64,000 nucleotides of DNA from Nemertoderma westbladi (taxonomy: Eukaryota; Animalia; Xenacoelomorpha). Position 1 is the stretch's first letter. The number at the start of each line of letters is the position of its first letter. Under the pieces are notes generated by a model. The model made no database searches. It was not told the DNA's origin and saw nothing but the letters and a program-made list of their open reading frames with translations. The DNA lies in the NCBI GenBank assembly GCA_032718475.1, contig JAUCBJ010007289.1:186001-250000 (forward strand). The letters are read 5' to 3'. Positions 1 to 64,000 of the stretch are shown piece by piece. The translations under genes were made by a program, and so were the position numbers.

Positions 1-1
1 G

Positions 2-1360
2 AGGGAAGAGGAGGCCAGGACACAGAGTTATGGCTTCGAGGAACAGGCGGGTCTAGACGAACTTCATTGGACTTCGTCAGGGAGTTCGGGGGAGTCTCTA
101 GGGCGAGAATTGGGATGGACGGTGGGATCGCCGAAACAGTCGACGTCGGGGTTGCAAACGATGCCCATACCAGCGGGCGCCGAGGGCGACCAACCGCCAA
201 GGAAGCTAAGGGAGCTAGAGGGATGGAGAGCTACGGGCGAAAGCCAAGGCGGGAAGGGACATAGTGGATCCATCGGGATACCGGGGTTGGAGACACTACC
301 AGAAGAGGAAGACGACGACGACGAGTTCGGAGAGATGCCGCCCATCGAGAGGATAGGCCACTCGGACACGGACTGGGTTGGCGGAAGGGTGGTGACGGCC
401 AGTGGGGCGAGGGCCTTCTGGAACAGATCCGGCAAGCGGACCTGGGTGCACGAGGGGCCGGCGATGGATTTCGCGGGGAGCACCATCAGGTTGGGCGAGC
501 AACCGGGGACGGCACCACGGATAGTATTCGGGGAGACGATGCCCGAGAGGGGCGGAGAGATAGACGTAAACAGGGAGAGCAACGTAGAGAAGTTCGCCTA
601 CCAGCGACTCCATAGACCGCGGAGATCGCTTGGGACGAAGGACGAGGTGGGACGCGAGACATTGGTACTCGGCTGCGACTACTGTGGGAGACAGACCCAT
701 CAGGAAAGCAGCTGCCTATACCGGTTCCAACGGGGAACCTTTTGTCTCTATTGTAGAGAACCAAGTCACAGGATGGGGGCGTGTCCACGGTTGCATAACC
801 GATGTCCAAAGTGCCACTTTCGGGGACACTACGGACGCGAGTGCGACTGGATGAGCGACGAGGAGAAGTTCACGAGGTTCGAGGAGTGGGCCGACGTCGG
901 GGCCATGACGCGCCAGCGCATGAAGGCCCAAGAGTTCAAGTGGGGTTTCTTCCTCATAAACCAGGAGACCCACATGGAAATCATAAAGCGAAGGTTACCG
1001 TTTACCTATCAAGAGGTAGCTACGGCGGCATCGTTCGCCGGAGTTATGAACACGCAACGGTACCTGGACAGGTGGACACCAGAGAACCGGAGGGAGTTTA
1101 GGGATTTCTTGGCGGAACACGTACCAAAGGCAATGAAGATGATCCTATGGGACGCCACACGAGGGAAACAACCAGGCCATTCTGAGGGGCCACCGGCGAA
1201 GCGGTATCGGGCTTTAATAACACCAGCGCCCAAGGAGCCGACGACCGGGATCAGCAAGGAAGTGGCAGCGAAGGTCCGGAAGCAGAAAGCGGATGATGCC
1301 AGAGGAGCGGTGATAACCAAGAAACGGGCCAGGGAGGAGGACGTGAGGAGGTACAGATGA
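2..1360 (+). CDS. Family A accessory ORF (triple CCHC zinc knuckle plus conserved downstream domain), 5'-partial
   Basis: Frame is open from the window edge (REEEARTQSYG...). Contains CDYCGRQTHQESSC, CLYCREPSHRMGAC and CPKCHFRGHYGREC, then FEEWADVGAMTRQR...WGFF. Confidence 0.8.
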   Translation, partial: REEEARTQSYGFEEQAGLDELHWTSSGSSGESLGRELGWTVGSPKQSTSGLQTMPIPAGAEGDQPPRKLRELEGWRATGESQGGKGHSGSIGIPGLETLPEEEDDDDEFGEMPPIERIGHSDTDWVGGRVVTASGARAFWNRSGKRTWVHEGPAMDFAGSTIRLGEQPGTAPRIVFGETMPERGGEIDVNRESNVEKFAYQRLHRPRRSLGTKDEVGRETLVLGCDYCGRQTHQESSCLYRFQRGTFCLYCREPSHRMGACPRLHNRCPKCHFRGHYGRECDWMSDEEKFTRFEEWADVGAMTRQRMKAQEFKWGFFLINQETHMEIIKRRLPFTYQEVATAASFAGVMNTQRYLDRWTPENRREFRDFLAEHVPKAMKMILWDATRGKQPGHSEGPPAKRYRALITPAPKEPTTGISKEVAAKVRKQKADDARGAVITKKRAREEDVRRYR

Positions 1361-2060
1361 GTTCCCGGAGGCGAGGGAATGAGACTGAGACTGGGACGTG
1401 GTGCGCCTGGAAGGCGCCGCATGTAACGTACGAACTATTAAGTATAAATTTAATTAATGCAAATAACTATATAAGTGCAATTCGTATGTACGTACGTAGT
1501 GATTAGCAGTAAAATACATACGTTTGGAGTAAGTACTATAGTCATACAACCTTTCTCAATTAGCTACTGGGACTGGGGGACAATTGACTATGGCACTATG
1601 GACGAGACAACTGACAATTTCACACTTCTTGAGTGCGGCGGCACGAGAGGGGGGGGAGGTTCGTCAGGAGAGATAAAACAGTCAAAGTGGACTTGAGAAT
1701 CGGAATAAGAGTGTGAAGTGCGGAGAGAGTGCGAACGCAATTCTAGTGTGGGGGGGGGGGGAATGAGAGGCTGAGTAAGGGACGAGGAGGTCCGGGGGTA
1801 TGAGAGAGTTAGGGTGAGAGTGAAGGTGAGATAGGGCGAAAGTGTTGGGGAAACAAAAATCGCGTGAAGAGGTGAGCGCGATCGGCCCGACATGAGACGC
1901 CAGGCGTAAAGGGTAGCGTTATCATACCCAGAGGGAGCGGCCCGGAAAGCCGACTCCGAGAGAAAAGATTTCCACCCCACACCCGATGCTAGATCGGGAT
2001 CCAGCGGGATTGTAGCGCACTTTTTTGGTTGATGCTATCTTCTTACCGGGAAGATAGCAT

Positions 2061-2069
2061 GGGGGGGAG
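2061..2069 (+). promoter_or_regulatory. Polypurine tract of A1
   Basis: GGGGGGGAG immediately before the TGTTAG LTR start; same context at 51683-51692. Confidence 0.8.
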
Positions 2070-2606
2070 TGTTAGCTTATTCAATCCCGCCAACACCCCA
2101 TAAAGTTATTAGCCGATAAGCAATATTGGGAGCCACGAGATTGGGTAATTAACCAACTCGCGCCATCCCAATAAGAGTGGGAAGGAAGCACACAATAGAG
2201 GGTCAGGGGCCAAACCCCTAACCCAAGGAGAACAGGTGGAGTGAACGGGAATACTCCACGGGGCGCCAACAAGGGTATTAACCAATCAGAGGGGGGAATG
2301 GCATCGATTGAGTAGCAGTAAGGCCACCGTGCAATATAACCAATAACCTATTAATCAGTGATTCAGTTATCTCAGTGCAGCAGTGCTAGCGTAGGGTACA
2401 GCCAATTAGTTTAGTTAGGGGATCACGGGACTTTAGTTACCGTATCCCGCCTTGTACACATTCACAATATATCTATATCTTATAACCTCTTATTATACAC
2501 CGAACTTCAGAACTCAATTATCTTTACTTCACCCTTACACACGGCGGGGACGCGTGGACTAAATACCACACCGGATAAATCGGGATCCCTCCTGGATCCC
2601 GTCACA
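2070..2606 (+). repeat. 3' LTR of A1 (diverged subfamily)
   Basis: TGTTAGC...GGATCCCGTCACA termini shared with the LTRs at 36273-36841 and 51693-52266. Confidence 0.85.
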
Positions 2607-2607
2607 C

Positions 2608-2823
2608 TGGGAGACGGGAGTTATCTTGCACATACACCCAAACGTGCAAAACATAGTGCGAACAGTCACTGTGAAAATTAGGTGCAAGTGTCCGCACCCA
2701 AAGAAGTGTAAAACTAATGGTTTACACACCTTGGACCGACCGGTCCAGGATATTGTGTTATTAGAAGAGACACGCATCGAGACAGGAGATTATAATTTGT
2801 CTCCTGCCTCAAATAAAAATTAG
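2608..2823 (+). CDS. C-terminus of BEL/Pao pol (post-integrase DUF5641-type domain), cut by the A1 insertion
   Basis: WETGVILHIHPNVQNIVRTVTVK...LDRPVQDIVLLE matches the W-x-x-G-x-V...VR-x-V-x-V...RP-x-x-x-L-x-LL pattern of BEL pol ends. Confidence 0.7.
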   Translation, partial: WETGVILHIHPNVQNIVRTVTVKIRCKCPHPKKCKTNGLHTLDRPVQDIVLLEETRIETGDYNLSPASNKN

Positions 2824-3459
2824 TGTTGGACGCAACTCACTTCGTATGCATTCCTCGTATGCAAATACTAGGAAATGCATAGGAGCGGGTTTGCGGTGAT
2901 TTGCGTTGAGTTTTGTCTGGTGGGTATCAAAACAAAATTTTATTTTCAAAATTTTTGGAAAATTCAAAATTTTAAAAATTTGAAGTGAACCCAAGACAAT
3001 TCCAGACGCTGTGTATAGACGCGTTTTGAATTCGTCTATAGATAAACAGTAATTTGAAAAGTCGTGAAGCCTGGAAAATAGCATTTAGAAACCATGGTGA
3101 CGGCTATATTACGTAGGAGTGTAAATTGAGTTTAGCAACTTCCACAGATTGGTGCCAACAGTACAACTAAGGTGCTAAAGGTTAGTAGCACCAGGGCGTA
3201 CACGGACCCCACTCAGTAGTTTGCAGTGAAGTGTGATGTTCGATTATCAAACCTGTGGGTTTGGTATAGTCGAGCATTGAGACTATGGTCCTTTCTAACT
3301 ACTGTAGTTTAGTACAAGTAATGGGAGTAGTTTGGGCATCAAAAAGTGAGTTGGTCACGGCCAGTTTACCTCCAAAGTTTTGCGCTATGCATGGGAATAG
3401 GTTAGAGGATAGTTAGGAATGAGAGGGATCTAGAGAGTCGAACCTGAACTGCTGGAAGG

Positions 3460-3487
3460 CGGGGGGGGGGGGGGGGGGGGGGGGGGG
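3460..3487 (+). repeat. Poly-G tract (about 28 nt)
   Basis: Seen directly; its length may be a sequencing artefact. Confidence 0.85.
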
Positions 3488-3590
3488 CTCAAGAGGTCTG
3501 TCCTTCGGCGACATCTAACTGATTTACCCACAGTGTAATTAGTTACGTAACGGAACTTATTGGGATATATATGTATATACGCGGCTCATA

Positions 3591-6500
3591 ATGGAGAAGG
3601 AAATTAGAGCGCAACCGCGGAGAGGATTTACTGCCAGAGAGGAGGCGGAGCTGCCATTTGCCCGACCGGGATGTAAAGATTCGAACGTTTACTACCATGG
3701 GAGGTCGGTAATGGAGCTAAATGGGAAATATAAACCCGCTTATGATAAAGAATTAAGGAGGGAAAGAATGAGAGCGTTGGGGGACCGTATGGAAGTTTTG
3801 CGGAAGGAGTATCGCACTCGGTATCCCTACGATTTCGCGTTAGACGTATGCGACATTAGTGCAGACCCGGACGAGGAGATTGCGCGGCTGTACCATATGA
3901 ACATGTATTTACGACACGAAGAGCCTCTACCTGCAGTCCGAGATCAGTTCGACGGAATGCATCTGTATCGGAGGACTCGAGGCGAGGATCAAGAGACGTC
4001 GAAGGTCTTCAGTGTATACAAGTTGTTCTACAAATGTGGTGAATGCATGAACAAACAAGACGTGGCGATTCCCGACCGACTGGACGAGCAACATCCTGAA
4101 CCGATATTAACGCGATGCCAAGCTCACCAGTTCCTTAGATATAACGAGGGAGGTTACCCAATGAGCAACCCGATGATCAGTATCGACTTCAGCGGAAAGC
4201 GACCTCCAAGACCCATTACGCCGACCGTTACGACTTTAGATCCGTATACGGAGATTAAACCCTGTTCGACACCTAGTTTGATAGAGACAGCAGCGGCCAT
4301 TTCGCTGTACCGAGCCTACAAGGACCTAGAGGCGCGGCGCGAAGCGGCACGGGACTCGGGTACCAAACCCGCGGGTTTGGAGCTCTCGAGTCCCTGGACT
4401 ACGTTTACTTCGCCCCACCGAGCGAAAGCTCTCACGCCTGAGCATCAGGACGACATAGACGCGTTGCGGCAGGAGGAGCGAGCGGCGAAGGCGAAACAAT
4501 TATTCGAAGCGCGGATAGCGGAATATAATAAGACCGCGGATAGACATCAAGAGGAGACGAGGAGAGTGACCGGATTTGTTCCACAGGCCGTATCTCAACC
4601 CCGACCGGTGTATTATTCCGACGGCAACGAACCTGCGATATTGGTAGATCACCCGGAGTCGCGAGAAGCGATTAGATTCTTGCCGATGGTGAGGATGTCG
4701 GATCATTGGAACGTCGACTGTCTACGGGAAGTTTTATGCGCGAAGTTCTTGCGTGATGTCCCGATGCAGATCACAGACTACGACACATTGGATAAGATTG
4801 GAGCTCCGGGAAAAGAGAGTAAGTTATTTGGATGGTTAGACAAGTACATCAAGGTATGGGTCGCGGTGGCTACATTCCCAGATGACGAGGAGGTAGACCA
4901 GGCATGGCTGAGGAGAAAGGGATCTTACACCCGATATGACGACCACAAGGCTATCGAGCGCATGTGGACCCCATCCGACGAGATTCAGCGTCAGTGGAGG
5001 AAAACGGAGGAATCACTGCAGGATTGGAGAGTGATGTTCTACGACAATGAAGGAGGGTCTCATCAGGAATGCTTGACTAGTAAGTGCATTCAAATTCGCG
5101 CGGCCGATGGTGTGACTCATGTGTTTATGCGCGTAAGAGCGGATAGAGAGAGACCGGAGCCCATAATCACGACACAATATCGGAAAGGGAAGGATCCTAG
5201 GGAACAGATTTTGGAGGTATGCAGGCGAGGAGGTATGCACGGAGCGGAGCGTATCGACGCCAGGATGCTACCCAAGAAGGTTAGAGAGGCGATTCTTAGC
5301 CAAGATTATGTCAAGGTGGGATCGGGAGTCCAGAGCGATTTGGAAAGTGACTTCAACGCCATGACTGATTTAGAAGATAGATTGCCGAGACCGTTTGTCG
5401 ACACCAAGCTATTGTTGCTATGGGCACAAGACATGGGAATTTATAGGGAGTATCCCAACTCTGCCAAGACTGGTATGGGCTTCATAGCACATTTATTGTA
5501 TAATTGGGACTTCAAGTTGAAGACGCAGAAGAAATACGAGGAGGCGTATGGTGAATATAACACGCCACCGGGAGCGGAGTTCAAATCCCACTTCAAGCGG
5601 CAAGCGTTAGTGTATTGGAACATATGCGCGCCACCCCGTGCGTCACTACAATATTATTTGGTGCTTGAGTCGAACACGGTAACTTGTTTATTAGCGGATA
5701 TCGTTGCGCGAGTTTTGAAGCATCATCCATTGGTGTTCGGAGGAGATCAATACGTTCGCTCGAAAGGGGGAATCCAATCCGACGTGATGAAGCGTTTCTT
5801 AACCCCGTTCTTCAACCAATCGCTAGAGAATACGTCGATGGTTAGGAGAGGATTAGCAATATTCGAAGGGATATATCGACAGAATATCGGAGATTTGGGA
5901 GACCGACCGTCGATGGAGTATCCGACGCCAGAAGCTTTGGAGAAGTGGTTCGGGAATCAAACCCGCGGGTTTGGTACTCCCTTCCACTCGGAGGCTGATA
6001 GACCTGTTAGAGAGGGTTGGCCGGAGACGTTAGTAGAGGTGTTTGGAGTAGATCTTCCGGTGGAGAAGACATATCCGAAACGAACGCGGGAGGAAATATT
6101 GGAGATAGAGGACAAGGGCGAGGATGTTTACTTCGTTCCGGATCGACAACCTTTAACCGGAGAGGACGACATCGTATTAGACATTGGGAAAGAAGGAAGT
6201 GCGAAACCGATTGGAGACCTCATATACGAGAGGGCCTGGTTTCCACAAGCGCGTAGGTGCAAGTTGTGCGGCAGCACAAGGCACAATCAAAAATCGTGCG
6301 ACGCGGTAGTGGAGGCGGCGCATAAGGTCTGCCGTTGGTGCAACGAGACCGACCATTCGTTTCATACGTGCACCGTTTTCATTTCTCAATGTGGATATTG
6401 TGGAGTAAAGGGACATCATAGCGCGAGATGCCAACTGCGAGACGATTCCTTCCAAAACCATAGCGCTAACCTACTTCGGGAGATGCTAGATAAGTGGGAG

Positions 6501-7229
6501 AGTGTGGCCGACTACCACATCCAAGCGCAGATGCGTTGGTTACCATTTAAGGCGGGATATGGATTTTGGGCGGTAGACCCATCACATGTTGCGTACGAGC
6601 CATATCTGCAGTCGTTACCACAATATCAGGAGCTCATCCTAACTGCTCAAGACCTTCCACAGAACACTGGAGTCATAGTTGTTCGGGAATACTTCAGACA
6701 ACTGAATATGGATAATAAGTACACTTGGAACTTTGTTGCTATTTGCGACCGTATTACGAAGGGTTTGTTTTCAGAAACTAGGAAAGTGGTGCGCGCGCGA
6801 GGAGATTGGAGGATGGCGGCTATTCAATACCGCAACGAATTCCTATTGACTCACGTACCAGTGGGGTCGTTGACCGCTCAAAGAATCGAAGAACAGCGAA
6901 CCGCAGCGCCCACAGTGACGACCGTTGGAGCTCAAGGCTCACGGAAGGAACCAGGAGGAGAGGTCCAAGACAAGCGTCAAGTCAAGGACGATCACTACCA
7001 TTCTATTATAGAGGCTCAGCGATTGCAGCACAAGGCGCAGGGTGCGTCGGAGAAGGCGCGTGTGCAATTGCAAAAGGAAGAGTTGGCGGAAGCGACCACA
7101 GGAGCACGACAATTGGGACGAGGCCGAGGGAGAAGCACGAGCCGGGAATCTGTCGGGGCTCAGGGAACATCGTCGCCGGTTCCGGGGAGTGACGCCTCGC
7201 GGACGACCTCAACAGAATCGACTGGATGA
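3591..7229 (+). CDS. Intact 1212-aa accessory protein of BEL family C; unknown N-terminal and central domains, C-terminal triple CCHC
   Basis: Long uninterrupted ORF between pol end and PPT. Contains CKLCGSTRHNQKSC, CRWCNETDHSFHTC, CGYCGVKGHHSARC, then KWESVADYH...R...GYGFW. Homologous blocks at 21784-22371 and 46582-47931. Confidence 0.9.
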   Translation: MEKEIRAQPRRGFTAREEAELPFARPGCKDSNVYYHGRSVMELNGKYKPAYDKELRRERMRALGDRMEVLRKEYRTRYPYDFALDVCDISADPDEEIARLYHMNMYLRHEEPLPAVRDQFDGMHLYRRTRGEDQETSKVFSVYKLFYKCGECMNKQDVAIPDRLDEQHPEPILTRCQAHQFLRYNEGGYPMSNPMISIDFSGKRPPRPITPTVTTLDPYTEIKPCSTPSLIETAAAISLYRAYKDLEARREAARDSGTKPAGLELSSPWTTFTSPHRAKALTPEHQDDIDALRQEERAAKAKQLFEARIAEYNKTADRHQEETRRVTGFVPQAVSQPRPVYYSDGNEPAILVDHPESREAIRFLPMVRMSDHWNVDCLREVLCAKFLRDVPMQITDYDTLDKIGAPGKESKLFGWLDKYIKVWVAVATFPDDEEVDQAWLRRKGSYTRYDDHKAIERMWTPSDEIQRQWRKTEESLQDWRVMFYDNEGGSHQECLTSKCIQIRAADGVTHVFMRVRADRERPEPIITTQYRKGKDPREQILEVCRRGGMHGAERIDARMLPKKVREAILSQDYVKVGSGVQSDLESDFNAMTDLEDRLPRPFVDTKLLLLWAQDMGIYREYPNSAKTGMGFIAHLLYNWDFKLKTQKKYEEAYGEYNTPPGAEFKSHFKRQALVYWNICAPPRASLQYYLVLESNTVTCLLADIVARVLKHHPLVFGGDQYVRSKGGIQSDVMKRFLTPFFNQSLENTSMVRRGLAIFEGIYRQNIGDLGDRPSMEYPTPEALEKWFGNQTRGFGTPFHSEADRPVREGWPETLVEVFGVDLPVEKTYPKRTREEILEIEDKGEDVYFVPDRQPLTGEDDIVLDIGKEGSAKPIGDLIYERAWFPQARRCKLCGSTRHNQKSCDAVVEAAHKVCRWCNETDHSFHTCTVFISQCGYCGVKGHHSARCQLRDDSFQNHSANLLREMLDKWESVADYHIQAQMRWLPFKAGYGFWAVDPSHVAYEPYLQSLPQYQELILTAQDLPQNTGVIVVREYFRQLNMDNKYTWNFVAICDRITKGLFSETRKVVRARGDWRMAAIQYRNEFLLTHVPVGSLTAQRIEEQRTAAPTVTTVGAQGSRKEPGGEVQDKRQVKDDHYHSIIEAQRLQHKAQGASEKARVQLQKEELAEATTGARQLGRGRGRSTSRESVGAQGTSSPVPGSDASRTTSTESTG

Positions 7230-7426
7230 CGATTGGTGTATCTGGGAAGGGGGCGAAAGAGAGGAGCGAGCCCGAAGAACCCAGGAGCGGGTCAGTAATG
7301 CATCGTATCACGGGGCGACAGACTCTAGATATATACATCATCGTCGCTCTGATATATATCGTAGCATTTTGTAAACATCCGACTTGACTCATATACACTA
7401 GTCGCACTGATTTGAATTTATATTAT

Positions 7427-7443
7427 GAGAGAGGCGAAGGAGG
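7427..7443 (+). promoter_or_regulatory. Polypurine tract of C1
   Basis: GAGAGAGGCGAAGGAGG followed by TG, about 200 nt after the ORF stop, the same arrangement as in families A and B. Confidence 0.6.
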
Positions 7444-9969
7444 TGATTGGGGAGACAAACCTGCGGGTTTGGCTTACTCCTTTCACCTGCCCTAGCAAAA
7501 TTTTATAATTTGAAAGATAATATTTTGTAAATTTAATTTGTATGTAGTAATCATTATGTAGAACGAATGAGAAACAGTATTTTGTAAATTTAATTTGTAT
7601 GTAATAATCGTTAACATTGAGAGAGAGATAATATTTTGTAAATTGAATTTGTATGCAATTCATTATGCAATTATGCAATTATGCAATGAATTATTATAGT
7701 ACCAAGATATTTAGATTATTTGAAAGAGATTTATTTTGTTTTGTATACATCGCCTTACACTCTTCTACAATTGGAGGGAAACATTACATGATTTCCCTTG
7801 GAGCGGTGTTACGGTATATGGCGCTGTACCTACATTATGTAATATATTAGCCCATCATACAGTATAATATATTAGTCCATTATATAGTATCATATATTAG
7901 TCCGTGATGCAGTATAATTATTTAGATAAGGCATAACGCGCAATGATATTTAGATAAGGAAATTGAAATGCCCATATATTTTGAACTCATCCATTTTGTA
8001 TAGTATGTAGCCCTACCTATGTAATTTTGTAATAGGATATAAGTAGATAGTTCCAGGGTAGCAAGTTCTTGTTGGACCCTGGATATGGGCTTGCTGTTAT
8101 TAGCCTTGATGGGGCTAGCTACTGGTTTTAATTTTCTCTATAATTGCGCTAAATTAATATTTGTGCATGATATTATTAGTACCGCCAAATTAAGCATCGG
8201 GAAAATTACCTTTTATGGTGACAATTTGCGATTCCAGGGAGCAATAGGTTCACAATCCGGCTCTCTTATTGGCCTAACTGCTTCCAGGTTGGTTTAATGA
8301 TAGCTCGGATTGGGGAGCCAATGAGAGATCGATTGCATCACCCTTCTCAAATCACCTATAAATTGGCGTTTTGCCGGTGTGTCTGTACCCCACACTCCAC
8401 ACATGTACATGTCACCTTCACCTTCACCTTATCACTGTTCAACTATTATTCGATGCTTAGTTTTTCTGTGTAAATTACTGCCCTTTTGATTTTCTTGCAA
8501 TGATTCGCTAATTTGCAATTTCTGTTGATTCTTGTTTGTGTTTCTCAATCAATCCCAACGATTACTGTTAATTACAAATTGGAACTATGATTTCTACCCT
8601 TTAGTAAATGGTTCTATGTGATTCCTTTCGACAATAATCCTACGGGATTTCTTAGACTGTCAGACTTTGTGATTTGCATGTGCCGCTACGGTAGCTATTC
8701 ATTCTGATGGAGGGCTAGGGTACCGGTAAGCGCAACAGGCGCATTGGGGGGTTAGCGACGAAGGGAGTGCGGAGGATTCAAAGACGAGCAACATTGATGG
8801 GAGTACTATTGCGGATGCAAGTTTGCAGCGTAGAGTGGGTCAGGTACGCCGGCGCAGTAATTAGGGGCTGATGATCCAGATTTTGTCTCTATTTTGTAGT
8901 ATTAGGGGGACAGGAATTGGGTTAGTTAGGAAGCTCTAGATGTAGCCGGGAGAGATCTGCGTGCTTTACGTTGCGAGTTGTGAATTACTATCTGACTGTT
9001 GATTGTGAATTGTGCGTTAAGAACTAAAATTGGTAAGTATAAACTATAGATTGTTACTCTGATTGGTGTGTTACTAAAGTGTGCCTAATAAATCACGAAT
9101 GCTTGGATAGGCGCTCATTTCCCTTTGATTGATTTCTATTTCTTAGTTTACTGTAATTAATTACTGATTAGGTCGAAAATAATACGGTATTTTAGGCTGT
9201 TGCTAGTGTGACCTGTTGTGTAATAATTTAGAATTACGCACTCTGGAATACTTAGTAATTAGTAAGCCGTTACATATTTGTGACTGTAATTATTTAGTAA
9301 AATTAAGAATTTGTACGCAGCATAGCGGAGGGTAGTTAAGGTAATAAATTTAGAGTACCGTACACTATTCACACTGGGCGGTTATTTGAATTAGCGGACA
9401 AAATTCACATCGTAGTATACAGTATATAGCGCGCATCAGTAAATTGCTGGTCTAAAGCCAGTCGCAGATAAGTTTGAGTCCCAAAATAAACGCTGCATCG
9501 ATTTTTGAATATTTTAAATATTCTCACATTCACACATTTTGTTAGGGAACCCCAGTATTGCGATTAGATGCGATTAGATTAGATTAGAAAGGACGTAGTT
9601 GTAAACGCATTTTACAGTAAAATTAGGCCATAGGAATACACTCTGAGTGTCAAATCTCTCACACTCGTCTTAAGTCAGCTTAGGGAGCCGATTCGGGTTT
9701 ATTGTATTGGTTATTCCCGCGTGGCTCATATATTCGAACAGTTAGCTCTCTATCGAGTAATCGGTAGAGAAAGGAACGAGAAATTAGCAGGAGCCGTAGA
9801 AAATTAGGAAATATATTAGCGGACGGCAGGTTAGCGCCATCCAACAGTGAGTAGCGGTTTTGTATTTAGCAGCCCTACATTAGCAATTATACGCTCCTGA
9901 TTGCCCCGTCTAGTAAATAGAGCAGTTTTGCGTCTTTATTGGTTAGGCCGGGGTAGTTTGTTCGTAACA
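7444..9969 (+). repeat. Putative long (about 2.5 kb) 3' LTR of C1
   Basis: TG..CA ends. About 9305-9830 is homologous to the reverse complement of 35930-36272 joined to 52272-52394, so the sequence is interspersed. No paired 5' LTR in the window. Confidence 0.55.
7515..7660 (+). repeat. About 58-bp tandem repeat, three units, inside the C LTR
   Basis: TATTTTGTAAATT(T/G)AATTTGTATG recurs at about 7521, 7578 and 7632. Confidence 0.8.
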
Positions 9970-10010
9970 ATCTAGCCTATATATATGAACGTAAAAACTC
10001 ATTAACTTAC

Positions 10011-10136
10011 CACCACATGTAACACCATCTCCAGTGTACTCATCATCACAGACACAAGTAAAGCTTCCGATGATATTCGTACAAGTAGCGCGATCGGAAT
10101 CACAGTTGTCGGTATTCAATGCACACTCATCTACAT
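10011..10136 (-). CDS. Host exon encoding one calcium-binding EGF-like domain (fibrillin/nidogen/uromodulin-type repeat)
   Basis: ttcacAG|AT GTA GAT GAG TGT...TGT GGT G|GTAAGT. 126 nt, phase 1-1, translating to (D)VDECALNTDNCDSDRATCTNIIGSFTCVCDDEYTGDGVTCG with six Cys and the cbEGF consensus. Confidence 0.92.
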
Positions 10137-10143
10137 CTGTGAA

Positions 10144-10345
10144 GGTATAATGTGTTAGTAGGTCAGATTAGGTACATACCAAAACATAAAACAAGGAGAA
10201 AACAAAATGGTGTGTTAGTAGGTCAGATTAGGTACATACCAAAACATAAAACAAGGAGAATACAAAATGGTATAATGTGTTAGTAGGTCAGATTAGGTAC
10301 ATACCAAAACATAAAACAAGGAGAAATCAAAATGGTATAATGTGT
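10144..10345. repeat. About 60-65-bp tandem repeat, three units, intronic
   Basis: GTGTTAGTAGGTCAGATTAGGTACATACCAAAACATAAAACAAGGAGAA repeated three times. Confidence 0.95.
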
Positions 10346-10505
10346 TTTCCTTATAATAATAATTATAATATAATTTGATCTTTTATTGACTAAAACTGAT
10401 GAAATATTAAAATTGCACCAGGCAGTAAATGAATGCACATAAACTGATGATAATTAAGTCAACAAGCGTCGGTGTGCAGGTACAACTAGGTTATAACTAG
10501 GTCAT

Positions 10506-10818
10506 AAGGGTCCCCCAGACCAGTTGGGTCCCCCTATACAGCTGGGTCCCTCAGACCAAATAGGTCCCCCTGTTCAGTTGGGTCCCCCCATTCATAAGTG
10601 TCCCCCCGCTAAGGTGGGTCCCCCTGACCAGTTGGGTCCCCAAGACCAGTTGGGCCCCCCACATCACTTGGGTCCCCCAGACCATTTGTGTACCCCACAC
10701 CAGATGGGTCCCCCCGTTTATAAGGGTCCCCCCGTTCAGTTGGGTCCCTCAGATCAGTTGGGTCCCCCAGACCAGTTGGGTCCCCCCCTTCATATGGGTT
10801 CCCCTGTTCAAAGGGGTT
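10506..10818. repeat. 18-bp minisatellite (TTGGGTCCCCCAGACCAG-like), about 17 units
   Basis: GGGTCCCC core every 18 nt; reads as (GPPxQL)n. Confidence 0.92.
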
Positions 10819-13790
10819 CCAGTACCTTTGACGACACATCGCCCTTCGGCTCACACTGGACTCCCGAAGCACCCCGCAACTCGGACCCCCAAGACCTGAT
10901 GATGAGGGCGTTTGGGGCCCCCTTGCTGGGTAAAGGTGCTCCGCCAGATGGATTGCTCCACCAGTGGAGGAGGGCCACTCAATTACGCGGCTCCAAGTAT
11001 AGACAGCCTGGGGGGGGGGCGTGGGTCGTGATATGGTTGAGCTGTTGACGTCGGAAGCTACAGCTTTTGTGGCGGGTTTGAGACATAACGTTGCGAACGC
11101 GCGTTCCGAACGGATCCTCCTCGCAGACTCGCTGCTCCTTCACCGGGACCCTAGGGTCATCAAAGCCGCAGATATCCGACGCCTCCTCATCCGCCGACTT
11201 GAAATGTGGAGGTCAGGGCGGCTTGAGGCGCTGCTTCAGGAGGCGGAGCGCTGCTCCAGTAAAGTTGGATCTGGAAGGCAGACCAAAGCCAAGACCCCGG
11301 ATGAGGACAAAGACCACACAGTTCGAGTTTTTACTCGCCTGATGTTGGAGGGCAAAGTGAGGAGCGCGGTTCGGTGGGTCACAAATCGTGAGGGTGGGGG
11401 GGTGTTAGACCCTGATGATGACGCCATCGATGCTGAGGGAAGAAAGGTTAAGGTCATCGACCTTCTTCGTGCCAAGCATCCCCCTGCCTCCCCACCTCCA
11501 CCTGAGGCCCTTATCCAACTCGATGAGGACCTCCCTGTCTGGGTCGACGTCGACGTTACTGCCTCCCACATAGAGTCCTCCGCGCATCGACTCCATGGAG
11601 GCGCTGGACCTGCCGGCTCCGATTCAACCCGCTGGGGCGATTACCTCCTTCGTTACGGCGCCCACAGCGAACGCCTCCAGGACGCGGTTGCTGAGATAGC
11701 ACGTTCCCTTTCCAACGCTGTCGTACCCTGGGAGTCGGTGCGCGCCCTGATGTCCTGTCGTCTGATCGCCCTGGATAAGTGCCCGGGGGTCCGCCCAATC
11801 GGCATCGGGGAGTGTTTACGGCGGATTCTCGGCAGATCCCTGGCCGAAGCAACGGGGGATGACGTCACCGCGACCTGTGGCGCCGAGCAGCTCTCCGCCG
11901 GCACGTCAGCCGGCGTCGAGGCCGCCGTCCACACGATGGCGGAGTTGTTTGAGGACCACAAGGAGGACGGCTGGGGAGTTCTCCTCGTCGACGCGTCCAA
12001 CGCGTTCAATTCGATGAACCGAACGGCCGCGTTGTGGAACGCTCGTCAGCTGTGGCCCAGGTGCTCACTGTTTTTGTTTAACTGCTACAGGGGGCACAGT
12101 ATGTTAATTATTAGAGGGACCAATGTGGTTCTATTTAGCGAGGAGGGAACCACCCAGGGCGATCCCCTTGCGATGCTGGAGTACTCGACCGGTATACTCC
12201 CCCTCATCCACCACCTGAGAAAGCCCCCCCCTCATTCAGAACTGGTTTGCCGATGACTCAGCGGCAGCTGGCAGACTCTTCCTGATCCTCGAATGGTTCA
12301 GGGAACTGAAACGTCACGGCCCCACCCTCGGCTACTATCCGGAACCCACCAAGAGTTACCTCGTCGTAGCTCCACAGTACGAGGAGGAGGCCCGTAGAGT
12401 TTTCGCTGGCCAGGAGATAAATATAGTAACGGGACACCGTTTCCTGGGCGGGTATCTTGGTGGGACTGCAGAGCGATTGGGTTACGTTCAGGCCAAAGTT
12501 GCTGCGTGGGTCGCATCGGTTGATCGTCTCTCAGAGATGGCCGAGACCCAACCCCAAGCCGCGTTCGCTGCCATGGCCGGCTCCCTCCAACGGGAGTGGG
12601 CTTACCTCCAGCGCGTAACCCCAGACTGTGTCGATGAGTACCAGGTGCTGGAGGACGCGCTGACTGAGCGTTTCCTTCCCGCAGTGTTTGGCGGACCGAT
12701 CTCCCCAAACGAGCGTTGTCTGTTCGGCCTCTCACCTCGCACTGCAGGTCTCGGACTGCGGAATCCGGTGTCCGAGGCGGCCCACTCGTTCGATATATCG
12801 CGAGCTGGAACCCGGACCATCGCGCAGTCGTTATTGGGAGATCGGCAGTTCTCGCTCACGGACCACCGTAATTGTTTACAGCGAGTGCGGAAAGAAGGAC
12901 GGGACCAACAGCTCGGAAGGGAGAGGGCTAGTCTGGAGGCCGTGCTGGACGAGTTCCCACAGGGCCGCCGTCGGACGGTCGAGCGCGCCGCCAACTTCCG
13001 CTCCAGTGGGTGGATTTCCTCCCTCCCAATAGCCGAACACCAACTTGATCTCTCCCCCATGGAGTTCCGGGATGCGCTGGCGATCCGGTACGGCCGCCCC
13101 CTGGCGGCGGTGCCGAGTCGGTGCGATGGGTGCGGGGCCGCCTTCGATTTAAACCACGGTTTAAATTGTAAAAAAGGCGGCCTCGTAATCCAAAGACACA
13201 ACGAGCTCCGGGATGTGGTCGGTGATCTCGCGGCGCGCGCGTTCGGGCCCCGGAACGTCACCCTCGAGCCAGTGGTCCGCGAACAGCAGGGAGTAGACGG
13301 AGCAGCAGGTCTCCGTTGTGATGTGGGGATTCGGGGTGCGCTAAACCCGCAGACCCAGGCGTTGATCGATATTCGGGTTGTAAACCTTGACGCCGGGTCA
13401 TATGCGGGTCGCACCCCAATGTCTGTCCTGGAGTCGGCCGAGGACCAGAAGAAGAGGCTGTACGCGGACGCAGTGACGGCCCGACGGGGCGACTTCTCGC
13501 CGTTCGTCGCCTCATGCGACGGAGTTCTCGCGCCGCAAGCGAACCATCTTCTCCGTGTGGTGGCAGACCGGCTGCACCGATCGTGGGGGCGGCCCTATAG
13601 CGTCACAATGGGCTGGATCCGTACGCGGGTTCAGTTGGCCATTATTAGAGGGGCCACCCACTGTCTGCGGGGCTCCCGCACCAAGTGGAGAAGCGCTCGG
13701 GGGCCGGATGATGGCGCAGGGCTGCCAGAAAGCTGGCAACCGGTGTAGTACTGTGGTACAATGTAGGTGTAAAATAATATATAAACATAA
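10819..13790 (+). mobile_element. CRE-clade-like non-LTR retrotransposon (RT, CCHC, restriction-like endonuclease), 5'-truncated, two frameshifts
   Basis: LIALDKCPGVRPIGIGE, QGDPLAM, NWFADD (next frame), CDGCG..H..NC, RHNELRD and D...DIRV...E..K RLE motifs. Frameshifts fall in the G-run near 11010 and the C-run near 12224. Confidence 0.85.
11021..13748 (+). pseudogene. RT-RLE polyprotein of the CRE-like element
   Basis: ORFs 11021-12256 and 12477-13748 join across a homopolymer frameshift. Confidence 0.85.
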
Positions 13791-14252
13791 AAACAATCAA
13801 TTCAATTTATATTTACTGTGTTTGGTGGTGGTGCAGTTTTAACTGTTTGTTGTTTAAGTTTTTAAATTTCCCGCGTTTATAATACAAATATTACTAATAG
13901 ACTGTTTACATACTGTTCTGGAACAATTTGTGTATGTATTATTAGCTACGCAATAGATATATTGGATAGGAATACCGCTGTTGCCAACCAACTTATAAAA
14001 TAAATAACACATTCTAGAATTTTGTGTATTTATTAGATAGAATAAATGGTTATACCTATGTATGTAATGTATGTACGTACAGTAAGTACCTATGTATACT
14101 AAACTACAATACATACACATAAATGAATTAGTAATATCTAATGTATTAGAAGCACAGTTAGACCCCCCCCCCCCCCAAGTGATGCAGCTCCCGCTACACC
14201 ACCACCCCCCCCCCCCCCCCCCCTCATCTGGTGGGCAATCAAAAGCCTATAG

Positions 14253-17200
14253 CTAAGTTACTGCCTCTCGGCTGTATTTATTTAAGAATATATTTTTTAA
14301 TTTCCGCTTAAAAGTTAAAAGATTTGGTAATTTTACAACTTCTATGTCTAAAGTATTCCATAATTTTATTGATTTCACTATTACGCTATCGTGGCCAAAC
14401 CTGTTATTTGTTTTTGGAATAATGATATTACCCGTCCTGGTGTTCATTTTCACATTTTGTCTTGGAAGAAATGGCAGATTTAGAATTTTAAATGCCTCAG
14501 TCAATCCGTGTATATACTTATAAAAATAAACAAGGGTGAAATACTCCCTGACTGCTGATAGTAACGGAATTTCTCCTTTTTGTCTTAACTCCGTGCCGCT
14601 GTTATCTCTGATTTTCTTACCAAAAATAGTGCGCAATGCATAATTTTGCACTTTCTCAATTTTGTACAACAACTCCTTGGATCCATATTTGTCGTGGAGT
14701 GACACAAGTAGCTGACAGCAATAGTTGTGATATGGCATCGTAAGTGTTTTGTATAATTGCAATTTCGTTTTATTTGGTAATTGGCCTTTTATAGAACGTA
14801 AACAAGAAATACTAAGTGTCATTTTCTGAATTATTTTTTTAATATAATCGTCCCAATTTAGTTCACTGTCAATGATTACTCCAAGATATTTTACTGATTT
14901 TGACTGAGGTATAGATTCACTGCCACCAACATTTAGTTTTATTGTGGAGATTTCATCCCTAAGTTGAGGGCCAATTTGTTTAGGTGACAATAGGAGAAAT
15001 TCAGTTTTATCTGGATTCAGTTTTAATTGTGCATCATTAAATATTTTTTGAATCTGAATAACACGGGACTCCAACAATTTTGCTGCATGTTCTGGGTCTG
15101 AGTCTATTACATAAATTACTGTATCATCGGCGTATTGTATTATTTGCTCATTTTTCATTAGTTCCGGAATATTATTTGTATATAGGGTAAAAAGTAGCGG
15201 ACCTAATACTGTCCCTTGGGGTACGCCTTTTGTTTCCGTTAGCCAGTCCGAAAAGGTATTATCTATTTTTACACGCTGCTTCCTGCTTGAGAGGTAATTT
15301 TTAATCAGGTTTAGTGCGGTGGGGTGGAAGCCTAAATATTGTAGTCTGGCATTTAAAATAATTATGATTTATTGAGTTAAATGCTTTGCTCAGATCCAAA
15401 AATGCTGCAGCAATGTATTTATTCTGATTCAAATGCTCCCGCCAATTTTCAGTTAAAAATGTAACTGCATCCACCGTAGAAAAACCTTTGCGAAAGCCAA
15501 ATTGCTTTGGATACAAAAGCTTATTATGTTTTACATACAGTAATATCTGTGAACACATTATTTTTTCCAAGACTTTGGCAAATGGTGAGGTTATTGCCAC
15601 TGGCCTGTAGTTTACCGAATCACATGAATCACCTTTTTTATAGATAGGGGTAATATTAGATAATTTCAATTTATTTGGAAAAACAGATTTTGTTAAACAT
15701 TGAATTATTATTATATTCAAAGGTTCTGTTATAAACGGCCTAATGTCCTTAATAATTTTAATTGGTATTTTGCAAGGGCCAGATGATTTATCACCATTTA
15801 GATTCTCTAAAATTTTACTGACCTCTAATATACCTACACATTTAAATGAAAACTGTATTCGGTTATCTTTTGCACCTTCTGGAATGGTGTAAGTACTAAT
15901 GGCATTCGGCGTGCAATTAAAAAAGTTTCCCAAGCTTAAAAATGCTTCATTCATAGCATTAGACACCTGTTTTTCGCTTGTTACCAAGGTTCCCCTGTAT
16001 TTAATACAATTATTGATTGAAGCACTTTTAATTTTATAGTTTATAATCTTATTGATCACTTTCCATCTCGATTTGCTGTCTTTAGCACTTAAGTATTTTT
16101 CTTTTACATACTCATTTTTTAGTTTCCGGTTGAGATTATTAAATTTATTTCGCAATAACTTATAATCATTATAATCGTTATCAGATTTTGTTCTGCGCCA
16201 AATTGCAAATTGTTTAAACTTTTTTGACCGTAATTCATTTAGTTCATCCGTTGACCAGTTATCTGATAATTTTGATCTGTCTGCTGTAACCAATTTTCGT
16301 TTTATAGGAGCATGTTTATTTAGTATTTCCTCTATATGCCGTTCAAAAATATCATATTGCTTATCGATATCATTCTCCATATAAATATCATTCCAAACAA
16401 TACCTGATATCTCGTTTAAGAAATTTGTTTTATTAAACTTAGAAAAATCTCTATATTCTATCCATTCTTTATTTGGCGATTTTAGCTTTTGGCTAAATTT
16501 GTGAGTTATTGTGGTTACTGTATAGTCGTGATCTGAAAATTCACATAAAAATACGCTACTCTGTGTAATATAATTATTTTCTATGTTGGTTATTACTACG
16601 TCTAAAAGAGTTGATGTTTTGTTGTTTGTTCTTGTCGGTTTTGTTGTATTTGTAAGATACACAGAATACATATTTAATAGGTCCTTAAGAGATGACAGTC
16701 TGGCGTTATTGGCCCCAGTTTGTCCCAGGATGTTTATATTAGGATCCCCCTGAATAATTAATTTCTTTTTGGGTTCCAAAATTAAGGCATTTTCAATTTC
16801 TTCCGAGAAACATTTGAAAAAGTTAGTATTTGATTTTGCTTTGGGTGGACGATATATAGTGCAGACTAAAATATCGTCAATTTCAACCCAGATAGATTCT
16901 AGAACCCCATTACATTTTATATCCGCCCTAACTCTACTGTTTAAATGCTGTGGAATATAAATTAATACTCCACCACCTTTCCTCCTTCGCCTATCTTGTC
17001 TGTAAATCGTGTACCCAGGAATGAGTATGGCTTTATCACTAATTCTTCTTTTTAGCCATGTTTCTGTTACAGACAACACACAATTTTTTGAACCGCCTAT
17101 CAAAATCCGTATCTCATCTATATTTTTAAACAGACTCCTGGCATTAATTTGGAAAAAATTAAAATTGTTGCTGTTTGAACGGATATAAGAACTTAAATTA

Positions 17201-17424
17201 ATATTTATATCGTCAGTTTGAAGTTCAGGTCCGGGATTAGGATGAATGTCTGGTGATAATGCCAGGGTACTATTTATAGTAATACCAATAATCAGTACAG
17301 TACTAATTGAGTGACTATATATTAACGCACTAAAATAAAAACATTTCGATGTTAATTTAATTACTGACATTAATTTTGTTAGGGGGGCCTTTATGTTGAT
17401 TAAACGCATATAACGTAAATACAC
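14253..17424 (-). pseudogene. LINE ORF2: 2A-like peptide, AP endonuclease and RT; one frameshift near 15300-15350
   Basis: NARSL, VTETWL, GGGV, IYRPP, GDPNI, SDHD; NYRPVA, QFGFR, FLDLSKAFN, GVPQGTVLGP, QYADD, KYLGV. Confidence 0.92.
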
Positions 17425-17707
17425 GAGAATGTTGTTATCGGTTTACGTAAGTAAAAAACAAAGACAGTTGAAAATATAACTGCCTCCGTAAAGACTACTA
17501 TCCATGTTTCCAATAGTATATAAACAAAGAAGTTATATACAGTTTAGTTGTTACTAGAGTTGATAGCATTGGTAGGGGCCAGTTGGAAACCCCATAGAGA
17601 AATGCAAGCAGAGTTAGTGTTATTATTGTAATTAAGTTAAAATACATGGTCATTAATAAAATTGATAGACATTAGGCTTGAATGAGTGTGGCAGGTAGTG
17701 TTGCTTG

Positions 17708-19196
17708 CTAGCCGTCAATAGCCTGCAGGAACTGAATAAGGGCTCCCAGCACACCTTTGGTAGCGGGTGTTGTTGCTACTGATGATGGTAGCATCTGAGG
17801 TGGAAGCGTCGGGTGTTGGGGTGGAAGGGTTGGGTGTTGGGGCGGAAGGGTCGGGTGTTGGGGTGGAAGGGTTGGGTGATGGGGCGGAAGGGACGGGTGC
17901 TGTGGTTGAGGGAGTTGGATCTGGGGCTGAGGTACAGAGTGCTGGTGTGGAGGGGTGGGATGTCGCCAGGGTGGTGTTGGCCCCTGGTGGAAAGTGCGAC
18001 CCGCCCACGGTGCAGTGGGTGGTGCTCTGTGAATGGGTGCGGGTGTTGGGTGCACCTGGGCCGCCGCCCTGTGGTCCCGCGGTGACTGATGGACCTTTGT
18101 GGGAGAACCAGGGCGGACCTTCTCTACGATGGCGCGGACCAGCAGCCCGATGTTCTGCTGCTTTACGTGCTTGTCGTCGTAGAGGTGGTTGGGGGAGATG
18201 GAGTGCTCTACGTACGAGTGGCCATCGTTCGCGCAATGGAAGCGATAAGTTTGTTGGCGAATTCAACATTCTGATCTCTTCGGCACAGAATCGAGGATAC
18301 GACCACGTGGCAGTTGGGCCAGGTTTCCGTAGCAAACCGCGCTCCTTCTCGGATCAGTTTGCACACTGATCTGGCAGAGGAGTTGTCGATGTCGTTGGTG
18401 CCGGTTTGTAGGTAAACAGTGTCGACTTTGGTGTATTTCGTTGACGCTGTTTCGATGTTGGAGCGGATCTGGGCTGCGACGCTGCAGGGAATCATTTTCG
18501 CATCGCGTTGGATACGGCGAGGGTATATGTACTTTCTGTTGGAGTCCATTAGGAGGAGGCAGCCCATGGAATCATCTGGTGATCGCGTGGCGGTTTGGGT
18601 GGTATAGGGGGTTGCTGTACCGGATGGGTCAGCAGCTGGAAGTGTTGATGCCGAATTGCGTGGAGGAGGGTTCGTCGGGTTCAATTGAGGAGGAGCAGTC
18701 GATGTCGGATTAGTGGAGAAGTTTCTTTCCGTTCTTCAATGATAACATCGTCATCCTCTTCGATAATGATCGACTTGTCCAGTAGGCTGGACCCATTGTC
18801 TAGTGGCTGCTTCCTAAAATAGACGGTTCGGTCCGCTACCACCGTGTCATCCAGGTTGTCTGACGGGGAGGAGTTCAGCTGACATCTAGAGCAGTGCGAG
18901 TCCAGTTCTTTCTTATACTGCTGTAGTAGTTGGTGATCACCCGCCCGTTCCTCGTATAACTGCTGTACGAGCAGTTCCAGATCGCCCAGTCTTTTCAGGA
19001 TATCCGAGTTGTCCTCGATAGTGCCGGCGATGGAGAGCCGAGCATCTGAGGGCGATGTTGGTGGAGAGACAAATGCAGGAGAGTTGGGAATCCTGGTTGG
19101 CCTTGGTGGTGAGTAGGACTCCGAGATGCGAGCGGTTGGGTGAACTGGAGAGGCAGGTGTCTCAGGGTGGTGCGCAGGCGAGCGCTGCACAGGCAT
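17708..19196 (-). pseudogene. LINE ORF1 with coiled coil and SGNH/GDSL esterase domain, frameshifted
   Basis: LLLMDSN (block I), YLQTGTND (block III), VVVSSIL, and LYDDKH (DxxH, shifted frame near 18170). Proline-rich tail. Confidence 0.75.
17808..17900 (-). repeat. 21-bp coding tandem repeat (PPQHPTL)n
   Basis: GGGTGTTGGGG(T/C)GGAAGGGT(T/C) repeated about four times. Confidence 0.85.
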
Positions 19197-19599
19197 AACG
19201 GTACCGGTAGAATATTCTTTGGCTTTGGAGTCGACGAAGCAGGCGTGTTAACTGAAGGAGCTTGCCGTGTTCGAATCGAATCGCAGTGAAAAGCCGTTTA
19301 TTTCAAAGTTAAATATAGTCAGTCAGTTTGGCGCCAATTGCAGTATTGCAGTATAGGCTTAGTACGAATATCACAGTACTTGTTGAGTTGTTTTTTGTTG
19401 TCTTATGATTACGGCTTATGTCTGATTACGGCAACCAGTCAGACCAGAGCCTATCTCCGCCCAGAGTGCAGAGTGTTACTTTGAGCTTCAGTTAGTAAAT
19501 GCTTGTACGGCTGTATGGGTGGGTACAGTAGTGTTATGTTAATTAGGCATTAGGCATTAGGCATCCTAAATGAGTACTGGAGTTTCCTCTGGGGAGTAA

Positions 19600-19692
19600 A
19601 GTTCTGGGTGGACCGCACTGGAAATAAGTCATCAGACTTTGTGCGCAATCCCTGGCCTAGTGGCCAAAGAAAATTTACTTTACTTTTTTTTT
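19600..19692 (+). mobile_element. Possible short 3'-end fragment of another L2-type LINE
   Basis: GGACCGCACTGGAAATAAG...CTTTGTGCG..ATCC resembles L2 3' UTR ends recalled from memory; followed by a TTTAC/T-rich tail. Confidence 0.35.
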
Positions 19693-19989
19693 ACAAGCAG
19701 CTACTGATAGAGTGGATCAGCATGCATTCTTAACATTCCTGGGAGACTTTAATGCAAGTCTGCATCAATCACCTACATCACCCTGGGTCTATAGCAATAG
19801 TGTTAACCGAAATTCCGTCCATCTTCCGGATTTTATCTCTGTAAATGGATTGTTTTCGGCTGGAACCCAGTTCAAGAAGCGAACTGGAAAGAAATGGAAC
19901 TGGAACATGGAAAGAAATGGACTCATAGTGGACCCAGTAGTCACAAGTCCCAGATAGACCATATTCTGTTTCGTAGGAAGTACAGGAGC
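19693..19989 (+). pseudogene. RTE-like LINE fragment 1 (AP endonuclease)
   Basis: FLGDFNA...SQIDHILFRRKYRS, which continues after the B1 TSD as SIQDCNAF..SSDH. Confidence 0.8.
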
Positions 19990-21246
19990 TGTTCGCGCTT
20001 TCAGACCTTTAGCAGTTTAACCTGCCAATTTTAGGTGTCCTCTTGTTTGTAAATCGACTTTAGCCTATAACAATTATTTAATGCACATGAAGTAACATTA
20101 GCCGAAGCCAGTCTATGCGCGATCATTCACCCACAGTTAAGGGAGACTGGATTCGGATGCTTTGACCTTATTGCGTTGCAGACCTACTGTATTATTCGAT
20201 TGATTGTTACTATATAATCTCTGACAATATTATTCACTTTCAGGGAAATATTAACAGTTCCTTTAGGACGTGGCGCTTTAAGTATAAAACAGAGTTATGA
20301 CTTATACTAAACACAACGAGATGGCTACTGATTTTCGTAAATAGCGCATTCTTTAGGAGATGCTTTATTATCTGTCACACTGCTGCATACGATTTCACAC
20401 TGCTGCACACTGATCTGCCAACCGTCACTGAATTTGATCATATATAAGGAGGATAGCAACTGACACATGTAGGGATTATGAAATAGCATTTAATGCACAC
20501 TAAAACCACTGTAATGTAAGTCGCAATTGCTACTGGTAACCGGTCCCTCTAACCTTTAGTAATCAAGAAGATTGGGGGGTTTTATGATTATTTATCGATA
20601 TTCTCCAAATATAACAACATATCCATCAACATATAACCATTAATAACAGACAGTAAACAGAAGTAAAATAATGCGGTGATAGTCAGCCAGTTGACCAGTT
20701 TGTTGCACAGTTGCGCAGTGCAGGTGATCGGTTGACAAGTTGACAGGTGCAGTAGTACCAGTACCGCAGTTGGTAGGTGCAGCCAGGTGCAGAGTTGTTC
20801 AGTGATTCAGAGATAATAGATTTACGTTCTTGTAATCAAAGCCGTCTAATGTTGGCCAAAGGCTGAAACTTCCAACACAGAAGTACAGAATAATTTCCAA
20901 GCAGTTGTTCTCGCTCAGAAAGGTAAACAAAGACCGTCATGCATTGCGCGGCTTTCCGTAGGCCTCTGTGCAAAATAAAATGAAAATCGCTCTGATTGGT
21001 CGAGCGAGCCTGAACAAAGAAAGTTAAGAAAGCTCCACATCGACAGCAAATCAGCTGACAGATTTCGTCATCTGAACTACACTCTATTTAGAGTATTTGG
21101 CGTATTGCGGCATAAAATGGCTTGTTATGTCCGCTAAAACACCTACAGGGTACATTGCGGAGAAAATGGCTTGTTATGTCCGCTAAAACAACTAAACAGT
21201 TCATTGCGGAGAAAAATGACTGGTTATATCCGCAAAAGCTTTTACA
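19990..21246 (-). repeat. 3' LTR of B1
   Basis: TGTAAAAGC...GCGCGAACA on the minus strand, preceded by the PPT-like GGGAGCGG. Confidence 0.95.
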
Positions 21247-21324
21247 CCGCTCCCAGAAAATGGGATTTAATTCTATAAAATATAAAAAATCACAGTTTCT
21301 AAAATATAAAAATACTCTAAACAG

Positions 21325-22877
21325 TTAGTCTTTCTTACGCGAACGGCGTTTACGCAGTTTTTTGAGGCTAGCAAGAGTCCTTTTCTCTTTGGGGCGAGCC
21401 ACTTTACTAGGAGGGCTATAACTCCTGGGTGAAGGGTGCAATACCATTGCATCAGAAGGTTTAGGGTTACGGTTGGTGTGTCCGCCGGTCGAGGTACCCG
21501 GTTGATCGGTATCAACCTCAGTGGAACGAGGTCGAACAACCTTGAGAGCGCGTTTTAAGACAGCAGCTCTTACTGGTCCCTGATGGGTCGTTTGCACGAG
21601 AGCGGTAGGTGGACCGTGTGTAGTGAGAAATTTCCTCGGTTTGATGGTTCTTTCCGACTCGCGTTCTCGGGCTCTATCGGAATCGATATGCTTCTCCTCG
21701 AGCTGATTTTCCTCCGCTTGTCGTTGGAAGCATTCGTCCAAAACTCTTGCTAGGGAGTAGGGTCGTCCAAGTTCGATATCTTCTTAGAGATTCTGGATTT
21801 CCCGATCGAACTGAGATAAAGCTAATTCGTTTACCGCTTGGACTTGCTGCTGCAATTTACGTTTCTCTAAACGATCGTAGGTTCCTTTTCTGATCTTTTG
21901 TCGAATAGTGTCTAACGCGTTTCGTTCAACTCTCTCCTCCACCTCGGTGACAGGTTGTATCGGGGTTAGATCGGGACGATTATACGGGTTGAACGGCGAT
22001 ATTAGGTGTCCGCGTCCCAATCCAGCTAGGTAGGATGGGCGAATATCTTGGGAGCCCACAACCGGAGTGCCACCGACTAATTGTTCGGGTAACACTAGAT
22101 CTTTGAACAATGAGTACAGCTCAGGAGGATCCGTCATACTATTAGGATCAAGAGTCTGAGGTCTCACTAGGGAGTGAGGAGGCCTGACCGAGTATTCCGG
22201 AACTCTGATCATAGGTTTATTTAAGGATCGTTTGAGTCGAGCGAGCGTAGGTGATACGTCGAACAAGTTTCGCTCGAAACTCCCGTAAATATAGCGAGTA
22301 AAACTGTGTTTAGCGCAACGTCTCCACGGATGTTTGTCTTTCCGTTTGTTGGTTGGGTCTAGGGCATTCATCGTAATAATACCAAAGACGCACGTCTTGT
22401 AGGGGAAACGCGGGTGATCTTTCTCCAGTTTTACAACGTCTCTCTCAAGAATTCCAAATATACGTTGAAGTCACTGCGTTTATCCGGTTCTTTAACGTCT
22501 TCTCTTTCGAGTTGGTTTCGAATAGAATTTTCGTGTTCGATTCTCAGTTTGTCGTTCCGACTCCGCTGGGTATGATATTTAAATAGGATCATTTCCCTTT
22601 CGGTGTCTACATCGTCCATATCGTGTAAATCGATAGGATGGCCAGTAGTTAAGAAGTCCATATACGTACCATTACGATGCGTATAGCGAGCGGTGAATTT
22701 TCTATAGTCCAATTCACGCGTGAGTTGTTCCTTTGACATTGGCGGTTCGATATAACGGCCATCATCCTCCGTAGTGGGTGGACTAGCGTCGCCGCGTATT
22801 AAACTATCAACAAACGCTTGCAATGGTAGGGTATATCGCTCCCTGATACCAAGATCATCTTCTATCAACTCAGTCAT
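21325..22877 (-). pseudogene. Family B accessory gene in B1: N-terminal part fused to the basic C-tail, middle deleted
   Basis: RRCAKHSFTRYIYGSF aligns to TRCQAHQFLRYNEGGY, and LISPFNPYNRPDLTP to LSSPW..SPHRAKALTP, of the 1212-aa ORF. The tail is shared with 48010-48357. Confidence 0.75.
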
Positions 22878-23696
22878 AGCTGCTATATGAGTTTATCGAT
22901 ATTATAATTAATTATAATTTAGGCTAGCGGTCGTTGCTGCCTCCCCCTCAATGCCCCCGGACAGCGCAAGATCCTCAGCGCTGATGTACTGTCATCGCTG
23001 TATCTATCGCCAACGTAGTAGCTGCACAACGACAACAACAACCAGCGCGAGTCACTCCACTGTCCGTCCCAAGGGCTTAGATTTACTTCAGGTTCTTACT
23101 GCAGGGTTAGGGCTACTTTCACAACTGCGACTCGCTACTGTAAACACACTTTAGTAGTAACATTCACCTATAAACGCACAAATTCCACACAACTGTCACA
23201 AATTGTACACATTCGGGCCATTTGTCCGTTAGTCAAGTGCCTTCCAGAATGCCACGTTATTATTATGTATCCCTGGATACTAGCAGTGCGCTATTTATTC
23301 CGTATGCTATTCAATGGGGCAAGCCTTTTATTGTTCTTTTAACTCACTTCTAATTCTAGCGTGGTTGTTGCCATGGTGACATTATGGAAAGCTAGCAGTA
23401 GAATTAGGGTAATTCTCATGCATACAGATCTGGGATGCTATTTAATAGTAATTCTTTAATTGTCAATATTCCCCTTTATACATGATTTTATGAATTTTAT
23501 CGGCTATTGACTATATATTGGAGATTCTCGCACACTAATACACTTAATAGGGTGAATCTCCGCTCCCATGATCTATTAATTAATGGAATTTTGGGAATAT
23601 TATAAATTGTATAAAATAACAATTTATCAAATTCATGAGAAGATATGAATTTAAATTTATTCCCGTAAATTTTATTATTTAATATTAAATAGGCAC

Positions 23697-24085
23697 AATT
23701 TTATTCCAGAGCATGTCTGGGGACTGGGATCCTTGATTCTAGGAAATTTGTCCTTTTAAGAGTATCGGTAAGTGCTACGATATCTTAATCGACTAGAATT
23801 TTAAAGGATCTAAATTTTAACAGATTTTGATTTATAAATTTTCTTGGTTTACAAACTCCTTAGAGTTTATTTGTGTGCATTTACTCTATTATAACATTTG
23901 TTTTAATATATTTTTATAAATATTAACTATGTAATATTTAAGATGGGCACCGATTTATTCCAGAACATGTCTGGGGACGTTAACTACTGATTCTAGAATT
24001 TTGTCTTTCAAGTATATCGGTGGGTGCTGCGATATCTTAATCGACTAGAATTACAGATGGTCAAAGGGTTTAACAGATTTATTTG
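23697..24085. repeat. About 135-bp imperfect direct repeat in the B pol-to-accessory spacer
   Basis: TTTATTCCAGA(G/A)CATGTCTGGGGAC...CGATATCTTAATCGACTAGAATT occurs at about 23700 and 23954; mirrored at 44280-44580. Confidence 0.8.
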
Positions 24086-24606
24086 CGTTGTACGCTACTG
24101 TTAAAGGGACATCACGCTACTATACGTATTATTTAATATACGGTATGAGAGCAATATTGCAAGAAGCAATGTCAGTGAGAAGAGGCAAGTCGTTTCCAAG
24201 GTCTACCCAGAGCTTGGTTTAGCCGAGACACGAGGATCTGAACTTTGCATTCCTAATACTCTACTTACCAATAATACTTGAGCATAGTAGGAGCTTTATT
24301 GTACTTTAATAAGTACGGACATTTCATCTTACTGTAGTCACGTATTTATAATATGATACAGACAGTAAGGAAAGAGAAAATAATTATTTCTCGCCGTTAT
24401 GCCTAAATACATATAATATAAGTAATTAAGTAATAAACACGAATATATATTGCACTAATTCTACTAAATTATCGCTAAAATAACATTCTACTAAATAAAA
24501 TTAAAGAAAACGATTATAATAAAATTACATAATAATACATACATAAATATAAAAATAATAAAAACAAATATAAAATAATATAGTCACACACCCACTCCAG
24601 ACGCTG

Positions 24607-27600
24607 TTACGTTGGGGAGTCCCTAGATGTTTGTTGGATTAGGGAGGTGGTCGTGGGAAGAGTATCTTGCCTTCCATAGTTTCCGGACAGTTCTCTGTCT
24701 CTTTCCAGTAAACATAAACGACCAACTGGGGGATTGAGTTGTTGTGTTTCGAATACAATTCCAGGTTTCCTCTTCGACCTGGAATAGTGATGATAGAAAC
24801 ATCGCTTCAAATGCACGACAGCCTTACAAAGCCGATTCCAGGAGCTATAGTGATTTATCGCTCTCTGCAGGAGAGGTGAGAATCCCTGCGAGACGCCTGG
24901 TGTTCCAGATTTCCAGTCTTTTTCTCTGATTTCCACAACAGATTTATTTGTGGCGGGGGAGTTTAGATCTACAGCGTCGTCCCTGGAAATGTGTAGTACA
25001 GACCGATCTATCACGGGTTTGAATTACTTTGATTTACTCGTCCGGGTATTAGGTTTGACTTTCTCCGCTCCCTTGGCTTGTCTAATCTCAGCCGTGGTAA
25101 GATGGGGAGGCCATTCATCTTCTTCTTTACTTAGGAAGTCGGGTCCACCTAACCAGTCCGGAGTATCTATCAGTTCTTGAGGGGTTGCTCCTCTGGAAGC
25201 GATGTCGGCTGGATTAATCGTCCCAGGGCAATGTCTCCATTGATCTACATTAGAGTTAATATCGTCATTATCTGAGGAGTATGGTATTCCCTCAGTTGTG
25301 GTCTCTCCCTCACTGATTTCTTCTTCCCATTCACTCACCTGATGGACTTGGTCGTTAGGTAGCCTTTCCATGAGTGTCCTACGGGAAGGTCCAGTGAAGT
25401 ACCAACCTACTCTCGTTCTTCCCGCATATGTTTGTAATGGTTGCGTTCGAGCAGGTCGTTTCTCAAATGTCTCAAGCGCCTCATGCGCATTTTGGCCGAT
25501 TAATATTTGCACCCCTGGGTAGTCGGTGTTGAATCTAGGGATATTATATTGCTGGGTAAAATCGTCTTCATCCCAGTTGTAAGGTTCTACTTGGCTGGTA
25601 GCAAAGTTCTTTATCGCCACCATTTTTACTGACCTTATGATGTGTTCTCCTAGTTCGTCTTGGGGAGTGGACAATGCACCTACATAGTAGTCTGTAGCTA
25701 CTGTAGATTTCCAAACCTGCATAATTCCTGAATGGTTCAACTTAGTTCGGAACTTGGGTTGTCCTGCAAAGATGTCTTCAGCTAGTTCTTTATCGATGAA
25801 CGTTCCTGTGCTGCCAGAGTCCAGGAGTGCGTTGACTATAAAACTCTTACTTAATCCATGGACTCTTAGCTGAACTACGGGGAATTCCCGGATTCCGACG
25901 TTGGAAGTTGGTGCTTTCCAAGATGGTTGTCGGTCAGGAATAACCAGGTGCGCTTTGTTATCGGTTTCAGTCTCATACGTAAGCGCTCGATACACCGCGG
26001 TGTTTATCAAATAACAGGATTCGTTTTCGTCGGAGAATTCGTCCGTGTAGAATCCTTCCATCTCAGAACTTTGGTCAGTGTCGTTCACATCACTGAATTG
26101 GACATGTAGTTCGGGCTCACTTACTTGACTCGTGCGGGTTCTTTCAAATTCTGTGTGCAGCAAGATATGATGTTTTGCGCCGCACATCGCACACCTTGCG
26201 TCGGAGTAACAGGTTCGCCATTGGTGTCCTTGTCTGAGGCAATTATAACACAACCGCTTATCCCACATGACTTCCCGTCTATCCTTTAATGATTTCCTCA
26301 TGAATTCATCACACACACTTAAACGGTGGGGCCCGTCGCACAGCACACATTTTGGTTTGATGTTACTTACCTTACTTTGGGTAACGTTGTGCACACTCGT
26401 TCTTTCCTCGGGCTTTCTTACATGAATTCTCTTAGGAGACGTAGGAGGAGTTTTTCTTACCTGTTCTCTCCTGTCATTGGTTCGAGACTTGAATTTACTT
26501 ACGTCCTTAGGCGCTTTGTTGTCATAGTAAGATCTTTCAGTGTCTTTCCCGCTGTCTTCCTCTTGAGAAGCCTGGCTTTCGCCGTCGTCTGTATAACACA
26601 CTGGTATTACCTTTCTCCTAGAAATGGGTTTCTCCCTTACCTTATTTTCCGGTGTCTTCTCTCTGGACTGCTTTAGGAGCTGTAATTTTACCTCTCCATC
26701 TAAGAATGACATGAGATCAGCCATGGTAGGGTCTCGTCGTTGTTGTTCCATCATATATAACACTTTCTTATCCCAGCGTGTACCTACTCCACCCTTCGGG
26801 TTCGGGTTCGTGAACAGTCGTACTGGGCACAGGTGATTTAGTACTGTGCAAAGGGAATTTAGAGGTAGGTTCTGGAAGTACAGGTGTCTCCATCACCGAA
26901 GGGGTGGCTTTGAGAACAGGCCTAATTATTTCAGGCTCATCTACTATAGTAGGGAGTCTTTCTACTCTAATAATTTGGTCAGTGGGTTCTGTACTACCTA
27001 AGTCTGCACTAGCTAGTTGCCTTCTCACAGCTGGGGGCAAATTAGGCAATTTCTGATGGTGAGGCGTTCTTCTACGTCTGCTGGAACGAGATCTATTTCC
27101 TCCGCCTTCAGGATCTGTTGTATCGCCTTCATCAGATGATGTAAATCCCTGTCTCTTGGGAGTAGATCGACTTATCATCTGCATATACTTAGCAGTTCTT
27201 TGTTTATTGAAGTAATCTTGCTTCTCTTGAAGATTTTCCAACTCTAGTTGGACTGTCTCTTCAGATGCCCTCCATTCTGCTGCTGCCACTGCCTCTGCCG
27301 CCTTTCTTTCCGCTTCTGCGGCTACTACCTTGCTTTCCGCTTCTGCCTCTGCCGCCGCCGTTGCCGCTGCCACTTTTCTTTCCGCTTCTGCCGCTGCCGC
27401 TTTTCTTTCAGCCTCTGCCGCTTTTCTTTCAGCCTCTGCCGCTGCAGCTGCCGCTTTCCTTTCAGCCTCTGCCACTGCCGCTTTTCTTTCAGCCTCTGCC
27501 GCTGCAGCTGCCGCTTTTCTTTCAGCCTCTGCCGCTGCCGCTGCAGCTGCCGCTTTTCTTTCAACTTCTGCCGCTGCCGCTGCTGCTGCCTTTCTGTCTT

Positions 27601-28756
27601 CTATCCTTTTTTTCTTTAATTGTTCTTCCTGTTCCCTGGCGATGAGGATGTTTTCATCAAATTTAGCCTGCTCTACGGCTAACATTTCCGCATCTAATGC
27701 TTCTAACACAAATTTGGCTCCCTCACTAGTAGGATGAAGTCCAGATAGTCGTCTCCTTAGCTCTTCGTCGCCTATAAATCGTTGATAGTCCGACAGATAG
27801 ATGTCAATGGCGTCCTTCTTCTGAGGTTTCTCTAATGTAACCTCGCTTTCCACCTGAGAAAAGGTAGCGTCTGTTGATTCTCCGTGGGTCGAGCGCTCAG
27901 TTAGCTGAATTTTCCATTGGGTCGTTCCTTGAACTTTGAGACTTACCCGTTGGAACCAAGTCTTTACGGCAACTTGCAACGACGTGTCTTGGCTTCTTTT
28001 CGAAGCTTCCTCAAAGGCCGATAGGATTAGTCTGATTCTTAGGATACGTTCTCGAACTTGATAAAGCAGCTCTCCCTGCTCTTGAGGTCATTGGGGTTGT
28101 TGAAACAGTTGTTCCTCTAATTGCTCCAAAGAGCTGAAGAATCCCTGTACATATCCTGCTGCCAACCTCTTCCACACAGCTGGATCTCTAGTGTCCTTTA
28201 CCACTCCCATCCTGTATAAGTCCTCCCAGGCAGCTTCCGATAAGTTAAACGGGAGTCCGGGTCCGGGGAAGTTCCATTGCATCTCGACAATAGACTTCAG
28301 TTCCTCCGTTGTGTATCCCGCCTTTGTCGATCGCTTACTTCTCACCCAATCGATTTGATGTTCCTCCACCGCAATCAATACTCTAGTGAGTACGGCTTCA
28401 GGAAGAATGAGAAGTGGATCCGAATAAACTGCTTCTTTCTTTGCTCCACGCTCGGGTGTCAAGTCTACAGTATCGGAACTACTGGAGCTATCGGGCCGCT
28501 GAGAAATAAGTTCTCGGCTCGGGTGTTGCTGCTGTTTAACAGCTGCCTCTTGGTCCCGCTTGACTTGAGCCTGAGTGCCTATGATAGACCTACGGTGCTT
28601 TACTAGCCTAGGATCTGATACTACTACTGAAGGGATGACTTTTCTTACAGTAGGAGGGGACTTGAACTTTGGTCTCAAATGTTCGGTACTCCTTTCGGAG
28701 TCGCAGACTGTTGTTTCTAGGAGACTATCTGACAGAGTTTGCTTTGTGTCAACCAT
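24607..28756 (-). pseudogene. B1 gag-pol remnant with the gag core, RT/RNase H and integrase deleted
   Basis: Comparison with B3 shows junctions near 26800 (gag core) and 25258 (SSDNDD|INSN..NPAD). A third junction near 24730 jumps to PVGRLCLLE, the pol end. Stop codon at 28088. Confidence 0.88.
27283..27595 (-). repeat. Coding repeat (AEAERKAAAA)n in the gag N-terminal extension
   Basis: About 9 units here and about 4-5 in B3 (56980-57150). Confidence 0.9.
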
Positions 28757-28894
28757 GTTTGATTGTACAGTTGAATGCCTACTACTATAACGACAGTTAA
28801 AGCAAGTCTAGTAATTCAGGATCAACTGTTAGCCTAGTAATTAATTACCGATATCGTTACTCAATGTAACGCGATATATATATAATATATTAGA

Positions 28895-29147
28895 ATACCG
28901 GTATACACTTATAGTATATATATAAGTATTATTACAGACTAGGGTTTGTCACAGAATACCGGTATATAATTTCAGCATAAATATATATAAATATATAATA
29001 AGCCTACGATGAATACCGGTATACAGCTTACACTTATAGTATATATAAGTATAATTATAGACTAGAATTAATTACAGAATACCGGTATATAATTTCAGCA
29101 TAAATTTATAGAAATAAATATAATAAGCCTATCGTAAATACCGGTAT
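28895..29147. repeat. Five ATACCGGTAT palindromes in the B1 leader
   Basis: Start positions 28895, 28956, 29013, 29079 and 29138. Confidence 0.9.
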
Positions 29148-30655
29148 GTCAATTATTTTATAATAACTGAATTTATGAATTTTAGGTTTACTTTTCTTTA
29201 CTTTATTACTGTTATTAAGCAGTAGTCCAACTGATATTAAGACCTAATTGATGGATAACAGGCCTACTATTTAATAAATCGGTTTGAGTTGATTTATAAT
29301 ATATATATACCCGTATAATGGGTTTTTGTCAATGTTTGAAATAAATGTTATTATTTCTGGGTAAGGAGTCACTACACAGAATCTGGATGCTCTCAGTGGA
29401 GTGCTACTTGTTGGACTCTAAAACAAATAATTCTACTTTACTAAGTTACTTATTACTACAAATTACGTACAATTACTGGGTGAGATTACAATCTCTAAAT
29501 AAACACAAAAAATTACACGTACAAATTTTAGGGTAATTTTACAGGAAATCTACAAACCAGCCTAACAAGGGGTTATAATTTCTGGTTATTACAAACGGAC
29601 AGGATACTACGGTATTTGAAAATAATTAAGCAGTAGTAAATAAATTGCGTTGTCTAGATTTGAAAATACCACCGTCTGATGACTTATAGTCTTTAGCTGT
29701 ACAGCTCTATAAGTACTACATTATGTACCCAGAGTGTCCTTACCTAGAAGTTAATTACCGCAGCCAACCAGAGCTAACGTGCCTATTAACCACTTTACAA
29801 CACAAATATACTGCCTACACACTAATTACCTTCGGAAAGTACTGTACACTAAACCCTAAATTAGGTACAAGTACTTATACAACAAATAACCAGCAGTTAA
29901 AAATACTTGTACAGCTAAAAGAACCACAGTATCTGCTGGAGTGACTAGAGCATAAAATCACCAGTCTTTACCTACGCCAAGCAGCCCTGATGTAGTACCG
30001 GGGTTAATTTAACTATAACGGTATGTATAACAAGCACAATTACTGTAGGAATAAACTTAGGGAGTTATGTATGTTGCGAATACTCGCATAGACTCTGAAT
30101 AATAAATAAATACGCTACCCGTGCAGACTACACAAACAAAATACAAACCAAACGCTGGCAGACTACTATCAAGCCTAAATAAACTACAGTATATGCAGAC
30201 TCCGAAATGGTTAGTTAGTAGGCGTTCTAACCGAGTAGTACGACTTATTCTTTCGGGGGGGATTTACCTTACAGCACTGGATGCCCCCACCTTCCTAACT
30301 AGTACTTTATCGGACATACACTCTACACACACTGCAATCTCTTCAGACTTAACAACAGCCAGACAACAATCCAGCCTACAAATTATCTGTACAATTTGAG
30401 CGGGCTTACACGCCTTCTGCTCAATATTACACTTACATATAAATAAAACTGACAGAAATAAGTAAAAATCCCAATAAAAAACCAGGGCGGCCATCCCTGA
30501 TTAAATATCAAGACCTACCGGTATATAATTATCAAAATCGAATAATACTGCTGTACCTGTAAGTACCGGTTCGGGTAGTCGGGCATTCAGGCCTACAGCT
30601 TACCGGTCGACCGGTACGTTTGACTTTATTGCCTACGGTGCAATAAAGAATCTGA

Positions 30656-30666
30656 AAATCTATTAT
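30656..30666 (-). promoter_or_regulatory. Non-tRNA PBS of B1 (ATAATAGATTT), complementary to LTR site 31473-31483
   Basis: Directly follows the LTR-terminal CA; 11/11 complement lies inside its own 5' LTR. Confidence 0.7.
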
Positions 30667-31897
30667 TGTTCGCGCTTTCAGACCTTTAGCAGTTTAACCT
30701 GCCAATTTTAGGTGTCCTCTTGTTTATAAATCGACTTTAGCTGTAACAATTATTTAATGCACATGAAGTAACATTAGCCGAAGCCAGTCTATGTTCGATC
30801 ATTCACCCACAGTTAAAGGAGACTGGATTCGGATGCTTTGACCTTATTGCGTTGCAGACCTACTGTATTATTCGATTGATTGTTACTATATAATCTCTGA
30901 CAATATTATTCACTTTCAGGGAAATATTAACAGTTCCTTTAGGACGTGGGGCTTTAAGTATAAAACAGAGTTATGACTTATACTAAACACAACGAGATGG
31001 CTACTGATTTTCGTAAATAGCGCATTCTTTAGGAGATGCTTTATTATCTGTCACACTGCTGCATACGATTTCACACTGCTGCACACTGATCTGCCGACCG
31101 TCACTGAATTTGATAGCAACTGACACATGTAGGGATTATGAAATAGCATTTAATGCACACTAAAACCACTGTAATGTAAGTCGCAATTGCTACCAGTAAC
31201 CGGTCCCTCTAACCTTTAGTAATCAAGAAGATTGGGGGGTTTTATGATTATTTATCGATATTCTCCAAATATAACAACATATCCATCAACATATAACCAT
31301 TAATAACAGACAGTAAACAGAAGTAAAATAATGCGGTGATAGTCAGCCAGTTGACCAGTTTGTTGCACAGTTGCGCAGTGCAGGTGATCGGTTGACAAGT
31401 TGACAGGTGCAGTAGTACCGGTACCGCAGTTGCTAGATGCAGCCAGGTGCAGAGTTGTTCAGTGATTCAGAGATAATAGATTTACGTTCTTGTAATCAAA
31501 GCCGTCTAATGTTGGCCAAAGTCTGAAACTTCCAACACAGAAGTACAGAATAATTTCCAAGCAGTTGTTCTCGCTCAGAAAGGTAAACAAAGACTGTAAT
31601 GCATTGCGCGGCTTTCCGTAGGCCTCTGTGCAAAATAAAATGAAAATCGCTCTGATTGGTCGAGCGAGCCTGAACAAAGAAAGTTCCACATCGACATAAA
31701 ATCAGCTGACAGATTTCGTCATCTGAACTACACTCTATTTAGAGTATTTGGCGTATTGCGGCATAAAATGGCTTGTTATGTCCGCTAAAACACCTACAGG
31801 GTACATTGCGGAGAAAATGGCTTGTTATGTCCACTAAAACAACTAAACAGTTCATTGCGGAGAAAAATGACTGGTTATATCCGCAAAAGCTTTTACA
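30667..31897 (-). repeat. 5' LTR of B1
   Basis: Matches 19990-21246 apart from scattered substitutions and short indels. Confidence 0.95.
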
Positions 31898-31902
31898 GGA
31901 GC

Positions 31903-32206
31903 TCTATACAAGACTGTAATGCATTTACACTTCGACCCTTCTCCAGTGATCACTGCCTTATTGTGGCCAAGGTAAGACTTAGTCTGCGTGCTAGCAGAAC
32001 AACGAAATCTGCCTTGCCGCGGCATGACTGGTCCTCTCTGTTGCAACAGACAAGTGTGAGATCCAGCTTCACACTACAGCTGAGCAACAGGTATGAGGTT
32101 CTTTCCTCTGAGGCGGCAGATCACTGTGAGGGCTATACTGCCTTTACAGAAGCAGTTAAGTTAGCAGCTGCAGAAACAGTTCATGTATACCCTCGAAACA
32201 GGAAAA
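31903..32206 (+). pseudogene. RTE-like LINE fragment 2
   Basis: SSDHCLIVAKVRLSLR...FTLQLSNRYEVL, the end of the endonuclease and the linker typical of RTE. Confidence 0.8.
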
Positions 32207-32261
32207 TATACTAGGTTTAGATTCAGAGACCAATTAAGGTGACAGAAAAATGGTGGTTTAC

Positions 32262-32299
32262 TGAGTAATATTTCAGCCAACAGGCCTTTATCAAACTCA
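32262..32299 (-). ncRNA. Minimal hammerhead-ribozyme-like motif (variant core) in the Penelope 3' region
   Basis: TGAGT-TTGATAA-A-GGCC-TGTT-GGCT-GAAA-TATT-ACTCA: stem I, core with U3/A8, stem II, GAAA and palindromic AATATT. Confidence 0.55.
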
Positions 32300-32564
32300 A
32301 ACAATCAGATATATCTACCAACAGAGAAGCACAGTACAGACTCAGAATGCAATTCAAATTTCCCTCTAAAGACTATTGCACCAAAAAAGAAAAGATATAC
32401 AGTACATCAACTAATTTAATGTTTCTAATTTTAATTGCACCAAATTGAAAAATGATTGAAAAAAGTCTATTCTAAATTTTGCGTGTGTCGTAATAGTAAA
32501 AAAAAATATATATGAAAAATGTATATAAAGAAATTTTTTGTACCCGTGATAATGTTTATATTAC

Positions 32565-35105
32565 CTACCATCCCGTATCGAAATCTTTAGCGTGCTGTAT
32601 GTTAATGCTTGGTGTTTTTGTATGTATATATATAGATTGTGCTATTTTTCGATCTGGCCAGTCCTTACATTGCCGTAGAGTTAGTACTTGAAAAGGATTT
32701 TGTATTTTTAGACTATTTGGGTGTTCTGAAAGGTAATGTGATGCCATACTACTACTCGATGTGTTTCCTGATCTAACTGAATTACGATGTTTCATTGTCC
32801 TGTCCCTAACCCTAAGATATGATTCGCCTATGTACGTTTCGCCACAGATGTTACATTTAAGTTGGTAAACTATGTTCTTCTTAATACAATTTCTACAACC
32901 GTTACTGCATGTATAACAATCAGTATTAGGGGGGGCGGGGCACTTGGGTTTGTTAATGTTAGAACGTATAAGAGTATTTTTTAATTTTGGGCCGGGAATT
33001 GAGACTAATCTTACATTATTGTGGAAAGGGGAATTTGCTATAATTTTCTTTACTTTGCGTAGGATGTTATCGTTGATGAAAGGTAGTGCTAAGGGGAGAG
33101 TATCTTTATGCTGAATTGTTTTCCGGGAAGGTCCTCTCGTTACCTGATAGATTAATTTATCCACAAGAGCAACTGGAAAGTCATTATTAATCAGTGTGGT
33201 TCTTACAGAATTTAAACCTCTATTCTTACCCCCCGGGGTCGATCCGTAGTTGTTAGCTCGCTTAATAGCGTTTATCGCGGTGTTTCTGATCATATGCTTG
33301 GGATGTTTACTATAGAAGTTTAGTAGCACTCCCGCATTTGATGGCTTTACATAAAGTTCAAAGTCGATCAAACCATCGTTGTTAACTACGGTAAGGACAT
33401 CTAAAAAAGGTAATTTATAAAAAGACTTCTCCATGGTATATTTAATAGTGGAGTGGCAGGAGTTTAAATATTCCAAAAACTTATCCAGTTCATCCTCTCC
33501 GTGGCTCCACGTGGACCACCCGTCGCCAAGGAAACGGAACCAGGACTCAGGTGACAAGTGGTAGTCGTTGAGGAATATTGTTTCTTTAACGTGTATAAAG
33601 ATAATAGCGAAAGGGGCCGCTGATCGGTTCCCCATTCCCATCCCATGTGACTGCTCATAGTATTTATTTTCAAAGTGAAAATAACCTTTAGCAACAGCCA
33701 ATTGTAATAAACCATAAAAGTCAGCCATTGTAAGACCGAACATGTTCATTTCATGTTCATGTTTGGATACAAAATTTGTAACGACTTCTATACCTTCAGG
33801 AATAGGGATATTCGTGTAAAGGTTAACAATGTCCGTACTGAAAATAATATCACCCGGTTGCATTGGTGGTAATTTTCACCCTGTTCACACCCTGTTTATA
33901 AAGTCTATGGTGTTCCTTAAACGTTCTGGAACAAACTCAGCAACCTGTGTTAAAATTTGCGTAATGAGCCACGCCGGTTTCTCTAAAATAGAACCCATGC
34001 AGGGCGAAATTGGCCGCATTGGATTACCGATTTTGTGAATTTTTGGAATTCCATATAGTTCTGGAACTCGAGGTTTAACAGTTACAAATGAACCGGTTAA
34101 TGTGTCGGGCATTGATCTACACAAAATAGATTTGATGCCGGAGTTAGTCTCTGCTGTAATACGTGGGGTTGGATCGCATGGTAACACTTTATATGTGTTA
34201 GTGTCGCTAAGTATGTCGCTATGGATTTTATTGACGTAACCATTCCTGTCGAATACCGCAAAACCGCCACTCTTATCGGCTTTCTTAATAACGATGTTCT
34301 TCGACTTTGAGAGTTTATCCAGTGCTCTTCGCTCATCCGTGGTTAGGTTATCCTTATCGGGAGGGGTGAAACGACTATGATACTGGTATATTCCCAGAAT
34401 ATTAGTTTTAAGTTCGAGCAAATCTCGTTCACCCCGTGGGGTAGTTTGCTGAGGTTTACTTTTAATAACGTCCGGGAAAGGAACTCTTCCAAGAGAATTG
34501 CGTATTTGTGGGGTTGTAGGTTGCTTTGAGGTGCTGGCGGGTGTTTCTGATGGTGTTGTGGTGCTGGGTGCTACGGGTTGCGATGTGGTGGTAGGAGGTG
34601 CGGGTTGCGTTGTTGTGCTGGGTGCTGCAGGTTGCGATGTGGTGGTAGGAGGTGCGGGTTGCGTTGTTGTGCTGGGTGCTACGGGTTGCGATGTGGTGGT
34701 AGGAGGTGCGGGTTGCATTGTTGCGCTGGGTGCTGCGAGTTGCGTTGTTGTGGTTGGTGTTGGTTGCGGGGTAGTGTTGTTTGTTCTGCGTTGCAAAGAA
34801 ACCTGTCGTTGTTCTTCTATCGAATCCTTCCAGCGAATACCATAGGCGAATCGTTCTAACACTATTTCGGCATCTATCAAGACTTTGTCGTCAATTTGCC
34901 GGGTTGGAGCAAATTGCGGCCCCTTACCTAGTAGACTCTGTGTCGCAGTTGGAAGTGGTTCCGTTGTTAATATACTAACCCTAGGTTTAGACGGCAAGAT
35001 CGAAGTGTGTGTAGACGGCGAGATCGAAGTGTGAGTTCGTGCTATTGGTGTCATGCGCATGTGTAAACGTTTCAGTTTATCGCGATGTATATTTTGTAGT
35101 TTCAA
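32565..35105 (-). pseudogene. Penelope RT-GIY-YIG ORF; frameshift near 33870, catalytic DD degenerate
   Basis: KADKSGG, LYGIPKIHK..PMRPI, DIVNLYTNIP, GMGMG, RFLGDG, LPFLDV, NIVYQLKCNICGETYIGES. Confidence 0.9.
34553..34760 (-). repeat. 57-bp tandem repeat encoding a Thr/Pro-rich insert (QPAPPTTTSQPVAPSTTT)
   Basis: GGTTGCGATGTGGTGGTAGGAGGTGCGGGTTGC occurs three times. Confidence 0.85.
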
Positions 35106-35239
35106 CTGAACTTCTTCCTCTATATCCTTGCATGCTGCGTAGATCGGTTGTGTAAAACCTCTCTGAATCTAAACCTAGTATATTATGCTTAACGCAGTGA
35201 CAAGGGCACGTTCTCACTTACTAAACCGAAACAGGAAAA

Positions 35240-35874
35240 GGGCCCCCTGGACTAACAACAAAATTCAGAAGTGCCGAAATGACCTTCATAAGGCGCAGAA
35301 AGAGTCCCGACTCAAACAGACTACAGCGGCCAAGAATGCAGTTAAGGCTGCATCTAGGTCAGGGAACAGGCAGTACTCTGTTAATCTACAGGAGCTAATA
35401 AACCAACAGGTTGATGCCATCAATGATGCCGACGACAGCATTCAATCATCCCAGGCATGGAAATCTATCAATTTGCTTACTGGGCGGAAAAGCCAACCAA
35501 CCACCAAGGTTAAGACTGAATCACCAGCCGATCGCCTCAATGGTTGGAAAGCCCACTTTGAAAAGCTCCTCAATAATGACAGTGTATTGCCGGATAACTT
35601 CATAGAAGTAAAAGTGTCTGTGTCTGTACTCCCAGATATTCCCACTGGCGATATCTCCTTTGCAGAAGTGAAGGCTGCTGCAAAGAGCATTAAGACCAAT
35701 CGTGCCAGTGGAGTAGATGGTTTTCCCCCTGAGGTCTTTAAAATACCTGAGTGTTTAAAGCTCATCTATCCCATCATAGTAGACATGTACCGAATAACAA
35801 GAGTCCCACAAGAAATGAAAACAAAAATGTTGGTGCCAGTTCCCAAGAAGGGCAACCTAACACTGTTAAGCAAT
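35240..35874 (+). pseudogene. RTE-like LINE fragment 3 (linker and start of RT)
   Basis: WKAHFEKLLN, RASGVDGFPPEVFK, VPVPKKGNL; truncated by family C sequence. Confidence 0.8.
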
Positions 35875-36272
35875 CCAACTTGGTCCAACGAAATTTCTAT
35901 CTGTTGAACACAAGCAGGACCTTCAGAACCGTCGACTAAGAATATTTTACTGTTAATAACGATATGGCTCTGACAATCACGCGCTCCTTTCTCTGTCGAT
36001 TTCTCAACAGAGAGCTAACTGTTCGAATTTATAAGCCACAGCAATAACCAAAACAATAAATCTGAAATGGCTCCCTAAGCTACTTAATATGAGTGCGGTT
36101 GGTTTACACTCGCGTTCACTTACCACAGAGAAATACAGGAAGTTACTGGGCGAAACAATGTCGAATGTGAGAATATTTAATATGTATAATGGGATTTGAT
36201 ATTAATTTGCCCTAATGTCGAAAACCTTGGTCTGGCACTGGTTTAAGCCAGCGAATTTACTACTGCGCCACT
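35875..36272 (-). repeat. Family C LTR-like fragment C2, part 1
   Basis: Reverse complement aligns with about 9440-9830 (e.g. TTCGAACAGTTAGCTCTCT, GCTTAGGGAGCC, AATATTCTCACATTC). The left boundary is approximate. Confidence 0.7.
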
Positions 36273-36841
36273 CGTTAGCATATTCAATTCCGCTAGCCAA
36301 CCCCATAAAGTGAGCTTTAAGCAATATTGGGAACACGAGGTTGATAGCCAATATCAACCTCGTATCACCCCAATAAAATGGGGACAAGAAAACCCAGAGG
36401 ACACACACACAATAGGGGTCAGGGGTTACATCCCTGACAGAGAGGGATTAGCAGGAGTAAAGGGAAACACTCCAGGGGAGGTGAAAGGGCGACAATTAGG
36501 TTATTAGCCAATGGGGGGAAGGCATCGGTCAAGTAATGTAACGTGGCCAACCGTGCAATATATATTACCAGTAACCGTGTAATTAATTCACTTGTAGTAA
36601 GTCAGTTAGTTAGGGCGGTACTGGAACTCTAATCACCGTCTCCGTCTGCTGTCAGCAATATATCATCATTTACCGACCGGTACACTACATCAAACATCAA
36701 CTATTTGTGCTATTATCATTTATTATATTATATCCTTGAACCTATATACACCGATCAATCAATAACTCTTTCCATCTTTTCACATACACACGGCGGGGAC
36801 GCATAGACTAGAAACCGGGATCCTCGGTGGATCCCGTCACA
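36273..36841 (+). repeat. 5' LTR of A2 (first base mutated, CG instead of TG)
   Basis: Matches 51693-52266. TATA-like ATATATATT near 36559 and TCAGT at 36602. Confidence 0.95.
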
Positions 36842-36850
36842 GTGATTAGA
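36842..36850 (+). promoter_or_regulatory. Non-tRNA PBS of A2 (GTGATTAGA), complementary to LTR site 36628-36636
   Basis: Directly follows the terminal CA; 9/9 complement TCTAATCAC lies inside the LTR. Confidence 0.65.
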
Positions 36851-36902
36851 CCACAGCTACCCTAAAAGTAAAAGACAAACTCTAACTGCCAGCCACCGAA
36901 AG

Positions 36903-39900
36903 ATGAGTCGAGAAGGAGAAATGACACTGCCGCGGACCCCGGACGGCGATCTAACGATCCGTGAGGCTGCGACGCGACGGTACTGTCCCGCTACGCCGAA
37001 TCAACCGACAGCGGACGATCCGGCAATCCAAACCGAGGGGGACCGTCTAGAGCCAGAAAACGAGTTGAGGGAAGGAAGAGACGAGTCGGGAGGAGAGGGA
37101 GACGAGTCGACACAGGGCGGCGGTCAACGTGCCGAAGTCGCCGGCCAGCCACAGGCCGAGGGCGACGGCGACGGTGGGGCCGCCGGTACGACGCCAGACC
37201 CGGAGAGATAGAGGAGATGTCGGCGACGAGGACGTCGGGGTGAGCGATCGACTTCGACGGGCCTACAACGCGACCCGGAAGCTACTCAAAGAGACCAAAG
37301 GAGGGGCCAAGATAGACCAGGTGAAGTTGAAAAGGCGACTAGGTGAGTCGAATGAACATTTTAACTATTTGATGCGTTTTGGGCAGAGAGAACTAGCTGA
37401 GGAGAGAGCGAGAGGGGTTGCCAGTGAACTGTTTGAACTATGGGAGTGTAGGGGTATGCAGCCTAGTGTAGTGTACATAGGGCAATACTTAGTCGATGCC
37501 CGGGGAGTAAAATTAGTGGGTTGGAGGAGACCGAAGGAGGACGAATCCGAGGTTAACCCCGAGGATTCGGTCTCGTCGGTCGGAGGAAGTTCCGGGAGGC
37601 GGGGGAAGGTTAGTAGGACGGGAAGGCGGAGGGAGTCCGTCACAACCGATAAGTCTGCTACATCCTCCGCAAAGGAAAGACGGGTGACGGCAATAAATCT
37701 GGCGTGCCAACTCGATCTGGCGGCGCTAGACCAGAGAGAATTCGAGAGACAGATAGAGGAAGAGAGTGCGCTATTAGAGAAGGAGAAAGAACTAGTTAGA
37801 GAAAATAGAGAGAAAGCCGAGAAGGTCGCGAGAAGCTTTAGGGAGTGCGAGGAAATAGGGAGGAAGGAGCAAGAGGAGCGTGAGGAGAGAGAGCAGAGTG
37901 AACGTAGAGAGCGTGAGGCGAGAGAGCAGAGTGAACGTAGAGAGCGTGAGGCGGAACGTAAAGAGCGTGAGGCGGAACGTAAAGAGCGTGAGGTGGCGTG
38001 GGAGGCGAGACGGCTTGAGAGAGTTGCGAGAGAAGCCGAGTTAGTCGACCGGAGTACGCGGGAGGACTTGGAGAGAGAGGCAACGGGGAAGCGTGTGCGG
38101 GATGATTTACATGCCCGCCTAAGGGGGCTTATGCAATATCAATCCAAACAGAAGCGCAGACTGGAACTGGCGCAGATGGGGTTGTCAGAGAGTGACGCTG
38201 GCTCGAGTATTTTCGAGGAGCCAAGGGTTGTGGAAACATTTATTAATACCCCACTTACAGGTACCGCACGACAGACCCAAGACTGGTGTGACTGTACGGG
38301 CGGGGGGGGGGGGGGGGGGTTTAATAATAATACAGTAGACAACGTTAATATTAATAGTACCGTATTGGATAATTCTAACCAAACCTTTCATTGCAGGAAA
38401 TATTTTACCTAGTAGTAGTAATTTAAACTTCGATTTCAAATATCCGATAATCCTAATTCAAATAATCCAAATCTGAATTTACAAAATAATTCCAATAGTG
38501 TAATTATGCAAAATAATTCAATGATTTAACTTAATCCGTTTCAAAATAATTCAAATAATCTTATTTCGAACGAACAAAATAATTCCGTCTCTAATCTTGG
38601 CGCATGCAAAATAATTTAATTGAGTTAGAGGATTTAATTGATTTAACGGGCGATACTGGCTATCAGTGGTGCTATTAATGTGAACGTGTCGGACGTGTAT
38701 AACCCGGCAGATGAGGGCCTGGTAGGCCGTACAGTTAGTAGGCAGGAAGTTGCGGGGTTGAGCCAACCCGACAGGGGCCTGGTAGGCCACGTAGTTAGTA
38801 GGCCGGAAGTGGCGGGGTTGAGCCAACCCGAAGAGGGCCTGGCAGGCCACGTAGTTAGTAGGCAGGAGGTGGCGGGGTTGAGTCAACCCGAGGGGCCCTG
38901 GTAGGCCACAGTAGTAGAGAGAGAGGCGGGGGTGAGTAGACCCAGCCGCAGTAGAGTTAAGTTGTGTCGACTGAGAGAGGGGTGTAGTAGTGAAGTAAGA
39001 GATAGTGGCGTGATATGTGGCGAGTGGGGGGGGGGGGGGCTACAGGAGCCCCACAACGAGAGAGTTAGCGGCGAGCGGGGGGGGAGGGGGCAAAGAGTGT
39101 CCCACAAGCGTCGGCGGATAGTGCGCGGGGCGAATTAGGTGAACCGCAGCACCCGGCGACGGAGAGTAGTAGGGGGATTTCGAGTATCCCCAGCGGCGTG
39201 CGATCGAGCAGAGAGAGACAGGTTGACGTCGCGAGAGGGCGAGTGACGAGGCGTCGAGCCCGATCAGAAGAGGGAAGAAGAACAGTGGAGTTTAACCGGG
39301 AGGTCGACGAGAGATCTCACGAGCGGGAATACTGCACTAGCAGAGAGAAGAAGAGGAAGAGAGTAGATGGAGTGTCGCCGCGAACGACAGGAGAGCGAGG
39401 ACGGATAGCGAGCCGTCGGTAGTCGAGGTGGAAACGGAGAGTCAGTGGGGTCGAACTTCGGGAGATTGCTGTCGTCCCGGAGAAACGCGACCTGACGAGG
39501 CGCACTACGCGTCGAGAGAGGGGTACGCGATGTACCGGTACGAGGACGAGAGCAGTAGAGGGGGTCAAAGAGAAACTTTCCTGACGGGATCTACCTACCG
39601 ATCGAGATTACGGTAGCCGCAGGGAGGATTATTCGAGAAGGATTAAACTTCGATCCCGAGCGACACGTACAGACTGCAGGACATACTGTAGGCCTTACTG
39701 CACATACTATAGGCCATGCTGGGAGAGACAATATAGGCGAAAGGGTAGCGCGAACGACGGGATTAAACCCGGAAGTCGCGGAATACATACCGGCGGGTAG
39801 GCCAGAAGTTGATAGGCCTATACCGGTACCAGCACAGCAGTATGCACTACAGCATGCAAGGACATAACATATAACCAGGGGAGGGGGGAATTATTGCGGA

Positions 39901-41702
39901 TAGGTGCATGGGCCCCAATATATTAACATCAACCCCAGTACCAAACATACCGGTGGGGGGGGGGGGGGCAGGGTGATATTCCCTCATCACAATATCAACA
40001 ATATACCCCAATAGGAATAAGAACATCGAACCCCTTGGACGAGAATAGGTCGTGCGACACAGAAATATGGAGGGGGCCGCTACCCCCTATGATATATCCA
40101 AGTCAGAGGAAAGCAGCAGACAGGACGAACGGACCGCACCCAACGGGAGAACCTATACAGCACCCATCGAACCCATTGGAAGCGCAAGCGATGGGGATGG
40201 CCACATTAATCGATGCACTAAAAACCAGGATCGAGTTACCACCCGTGGAACCATTTAAATTCGATGGGAGTAGGCCGGAAGAATACCTACAGTTTTGGCG
40301 CATGTATAGTAATGAAATATTAACAAAGAACTTGACGCAGGCGGAGTGCCTAAAGTATCTGCAAGTATATACAGGGGGCCCAGCATACGACATCGTGAGG
40401 CAGTACCAGGGCATCGAGGGTGGCTTCACGACGGCATGGCGGGCGTTAGACAGGGAATACGGGCACCCGGCCAAGATCATCCGGCAGACCCTGAGAGGAA
40501 TAACATCGGGTGGCCTACAAGATAACCCCGTTAGCATAAAGACATTCGCTAACAAAGTCGAAAAGGCGCTAATCGTGCTAAAGACGCTAGACGCGCCATA
40601 CGAACTCAACGCGTCCAACAACATCACCACGATAGCGCAGGCACTACCGATATGGTTACGCAACAAGTGGAGGAAAATCGCTTTCTCCACTCGAGATAGG
40701 AAGGGTGTGGAACCGGGTTTAGAAGAGATGTCGAGCTTCTTAAACTATGAAGCTGAACTAATAACAGACCCAGTCTATAGCGAGGATAGCCTGGGAAAGG
40801 GACCAAAAACCGAATACCACAGGCTGAAACCAGAGCATAACGCGTCGAACGCATTGCCAAAGCTCAGACAGTCACTGCCGTACACAGCAACGCAGGGGAC
40901 TACTAGTCCACAAGTAGCCGGGGATAAGACCACATCATGGAGCGGACAGGGGAAAAATAACAACACAAATAAACATAACCCCAGTACGCCCAGTAGGCCA
41001 AGCCCAAACAATAAGAATAGTAGGGACTTTGGTACAAATGCAACTGCAATACGCAATGCACTGTATAAGGACGGCTACGACCCAAAGAGCAAATGCCAGC
41101 TACATACAAATGCACTTCATCAGACCATGAATTGCAGGCACTGGCAAGCGCTACCCAGGGAAGACCAGGTAGAATACGCGACAAGAAATGAGATCTGTTC
41201 GCGATGTGTGATGAGTGGTCACAGAGCCAAACAATGCAAGGAGACACTGATTAAGTTCGGTCAGAGCAAAGGACAGACAATGGCAACGAGCACCGTAGTG
41301 GCAAGGAAGAGAGGAACGGTACTATTAGGGGTAGTACCGGTAAGGATAATCGGGGAAGGCAATCGATCAGTAACCACACTGATGCTGGTCGACAGTGGTG
41401 CAGCCTTCACCTTAGTTGAGGATTGGGTGGCCGAAGAGATAGGATTGAGAACGAGGCCAAGTAGAATGGCGGTGACAACCATCTCCAGCAAAGATGAGGT
41501 TCTGGAGATGAGGACCGGACGGTGCGCGATAGCAGCGATAACACCGGGATGCGACTATGGGGCGACCATCGACCCCATCAAGGTGATAGACTCGATAAAT
41601 ATCAACGCCAGGCGACCAACCAACATCGAGGTCGAACAATATAGATTCCTGGACAGTATCGACTTCTCAATCCCAGAGGTGGGCGTCAGGAAGGTATCAT
41701 AG
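36903..41702 (+). pseudogene. A2 gag-protease with a long low-complexity or coiled-coil N-terminal extension
   Basis: VNPEDSVSSVG, E/R-rich repeats, FKFDGSRPEEYLQFW (DUF1759-like), CQLH..H..NC, CSRC..GH..QC, LVDSGA. Multiple stops and frameshifts. Confidence 0.85.
38714..38912 (+). repeat. 60-bp tandem repeat, three-plus units, within the gag extension
   Basis: GGGCCTGG(T/C)AGGCC...AGTTAGTAGGC(A/C)GGA(A/G)GT(T/G)GCGGGGTTGAG(C/T)CAACCCG. Confidence 0.9.
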
Positions 41703-43024
41703 TAGGAAAGGACTGCCCGACGGCCCACGAGAGAATGCAAACAGTCTTCGGCGAAGACAGGCAGTGTGACCCGGTGGCGATATTAACACCATTCGGGTAG
41801 ACACTGAGTGGCCCAATCAGGAGTAAGATACCATTTAGGATGTCGGAGACATCAGGATGCATGTTCGCGGGAACTATGCGAGAAATGGGAGATGAGGGAG
41901 CGGAGGAGCAGCTCAGGAGACTGCTCAGGCAGGATTTTGAGGGATTAAAGGAGACCGGGGTCGGAACCTCGGTAGAAGACAAGCAGGCTTTACAAAGTGT
42001 AGAGGAATCGATGACATGCGATGAGGGGCGGTATACCATAGGAATGGTATGGAAGCTACCGAAGCTACCACTACCCGACAATAAAGGGATGGTACTCACG
42101 AGGCTTCGTAAGTTGAAGCAGACGCTAAAACGGAGCCCCGAGAAGAATGAGTATTTCACAAGACAATTAGAAAGTATGTCGAAAAAGGATGGGCCGTGGA
42201 GTTACTGGTCGACGAACCAAACACGGACAGGACCTATTACCTGCCACTCCACGTGGCTCTAGACCCGAAGAAAGGTAAACTGCGGATGGTAGTTGACGCA
42301 TCGGCCAAGACCAACGGAAAATGCCTAAACGATTATCTGCTGGAGGGTCCCAACATCTACAACTCGGGGATCGAGGTCCTACTCCAAGTCTAGACTTGTA
42401 GTCAAGTCTACAACTAGATCCAAGTCTGTGTAACGGAAGAGGATAGCGACAGCCAACGCTTCCTATGGTACGACGGCGATGAGGAACCGTCGACCATACC
42501 AATGTATAAGATGATAGTACAGAATATGGGAGCCAAGTCATCTTCGTTTACAACGACTATGGCCGTAAGAGACACAGTAGTAGGGAAGGAAGATAAATTC
42601 AGCGCCAAAGCCGTCAATATGATTCGACGAGGTTTCTATGTAGACGACGGGATGGAGTCTGGAAATACGGTTAAGGAACTACTGGACACGGGGCGCGAGG
42701 TTCGTGACATCCTAAAAGGATCCGGGTTCAACCTAACCAAGTTCCAATCCAGCTCGCAAGAGTTCATGAAAGCCATAGAGGACAGGAGGCCAGAGTCGAC
42801 CATGGATAATCCCACAACATCCAAGGGACAGGACATGGCGAACAAGAGAGTGGAGTCCCAGCAGAAGGCACTAGGGAACATGTGGATCTGAGAGACAGAC
42901 GAGTTAAAATACCAGTTGAGTCAGGAGGGCGCAGGTATCCACACAAAGAGGGGCTATGTGTCGTATATAGCGAGGATATACAATCCCCTAGGCCTAGCAT
43001 CCCCATTACTAGTCACGGGGAAAC
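41703..43024 (+). pseudogene. A2 BEL reverse transcriptase, degraded and truncated
   Basis: YYLPLH..KLRMVVDASAK..CLND.LLEGPN, FYVDDG, GFNLTKF.S, KALG..W. Confidence 0.88.
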
Positions 43025-45387
43025 TGTAAAAGCTTTTGGGGGATATAACTGGCCTTTTCCATTCGTAATCCAGTTTTCCCCCATTCGCTCAAATCCTCTA
43101 AACTGTTGCTTCTAGTGGCACAATCCGCCCGCTGGTTGGCTGATTTGCTGTACTTGTGTAGCCTCTTTGTTCCGTTCGATCAACCAATCAGAACAACAGT
43201 TGACCAATCACAGTGATAGATTACCTCTTTGTGTGTAAAATGTATACCACGAATCACATGATTCAGTAATGACGTTTTTCCCAGCTTAGAACATCATCGG
43301 CTGTGGAATGTTTCTGAATTTTCCAACATTAGAACGTCTTTAATTATAAGATCACAAAACTGTTATCTTGGTTAACTTGGCACACTACCTACCTGGTCTG
43401 GCACGGTACTGCATACTACGTGCTGTAAACTCAAACTGCTTTTCACCGCATTATTTACTGCTATTTACGGTTTGTTATTAAATGTATCATTCGTTTGCAT
43501 ATTGTTATTTGGAGAATATTGATAAACGATCAGAAACCCCAATCTTCTTGATACACTAAGGTTAGAGAGACTGGTTACATATAGCAATTGCGACATACAT
43601 TATCGTGGTTTGTAGTGAATTCAATGCTACTTAATAGGCCCTACAAATGTCGGTTGCTGTTCTCTTTATACATGATTAAAATCAGTGAATATCGGCAATT
43701 CAGTGTGCAGTGGTGTGCAATAGTCTGTATGTGCTTGACCGAGTAACAAAGCATTTCCTAAAGAATGCACCTTTTGTGATCTATAAGCCATCCCGTTGTG
43801 TATAGTGTAAGTCATAACTCTGTTTATATGGATAGAGCGCCACGTCCTAAAGAACTGCTAATATTTCCCGAAAGTGAATAATATTTGTCAGAGATTATAT
43901 ATTAACGATCAATCGAATAGTACGGTAGGCCTGCACCGCAATCAAATTAAAGCATCCGAATCCAGTCTCCCGGTTAGGTTTCTCTTTCCTTACTGTCTGT
44001 ATTACATTATAAATACGTGACTACAGTAAGATGAAATATCCGTACTAATTAAAGTACAATAAAGCTCCTACTATATTTAAGTATTATTGGTAGGCAGAGT
44101 ATTAGGAATGCAAAGTTCAGATCCTCGTGTCTCGGCTAAACCAAGCTCTGGGTAGACCTTGGAAATGACTTGCCTCTTCTCACTGACATTGCTTCGTGCG
44201 ATATTGCTCTCATACCGTATATTAAATAATACATATAGTAGCGTGATGTCCCTTTAACAGTAGCGTAAAACGCAAAATAAATATGTTAAACCCTTTGAAA
44301 ATCTGCAATTCTAGTCGATTAAGATATCGCGGCACCCACCGATATACTTGAAAGACAAAATTCTAGAATCAGTGGTTAACGTCCCCAGACAAGTTCTGGA
44401 ATAAACTGGTGCCCATCCTAAATATTAATTATTAATATTTACAAAATCTGTCAAATTTCAGATCCTTTAAAATTCTAGTCGATTAAGATATCGTAGCACT
44501 TACCGATACTCTTAAAAAAGACAAATTTCCTAGAATCAAGGATCCCAGTCCCCAGATATGTTCTGGAATAAAATTGTGTCTATTTAACATTAAATAATAA
44601 AATTGACGGGAATAAATTTAAATTCATATTTTTATTGAATTCAATAAATTGTCATTTTTATACAATTTATAACATTCCCAAAATTCCTTTAATTAATAGA
44701 TCATGGGAGCAGAGATTCACTCTATTAAGTGTATTAGTGTGCGAGAATCTCCAATATATAGTCAATAGCCGATAAAATTCATAAAATCATGTATAGAGAG
44801 GATATTGACCATTAAAGAATTACTATTAAATAGCATCCCAGATCTGTATGCATGAGAATTACCCTAATTCTACCGCTAGCTTTCCATAATGTCACCATGG
44901 CAACAACCATGCTAGAATTAGAAGTGAGTTAAAAGAACAATAGAAAGCTTGCCCCATTGAATAGCATAGGAATAAATAGCGCACTGCTAGTATCCAAGGA
45001 TACATAATAATAAAGTGACATTCTGGAAGGCACTGACTAACGGACAAATGGCCCGAATGTGTACAGTTTGTGACAGTTGTGTTGAATTTGTGCGTTTATA
45101 GGTGAATGTTACTGCTAAAGTGTGTTTACAGTAGCGAGTCGCAATTGTGAAAGTAGCCCTAACTCTCCAGAAAGAGCCTGAAGTACATCTAAGCCTTTGG
45201 GACGGACAGTGGAGTGACTTGTGCCGGTTATCGTTGTCATTGTGTAGCTACATGGCGAAAGCACAGCGACGACGGTACATCGGCGCTGAGGATCTTGCAC
45301 TGTCCGGGGGCAAAGAGGGGTAGGCAGCGACGCCCGCTAGCCTAAAATATAAACTCATTATAATATTGATAAACTCATATAGCAGAT

Positions 45388-48357
45388 ATGACTGAGTTGA
45401 TAGAAGATGATCTTGGTATCAGGGAGCGATATACTCTACCTTCTATACCTTCTATACCTTCTACCTACTATACTTGATACGAGGCGACGCTGGTCCAACT
45501 ACTACGGAGGATGATGGTTGTTATATCGAACCGCCAATGTCCCCGGAGCAACTTACGCATGAATTGGATTATAGAAAGTTCACCGCTCGCTATACGCATC
45601 GTAATGGTACGTATATGGACTTCTTAACTACTGGCCATCCTATCGATTTACACGATACAGACGATGTAGACACCGAAAGGGAAATGGTTTTATTTAAAAA
45701 TCATACCCAGCGGAGTCGGCACGATGAACCGAGAATGGAACACGAGAATTCTATTCGAAATCAACTCGAAAGATAGAACGTGGAAGAAGGCTTGTAAAGA
45801 CAAATAGAGGAGAACCACTGGAGAAGAGACATGGGTTAATGTCCTGGGTCCATAATGTGAATAGTTTTCCCCGGGGCACGGGTGCTCGCGGGCGGTCTCC
45901 TTCGGGAGGCTGTAATTTTCTCTTCCTTCATCGTTTTCCTGTAATTATTGTGATCAGTGTCACAATTAAAAGGCAAGAATGAATGATGACATGACGGAAA
46001 ACATGTCCATTGTTATATCTTATGGATACTACCATATATCCTCCCTCCTCTTTACTCCCCTTATCTCTCTATACATCGCTATTGAAAATACAACATACTT
46101 CGTCCCACCTTCTCTTCCCAACGCGCTCGGAGATTTGGGAGACGATCGACCGATCATTGCCGTATCGTGGTATTGATCATACCGCCTCTTAATAAACCTC
46201 CCATCCCTTACTATTAATCTGGATGCTTATATTGGTGTCCGCACCGCCTATCCATGTCACATTCTGTTGATATTTATGATATCAACTTCCACCCTCTCGT
46301 TGTTGATTAGAAAATCAGCCATCAATGATTTCCTTAAGTCCACAACCGTGATACAAGGACTGAAAGGACACGCGGATAGTTTGTGAACAACTGGTACCAT
46401 TATGTGTCATAAATCTGGTTGTTCACCTCCCTAATCACTAGGGATAAATTCATTTGGAGATAGTCTTAGAATGTTTGAATCCTCCTACTAAGATCGTATT
46501 TCTGAATATTTCTGAATACGACATAGGTCTTCCCCTGCTCGCTACCATCAATGGAAGACATATTAGGCATACAACAGGAACATGGAGAACATTCCATACC
46601 CTTTCGTCGATACTCAGCTGATTGCTCCCTGGGCAGAAGGCCGAGGTTTCTTCCGCACTATGTATGCCAATACACCCAGCGGCATTACTAAAGTACAACG
46701 AACCTCCATCGGGCATCTTGCCTTTCAAGAATACGGATGGAATTTCATGGTTGGAAATCCTACCAATTACCAACAAGTATATGGAGATCATTATTCTCGT
46801 TTATACTTTGATGGACCATTGACCGCACCTGGCGCCGTATATAGCTTTATGAGTGTTCCACTTCGTCCCTCCTTAGCTATATACACGATCTTTGAAAATG
46901 CAGCACTTGCCGGTTGGCTAGCCGATGTGTGCAGTCGTACCATACGCGCCCATCCCTTAATACTTGGAACCAAACTCGCCAAGTTAGATGAACACAATAA
47001 ATTCATCCGCTTCGAATGTTTCAGGCGCTTTCTGACTCCGTTCCGTAACGTTGTAAGTCAGTTCAAGGACCGCGCTCTGACCAAACTCAGCCTAAGAGAC
47101 TCAGCTGCGGAGAAGCTAAACAGCGCGGGATTTGCCCTTTTCCAGGACGTTTGTATACAGAACTTACATTCATCTGTTATACAAAGACCCCGAATACCCA
47201 CGGGTTATTCTGTCGTGGAAGTTCAGACATTGGGTCTGCTTGCGGAGACAGCCGCACCTACCTCAGCTATGCAATTGGAAGATGAACCAATATGCTTAGA
47301 ATCTGAGGCGATTCAGCCTACAGCGCCCCGGAGCAGCGATAACGACTACGTCTTAGAGTGGTATCAAGGTCCACAATGTCTCACCGCATACGATTATCGA
47401 CACGCCAACTATGTTTCTCGAAAACGTTGTCGATTATACGCATCGAGAGACCATTTCACCCCTATGGACTCAGACGTACCCTGCTCCTATTTCCACGAAC
47501 AACCGATGATGGAGATCTATTGTGCGTATTGCAGACTTAATAACTCGCACATTTTTGCAGTCTGCCCCCAATTTATGACTCAATGCCACCACTGTCAACT
47601 TAAAGGACATGCCAGTTATAATTGCCCCTTTAATCGCGATTTAGAAAGCGTAGATGAGATGATTACCCTGCGCTACATCCGGGCTTGGGAAGCGAACGCG
47701 GATTTACATTGTGAGTCCCGCCATCGCTATTACCCTGGACGCTCTTACGAGGGAGTTTACGCGTTCCATCCTTATTTATTCGCGTCTGTTGAACAAAAAA
47801 CACGCACACCGAGTTACGAACTAATGAAGCGTGTTGGTGAGTGTATTTCCACCAAATTTGTTCGAAAATATCTCAGGAACGTCAATCCTAACGATATTAC
47901 TTCATACCATTTGATCAATTTCATCCGTTAAAACCCTGAGTATGGTGATTTATTTATCAACTCGCACCCTGAGTTACAGGAAGTATCTCGATGGCCCTAC
48001 GAATATCGAGCCCGAGAACGCGAGCTGGAAAGAACCATTAAACCGAGGAAGTTTCTCACCACTCACGGTCCACCTACCGCCATTGTCCAGACGACCCGTC
48101 AAGGACCCGTAGGAGCTGCTGTCCTAAGACGCGCCCTAAAGGCCGTTAGACCTCGCTCCACTGAAGTTGATATCGATCAACCAGGTACTTCGACCGGCGG
48201 ATACACCGATCGTAATCCCAAACCTTCTGATGCAATTGTATTGCACTCTTCACCCAGGAGTTACAGCCCTCCTAGTAAAGTGGCTCGCCCCAAAGAGAAA
48301 AGGACTCTTGCTAGCCTCAAAAAACTGCGTAAATGCCGTCCGCGTAAGAAAGACTAA
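45388..48357 (+). pseudogene. Family B accessory gene in B2 (start, central domain, CCHC domain, tail); longest open piece 46582-47931
   Basis: PYPFVDTQLIAPWA matches PRPFVDTKLLLLWA; LADVCSRTIRAHPLILG..RRFLTPF matches LADIVARVLKHHPLVFG..KRFLTPF; CAYC..H..C, CHHC..GH..C and AWEANADLH follow. Confidence 0.85.
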
Positions 48358-48435
48358 CTGTTTAGAGTATTTTTATATTTTAGAAACTGTGATTTTTTAT
48401 ATTTTATAGACTAAAATCCCATTTTCTGGGAGCGG

Positions 48436-49616
48436 TGTAAAAGCTTTTGCGGAATTAGCCGGTTATTTTCCCCGTAGAGTACTCTGTAGTTGGTTTAACA
48501 GGCACAAAAGGCTGTATCCTTACTGTACTGGTGTTTTAGTTGACATAAAAGGCCATTTCTTCTGTATGTGTACTTTAGCGGACATAATTAGCAATTCTAT
48601 GTCGCAATAAACTAAATCCTCTTGAAACAGTGTAGTTACTATGATGACAGCTAACAGCTGAGCTGTACACGTGTAGCTTTTCCTTGTTCTCTGGTGTTTC
48701 TTTGTTCGGTCAACCAATCAGAGCGATTCTCCTGCTTTTGTACAGAAACCTCCGAGAAATCGCGCAATGCATTATGGGTCAATGTTTACATTTTTGTCCT
48801 GAGCCCAGAAGACCGGCTTTGGAATCTCTGTGTTTTCAGTCTTTAGCCCAACATTAGTAGGCTTAATTATAGAATTTATATCTGTTATCAAACCAATTCA
48901 TACCATACCAAATCACATATCATAACCATTTATACCTTAACATTTGTACTGCTATTTACTGTCGGTTATTCATTATATCAGTTGATGGAATATTATTATT
49001 ATTTGGAATACCGATAAATAATTACAAAACCCTCAATCTTCTTGATATACTGAAGGTAAGAGAGACCGGTTACATATAACGATTGCGACTTACATTAAAG
49101 TGGTTTTGAAGTGAATCTAATGCTATTTCATAGGCACTACATGTATTGGTTGTTGTTCTCATTATATGTGACTAAAATTAGTGAAGGTCGGCAGATCGGT
49201 GTGCAGCATTGTGCAGTATTGTGTATGATTGTGATGGATAACAAAGCATCTCCTAAAGAATGCGCCATATACGTGAATTCATAGCCATCCCGTTGTGTCT
49301 AGTTTAAGTCATAACTCTGTTTACATATTTAGAACGCCACGTCCTAAAGGAACTGTTAATATTTCCCGAAAGTGAATAATATTTGTCAGAGATTATATAT
49401 TACAATCAGTCGAATAATACAGTAGGCCTACACTGCAATAAGGTTAGGCTTCCGAATCCAGTCTCCCGGGTATATCCAGCGGGTGAATGGTCGCGCATAG
49501 ACTGGCTTCGGCTAATGTAGTGTATCAAATACTCGTCATAGGCTAAAGACGATTTATTATCTAGAAGACATCCAAATTTGGCAGGTTAAACTGCTAAAGG
49601 TCTAAAAGCGCGAACA
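48436..49616 (+). repeat. Family B 3' LTR (B2)
   Basis: GGGAGCGG|TGTAAAAGC...GCGCGAACA; closest to 52395-53563. Confidence 0.92.
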
Positions 49617-50997
49617 GAGGAGGAAGCTAGGGCACAGAGCTACGGCTTCGAGGAACAGGCGGCCTTAGACGAACTTCGTTGGACCTCATCAGGGAGTTCG
49701 GGGGAGTCTCTAGGGCGAGAACTAGGATGGACGGTGGGATCACCAAAACAGTCGACGTCGGGATTGCAGACGACGCCCATACCAGCGGGCGCCGAGGGCG
49801 ACCAGCTGCTAAGGAGGCTAGGGGAGCTAGAAGGATGGAAAGTTACGGGCGAGAACCAAGGCGGGAAGGGACATAGTGGGTCCACTGGGATACCGGGGTT
49901 GGAGCCACTGCCAGAGGAGGACGAGGACGACGACGAGTTCAGAGAGATGCCGCCCATCGGGAGGATCGGCCACTCAGACACGGACTGGGTTGGCGGGAGG
50001 GTGGTGACGGCCAGTGGGGCGAGGGCCTTCTGGGATAGACCCGACAAGCGGGCCTGGGTGCATGAGGAGCCGGCGATGGATTTCGCGGGGAGCACCATCA
50101 GGTTGGGCGAGCAACCGGGGACGGCACCACAGGTAGTATTCGGGGAGACGATCCCTGGGAGGGGTGATGAGATCGATGTAGACAGGGACGCTAACGTCCG
50201 GAAGTTCGCTTACCCACAGACCGCGGAGATCGCTTGGGACGAAAGACGACGTGGGGCAGGAGACATTGGTGCTCGGCTGTGACTACTGTGGGAGGCAGAC
50301 CCATCAGGAAAGGAGCTGTTTGTACCGGTTCCAGAAAGGGACTAGTTGTCTCTACTACCGCGAGTCGAGCCACAGGATGGGGGCGTGTCCACGGTTGCAT
50401 AACCGATGTTCGAAGTGTAACTTTCGGGGACATTACAGACGCCAGTGCGACTGGATGGACGACGAAGAGAAGTTTAGGGTCTTTGAGGAGTGGGCCGACG
50501 TCGGGGCCATGACTCGGCAACGCATGAAGGCCCAGGAGTTCCGGTGGGGCTTCTTTAACATCAATCAGGAGGCCCACATGGAGATTATCAAACGGAGGCT
50601 TCCGTTTACCTACCAGGAAGTGGCGACGGCGGCGTCATATGCTGGAGTGATAAATACGCAGAGGTATTTGGATAGGTGGACGCCACAGAACAGAGGAGAG
50701 TTCAGGGACTTCTTGGCGGAGCATGTGCCGCGGGCAATGAAAATGATCCCATGGGACGCCACCAGGGGGAGACAGCAGGGCCACTCGGAGGGGCCACCCG
50801 CGAAGCGATACCGGGAGCTAATAACACCGGCACCCAAGGAGTCGACGACCGGGATCAGTAAGGAGGTGGTGGCGAGAGTCCGAAGCCAGAAAGCAGACAA
50901 GACCAAAGGAGCGGCAGTGACCAGGAAACGACCAAGGGAGGAGGATGACAGAGGGAGAGACTTGAGGTGGTTCCCAAAGGCTGGTGGAACGAACTAA
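49617..50997 (+). pseudogene. A2 accessory ORF, 3' portion, frameshift near 50215
   Basis: Close homolog of 2-1360 with a short deletion and Cys loss in knuckle 2. Confidence 0.88.
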
Positions 50998-51692
50998 GAC
51001 TTCGGTGTAACATGCCTGGAAGGCGCCACGTGATATGTGCGAACTCTTAAGTACAAATTCAAATAACCTAAAAATAATTGAAAAAGTGCAATTTGTATGT
51101 ACGTACGTAGTAATCAGTAGTCTAGTAACAAATATATTCAAAGTAAGTGCTATAGTCATTCAAACTTTTTCCAATTAGCTACTGGGACTGGGGACTAGTT
51201 GACTATAGCACTACAACCACAGATAGGATATGGACGACATCATACTTCTTGAGTGCGACGGCACATGAGAGGCGTGAGACTCGTTGGAAACGAGTAAGTG
51301 AGAATAGGGGTCAAGTAATAGAGTGATAGTGCGGAGTGTGGAGAGAGTGTGGGCGCAATTCAAGTGTGGGGGGGGAGAAGTAAAAGGCAGAGTGAGGGAC
51401 GAGGAGGTCCGGGAGTGTGGAAGAGTTAGGGTGGAAGTGTTGGGGAAACAAAAGTTGTGTGAGAGAAGCGCACGACCGGCCCAACACGGGACGCCAGATG
51501 CCTTGGTACAAATAGGTAGAGTTGTACCAAGGTGGGGTAGCAATATCATACCCACAGGGAGCGGCCTGGAAAGCCGGCTCCGAAAGAAAATAGTTCCACC
51601 CCACACTCGATGCTAGATCGAGATCCAGCGGAATTGTAGCGCACTAGAGGTGGATGCTATCTTCTCACCAGGAAGATAGCATGGGGGGGGAG

Positions 51693-52266
51693 TGTTAGCG
51701 TATTCAATTCCGCTAGCCAACCCCATAAAGTGAGCTTTAAGCAATATTGGGAACACGAGGTTGATAGCCAATATCAACCTCGTATCACCCCAATAAAATG
51801 GGGACAAGAAAACCCAGTGGACACACACACAATAGGGGTCATGGGTTACATCCCTGAGAGAGAGGGAATAGCAGGAGTAAAGTTAAACACTCCAGGGCAG
51901 GTGAAAGGGCGACAATTAGGTTATTAGCCAATGGGGGGAAGGCATCGGTCAAGTAATGTAACGCGGCCAACCGTGCAATATATATTACCAGTAACCGTGT
52001 AATTCATTCACTTGTAGTAAGTCAGTTAGTTAGGGCAGTACCGGAACTCTAATCACCGTCTCCGTCTGCTGTCAGCAATATATCATCATTTACCGGTACA
52101 CTACATCAAACATCAATAATTCGCGCTATTATCATTTATTATATTATATCCTTGAACCTATATACACCGATCAATCAATAACTCTTTCCATCTTTTCACA
52201 TACACACGGCGGGGACGCGTAGACTAGAAACCGGATAAACCGGGATCCTCGGTGGATCCCGTCACA
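51693..52266 (+). repeat. 3' LTR of A2
   Basis: PPT GGGGGGGGAG, then TGTTAGC...GTCACA, then TSD CCACT. Confidence 0.95.
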
Positions 52267-52271
52267 CCACT

Positions 52272-52394
52272 TTCACTGCCGCTGTCAGCCTGCTGGCCCG
52301 CTATTTTCAAATAACCGCTTAGCGTTGGATATTCTACAGTAATTCTAAAAGTAATTCACCCAAAACTATTCTCCGCTATGCAGCATACAATTTC
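52272..52394 (-). repeat. Family C LTR-like fragment C2, part 2 (continues 35875-36272)
   Basis: Reverse complement aligns with about 9305-9400 (GCATAGCGGAG...GCGGTTATTTGAA). Confidence 0.7.
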
Positions 52395-53563
52395 TGTAAA
52401 GGCTTTTGCGGAATTAACCGGTTATTTTCCCCGTAAAGTACTCTGTAGTTGGTTTAACAGGCATAAAAGGCCTTGTCCTTACTGTACTGTTGTTTTAGAG
52501 GACATAAAAGCCATTTCTTCTGTATGTGTACTTTAACGGACATAATTAGTAATTCTATGACGCAATACGCCAGATCCTCTTGAAACAGTGTAGCTACCAT
52601 GACGACGGCTAACAGCTGATGCTGTACACGTGGAGCTTGTTCTTTGTTCTCTGTTCCTTCTTTGTTCGGTCGACCAATCAGAGCGTTTTTTGGCTCTGTG
52701 TTGGAGATTGTATATAGAAACTCGTGGAGTTGAGTCAGTATGTGATTTTATCCACAGCCTACAACACCGGCTTTGGAACCTCCGTGTTTCAGTCTTTAGC
52801 CCAACATTAGTAGGCTTAATTATAGAACGTATATCTGTTATCATACAAACTGATCATAACATCACTGCATTCATAACCATTCACACCTTAAGCTTTGTAC
52901 TGCTATTTACTGTCGGTTATTCATTATATTTGTTGATGGAATATTATATTTGGAATACTGATAAATAATCAGACACCCCAATCTTCTTGATATACTAAAG
53001 GTTAGAGAGACCGGTTACATATAACGATTGCGACTTACATTAAGTGGTTTGAAGTGAATCTAATGCTATTTTATAGGCCCTAAATGTATTGTCTGTTGTT
53101 CTCTTTATATGTGACTAAATTTAGTGAAGGTCGGCAGATTAGTGTGCAGCATTGTGCAGTATTGTGTATGATTGTGACTGATAACAAAGCATCTCCTAAG
53201 GGAATGCGCCATATACGTGAATCTATAGCCATCCCGTTGTGTCTAGTTTAAGTCATAACTCTGTTTACATATTTAGAGCGCCACGTCCTAAAGGAACTGT
53301 TAATATTTCCCGAAAGTGAATAATATTTGTCAGAGATTATATATATTAATGATCAGTCGAATAATACAGTAGGCCTACCCCGCAATACGGTTAGGCTTCC
53401 GAATCCAGTCTCCCGGGTATATCCAGCGGGTGAATGATCGCGCATAGACTGGCTTCGGCTAATGTAGTGTATCAAATACTTGTCATAGGCTAAAGACGAT
53501 CTATTATCTAGAAGACATCCCAATTTGGCAGGTTAAACTGCTAAAGGTCTGAAAGCGCGAACA
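52395..53563 (+). repeat. 5' LTR of B3
   Basis: TGTAAAGGC...GCGCGAACA. Confidence 0.93.
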
Positions 53564-53575
53564 ATAACAGATATA
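53564..53575 (+). promoter_or_regulatory. Non-tRNA PBS of B3 (ATAACAGATATA), complementary to LTR site 52830-52841
   Basis: Directly follows the terminal CA; 12/12 complement TATATCTGTTAT. Confidence 0.72.
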
Positions 53576-53908
53576 AAGTTCGGATTGCAGGGTAGGCAAT
53601 AAATACAGTTTAATATTGTTCTGGTAAGAACAATAACAGATATAGCTTCTGTATTGCAGTAGGCAATAAAGCTGAAGTACCGGCAACCGGTACCCAGTAG
53701 GCCTGAATACCTAACCAACTGGACCGGTACCTACAGCAGTACAGGTACAGCAGTATTATTCGATTGTGAAATTGTATACCGGTAGGCTGTTTAAGAGATT
53801 AGGGACTGTATACCCCTTGTTTCTTTTGGAGCTTACTTATTTCTGTCAGTTTTATTTATTTGTAGGCCAGTATTGAGCAGAAGGCGTGTAAGCCTGCTCA
53901 GATTGTAC

Positions 53909-54480
53909 AGACAATTTGTAGGCTGGACTGTTGTCTGACTGTTGTTAAGTCTGAAGGGACTGTAGTGTGTGTAGAGCATATGTCTGAAAAAGTACTAGTT
54001 AGGAAAGTAGGGGCTGCCAGTGCTGTGAGGTGAACCCCCTCGAAAGAATAAGTCGTACTACTCGGTTAGAACGCATACTAACTAACCATTTCGGAGTCTG
54101 CATATACTGTAGTTTATTTGGGCTTGATAGTAGTCTGCCAGCGTTTGGTCTGTACTTTGTTTGTGTAGTTTGTACGGGTAGCGTAATATTTCTTATTTAG
54201 ATAATTTGTAGGCTGGATTTTGTCTGGCTGTTGTTAGGTCTTGAGAGATTTCGGTGTGTGTAGATTGTATGTCCGATAAAGTGCCAGTTGGGAACGTAGG
54301 GGCTTCCAGAGCTGTGAGGTAAACCCCCTCGAAAGAATAAGTCGTACTACTCGGTTAGAACGCATACTAACTAACCATTTCGGAGTCTGCATATACCGTA
54401 GTTTGTTTGGGCTTGATAGTAGTCTGTCAGTATTTGGTCTGCATTTTGTTTGAGTAGTCTGTACGCGTAGCATAATATTT
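53909..54480. repeat. About 290-bp tandem duplication in the B3 leader (single copy in B1)
   Basis: AATTTGTAGGCTGGA...CGAAAGAATAAGTCGTACTACTCGGTTAGAACGCATACTAACTAACC occurs twice. Confidence 0.9.
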
Positions 54481-55426
54481 ATTATTCAGAGTTTATGCGA
54501 TTATTCGCAACATTCATATCCCCAAGTTAATTCCTACAGTAATTGTGCTTGTTATATATACCGTTATAGTTAAACTAACCCCGGTACTACATCAGGGCTG
54601 CTTGGCATAGGTAAAGACTGGTGATTTTGTGCCCCGGTCACTCCAGCAGATACCGTGGTTCTTTTAGCTGTTCAAGTATTTTTAACTACTGATTATTTGT
54701 TGTACAAGTACTTGTACCTAATTTAGGGTTTAGTGTACAGTGCTTTCCGAAGGCAATTGGTGTGTAGGCAGTATATTTGTGTTGTAAAGTGGTTAATAGG
54801 CACGTTGGTTCTGGTAGACCGCGGTAATTAACTTCTAGGTAGGAACACTCCGTGATACATAACGTAGTACTTATAGCGATACGGCTATAAGTCGTCAGAC
54901 GGTGGTATTTTTCTATCTGGACAACGCAGTATATTTACTACTACTTATTATTTTCAAATACCGTAGTACCCTGTCCGTTGTAATAACCAGATATTCTAAC
55001 CCTTTGTTAGACTGGTTTGTAGATTCCCTGTAAAATTACCCTAAAAATTTGTACTTGTAATTGTTGTGTTTATTTAGAGATTGTAATCTCACCCAGAATT
55101 GTACGTAATTTGTAGTATTAAGTAACTTAGGTAAATTATAATTATTTGTTTTAGTGTCCAACAAGTAACACTTCACTGAGAGCGCACAGCTTCTGTGTAG
55201 TGACTCCCCCCAGAAATAATAACATTTATTTCAAATATTGACAAAACCCATTTTAACGGGTATATATATTATAAATCAACTCAAACGATTTATAAATAGT
55301 AGGCCTGCCATACATCAATTAGGTCTAAATATCAGTTGGACTACTGCTCAAATAACGGTAATAAAGTAAGTAAAGTAACCAAGTAACCCCTAAAAATCAG
55401 AAATTCAATTATTTAAAATAATTGAC

Positions 55427-55668
55427 ATACCGGTATTTACCATAGGCCTATTATATATTTATAAATTTAGGCTGAAATTATACCGGTATTCTGTAATTAA
55501 TTCTAGTTAATAATTATACTTATATATACTATAAGTGTAAGCTCTATACCGGTATTCACGATAGGCCTATTATATATTTATATATACTTGTGCTGGAATT
55601 ACATACCGGTATTCTGTGACAAACCTAGTCTGTAATAATACTTATATATACTATAAGCATACCGGTAT
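55427..55668. repeat. Five ATACCGGTAT palindromes in the B3 leader
   Basis: Start positions 55427, 55480, 55546, 55603 and 55659. Confidence 0.9.
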
Positions 55669-55804
55669 TCTAATATATTATATATATATTACGCTACACT
55701 GAGTAGCAGTATCGGTAATTAATTACTAGGCTAACGGTGATACTGAATTACTAGACTTGCTTAAACTGTAATATAGCAGTAGGCATTCAACTGTACAAAC
55801 CAAC

Positions 55805-58800
55805 ATGTCTGACACAAAGCAAAACCTGTCAGACAGTCTCCTAGATACAACCATATGTGACCCAGACAGGAGTGTGGAACGAGTAGGACCGAAGTTCAAC
55901 TCACCTCCTACTGTAAGAAAGATCATCCCTCCCGTAGTAATATCAGACCCTAGGCTAGTCCAACATCGTAGGTCTATCATAGGCACTCGAGCTCAGGTCA
56001 AGCGGGACCAAGAAGCAGCGGAACCGCAACAACCCGCTAGCCAAGAACTTATTTCTCAACGGCCCGACAGCTCCAGTAGTGAGGATACTGTAGAGCTGAC
56101 ACCCGAGCGCTTAGCAAAGATGACAGGTGCGGTTTATTCGGATCCCCTTCTCATCCTTCCTGCAGCCGTACTCACTAGGTTATTGATTGCGGTGGAAGAA
56201 CACCAGATCGATTAGGCGAGAAATAAGCGATCGACTAAAGATAGTTATGCGGGATACACAAGGGAAGAACTGAAGTCTATTGTCGAGTCGCAATGGAACT
56301 TCCCCGGACCCAGACTCCCGTTTGATTTATCAGAAGCTGCCTGGGAAGACATACACAGGATGGGAGTAACCAAGGAAACCATCGATCCAGCTGTGTGGAA
56401 GAGGTCCACAGCCGGATACGTACAAGGATTCTTCAGCTCCATGGAGCGATTAGAAAAACAACTGTTTCAACAACCCCAAGGACCTCAGGAGCAGGGACAG
56501 CTGCTTTATCAAGTTAGAGAAAGAATTCTACGAATCAGGCTAATCTTATCGGCCTTTGAGGAGGCTTCTAAAAGAAGACAAGACACGTCGTTGCAAGTTG
56601 CCGTAAAGACTTGGTTTCAACGGGTGAGCCTCCAGGTGCAAGGAACGGCTCAGTGGAAAGCCCAGCTGGATGAGCGCTCAACCCATGGAGAATCAACAGA
56701 CGCTACTTTTTCCCAAGTGGAAAGTGAAGCGACGGCAGAGAAACCGTATAAGAGGGATGCCATTGACATCTATCTGTCAGACTATCAACGTTTTTTAGGT
56801 GATGAAGAGTTGAGGAGAAGGCTAAATGGACTTAGCCCTAATAGTGAAGGAGCCAAGCTTGTGTTGGACGCAATCGATGTGGATAGGTTAGCTGCGAACC
56901 AAGCTAAATTTGATGAAAGCATCCTCATCGCTAAGGTTCAAGAAGAACAAGTAATGAAAAAACGTATAGAAGATAGAAAGACAGCGGCAGTGGCAGCAGC
57001 AGGGGCAGCGGCAGAAGCGGAAAGAAAAGCGGCAGCAGCAGTGGCAGCGGCAGAAGCAGAAAGAAAAGCGGCAGTGGCAGTGGCAGCGGCCGAAGTGGAA
57101 AGAAAGGCGGCAGTGGCAGCAGCAGAGGCAGTGGCAGAAGCAGAACGGAGAGCATCTGAAGAGACAACCCAACTAGAGTTGGAAAATCTTCAAGAGAGGC
57201 AAGACAACTTCAATAAACAGTTAACAGCTAGTCAAATGCAGATGATGAGGCGATCTACTCCCAAGAGGCAGGGATATACATCATCTGAGGAAGGCGATAC
57301 CACCGATCCTGAAGGCGGAGGAAATAGATCTCGTCTAAGCAGACGTAGAAGAACATCCCACCGTCAGAAATTGCCTGATTTGCCCCCAGCTGTTAGAAGG
57401 CAACTAAATAACACAAACTTAGGTAGTACAGAGCCCACAGACCAAATAATTAAGAAAGACTCCCTACTATAGTAGATGAGCCTGAAATAATTAGGCCTGT
57501 TCTCGAAGCCACCTCTTCGATGATAGAGACACCTGTACTCCCTGAACCTACCTCTAAATTCCCTCTGCACAGCACGAAGCTACCTGTGCCCCACAGAACC
57601 ACCCCTGAAATTGTTCATGTCCTGGACTCCGAGCGAAATATTCATGATTTGTCGCCCGTTGTCCCTCGTCTGCCCGCTACAACGTTGGCGCCTCCCGTTT
57701 CGGCGGTCGAATGGGTAGATGAGGGACGACGGGAGATGGGTCTCCTGCTCGGACAGCTGAGGGAACAACATTCTTGCTCCTCTCAGCAGGCCCAGGAGAT
57801 GGAAGGAACTGTGCAGCAGTTAAAGGGAACGATTAGAGAGAGTAGGTTAGAGTTGCAAGAAGTGCAGCAAAGTATCGCTTTTGAACGCGATAAATTAGTA
57901 AATACACAAAAGGGTATACCACCAACCCCGGTAACAATGTGTCAACCTGTTAGGTCTGAAGTATTTCATGCGCAAGGTGTGGAGCCTACACGCATATATA
58001 CTGCTAGCGAAGTAGAAACTCCTATAGTGAACCCTATTAAGGGTAATTATAGACCTGTTGATAATGATATTCCCTATAGACCTGATCATAATCCGAGAAA
58101 TTTATATACCGATAACTCGATATTAAATAACACGATGGCCCAAGAAAGTTTTACGCGTCAAATGGCTAGAACTGAAGCCCATCAAGCGGTAAAGGTGGGA
58201 GAGATAGTCAAGTTCAATGGAGATGAGATGAAATGGTTACCTTTTAATGAATATTATAAAGATAACATACAGAACTCTGTACTATCTAATGGAGAGAAAC
58301 TTAGATTCCTCATCGAGTGCTTGGAAGGATCTCCCAAGTTAATGGCGTTAAAGTTTATTGGACATCCAGACGGATTAAGACAAGTTTGGGATACACTAAA
58401 CATCAGGTATGGTAATAGGAATAACATAGCTAAATATTTGTATGCAAAATTAGTAGCGCCCCGAAAGTTCATCAGCAGCGGGATAATAGAGTTTTCCAAT
58501 GAGATTCAAGAGATCTGTAGACAATTAGATTGGTTAGGTAAATCTCATGAATATCAGAGTTCTATGGTTATTGGAGCCATGGCTTCTACTTTACCGAAGG
58601 GTGGAGTAGGTACACGCTGGGATAAGAAAGTGTTATATATGATGGAACAACAACGACGAGACCCTACCATGGCTGATCTCATGTCATTCTTAGATGGAGA
58701 AGTGAAATTACAGCTCCTAAAACAGTCCAGAGAGAAGACACCGGAAAACAAGGTAAGTGAGAAACCCGTTTCTAGGAGAAAGGTAACACCTGTGTGTTAT

Positions 58801-61678
58801 ACAGACGACAGCGAAAGCCAGACTTCTCAAGGAGAGGATAGCGGGAAAGACACTGAAAGATCTTATTATGTCAATAAAATGCCTAAAGAACAGGTAAGTA
58901 AATTCAAGTCTCGAAACAATGACAGGAGAGAACAGGTAAGAAAAACTCCTCCTACGTCTCCTAAGAGAATTCAGGTGAGAAAGCCCGAAGAAAGAATGAG
59001 TGTGCACAATGTTATTCAAAATAAGGTAAGTAACATCAAACCGAAATGTGCGCTATGTGACAGGACCCACCGTTTGAATATGTGTGATGAATTCCTGAAG
59101 AAATCATTAACGGAGAGAAGGGAAGTCATGTGGGATAAGCGGTTGTGTTATAATTGCCTCAGACAAGGACACCAACGGCGAACCTGTTACTCCGACACAA
59201 GGTGTGCAAAGTGTGGTGCGAAACATCATATCTTGTTACACACTGAATTTGAGCGAAACAGCCACCAGAGTCAGGTAAGTGATTCCGAACTACATGTCCA
59301 ATTAAGTGATGTGAACGACACTGACCAAAGTTCTGAGATGGAAGGATTCTATACAGATGAATTCTCTGACGAAGGTGAATCCTGTTACATGATAAATACC
59401 GCAGTGTATCGAGCACTTACGTATGAAAAAGACACAGACAGCGACCTCACCCTAACTACTTCTGATCGACAACCATCTTGGAAAGCGCCACCTTCCAATG
59501 TAGGAATCCGAGAATTTCCTGTAGTACAGGTAAGGGTCCACGGACCTAAAAGGAGTTATGTAGTGAACACCCTCCTTGACTCCGGTAGTAAGGAACATTC
59601 ATCGACAAAGAACTAGCCGAAGACATCTTTGCTGGACAACCCAAGCAAAATATGTCAGGAATTATGCAGGTTTGGAAATCTACAGTAATAGCGGATTATT
59701 ATGTAGGTGCGTTGTCCACCCCCCAGGATGAACTAGGAGAACATAGTATAAGGTCAGTAAAAATGGTGGCGATAAAGAACTTCGCTACCACCCAAGTGGA
59801 ACCTTATAACTGGGATGAGGACGATTTCACCCAGCAGCTGGAAATACCTAGATTCAACACCGATTACCCTGGAGTGCAAATACTCATCGGTCAAAACGCG
59901 CATGAAGCGCTCGAGACATTGGAGAAAGGCCTGCTCAACCGCAACCACTACAAGCTTATGCGGGAAGAACTAGAGAGGGTTGGTACTTTACTTGCCCTTC
60001 CCGTAGAACTCTCATGGAAAGATTACCGAAAGATCAGGTATATCAGGTAAGAGAATGGGAAGTTGAGAGCAGTGAGTTAGACGATCCAACTGAGGGAAAA
60101 CCATACTCCTCAGATAATGACGATGTCCACCAACTTTTCGATGAGGAGAATACCATCGATCTCCTTAAGGAAAACGAGACTTGGCAAAACCAAGTGAACT
60201 TATGTCAGCTCCTTCTTCCATCAGAGCAAGACGACTATAACGACGAGCTTAATGACGTCATTGAACGTTATAATGCCAAGACTCGGGATGAACACGCCGT
60301 ACGATTCTTTACTCAAGAGGCTGTAGAGCCCAATTCCTACGATAAGGCCCTATCGGTAGAGGAAGAAAGAGCCAAGCAGATCCAAGAGACAACTACACGT
60401 TTTCTTAAAGATCAAGGTAGATATGAGATCGGTCTACCTTTCCGAAAGCGAGAACCAAAGTTCGTAAACAACAGACCCTTGGCGGAGAAAAGAATTGCTC
60501 AACTACATCGACGCCTTACGGCAAATTCTTCAGCTAAAGAAATGTATCAAACGCAGTTGAAGAAATTTATTAGCAAGGGATATGCGGAACTAGTACCGAA
60601 AGAAACACCTATAACTGAGAGAACGTATTATTTAACTCACCATTATGTTCCCAAACCCGGTAAACCCCATGAGGTACGAGTGGTGTTTGACGGCTCCGCC
60701 CTCTATATGGGCCAATCCCTTAATTCTGAATTGTTACCCGGACCCAACTTACTCCAATCCTTGTTGGGAATACTCTTAAGATTAAGACAATATTCAATCG
60801 CTTTCGCCTCAGATATAGAAGGCATGTTCTTACAAGTCAAGGCGCTGGATAGGGATCGAGATAGCCTACGATTTCTGTGGTGGCCTGAAGGAGACCTCAA
60901 CCAGAAACCGGTGGAGTACTGGATGACCATCCAGGCTTTTGGGATAATCTCAAGCCCTTCAAACGCCTGTTCAGTGGTGCGCACCACTGCGGATGACAAC
61001 CAAGACGCCTTCTCTAAAGAGGTGATTGACAACATCAAGCGGGATATATACATGGATGACAATCTAAAGTCCCTTCCATCAGTCGAAGAAGCCATTGACG
61101 TCGCTAAAGGAACGGTAGAGTGCTTAAAAAGAGGTGGATTTCGATTAACTAAATTCACCAGCAACTCCCGTGAGTTTCTGGAGTCGATCCCGGTAGAAGA
61201 TCGAGGAGCGAAAGACCTGGATCTAATAAAAGATGATCTCCCAGAAACTAAGACCCTTGGTTTGAAATGGGAAACAGAAAGAGATATCCTGTTTTTCCAA
61301 CTAAAACAGCGAGATAATCCAGTTCGGACTAAACGGATTTGTTTAAGTATCCTGAGCACTTATTTCGATCCATTGGGATTTATTAGCCCAGTTATATTGA
61401 TTGCTCGGAGTTTAGTACAACAAATGTGGCTTGTAAACCACTCATGGGACGATCCACTTAAGGGAGAATTATTAAAGAAGTGGATGAAATGGGAAGATTC
61501 CCTACCAGCCATCGAGAACTTTATAATTTCCCGTTCATATTTTGGTCATGTTCTCCCTACGTATTCCTATCAACTCCATGTGTTTGGAGACGCCAGCGAT
61601 ATGGGAATAGGTATAGTAGCCTACCTAAGGGTGGAAACTCCGGACGGAATCAAAGTCGCCTTGGTTACCTCTAAGGCA
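55805..61678 (+). pseudogene. B3 gag-pol: N-terminal extension, DUF1759-like gag, triple Cys/His, protease, RT, RNase H start
   Basis: KFNGDEMKWLPF, CALC..H..C, CYNC..GH..C, CAKC..HH..LH, LLDSGS, VRVVFDGS, DIEGMFLQV, IYMDD, FDPLGFISP, LHVFGDAS. One stop at 56213 and several frameshifts. Confidence 0.95.
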
Positions 61679-61682
61679 TTAA

Positions 61683-62667
61683 CCCTATTAGTACCGGGCT
61701 ATAAAATGTTGTACAAATACCGGGAGGGGGTCATATTGACCCCCCCCCCCCCCCCCCTCTAAAATCTACAAATATTTACGAAAACGTCTGATTTTTTGTT
61801 TGTACGTAGGTATCACTTGTCTGGATTCGACCGAAAAAAAAAATTTCGAAAAAAATGTACTGGTGTGGTTATATTGCAGCACCAAAATTACAAGTAGTGC
61901 ACAATTTTCACCAAATTTGAAAGTTACATTTTCGGCTAATTACTTTTCAATACAGGTTTTCTGGGGTGCAAAATACATTGGAAAATATTTAAAAATGATA
62001 TGATTACTATAAATGGCTGTTTAGTCCTCTCTGCGTAGGAAAAAAATGAAAAAAACAAGTAACCAGCACTTTTCAGTTAGAACACAAAATTTTTAATTCA
62101 CTTATACGATGCTATAAATTCACATTTTCAGGTTTTCGAGGGCGCTGATTCTAATGGAATACATTTCTAATATGCCAGATCATTGCTACTTGTATTTTTC
62201 GGCGTTTTTTGGCAAATTTTGGTGCTAGCACCAAATTTCGTACCCATCACCAAAATGTACAAGTTTGCGATGTCCAGTGCTGTTTTTATTGATTCCATCG
62301 GTTTCAGGACCCTCATAAACCCGTATAACGCAAGAAACAAGGTGATACTATCTACTTATCAATTTGCATATTTTCCAAAATTTGGTGCTGGCACAACAAT
62401 TTTCACCTACCGGCGAAAAATACCATTTTGAGAACACTTATGAGATTTTTACTGATTCCATTGAATTCAGAACCATCACAAACCCATATAACGCAAGAAA
62501 CAAGGTGACACAATCAATTGATATATTTGATGGTTTTCAAAATTTGGTGCTAGCACCACATTTTGCACCCACATCCGAAAAATACAAGTTTGAGATGTCT
62601 AGTTCGATAATTATATTTTCCATTGAATTCAGAACAGCCATAAACCTCTAAAACCCAAGAAATAAGT
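61683..62667. mobile_element. piggyBac-like non-coding end or MITE
   Basis: TTAA|CCCT terminus, subterminal palindrome GGGGGTCA-TAT-TGACCCCC and AT-rich body. The other end is not in the window. Confidence 0.6.
62214..62667. repeat. About 163-bp tandem repeat, about three units, with palindrome TTTGGTGCTAGCACCAAA
   Basis: Units start near 62214, 62377 and 62539, sharing AAACCC(G/A)TATAACGCAAGAAACAAGGTGA. Confidence 0.85.
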
Positions 62668-64000
62668 TGTTGTGGGAGCGCTAGAGAGTCGTCCCTCTAG
62701 CCTTCCAACTTCTTATATTATATCAAAAGGTTATATATATAATGATATCGTGTAATGAAACAATATAGGCCGTTAGGTACCGGTAGGTATGTGACAGCAG
62801 TATATATATATGAACTCAATGTTGATCTAGTTGCTAGGAAACCCCCGCAGTTGCCACAGAGATCAACCAATCAAAAACACGGGTTATCAGTGACCATTAG
62901 CCCCGAAGGGGCAGTCCGCTACACCACCCCCCCTAGTGATAAACCCAAGGTGTTTTGGTTCCTGTAAAACGTGTGGGCTGTTGTGAAACGCGTCCAGATC
63001 GAGTTGTTACGGCGGGTCGCGGTTGAACAGTTTGTTCCGGTGTACAGGGTGGGTTTTGGGTGGTGGTATCCACCAGGGTGGGTGTGTCGTCCACGAAAGC
63101 TTGCTTCAGGCGGTCGACAGAGACGTTGGTCGAACGACCGTTGACAGACAGTGTGTAAAACTTGTCCGCCCGTGCCAGAACGCGGAAGGGGCCGTTGTAC
63201 TGACACTGCAGAGGGCCTTTGTGGGCGTCATGGCGGACAAAGACGTTGTCCGTTCGCAGCAGGTCAGGCGGGACGTGTGTGTGGCGGTGTTCCTGGCCAT
63301 GGCTGGTCGTTGGTGTTGCGCGAAGGCGGCGCATCGAGTTCCTGAGGCCAGTGATAAACTCGCCGTGGTCGGGACAAGTGTCGCTCGAGAGTTCGGAGGA
63401 TGAGAAGAACTCTCCGGGGAGGCGAATCGTTGTCCCGTAGAGGAGTTCGGCTGATGTGCAGCCGAGGTCTTCTTTCGGGGTAGTCCGTATCCCGAGGAGG
63501 ACAATCGGGAGTTCATCCACCCAGTTCGGGCCGCGGAGGCGAGCTTTAAGGGACGCCTTAAGCTGCCGGTGGAATCGTTCCACGATGCCATTGGACTGTG
63601 GGTGGTAGGCTGTGGTGTGGTGGGCGTGGGAGCCGAGCAACTCGTTGAGGGAGGCCCACAGTTCGGACGTAAACTGGGATCCACGGTCCGACGAGATGTG
63701 TGCCGGGACGCCATAGTGGGCCACCCAATGGGCGAGCAGTGCACGGGCGCAGGAGATAGTGGTGGAGTCAGCCATTGGGACGGCCGTGGGCCATCGGGTG
63801 AATCGGTCTACAATGGTAAACAAGTAACAGGCGCCTTGAGAAGGAGGAAGGGGACCCACGATGTCGACTTGGATCTTCTCAAAGCGTCTGTCTGGGGTTT
63901 CAAAACGTTCGAGTGGGGCGGAGACGTGGCGCTGAGTTTTAGCCCGCTGGCAACCGACGCACTCCTTGGCCCACTTCCCGACATCGCGGTGTAAACCGTG
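62668..64000 (-). mobile_element. Ty3/Gypsy LTR retrotransposon, 3' part
   Basis: Integrase ORF, PPT AGGGGGGGTGG (62924-62934) and LTR TGTAGCGG...CACAACA (62668-62923). Confidence 0.9.
62933..64000 (-). CDS. Gypsy integrase (CsRn1-like), 5'-partial
   Basis: WAKECVGCQ (HHCC end), VDIVGPLPPSQG, IVDRFTRWP, SDRGSQFTS, YHPQSNGIVERFH, NGPFRV, TTRSGR. Confidence 0.93.
   Translation of the reverse strand, partial: HGLHRDVGKWAKECVGCQRAKTQRHVSAPLERFETPDRRFEKIQVDIVGPLPPSQGACYLFTIVDRFTRWPTAVPMADSTTISCARALLAHWVAHYGVPAHISSDRGSQFTSELWASLNELLGSHAHHTTAYHPQSNGIVERFHRQLKASLKARLRGPNWVDELPIVLLGIRTTPKEDLGCTSAELLYGTTIRLPGEFFSSSELSSDTCPDHGEFITGLRNSMRRLRATPTTSHGQEHRHTHVPPDLLRTDNVFVRHDAHKGPLQCQYNGPFRVLARADKFYTLSVNGRSTNVSVDRLKQAFVDDTPTLVDTTTQNPPCTPEQTVQPRPAVTTRSGRVSQQPTRFTGTKTPWVYH

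Follow-up and report, generated by a model that had tools for sequence, protein, structure and literature searches.

The closest described parallels to the elements analysed here are LTR retrotransposons that prime reverse transcription with their own RNA. In Tf1 the mRNA's first 11 bases anneal to the PBS and are freed by RNase H (cited passages of PMC7175516), and self-priming is described for the wider Tf1/sushi group (cited part of PMC4600332). Outside that group it has been predicted in plants for the Gypsy lineage Tcn1 and the Copia lineages TAR/Houba/Osr-1 (relevant section of PMC6317226). Which came first, self-priming or tRNA priming, is a question raised in PMC3601003, in the portion cited here. 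For the BEL/Pao superfamily the ICTV description of Belpaoviridae gives an 18-nt PBS that pairs with the 3' end of tRNA-Arg or tRNA-Gly and an element length of 4.2-10 kb (PMC8742986).

An earlier sequence-only reading of a stretch of DNA from Nemertoderma westbladi had proposed that a BEL/Pao family, which we call B, is primed by its own LTR RNA. Its two premises from the literature, that BEL/Pao elements are usually described as tRNA-primed and that Tf1 uses its first 11 mRNA bases with RNase H release, agree with the ICTV text and the Tf1 passages cited above. In the open-access literature that was searched we found no paper on self-priming or on a splice-junction primer in BEL/Pao. In four BEL/Pao papers (PMC3118150, PMC554778, PMC6238403, PMC8556966) the available main text mentions neither PBS nor tRNA, and in the available parts of three other papers (PMC8220671, PMC5443660, PMC6934838) self-priming is not tied to BEL/Pao.

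Family B belongs to BEL/Pao

The window, meaning the whole stretch that was analysed, comprises 64,000 nt of Nemertoderma westbladi (GCA_032718475.1, contig JAUCBJ010007289.1, 186,001-250,000, forward strand). Self-comparison and alignment showed it to be a nest of transposons with five family-B LTRs, belonging to copies B3 (5'), B1 (5' and 3') and B2 (5' and 3'). The features of these copies are as follows.

52395-53563, plus strand: B3 5' LTR, 1169 nt, TG..CA
57454-59616, plus strand: B3 gag-region ORF with DUF1759 (PF03564)
59906-61762, plus strand: B3 pol ORF with RT, the start of RNase H, and Peptidase_A17 (PF05380)
31897-30667, minus strand: B1 5' LTR, 98.5% identical to the B1 3' LTR, TSD GCTCC
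21246-19990, minus strand: B1 3' LTR, primer site kept at 20823-20813
43025-43976, plus strand: B2 5' LTR, truncated before U5/PBS, variant site 43356-43366
48436-49616, plus strand: B2 3' LTR, site 48875-48888

All family-B copies in the window are broken. B3 is truncated within RNase H, near 61730, by unrelated sequence, and B1 (11.9 kb, with an extra 3' ORF) has lost RT/RNase H to an internal deletion. B2 lies nested within a second BEL/Pao family, A, and is likely a chimera, since its flanks give no TSD with 43025. The LTRs of B3 and B1 are only 81% identical.

Membership of family B in BEL/Pao (Belpaoviridae) rests on its proteins. B3 carries the Pao-type domains DUF1759 and Peptidase_A17 (E 4.8e-11 and 6.6e-28), and corals, echinoderms, molluscs, amphioxus and fish have Peptidase_A17-bearing proteins that show about 40% identity to its pol; on these domains and this homology the family is BEL/Pao. 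It also has TG..CA LTRs, the TSD GCTCC and a PPT, and in B1 the integrase-region homology comes after the protease region, in keeping with an integrase downstream of RT/RNase H. Membership in Tf1/sushi (Ty3/Gypsy chromoviruses) is ruled out by the Pao-type domains. No relatives were found among viral contigs.

Several other features were noted in the window. The most conserved block of the long B LTR is 53235-53470 (plus strand), with an inverted repeat pairing about 53399-53412 with 53447-53459; contig depth over B peaks at this block, and it has no Rfam match. A wider Rfam search of B3 (52395-54500) returned two matches, both far below the gathering score, and no ribozyme or known RNA. Among the neighbours of B, a broken RT ORF followed by a GIY-YIG-like C-terminus (32565-35168, minus strand) looks Penelope-like by eye, its two pieces having no Pfam match; a LINE-type endonuclease-RT lies in two frames at 14253-17442 (minus strand), and an rve integrase ORF of another element at 62933-64000 (minus strand).

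The PBS of family B is complementary to its own LTR

The sequence immediately after each intact B 5' LTR was compared with the LTR itself, giving the following features.

53564-53575, plus strand: B3 PBS, 12 nt, offset 0 from the LTR end, no TGG
52830-52841, plus strand: B3 candidate self-primer, 12 nt, ending AT as in 4 of 32 scored elements
30666-30656, minus strand: B1 PBS, 11 nt, two matched changes relative to B3
31483-31473, minus strand: B1 candidate self-primer, 11 nt
53633-53644, plus strand: second B3 PBS copy, 12 nt, within a local duplication of about 70 nt

The complementarities put forward in the sequence-only reading are exact at these coordinates, over 12 nt in B3 and 11 nt in B1. 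As it had also stated, no TGG tRNA-type PBS follows the 5' LTR of B3 or B1, and the same is true of family A. The other B LTRs retain the site, again as reported: the B2 3' site (48875-48888) pairs with the B3 PBS over 14 nt, and the B2 5' site ends at 43366. The fifth B LTR, the B1 3' LTR, which that reading had left out, keeps it at 20823-20813.

Two of the shared 11 positions differ between B3 and B1, and at both of them the two partners are altered so that the pairs stay Watson-Crick. Cross-pairing is poor: the B1 LTR with the B3 PBS, and the B3 LTR with the B1 PBS, reach only 8 and 9 nt, and at other places. The claim of compensatory changes stands as far as the two matched differences go, in a covariation that within the window consists of two copies, while its implication of two selected mutations is not required. 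In the standard scheme of LTR replication, plus-strand synthesis copies the primer into the PBS in every cycle. The matched changes need not be two selected mutations, because a single LTR change can be written into the PBS; such rewriting is itself what priming predicts.

Matches of this length were rare in controls. Dinucleotide shuffles of the LTR reached the observed match in 10 of 5000 trials for B3 and 18 of 5000 for B1, an empirical window-wide null gave 9 of 17948 and 16 of 17932 positions, respectively, and the flanks of 3' LTRs, used as controls, matched over at most 5 nt. Contigs from the same organism (runs X1, X2 and X3) include B copies without the second PBS copy (joint 53558>53628). 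Among the variants listed, they also include B PBSs with T at positions 8-10, the form expected from the B2 5' LTR site; these are unphased with the LTR site.

In most relatives the complement spans a predicted splice junction

We aligned B3 pol with 44 homologues and from these obtained 98 relative loci, 80 from metagenomes and 18 from genome bins, which are probably host DNA in those assemblies. The 18 genome-bin contigs (L081-L098) lie in bacterial bins and encode animal-type BEL/Pao pol, several with full LTRs; since the pol is of animal type, they are likely host contamination. A repeat pair was inspected in 26 of the 98 loci, and the 20 with a usable LTR end were kept. Six (L016, L039, L041, L068, L074 and L096) were left out for an unclear LTR end, and most other loci contained too little LTR.

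Direct matches between LTR and PBS were short in most relatives, yet they often started right after a pyrimidine tract and YAG. A donor-acceptor pair search found that the PBS complement runs on into the bases before a GTAAG/GTGAG-type donor, 67-451 nt upstream. Elements were then scored with canonical splice sites and PBS offsets of 0-5, the donor set and the offset limit having been chosen after the first donor-acceptor search. Under this rule the LTR of the element itself pairs with its PBS over at least 10 bp in 18 of 23 elements (16 of the 20 curated relatives, B3 and B1), compared with 2 of 498 non-cognate PBS-LTR pairs. For each of the 18, shuffled PBSs reached the score in 0-7 of 1000 trials. 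Only 3 of the 16 paired relatives match directly; in the other 13 the pairing appears only across the predicted junction of a GT-AG intron in the LTR. Such a complement could not be produced by DNA inversion, whereas a spliced RNA primer would be expected to leave the complement of an exon-exon junction adjoining the LTR end.

The sequence-only reading had named covariation between PBS and LTR site in a larger set of copies as a test. At the level of relatives, PBS and LTR agree in the 16 of 20 above, and L083 and L084 (88% pol identity) differ at three bases of exon 1, each matched by a change in the PBS base opposite.

Five elements scored below 10 bp: family A (9), L086, L054, L043 and L057. 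L086 has a junction with one mismatch (score 8), while in L043 and L057 the LTR end falls at the contig end. L054 is the only scored relative with a clear TGG tRNA-type PBS (405-430), behind a short LTR of 171 nt; we take this PBS to resemble an initiator-tRNA site.

Blind scans of the other loci added 13 spliced families and one direct one, L043. Together, the 35 scored loci fall into 29 families when grouped at 90% pol identity; 25 of these are spliced and 4 are direct. The scans gave sense-strand hits in 24 loci (9786 sites), compared with a background of 4 antisense hits in 2 loci (9590 sites); five of the sense-strand junctions were not at the LTR end. We also considered, and rejected, an intron within the B primer, the best spliced scores being 7 (B3) and 0 (B1) versus direct scores of 12 and 11.

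Shared anatomy and phylogeny

The relatives selected at 10 bp or more, together with B3, B1 and A, make up 32 scored elements. The duplex is 11 bp long in 21 of them, 10 bp in 4 and 12 bp in 4, and the primer ends in AC in 24 and in AT in 4; B3 and B1 fit this pattern of length and end. The PBS partner begins 0-5 nt past the terminal CA in all 32, and none has TGG in the first six PBS bases.

Of 19 LTRs, 13 have a poly(A) hexamer downstream of the site and 2 have one upstream; neither B3 nor B1 has one close to the site. Since the hexamer is mostly downstream, the primer site probably lies in the transcribed R region. The distance from site to LTR end is 722-806 nt in B versus 45-205 nt in the other 17 LTRs measured.

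An IQ-TREE phylogeny was built from 35 rows (one per scored family, L054 and four unscored neighbours), all of them contig sequences, and rooted at the midpoint with no outgroup. The four direct relatives (L043, L052, L059 and L087) are scattered among spliced ones, with L043 sister to the spliced L047 at 100/100 support, and a quick tree of 93 rows agrees. The simple reading of this distribution would be repeated intron loss. B3 sits on a long branch in a set of seven rows with the spliced L072 and L078 and the TGG-type L054. Family B is an intron-less form with an uninterrupted primer site, which may have lost such an intron or never had one.

Family A and a third family

The same arrangement recurs in weaker form in family A, which the sequence-only reading did not mention.

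36273-36841, plus strand: family A 5' LTR, TSD CCACT, partner LTR 51693-52266
36628-36636, plus strand: family A candidate primer, 9 nt
36842-36850, plus strand: family A PBS (9 nt, lacking TGG), the reverse complement of 36628-36636

The 9-nt match was reached by 39 of 5000 shuffles. Among the matches listed, seven contigs in X1 and seven in X3 depart from the reference directly after 36850, the ninth PBS base. A diverged family-A 3' LTR, A' (2070-2605, plus strand; 77% identity to A), has its own PBS outside the window, and its equivalent of the primer site has three differences from that of A, each of them a transition. A PBS of the form that the A' LTR predicts was not among the contig matches listed, nor was any site or PBS variant, in unitigs that break at variants.

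A third family is represented by a 3' LTR starting at 7807 (plus strand), where a PPT ending like that of B is followed by TG, with CCAAT and TATA words; it has no 5' LTR or PBS within the window. An additional sense ORF is present in B, A and this third family; it lies upstream of the 3' LTR and contains Cys/His knuckle-like motifs in tandem. The extra ORFs in the window are:

46567-47931, plus strand: extra sense ORF, Cys/His knuckle-like
3543-7229, plus strand: extra sense ORF, Cys/His knuckle-like
2-1360, plus strand: extra sense ORF, Cys/His knuckle-like
49617-50997, plus strand: extra sense ORF, Cys/His knuckle-like

The B2 and third-family proteins are 23% identical (E 3e-32), and the A protein matches weakly. 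These proteins have no Pfam match and no counterpart in the 98 relative loci, and the 454-aa B2 protein has no homologue among near-length proteins and no usable atlas match. As a guess, the ORF could possibly encode an RNA-binding accessory protein.

Candidate transcription start and predicted RNA folding of family B

Two groups of motifs lie upstream of the B3 site.

52674-52739, plus strand: B3 candidate promoter series, with CCAAT at 52674, TATATA at 52711 and an Inr-like TCAGT at 52735; the TATA is not kept in B1
52801-52810, plus strand: 10-nt motif about 20-30 nt upstream of the primer site, kept in the four B LTRs tested (B3 5', B1 5', B2 5' and B2 3')

The promoter series suggests a B3 transcript start near 52737, about 90 nt upstream of the site. 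Since CCAAT, TATATA and TCAGT would place the start there, the B primer may not be the exact 5' end of the RNA, unlike that of Tf1. The sequence-only reading had drawn attention to a TATA-like word about 10 nt upstream of the B3 site; the word is present in B3 and is not conserved in B1. In a motif scan a TATA box about 30 nt ahead of the primer turned up in only 2 of the 32 elements, which does not support a transcript beginning at the primer as in Tf1.

ViennaRNA gave primer:PBS pair probabilities of 0-0.07 in B3 and B1, where local hairpins at U5 and in the leader compete; the B1 duplex amounts to -9.5 kcal/mol. For family A the probability was 0, 0.99 or 0.02 depending on the assumed start. 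In B3, B1 and A, hairpins lie just before the PBS, in U5, and just after it, in the leader (about 53542-53563, 53614-53635, 30650-30626 on the minus strand, and 36816-36835); by analogy they may be counterparts of the U5-IR type stems known from self-primed and retroviral RNAs. Priming in B may depend on a protein chaperone, on additional splicing or on a primer provided in trans.

Proposed mechanism and alternatives

The best explanation of these data, as the sequence-only reading had proposed, is that family B primes minus-strand DNA with its own LTR RNA, independently of tRNA. The pattern holds across the clade, and we place the probability at about 0.8, a figure that covers self-derived priming in general. 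The position of the PBS, its length, its co-variation with the LTR site and, in relatives, its complementarity across predicted splice junctions are direct observations. The B transcript would start at or upstream of the site, which would anneal to the PBS; a cut at the 3' end of the site, made by the RNase H of the element if Tf1 is a guide, would free a 3'-OH for extension into minus-strand DNA. Plus-strand synthesis would later copy the primer into the PBS, so that site and PBS would co-vary. In most relatives the primer is split in the DNA by a GT-AG intron, and its halves would be joined when the host splices the 5' LTR copy. The intron would persist if strong-stop DNA copies only the part downstream of the primer and the rest of the LTR comes from the unspliced 3' LTR; splicing of the 3' LTR copy as well would give intron-less forms such as L043, L052, L059 and L087. 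Comparison of these sequences makes it reasonably probable that in a large BEL/Pao lineage of aquatic animals a spliceosome-built 11-nt primer has replaced the tRNA, that splicing licenses reverse transcription while the unspliced 3' copy transmits the intron, and that intron-less families such as B recur through splicing of the 3' copy.

One possibility within this explanation is that the primer acts in trans, as a separate short or spliced LTR transcript derived from solo LTRs, from read-out of the 3' LTR or from a small-RNA pathway. It could be speculated that this suits the long loop of B and its weak predicted intramolecular pairing; the very many LTR copies of the family could supply such primers, and an intron kept by unspliced genomic RNA would be explained too. 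Trans priming would still be tRNA-independent, and perhaps a quarter of the figure given above belongs to it. It is nevertheless the unlikely form, as the PBS follows the LTR of its own copy rather than a pool (B3 versus B1, L083 versus L084), the loop is short (45-205 nt) in most relatives, and for Tf1 the cited part of 10.1101/2022.12.06.519325 describes a structure of three duplexes formed by the element's own 5' UTR. Another possibility is that the pairing is a structural or regulatory long-range contact, for instance a switch between translation and packaging or an aid to strand transfer, and that some other primer is used. Long-range leader contacts are common in LTR elements and hairpins flank the B PBS; however, a partner placed 0-5 nt past the terminal CA in 32 of 32 elements, with a modal length of 11 and an AC/AT end, makes this improbable. 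The absence of TGG from the first six bases in all 32 likewise leaves no other primer site at the position that defines the LTR end.

Priming by a host tRNA, a half-tRNA or another small host RNA, with the LTR match secondary or fortuitous, would agree with the tRNA-Arg or tRNA-Gly assigned to Belpaoviridae (PMC8742986), with the half-tRNA priming of Copia lineages (cited section of PMC6317226) and with the TGG PBS of L054. We think it quite improbable: the 3' end of a mature tRNA requires the TGG that is absent here, the two positions that distinguish the PBS of B3 from that of B1 change together with the LTRs, and at least 29 families have different PBSs each fitting its own LTR, which is not expected from a fixed host primer. 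ARAGORN detected no tRNA gene in the window or in the 98 loci. It is very improbable that self-priming should give way to a chance inverted repeat in AT-rich DNA, or to a relic of inversion or gene conversion with no present role. The match is indeed short and AT-rich, the B1 duplex is weak and the window copies are all broken, but the shuffle and empirical nulls are about 0.001-0.004 per copy. At the level of the clade, such a reading is already largely refuted by the 18 of 23 own-LTR pairings against 2 of 498, and by junction-spanning complements that DNA inversion cannot make.

Implications and comparison with known systems

If true, self-priming would alter the description of a main LTR superfamily, with self-complementary PBSs in B, A and at least 29 related families. 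It would also be an independent case beyond Tf1/sushi and the predicted Copia elements, and would bear on the order in which self-priming and tRNA priming arose. The splice-junction form would make a direct link between RNA processing and the onset of reverse transcription, and would show a way for an LTR element to retain an intron through an RNA cycle. Such elements would presumably be immune to control of priming by tRNA fragments, and programs that need a tRNA PBS to recognise LTR elements would overlook them or score them wrongly. L054 should be useful for mapping switches of priming mode.

Like Tf1/Tf2 of Schizosaccharomyces pombe, Tj1 of S. japonicus and the Tf1/sushi group, as the cited passages describe them, the elements studied here lack a tRNA PBS and have a PBS adjoining the LTR and complementary to their own LTR RNA; the 11-base primer of Tf1 equals the modal duplex of 11 bp. 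They differ in that Tf1/sushi elements are Ty3/Gypsy chromoviruses, whereas those here are BEL/Pao, and in that most relatives have an intron-split primer, a feature not described for Tf1/sushi in the text cited. Compared with the three-duplex "pretzel" of Tf1, B has hairpins in U5 and the leader, but the primer:PBS duplex is not favoured in its folds.

Tcn1 and TAR/Houba/Osr-1 resemble our elements in that self-priming was deduced from sequence alone and outside fission yeast, to judge from the cited text; these predictions indicate that self-priming can arise in more than one superfamily. On the other hand, they are not BEL/Pao, and that text has no splice-junction primer.

With Belpaoviridae as described by the ICTV, family B shares TG..CA LTRs of about 1.2 kb, a 5-bp TSD, a short PPT, a DUF1759 gag, an animal host and the order protease-RT-RNase H-integrase. 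It departs from that description in two respects: its PBS and those of its relatives are 9-15 nt long, without TGG and complementary to their own LTR, in contrast to an 18-nt tRNA PBS, and B1 reaches 11.9 kb with an extra 3' ORF against 4.2-10 kb. We read the missing tRNA-type PBS as a gap in the family description and not as exclusion of B from BEL/Pao. What we have here is thus likely a known mechanism, self-priming, in a superfamily described as tRNA-primed, and the primer built by splicing is its most surprising part.
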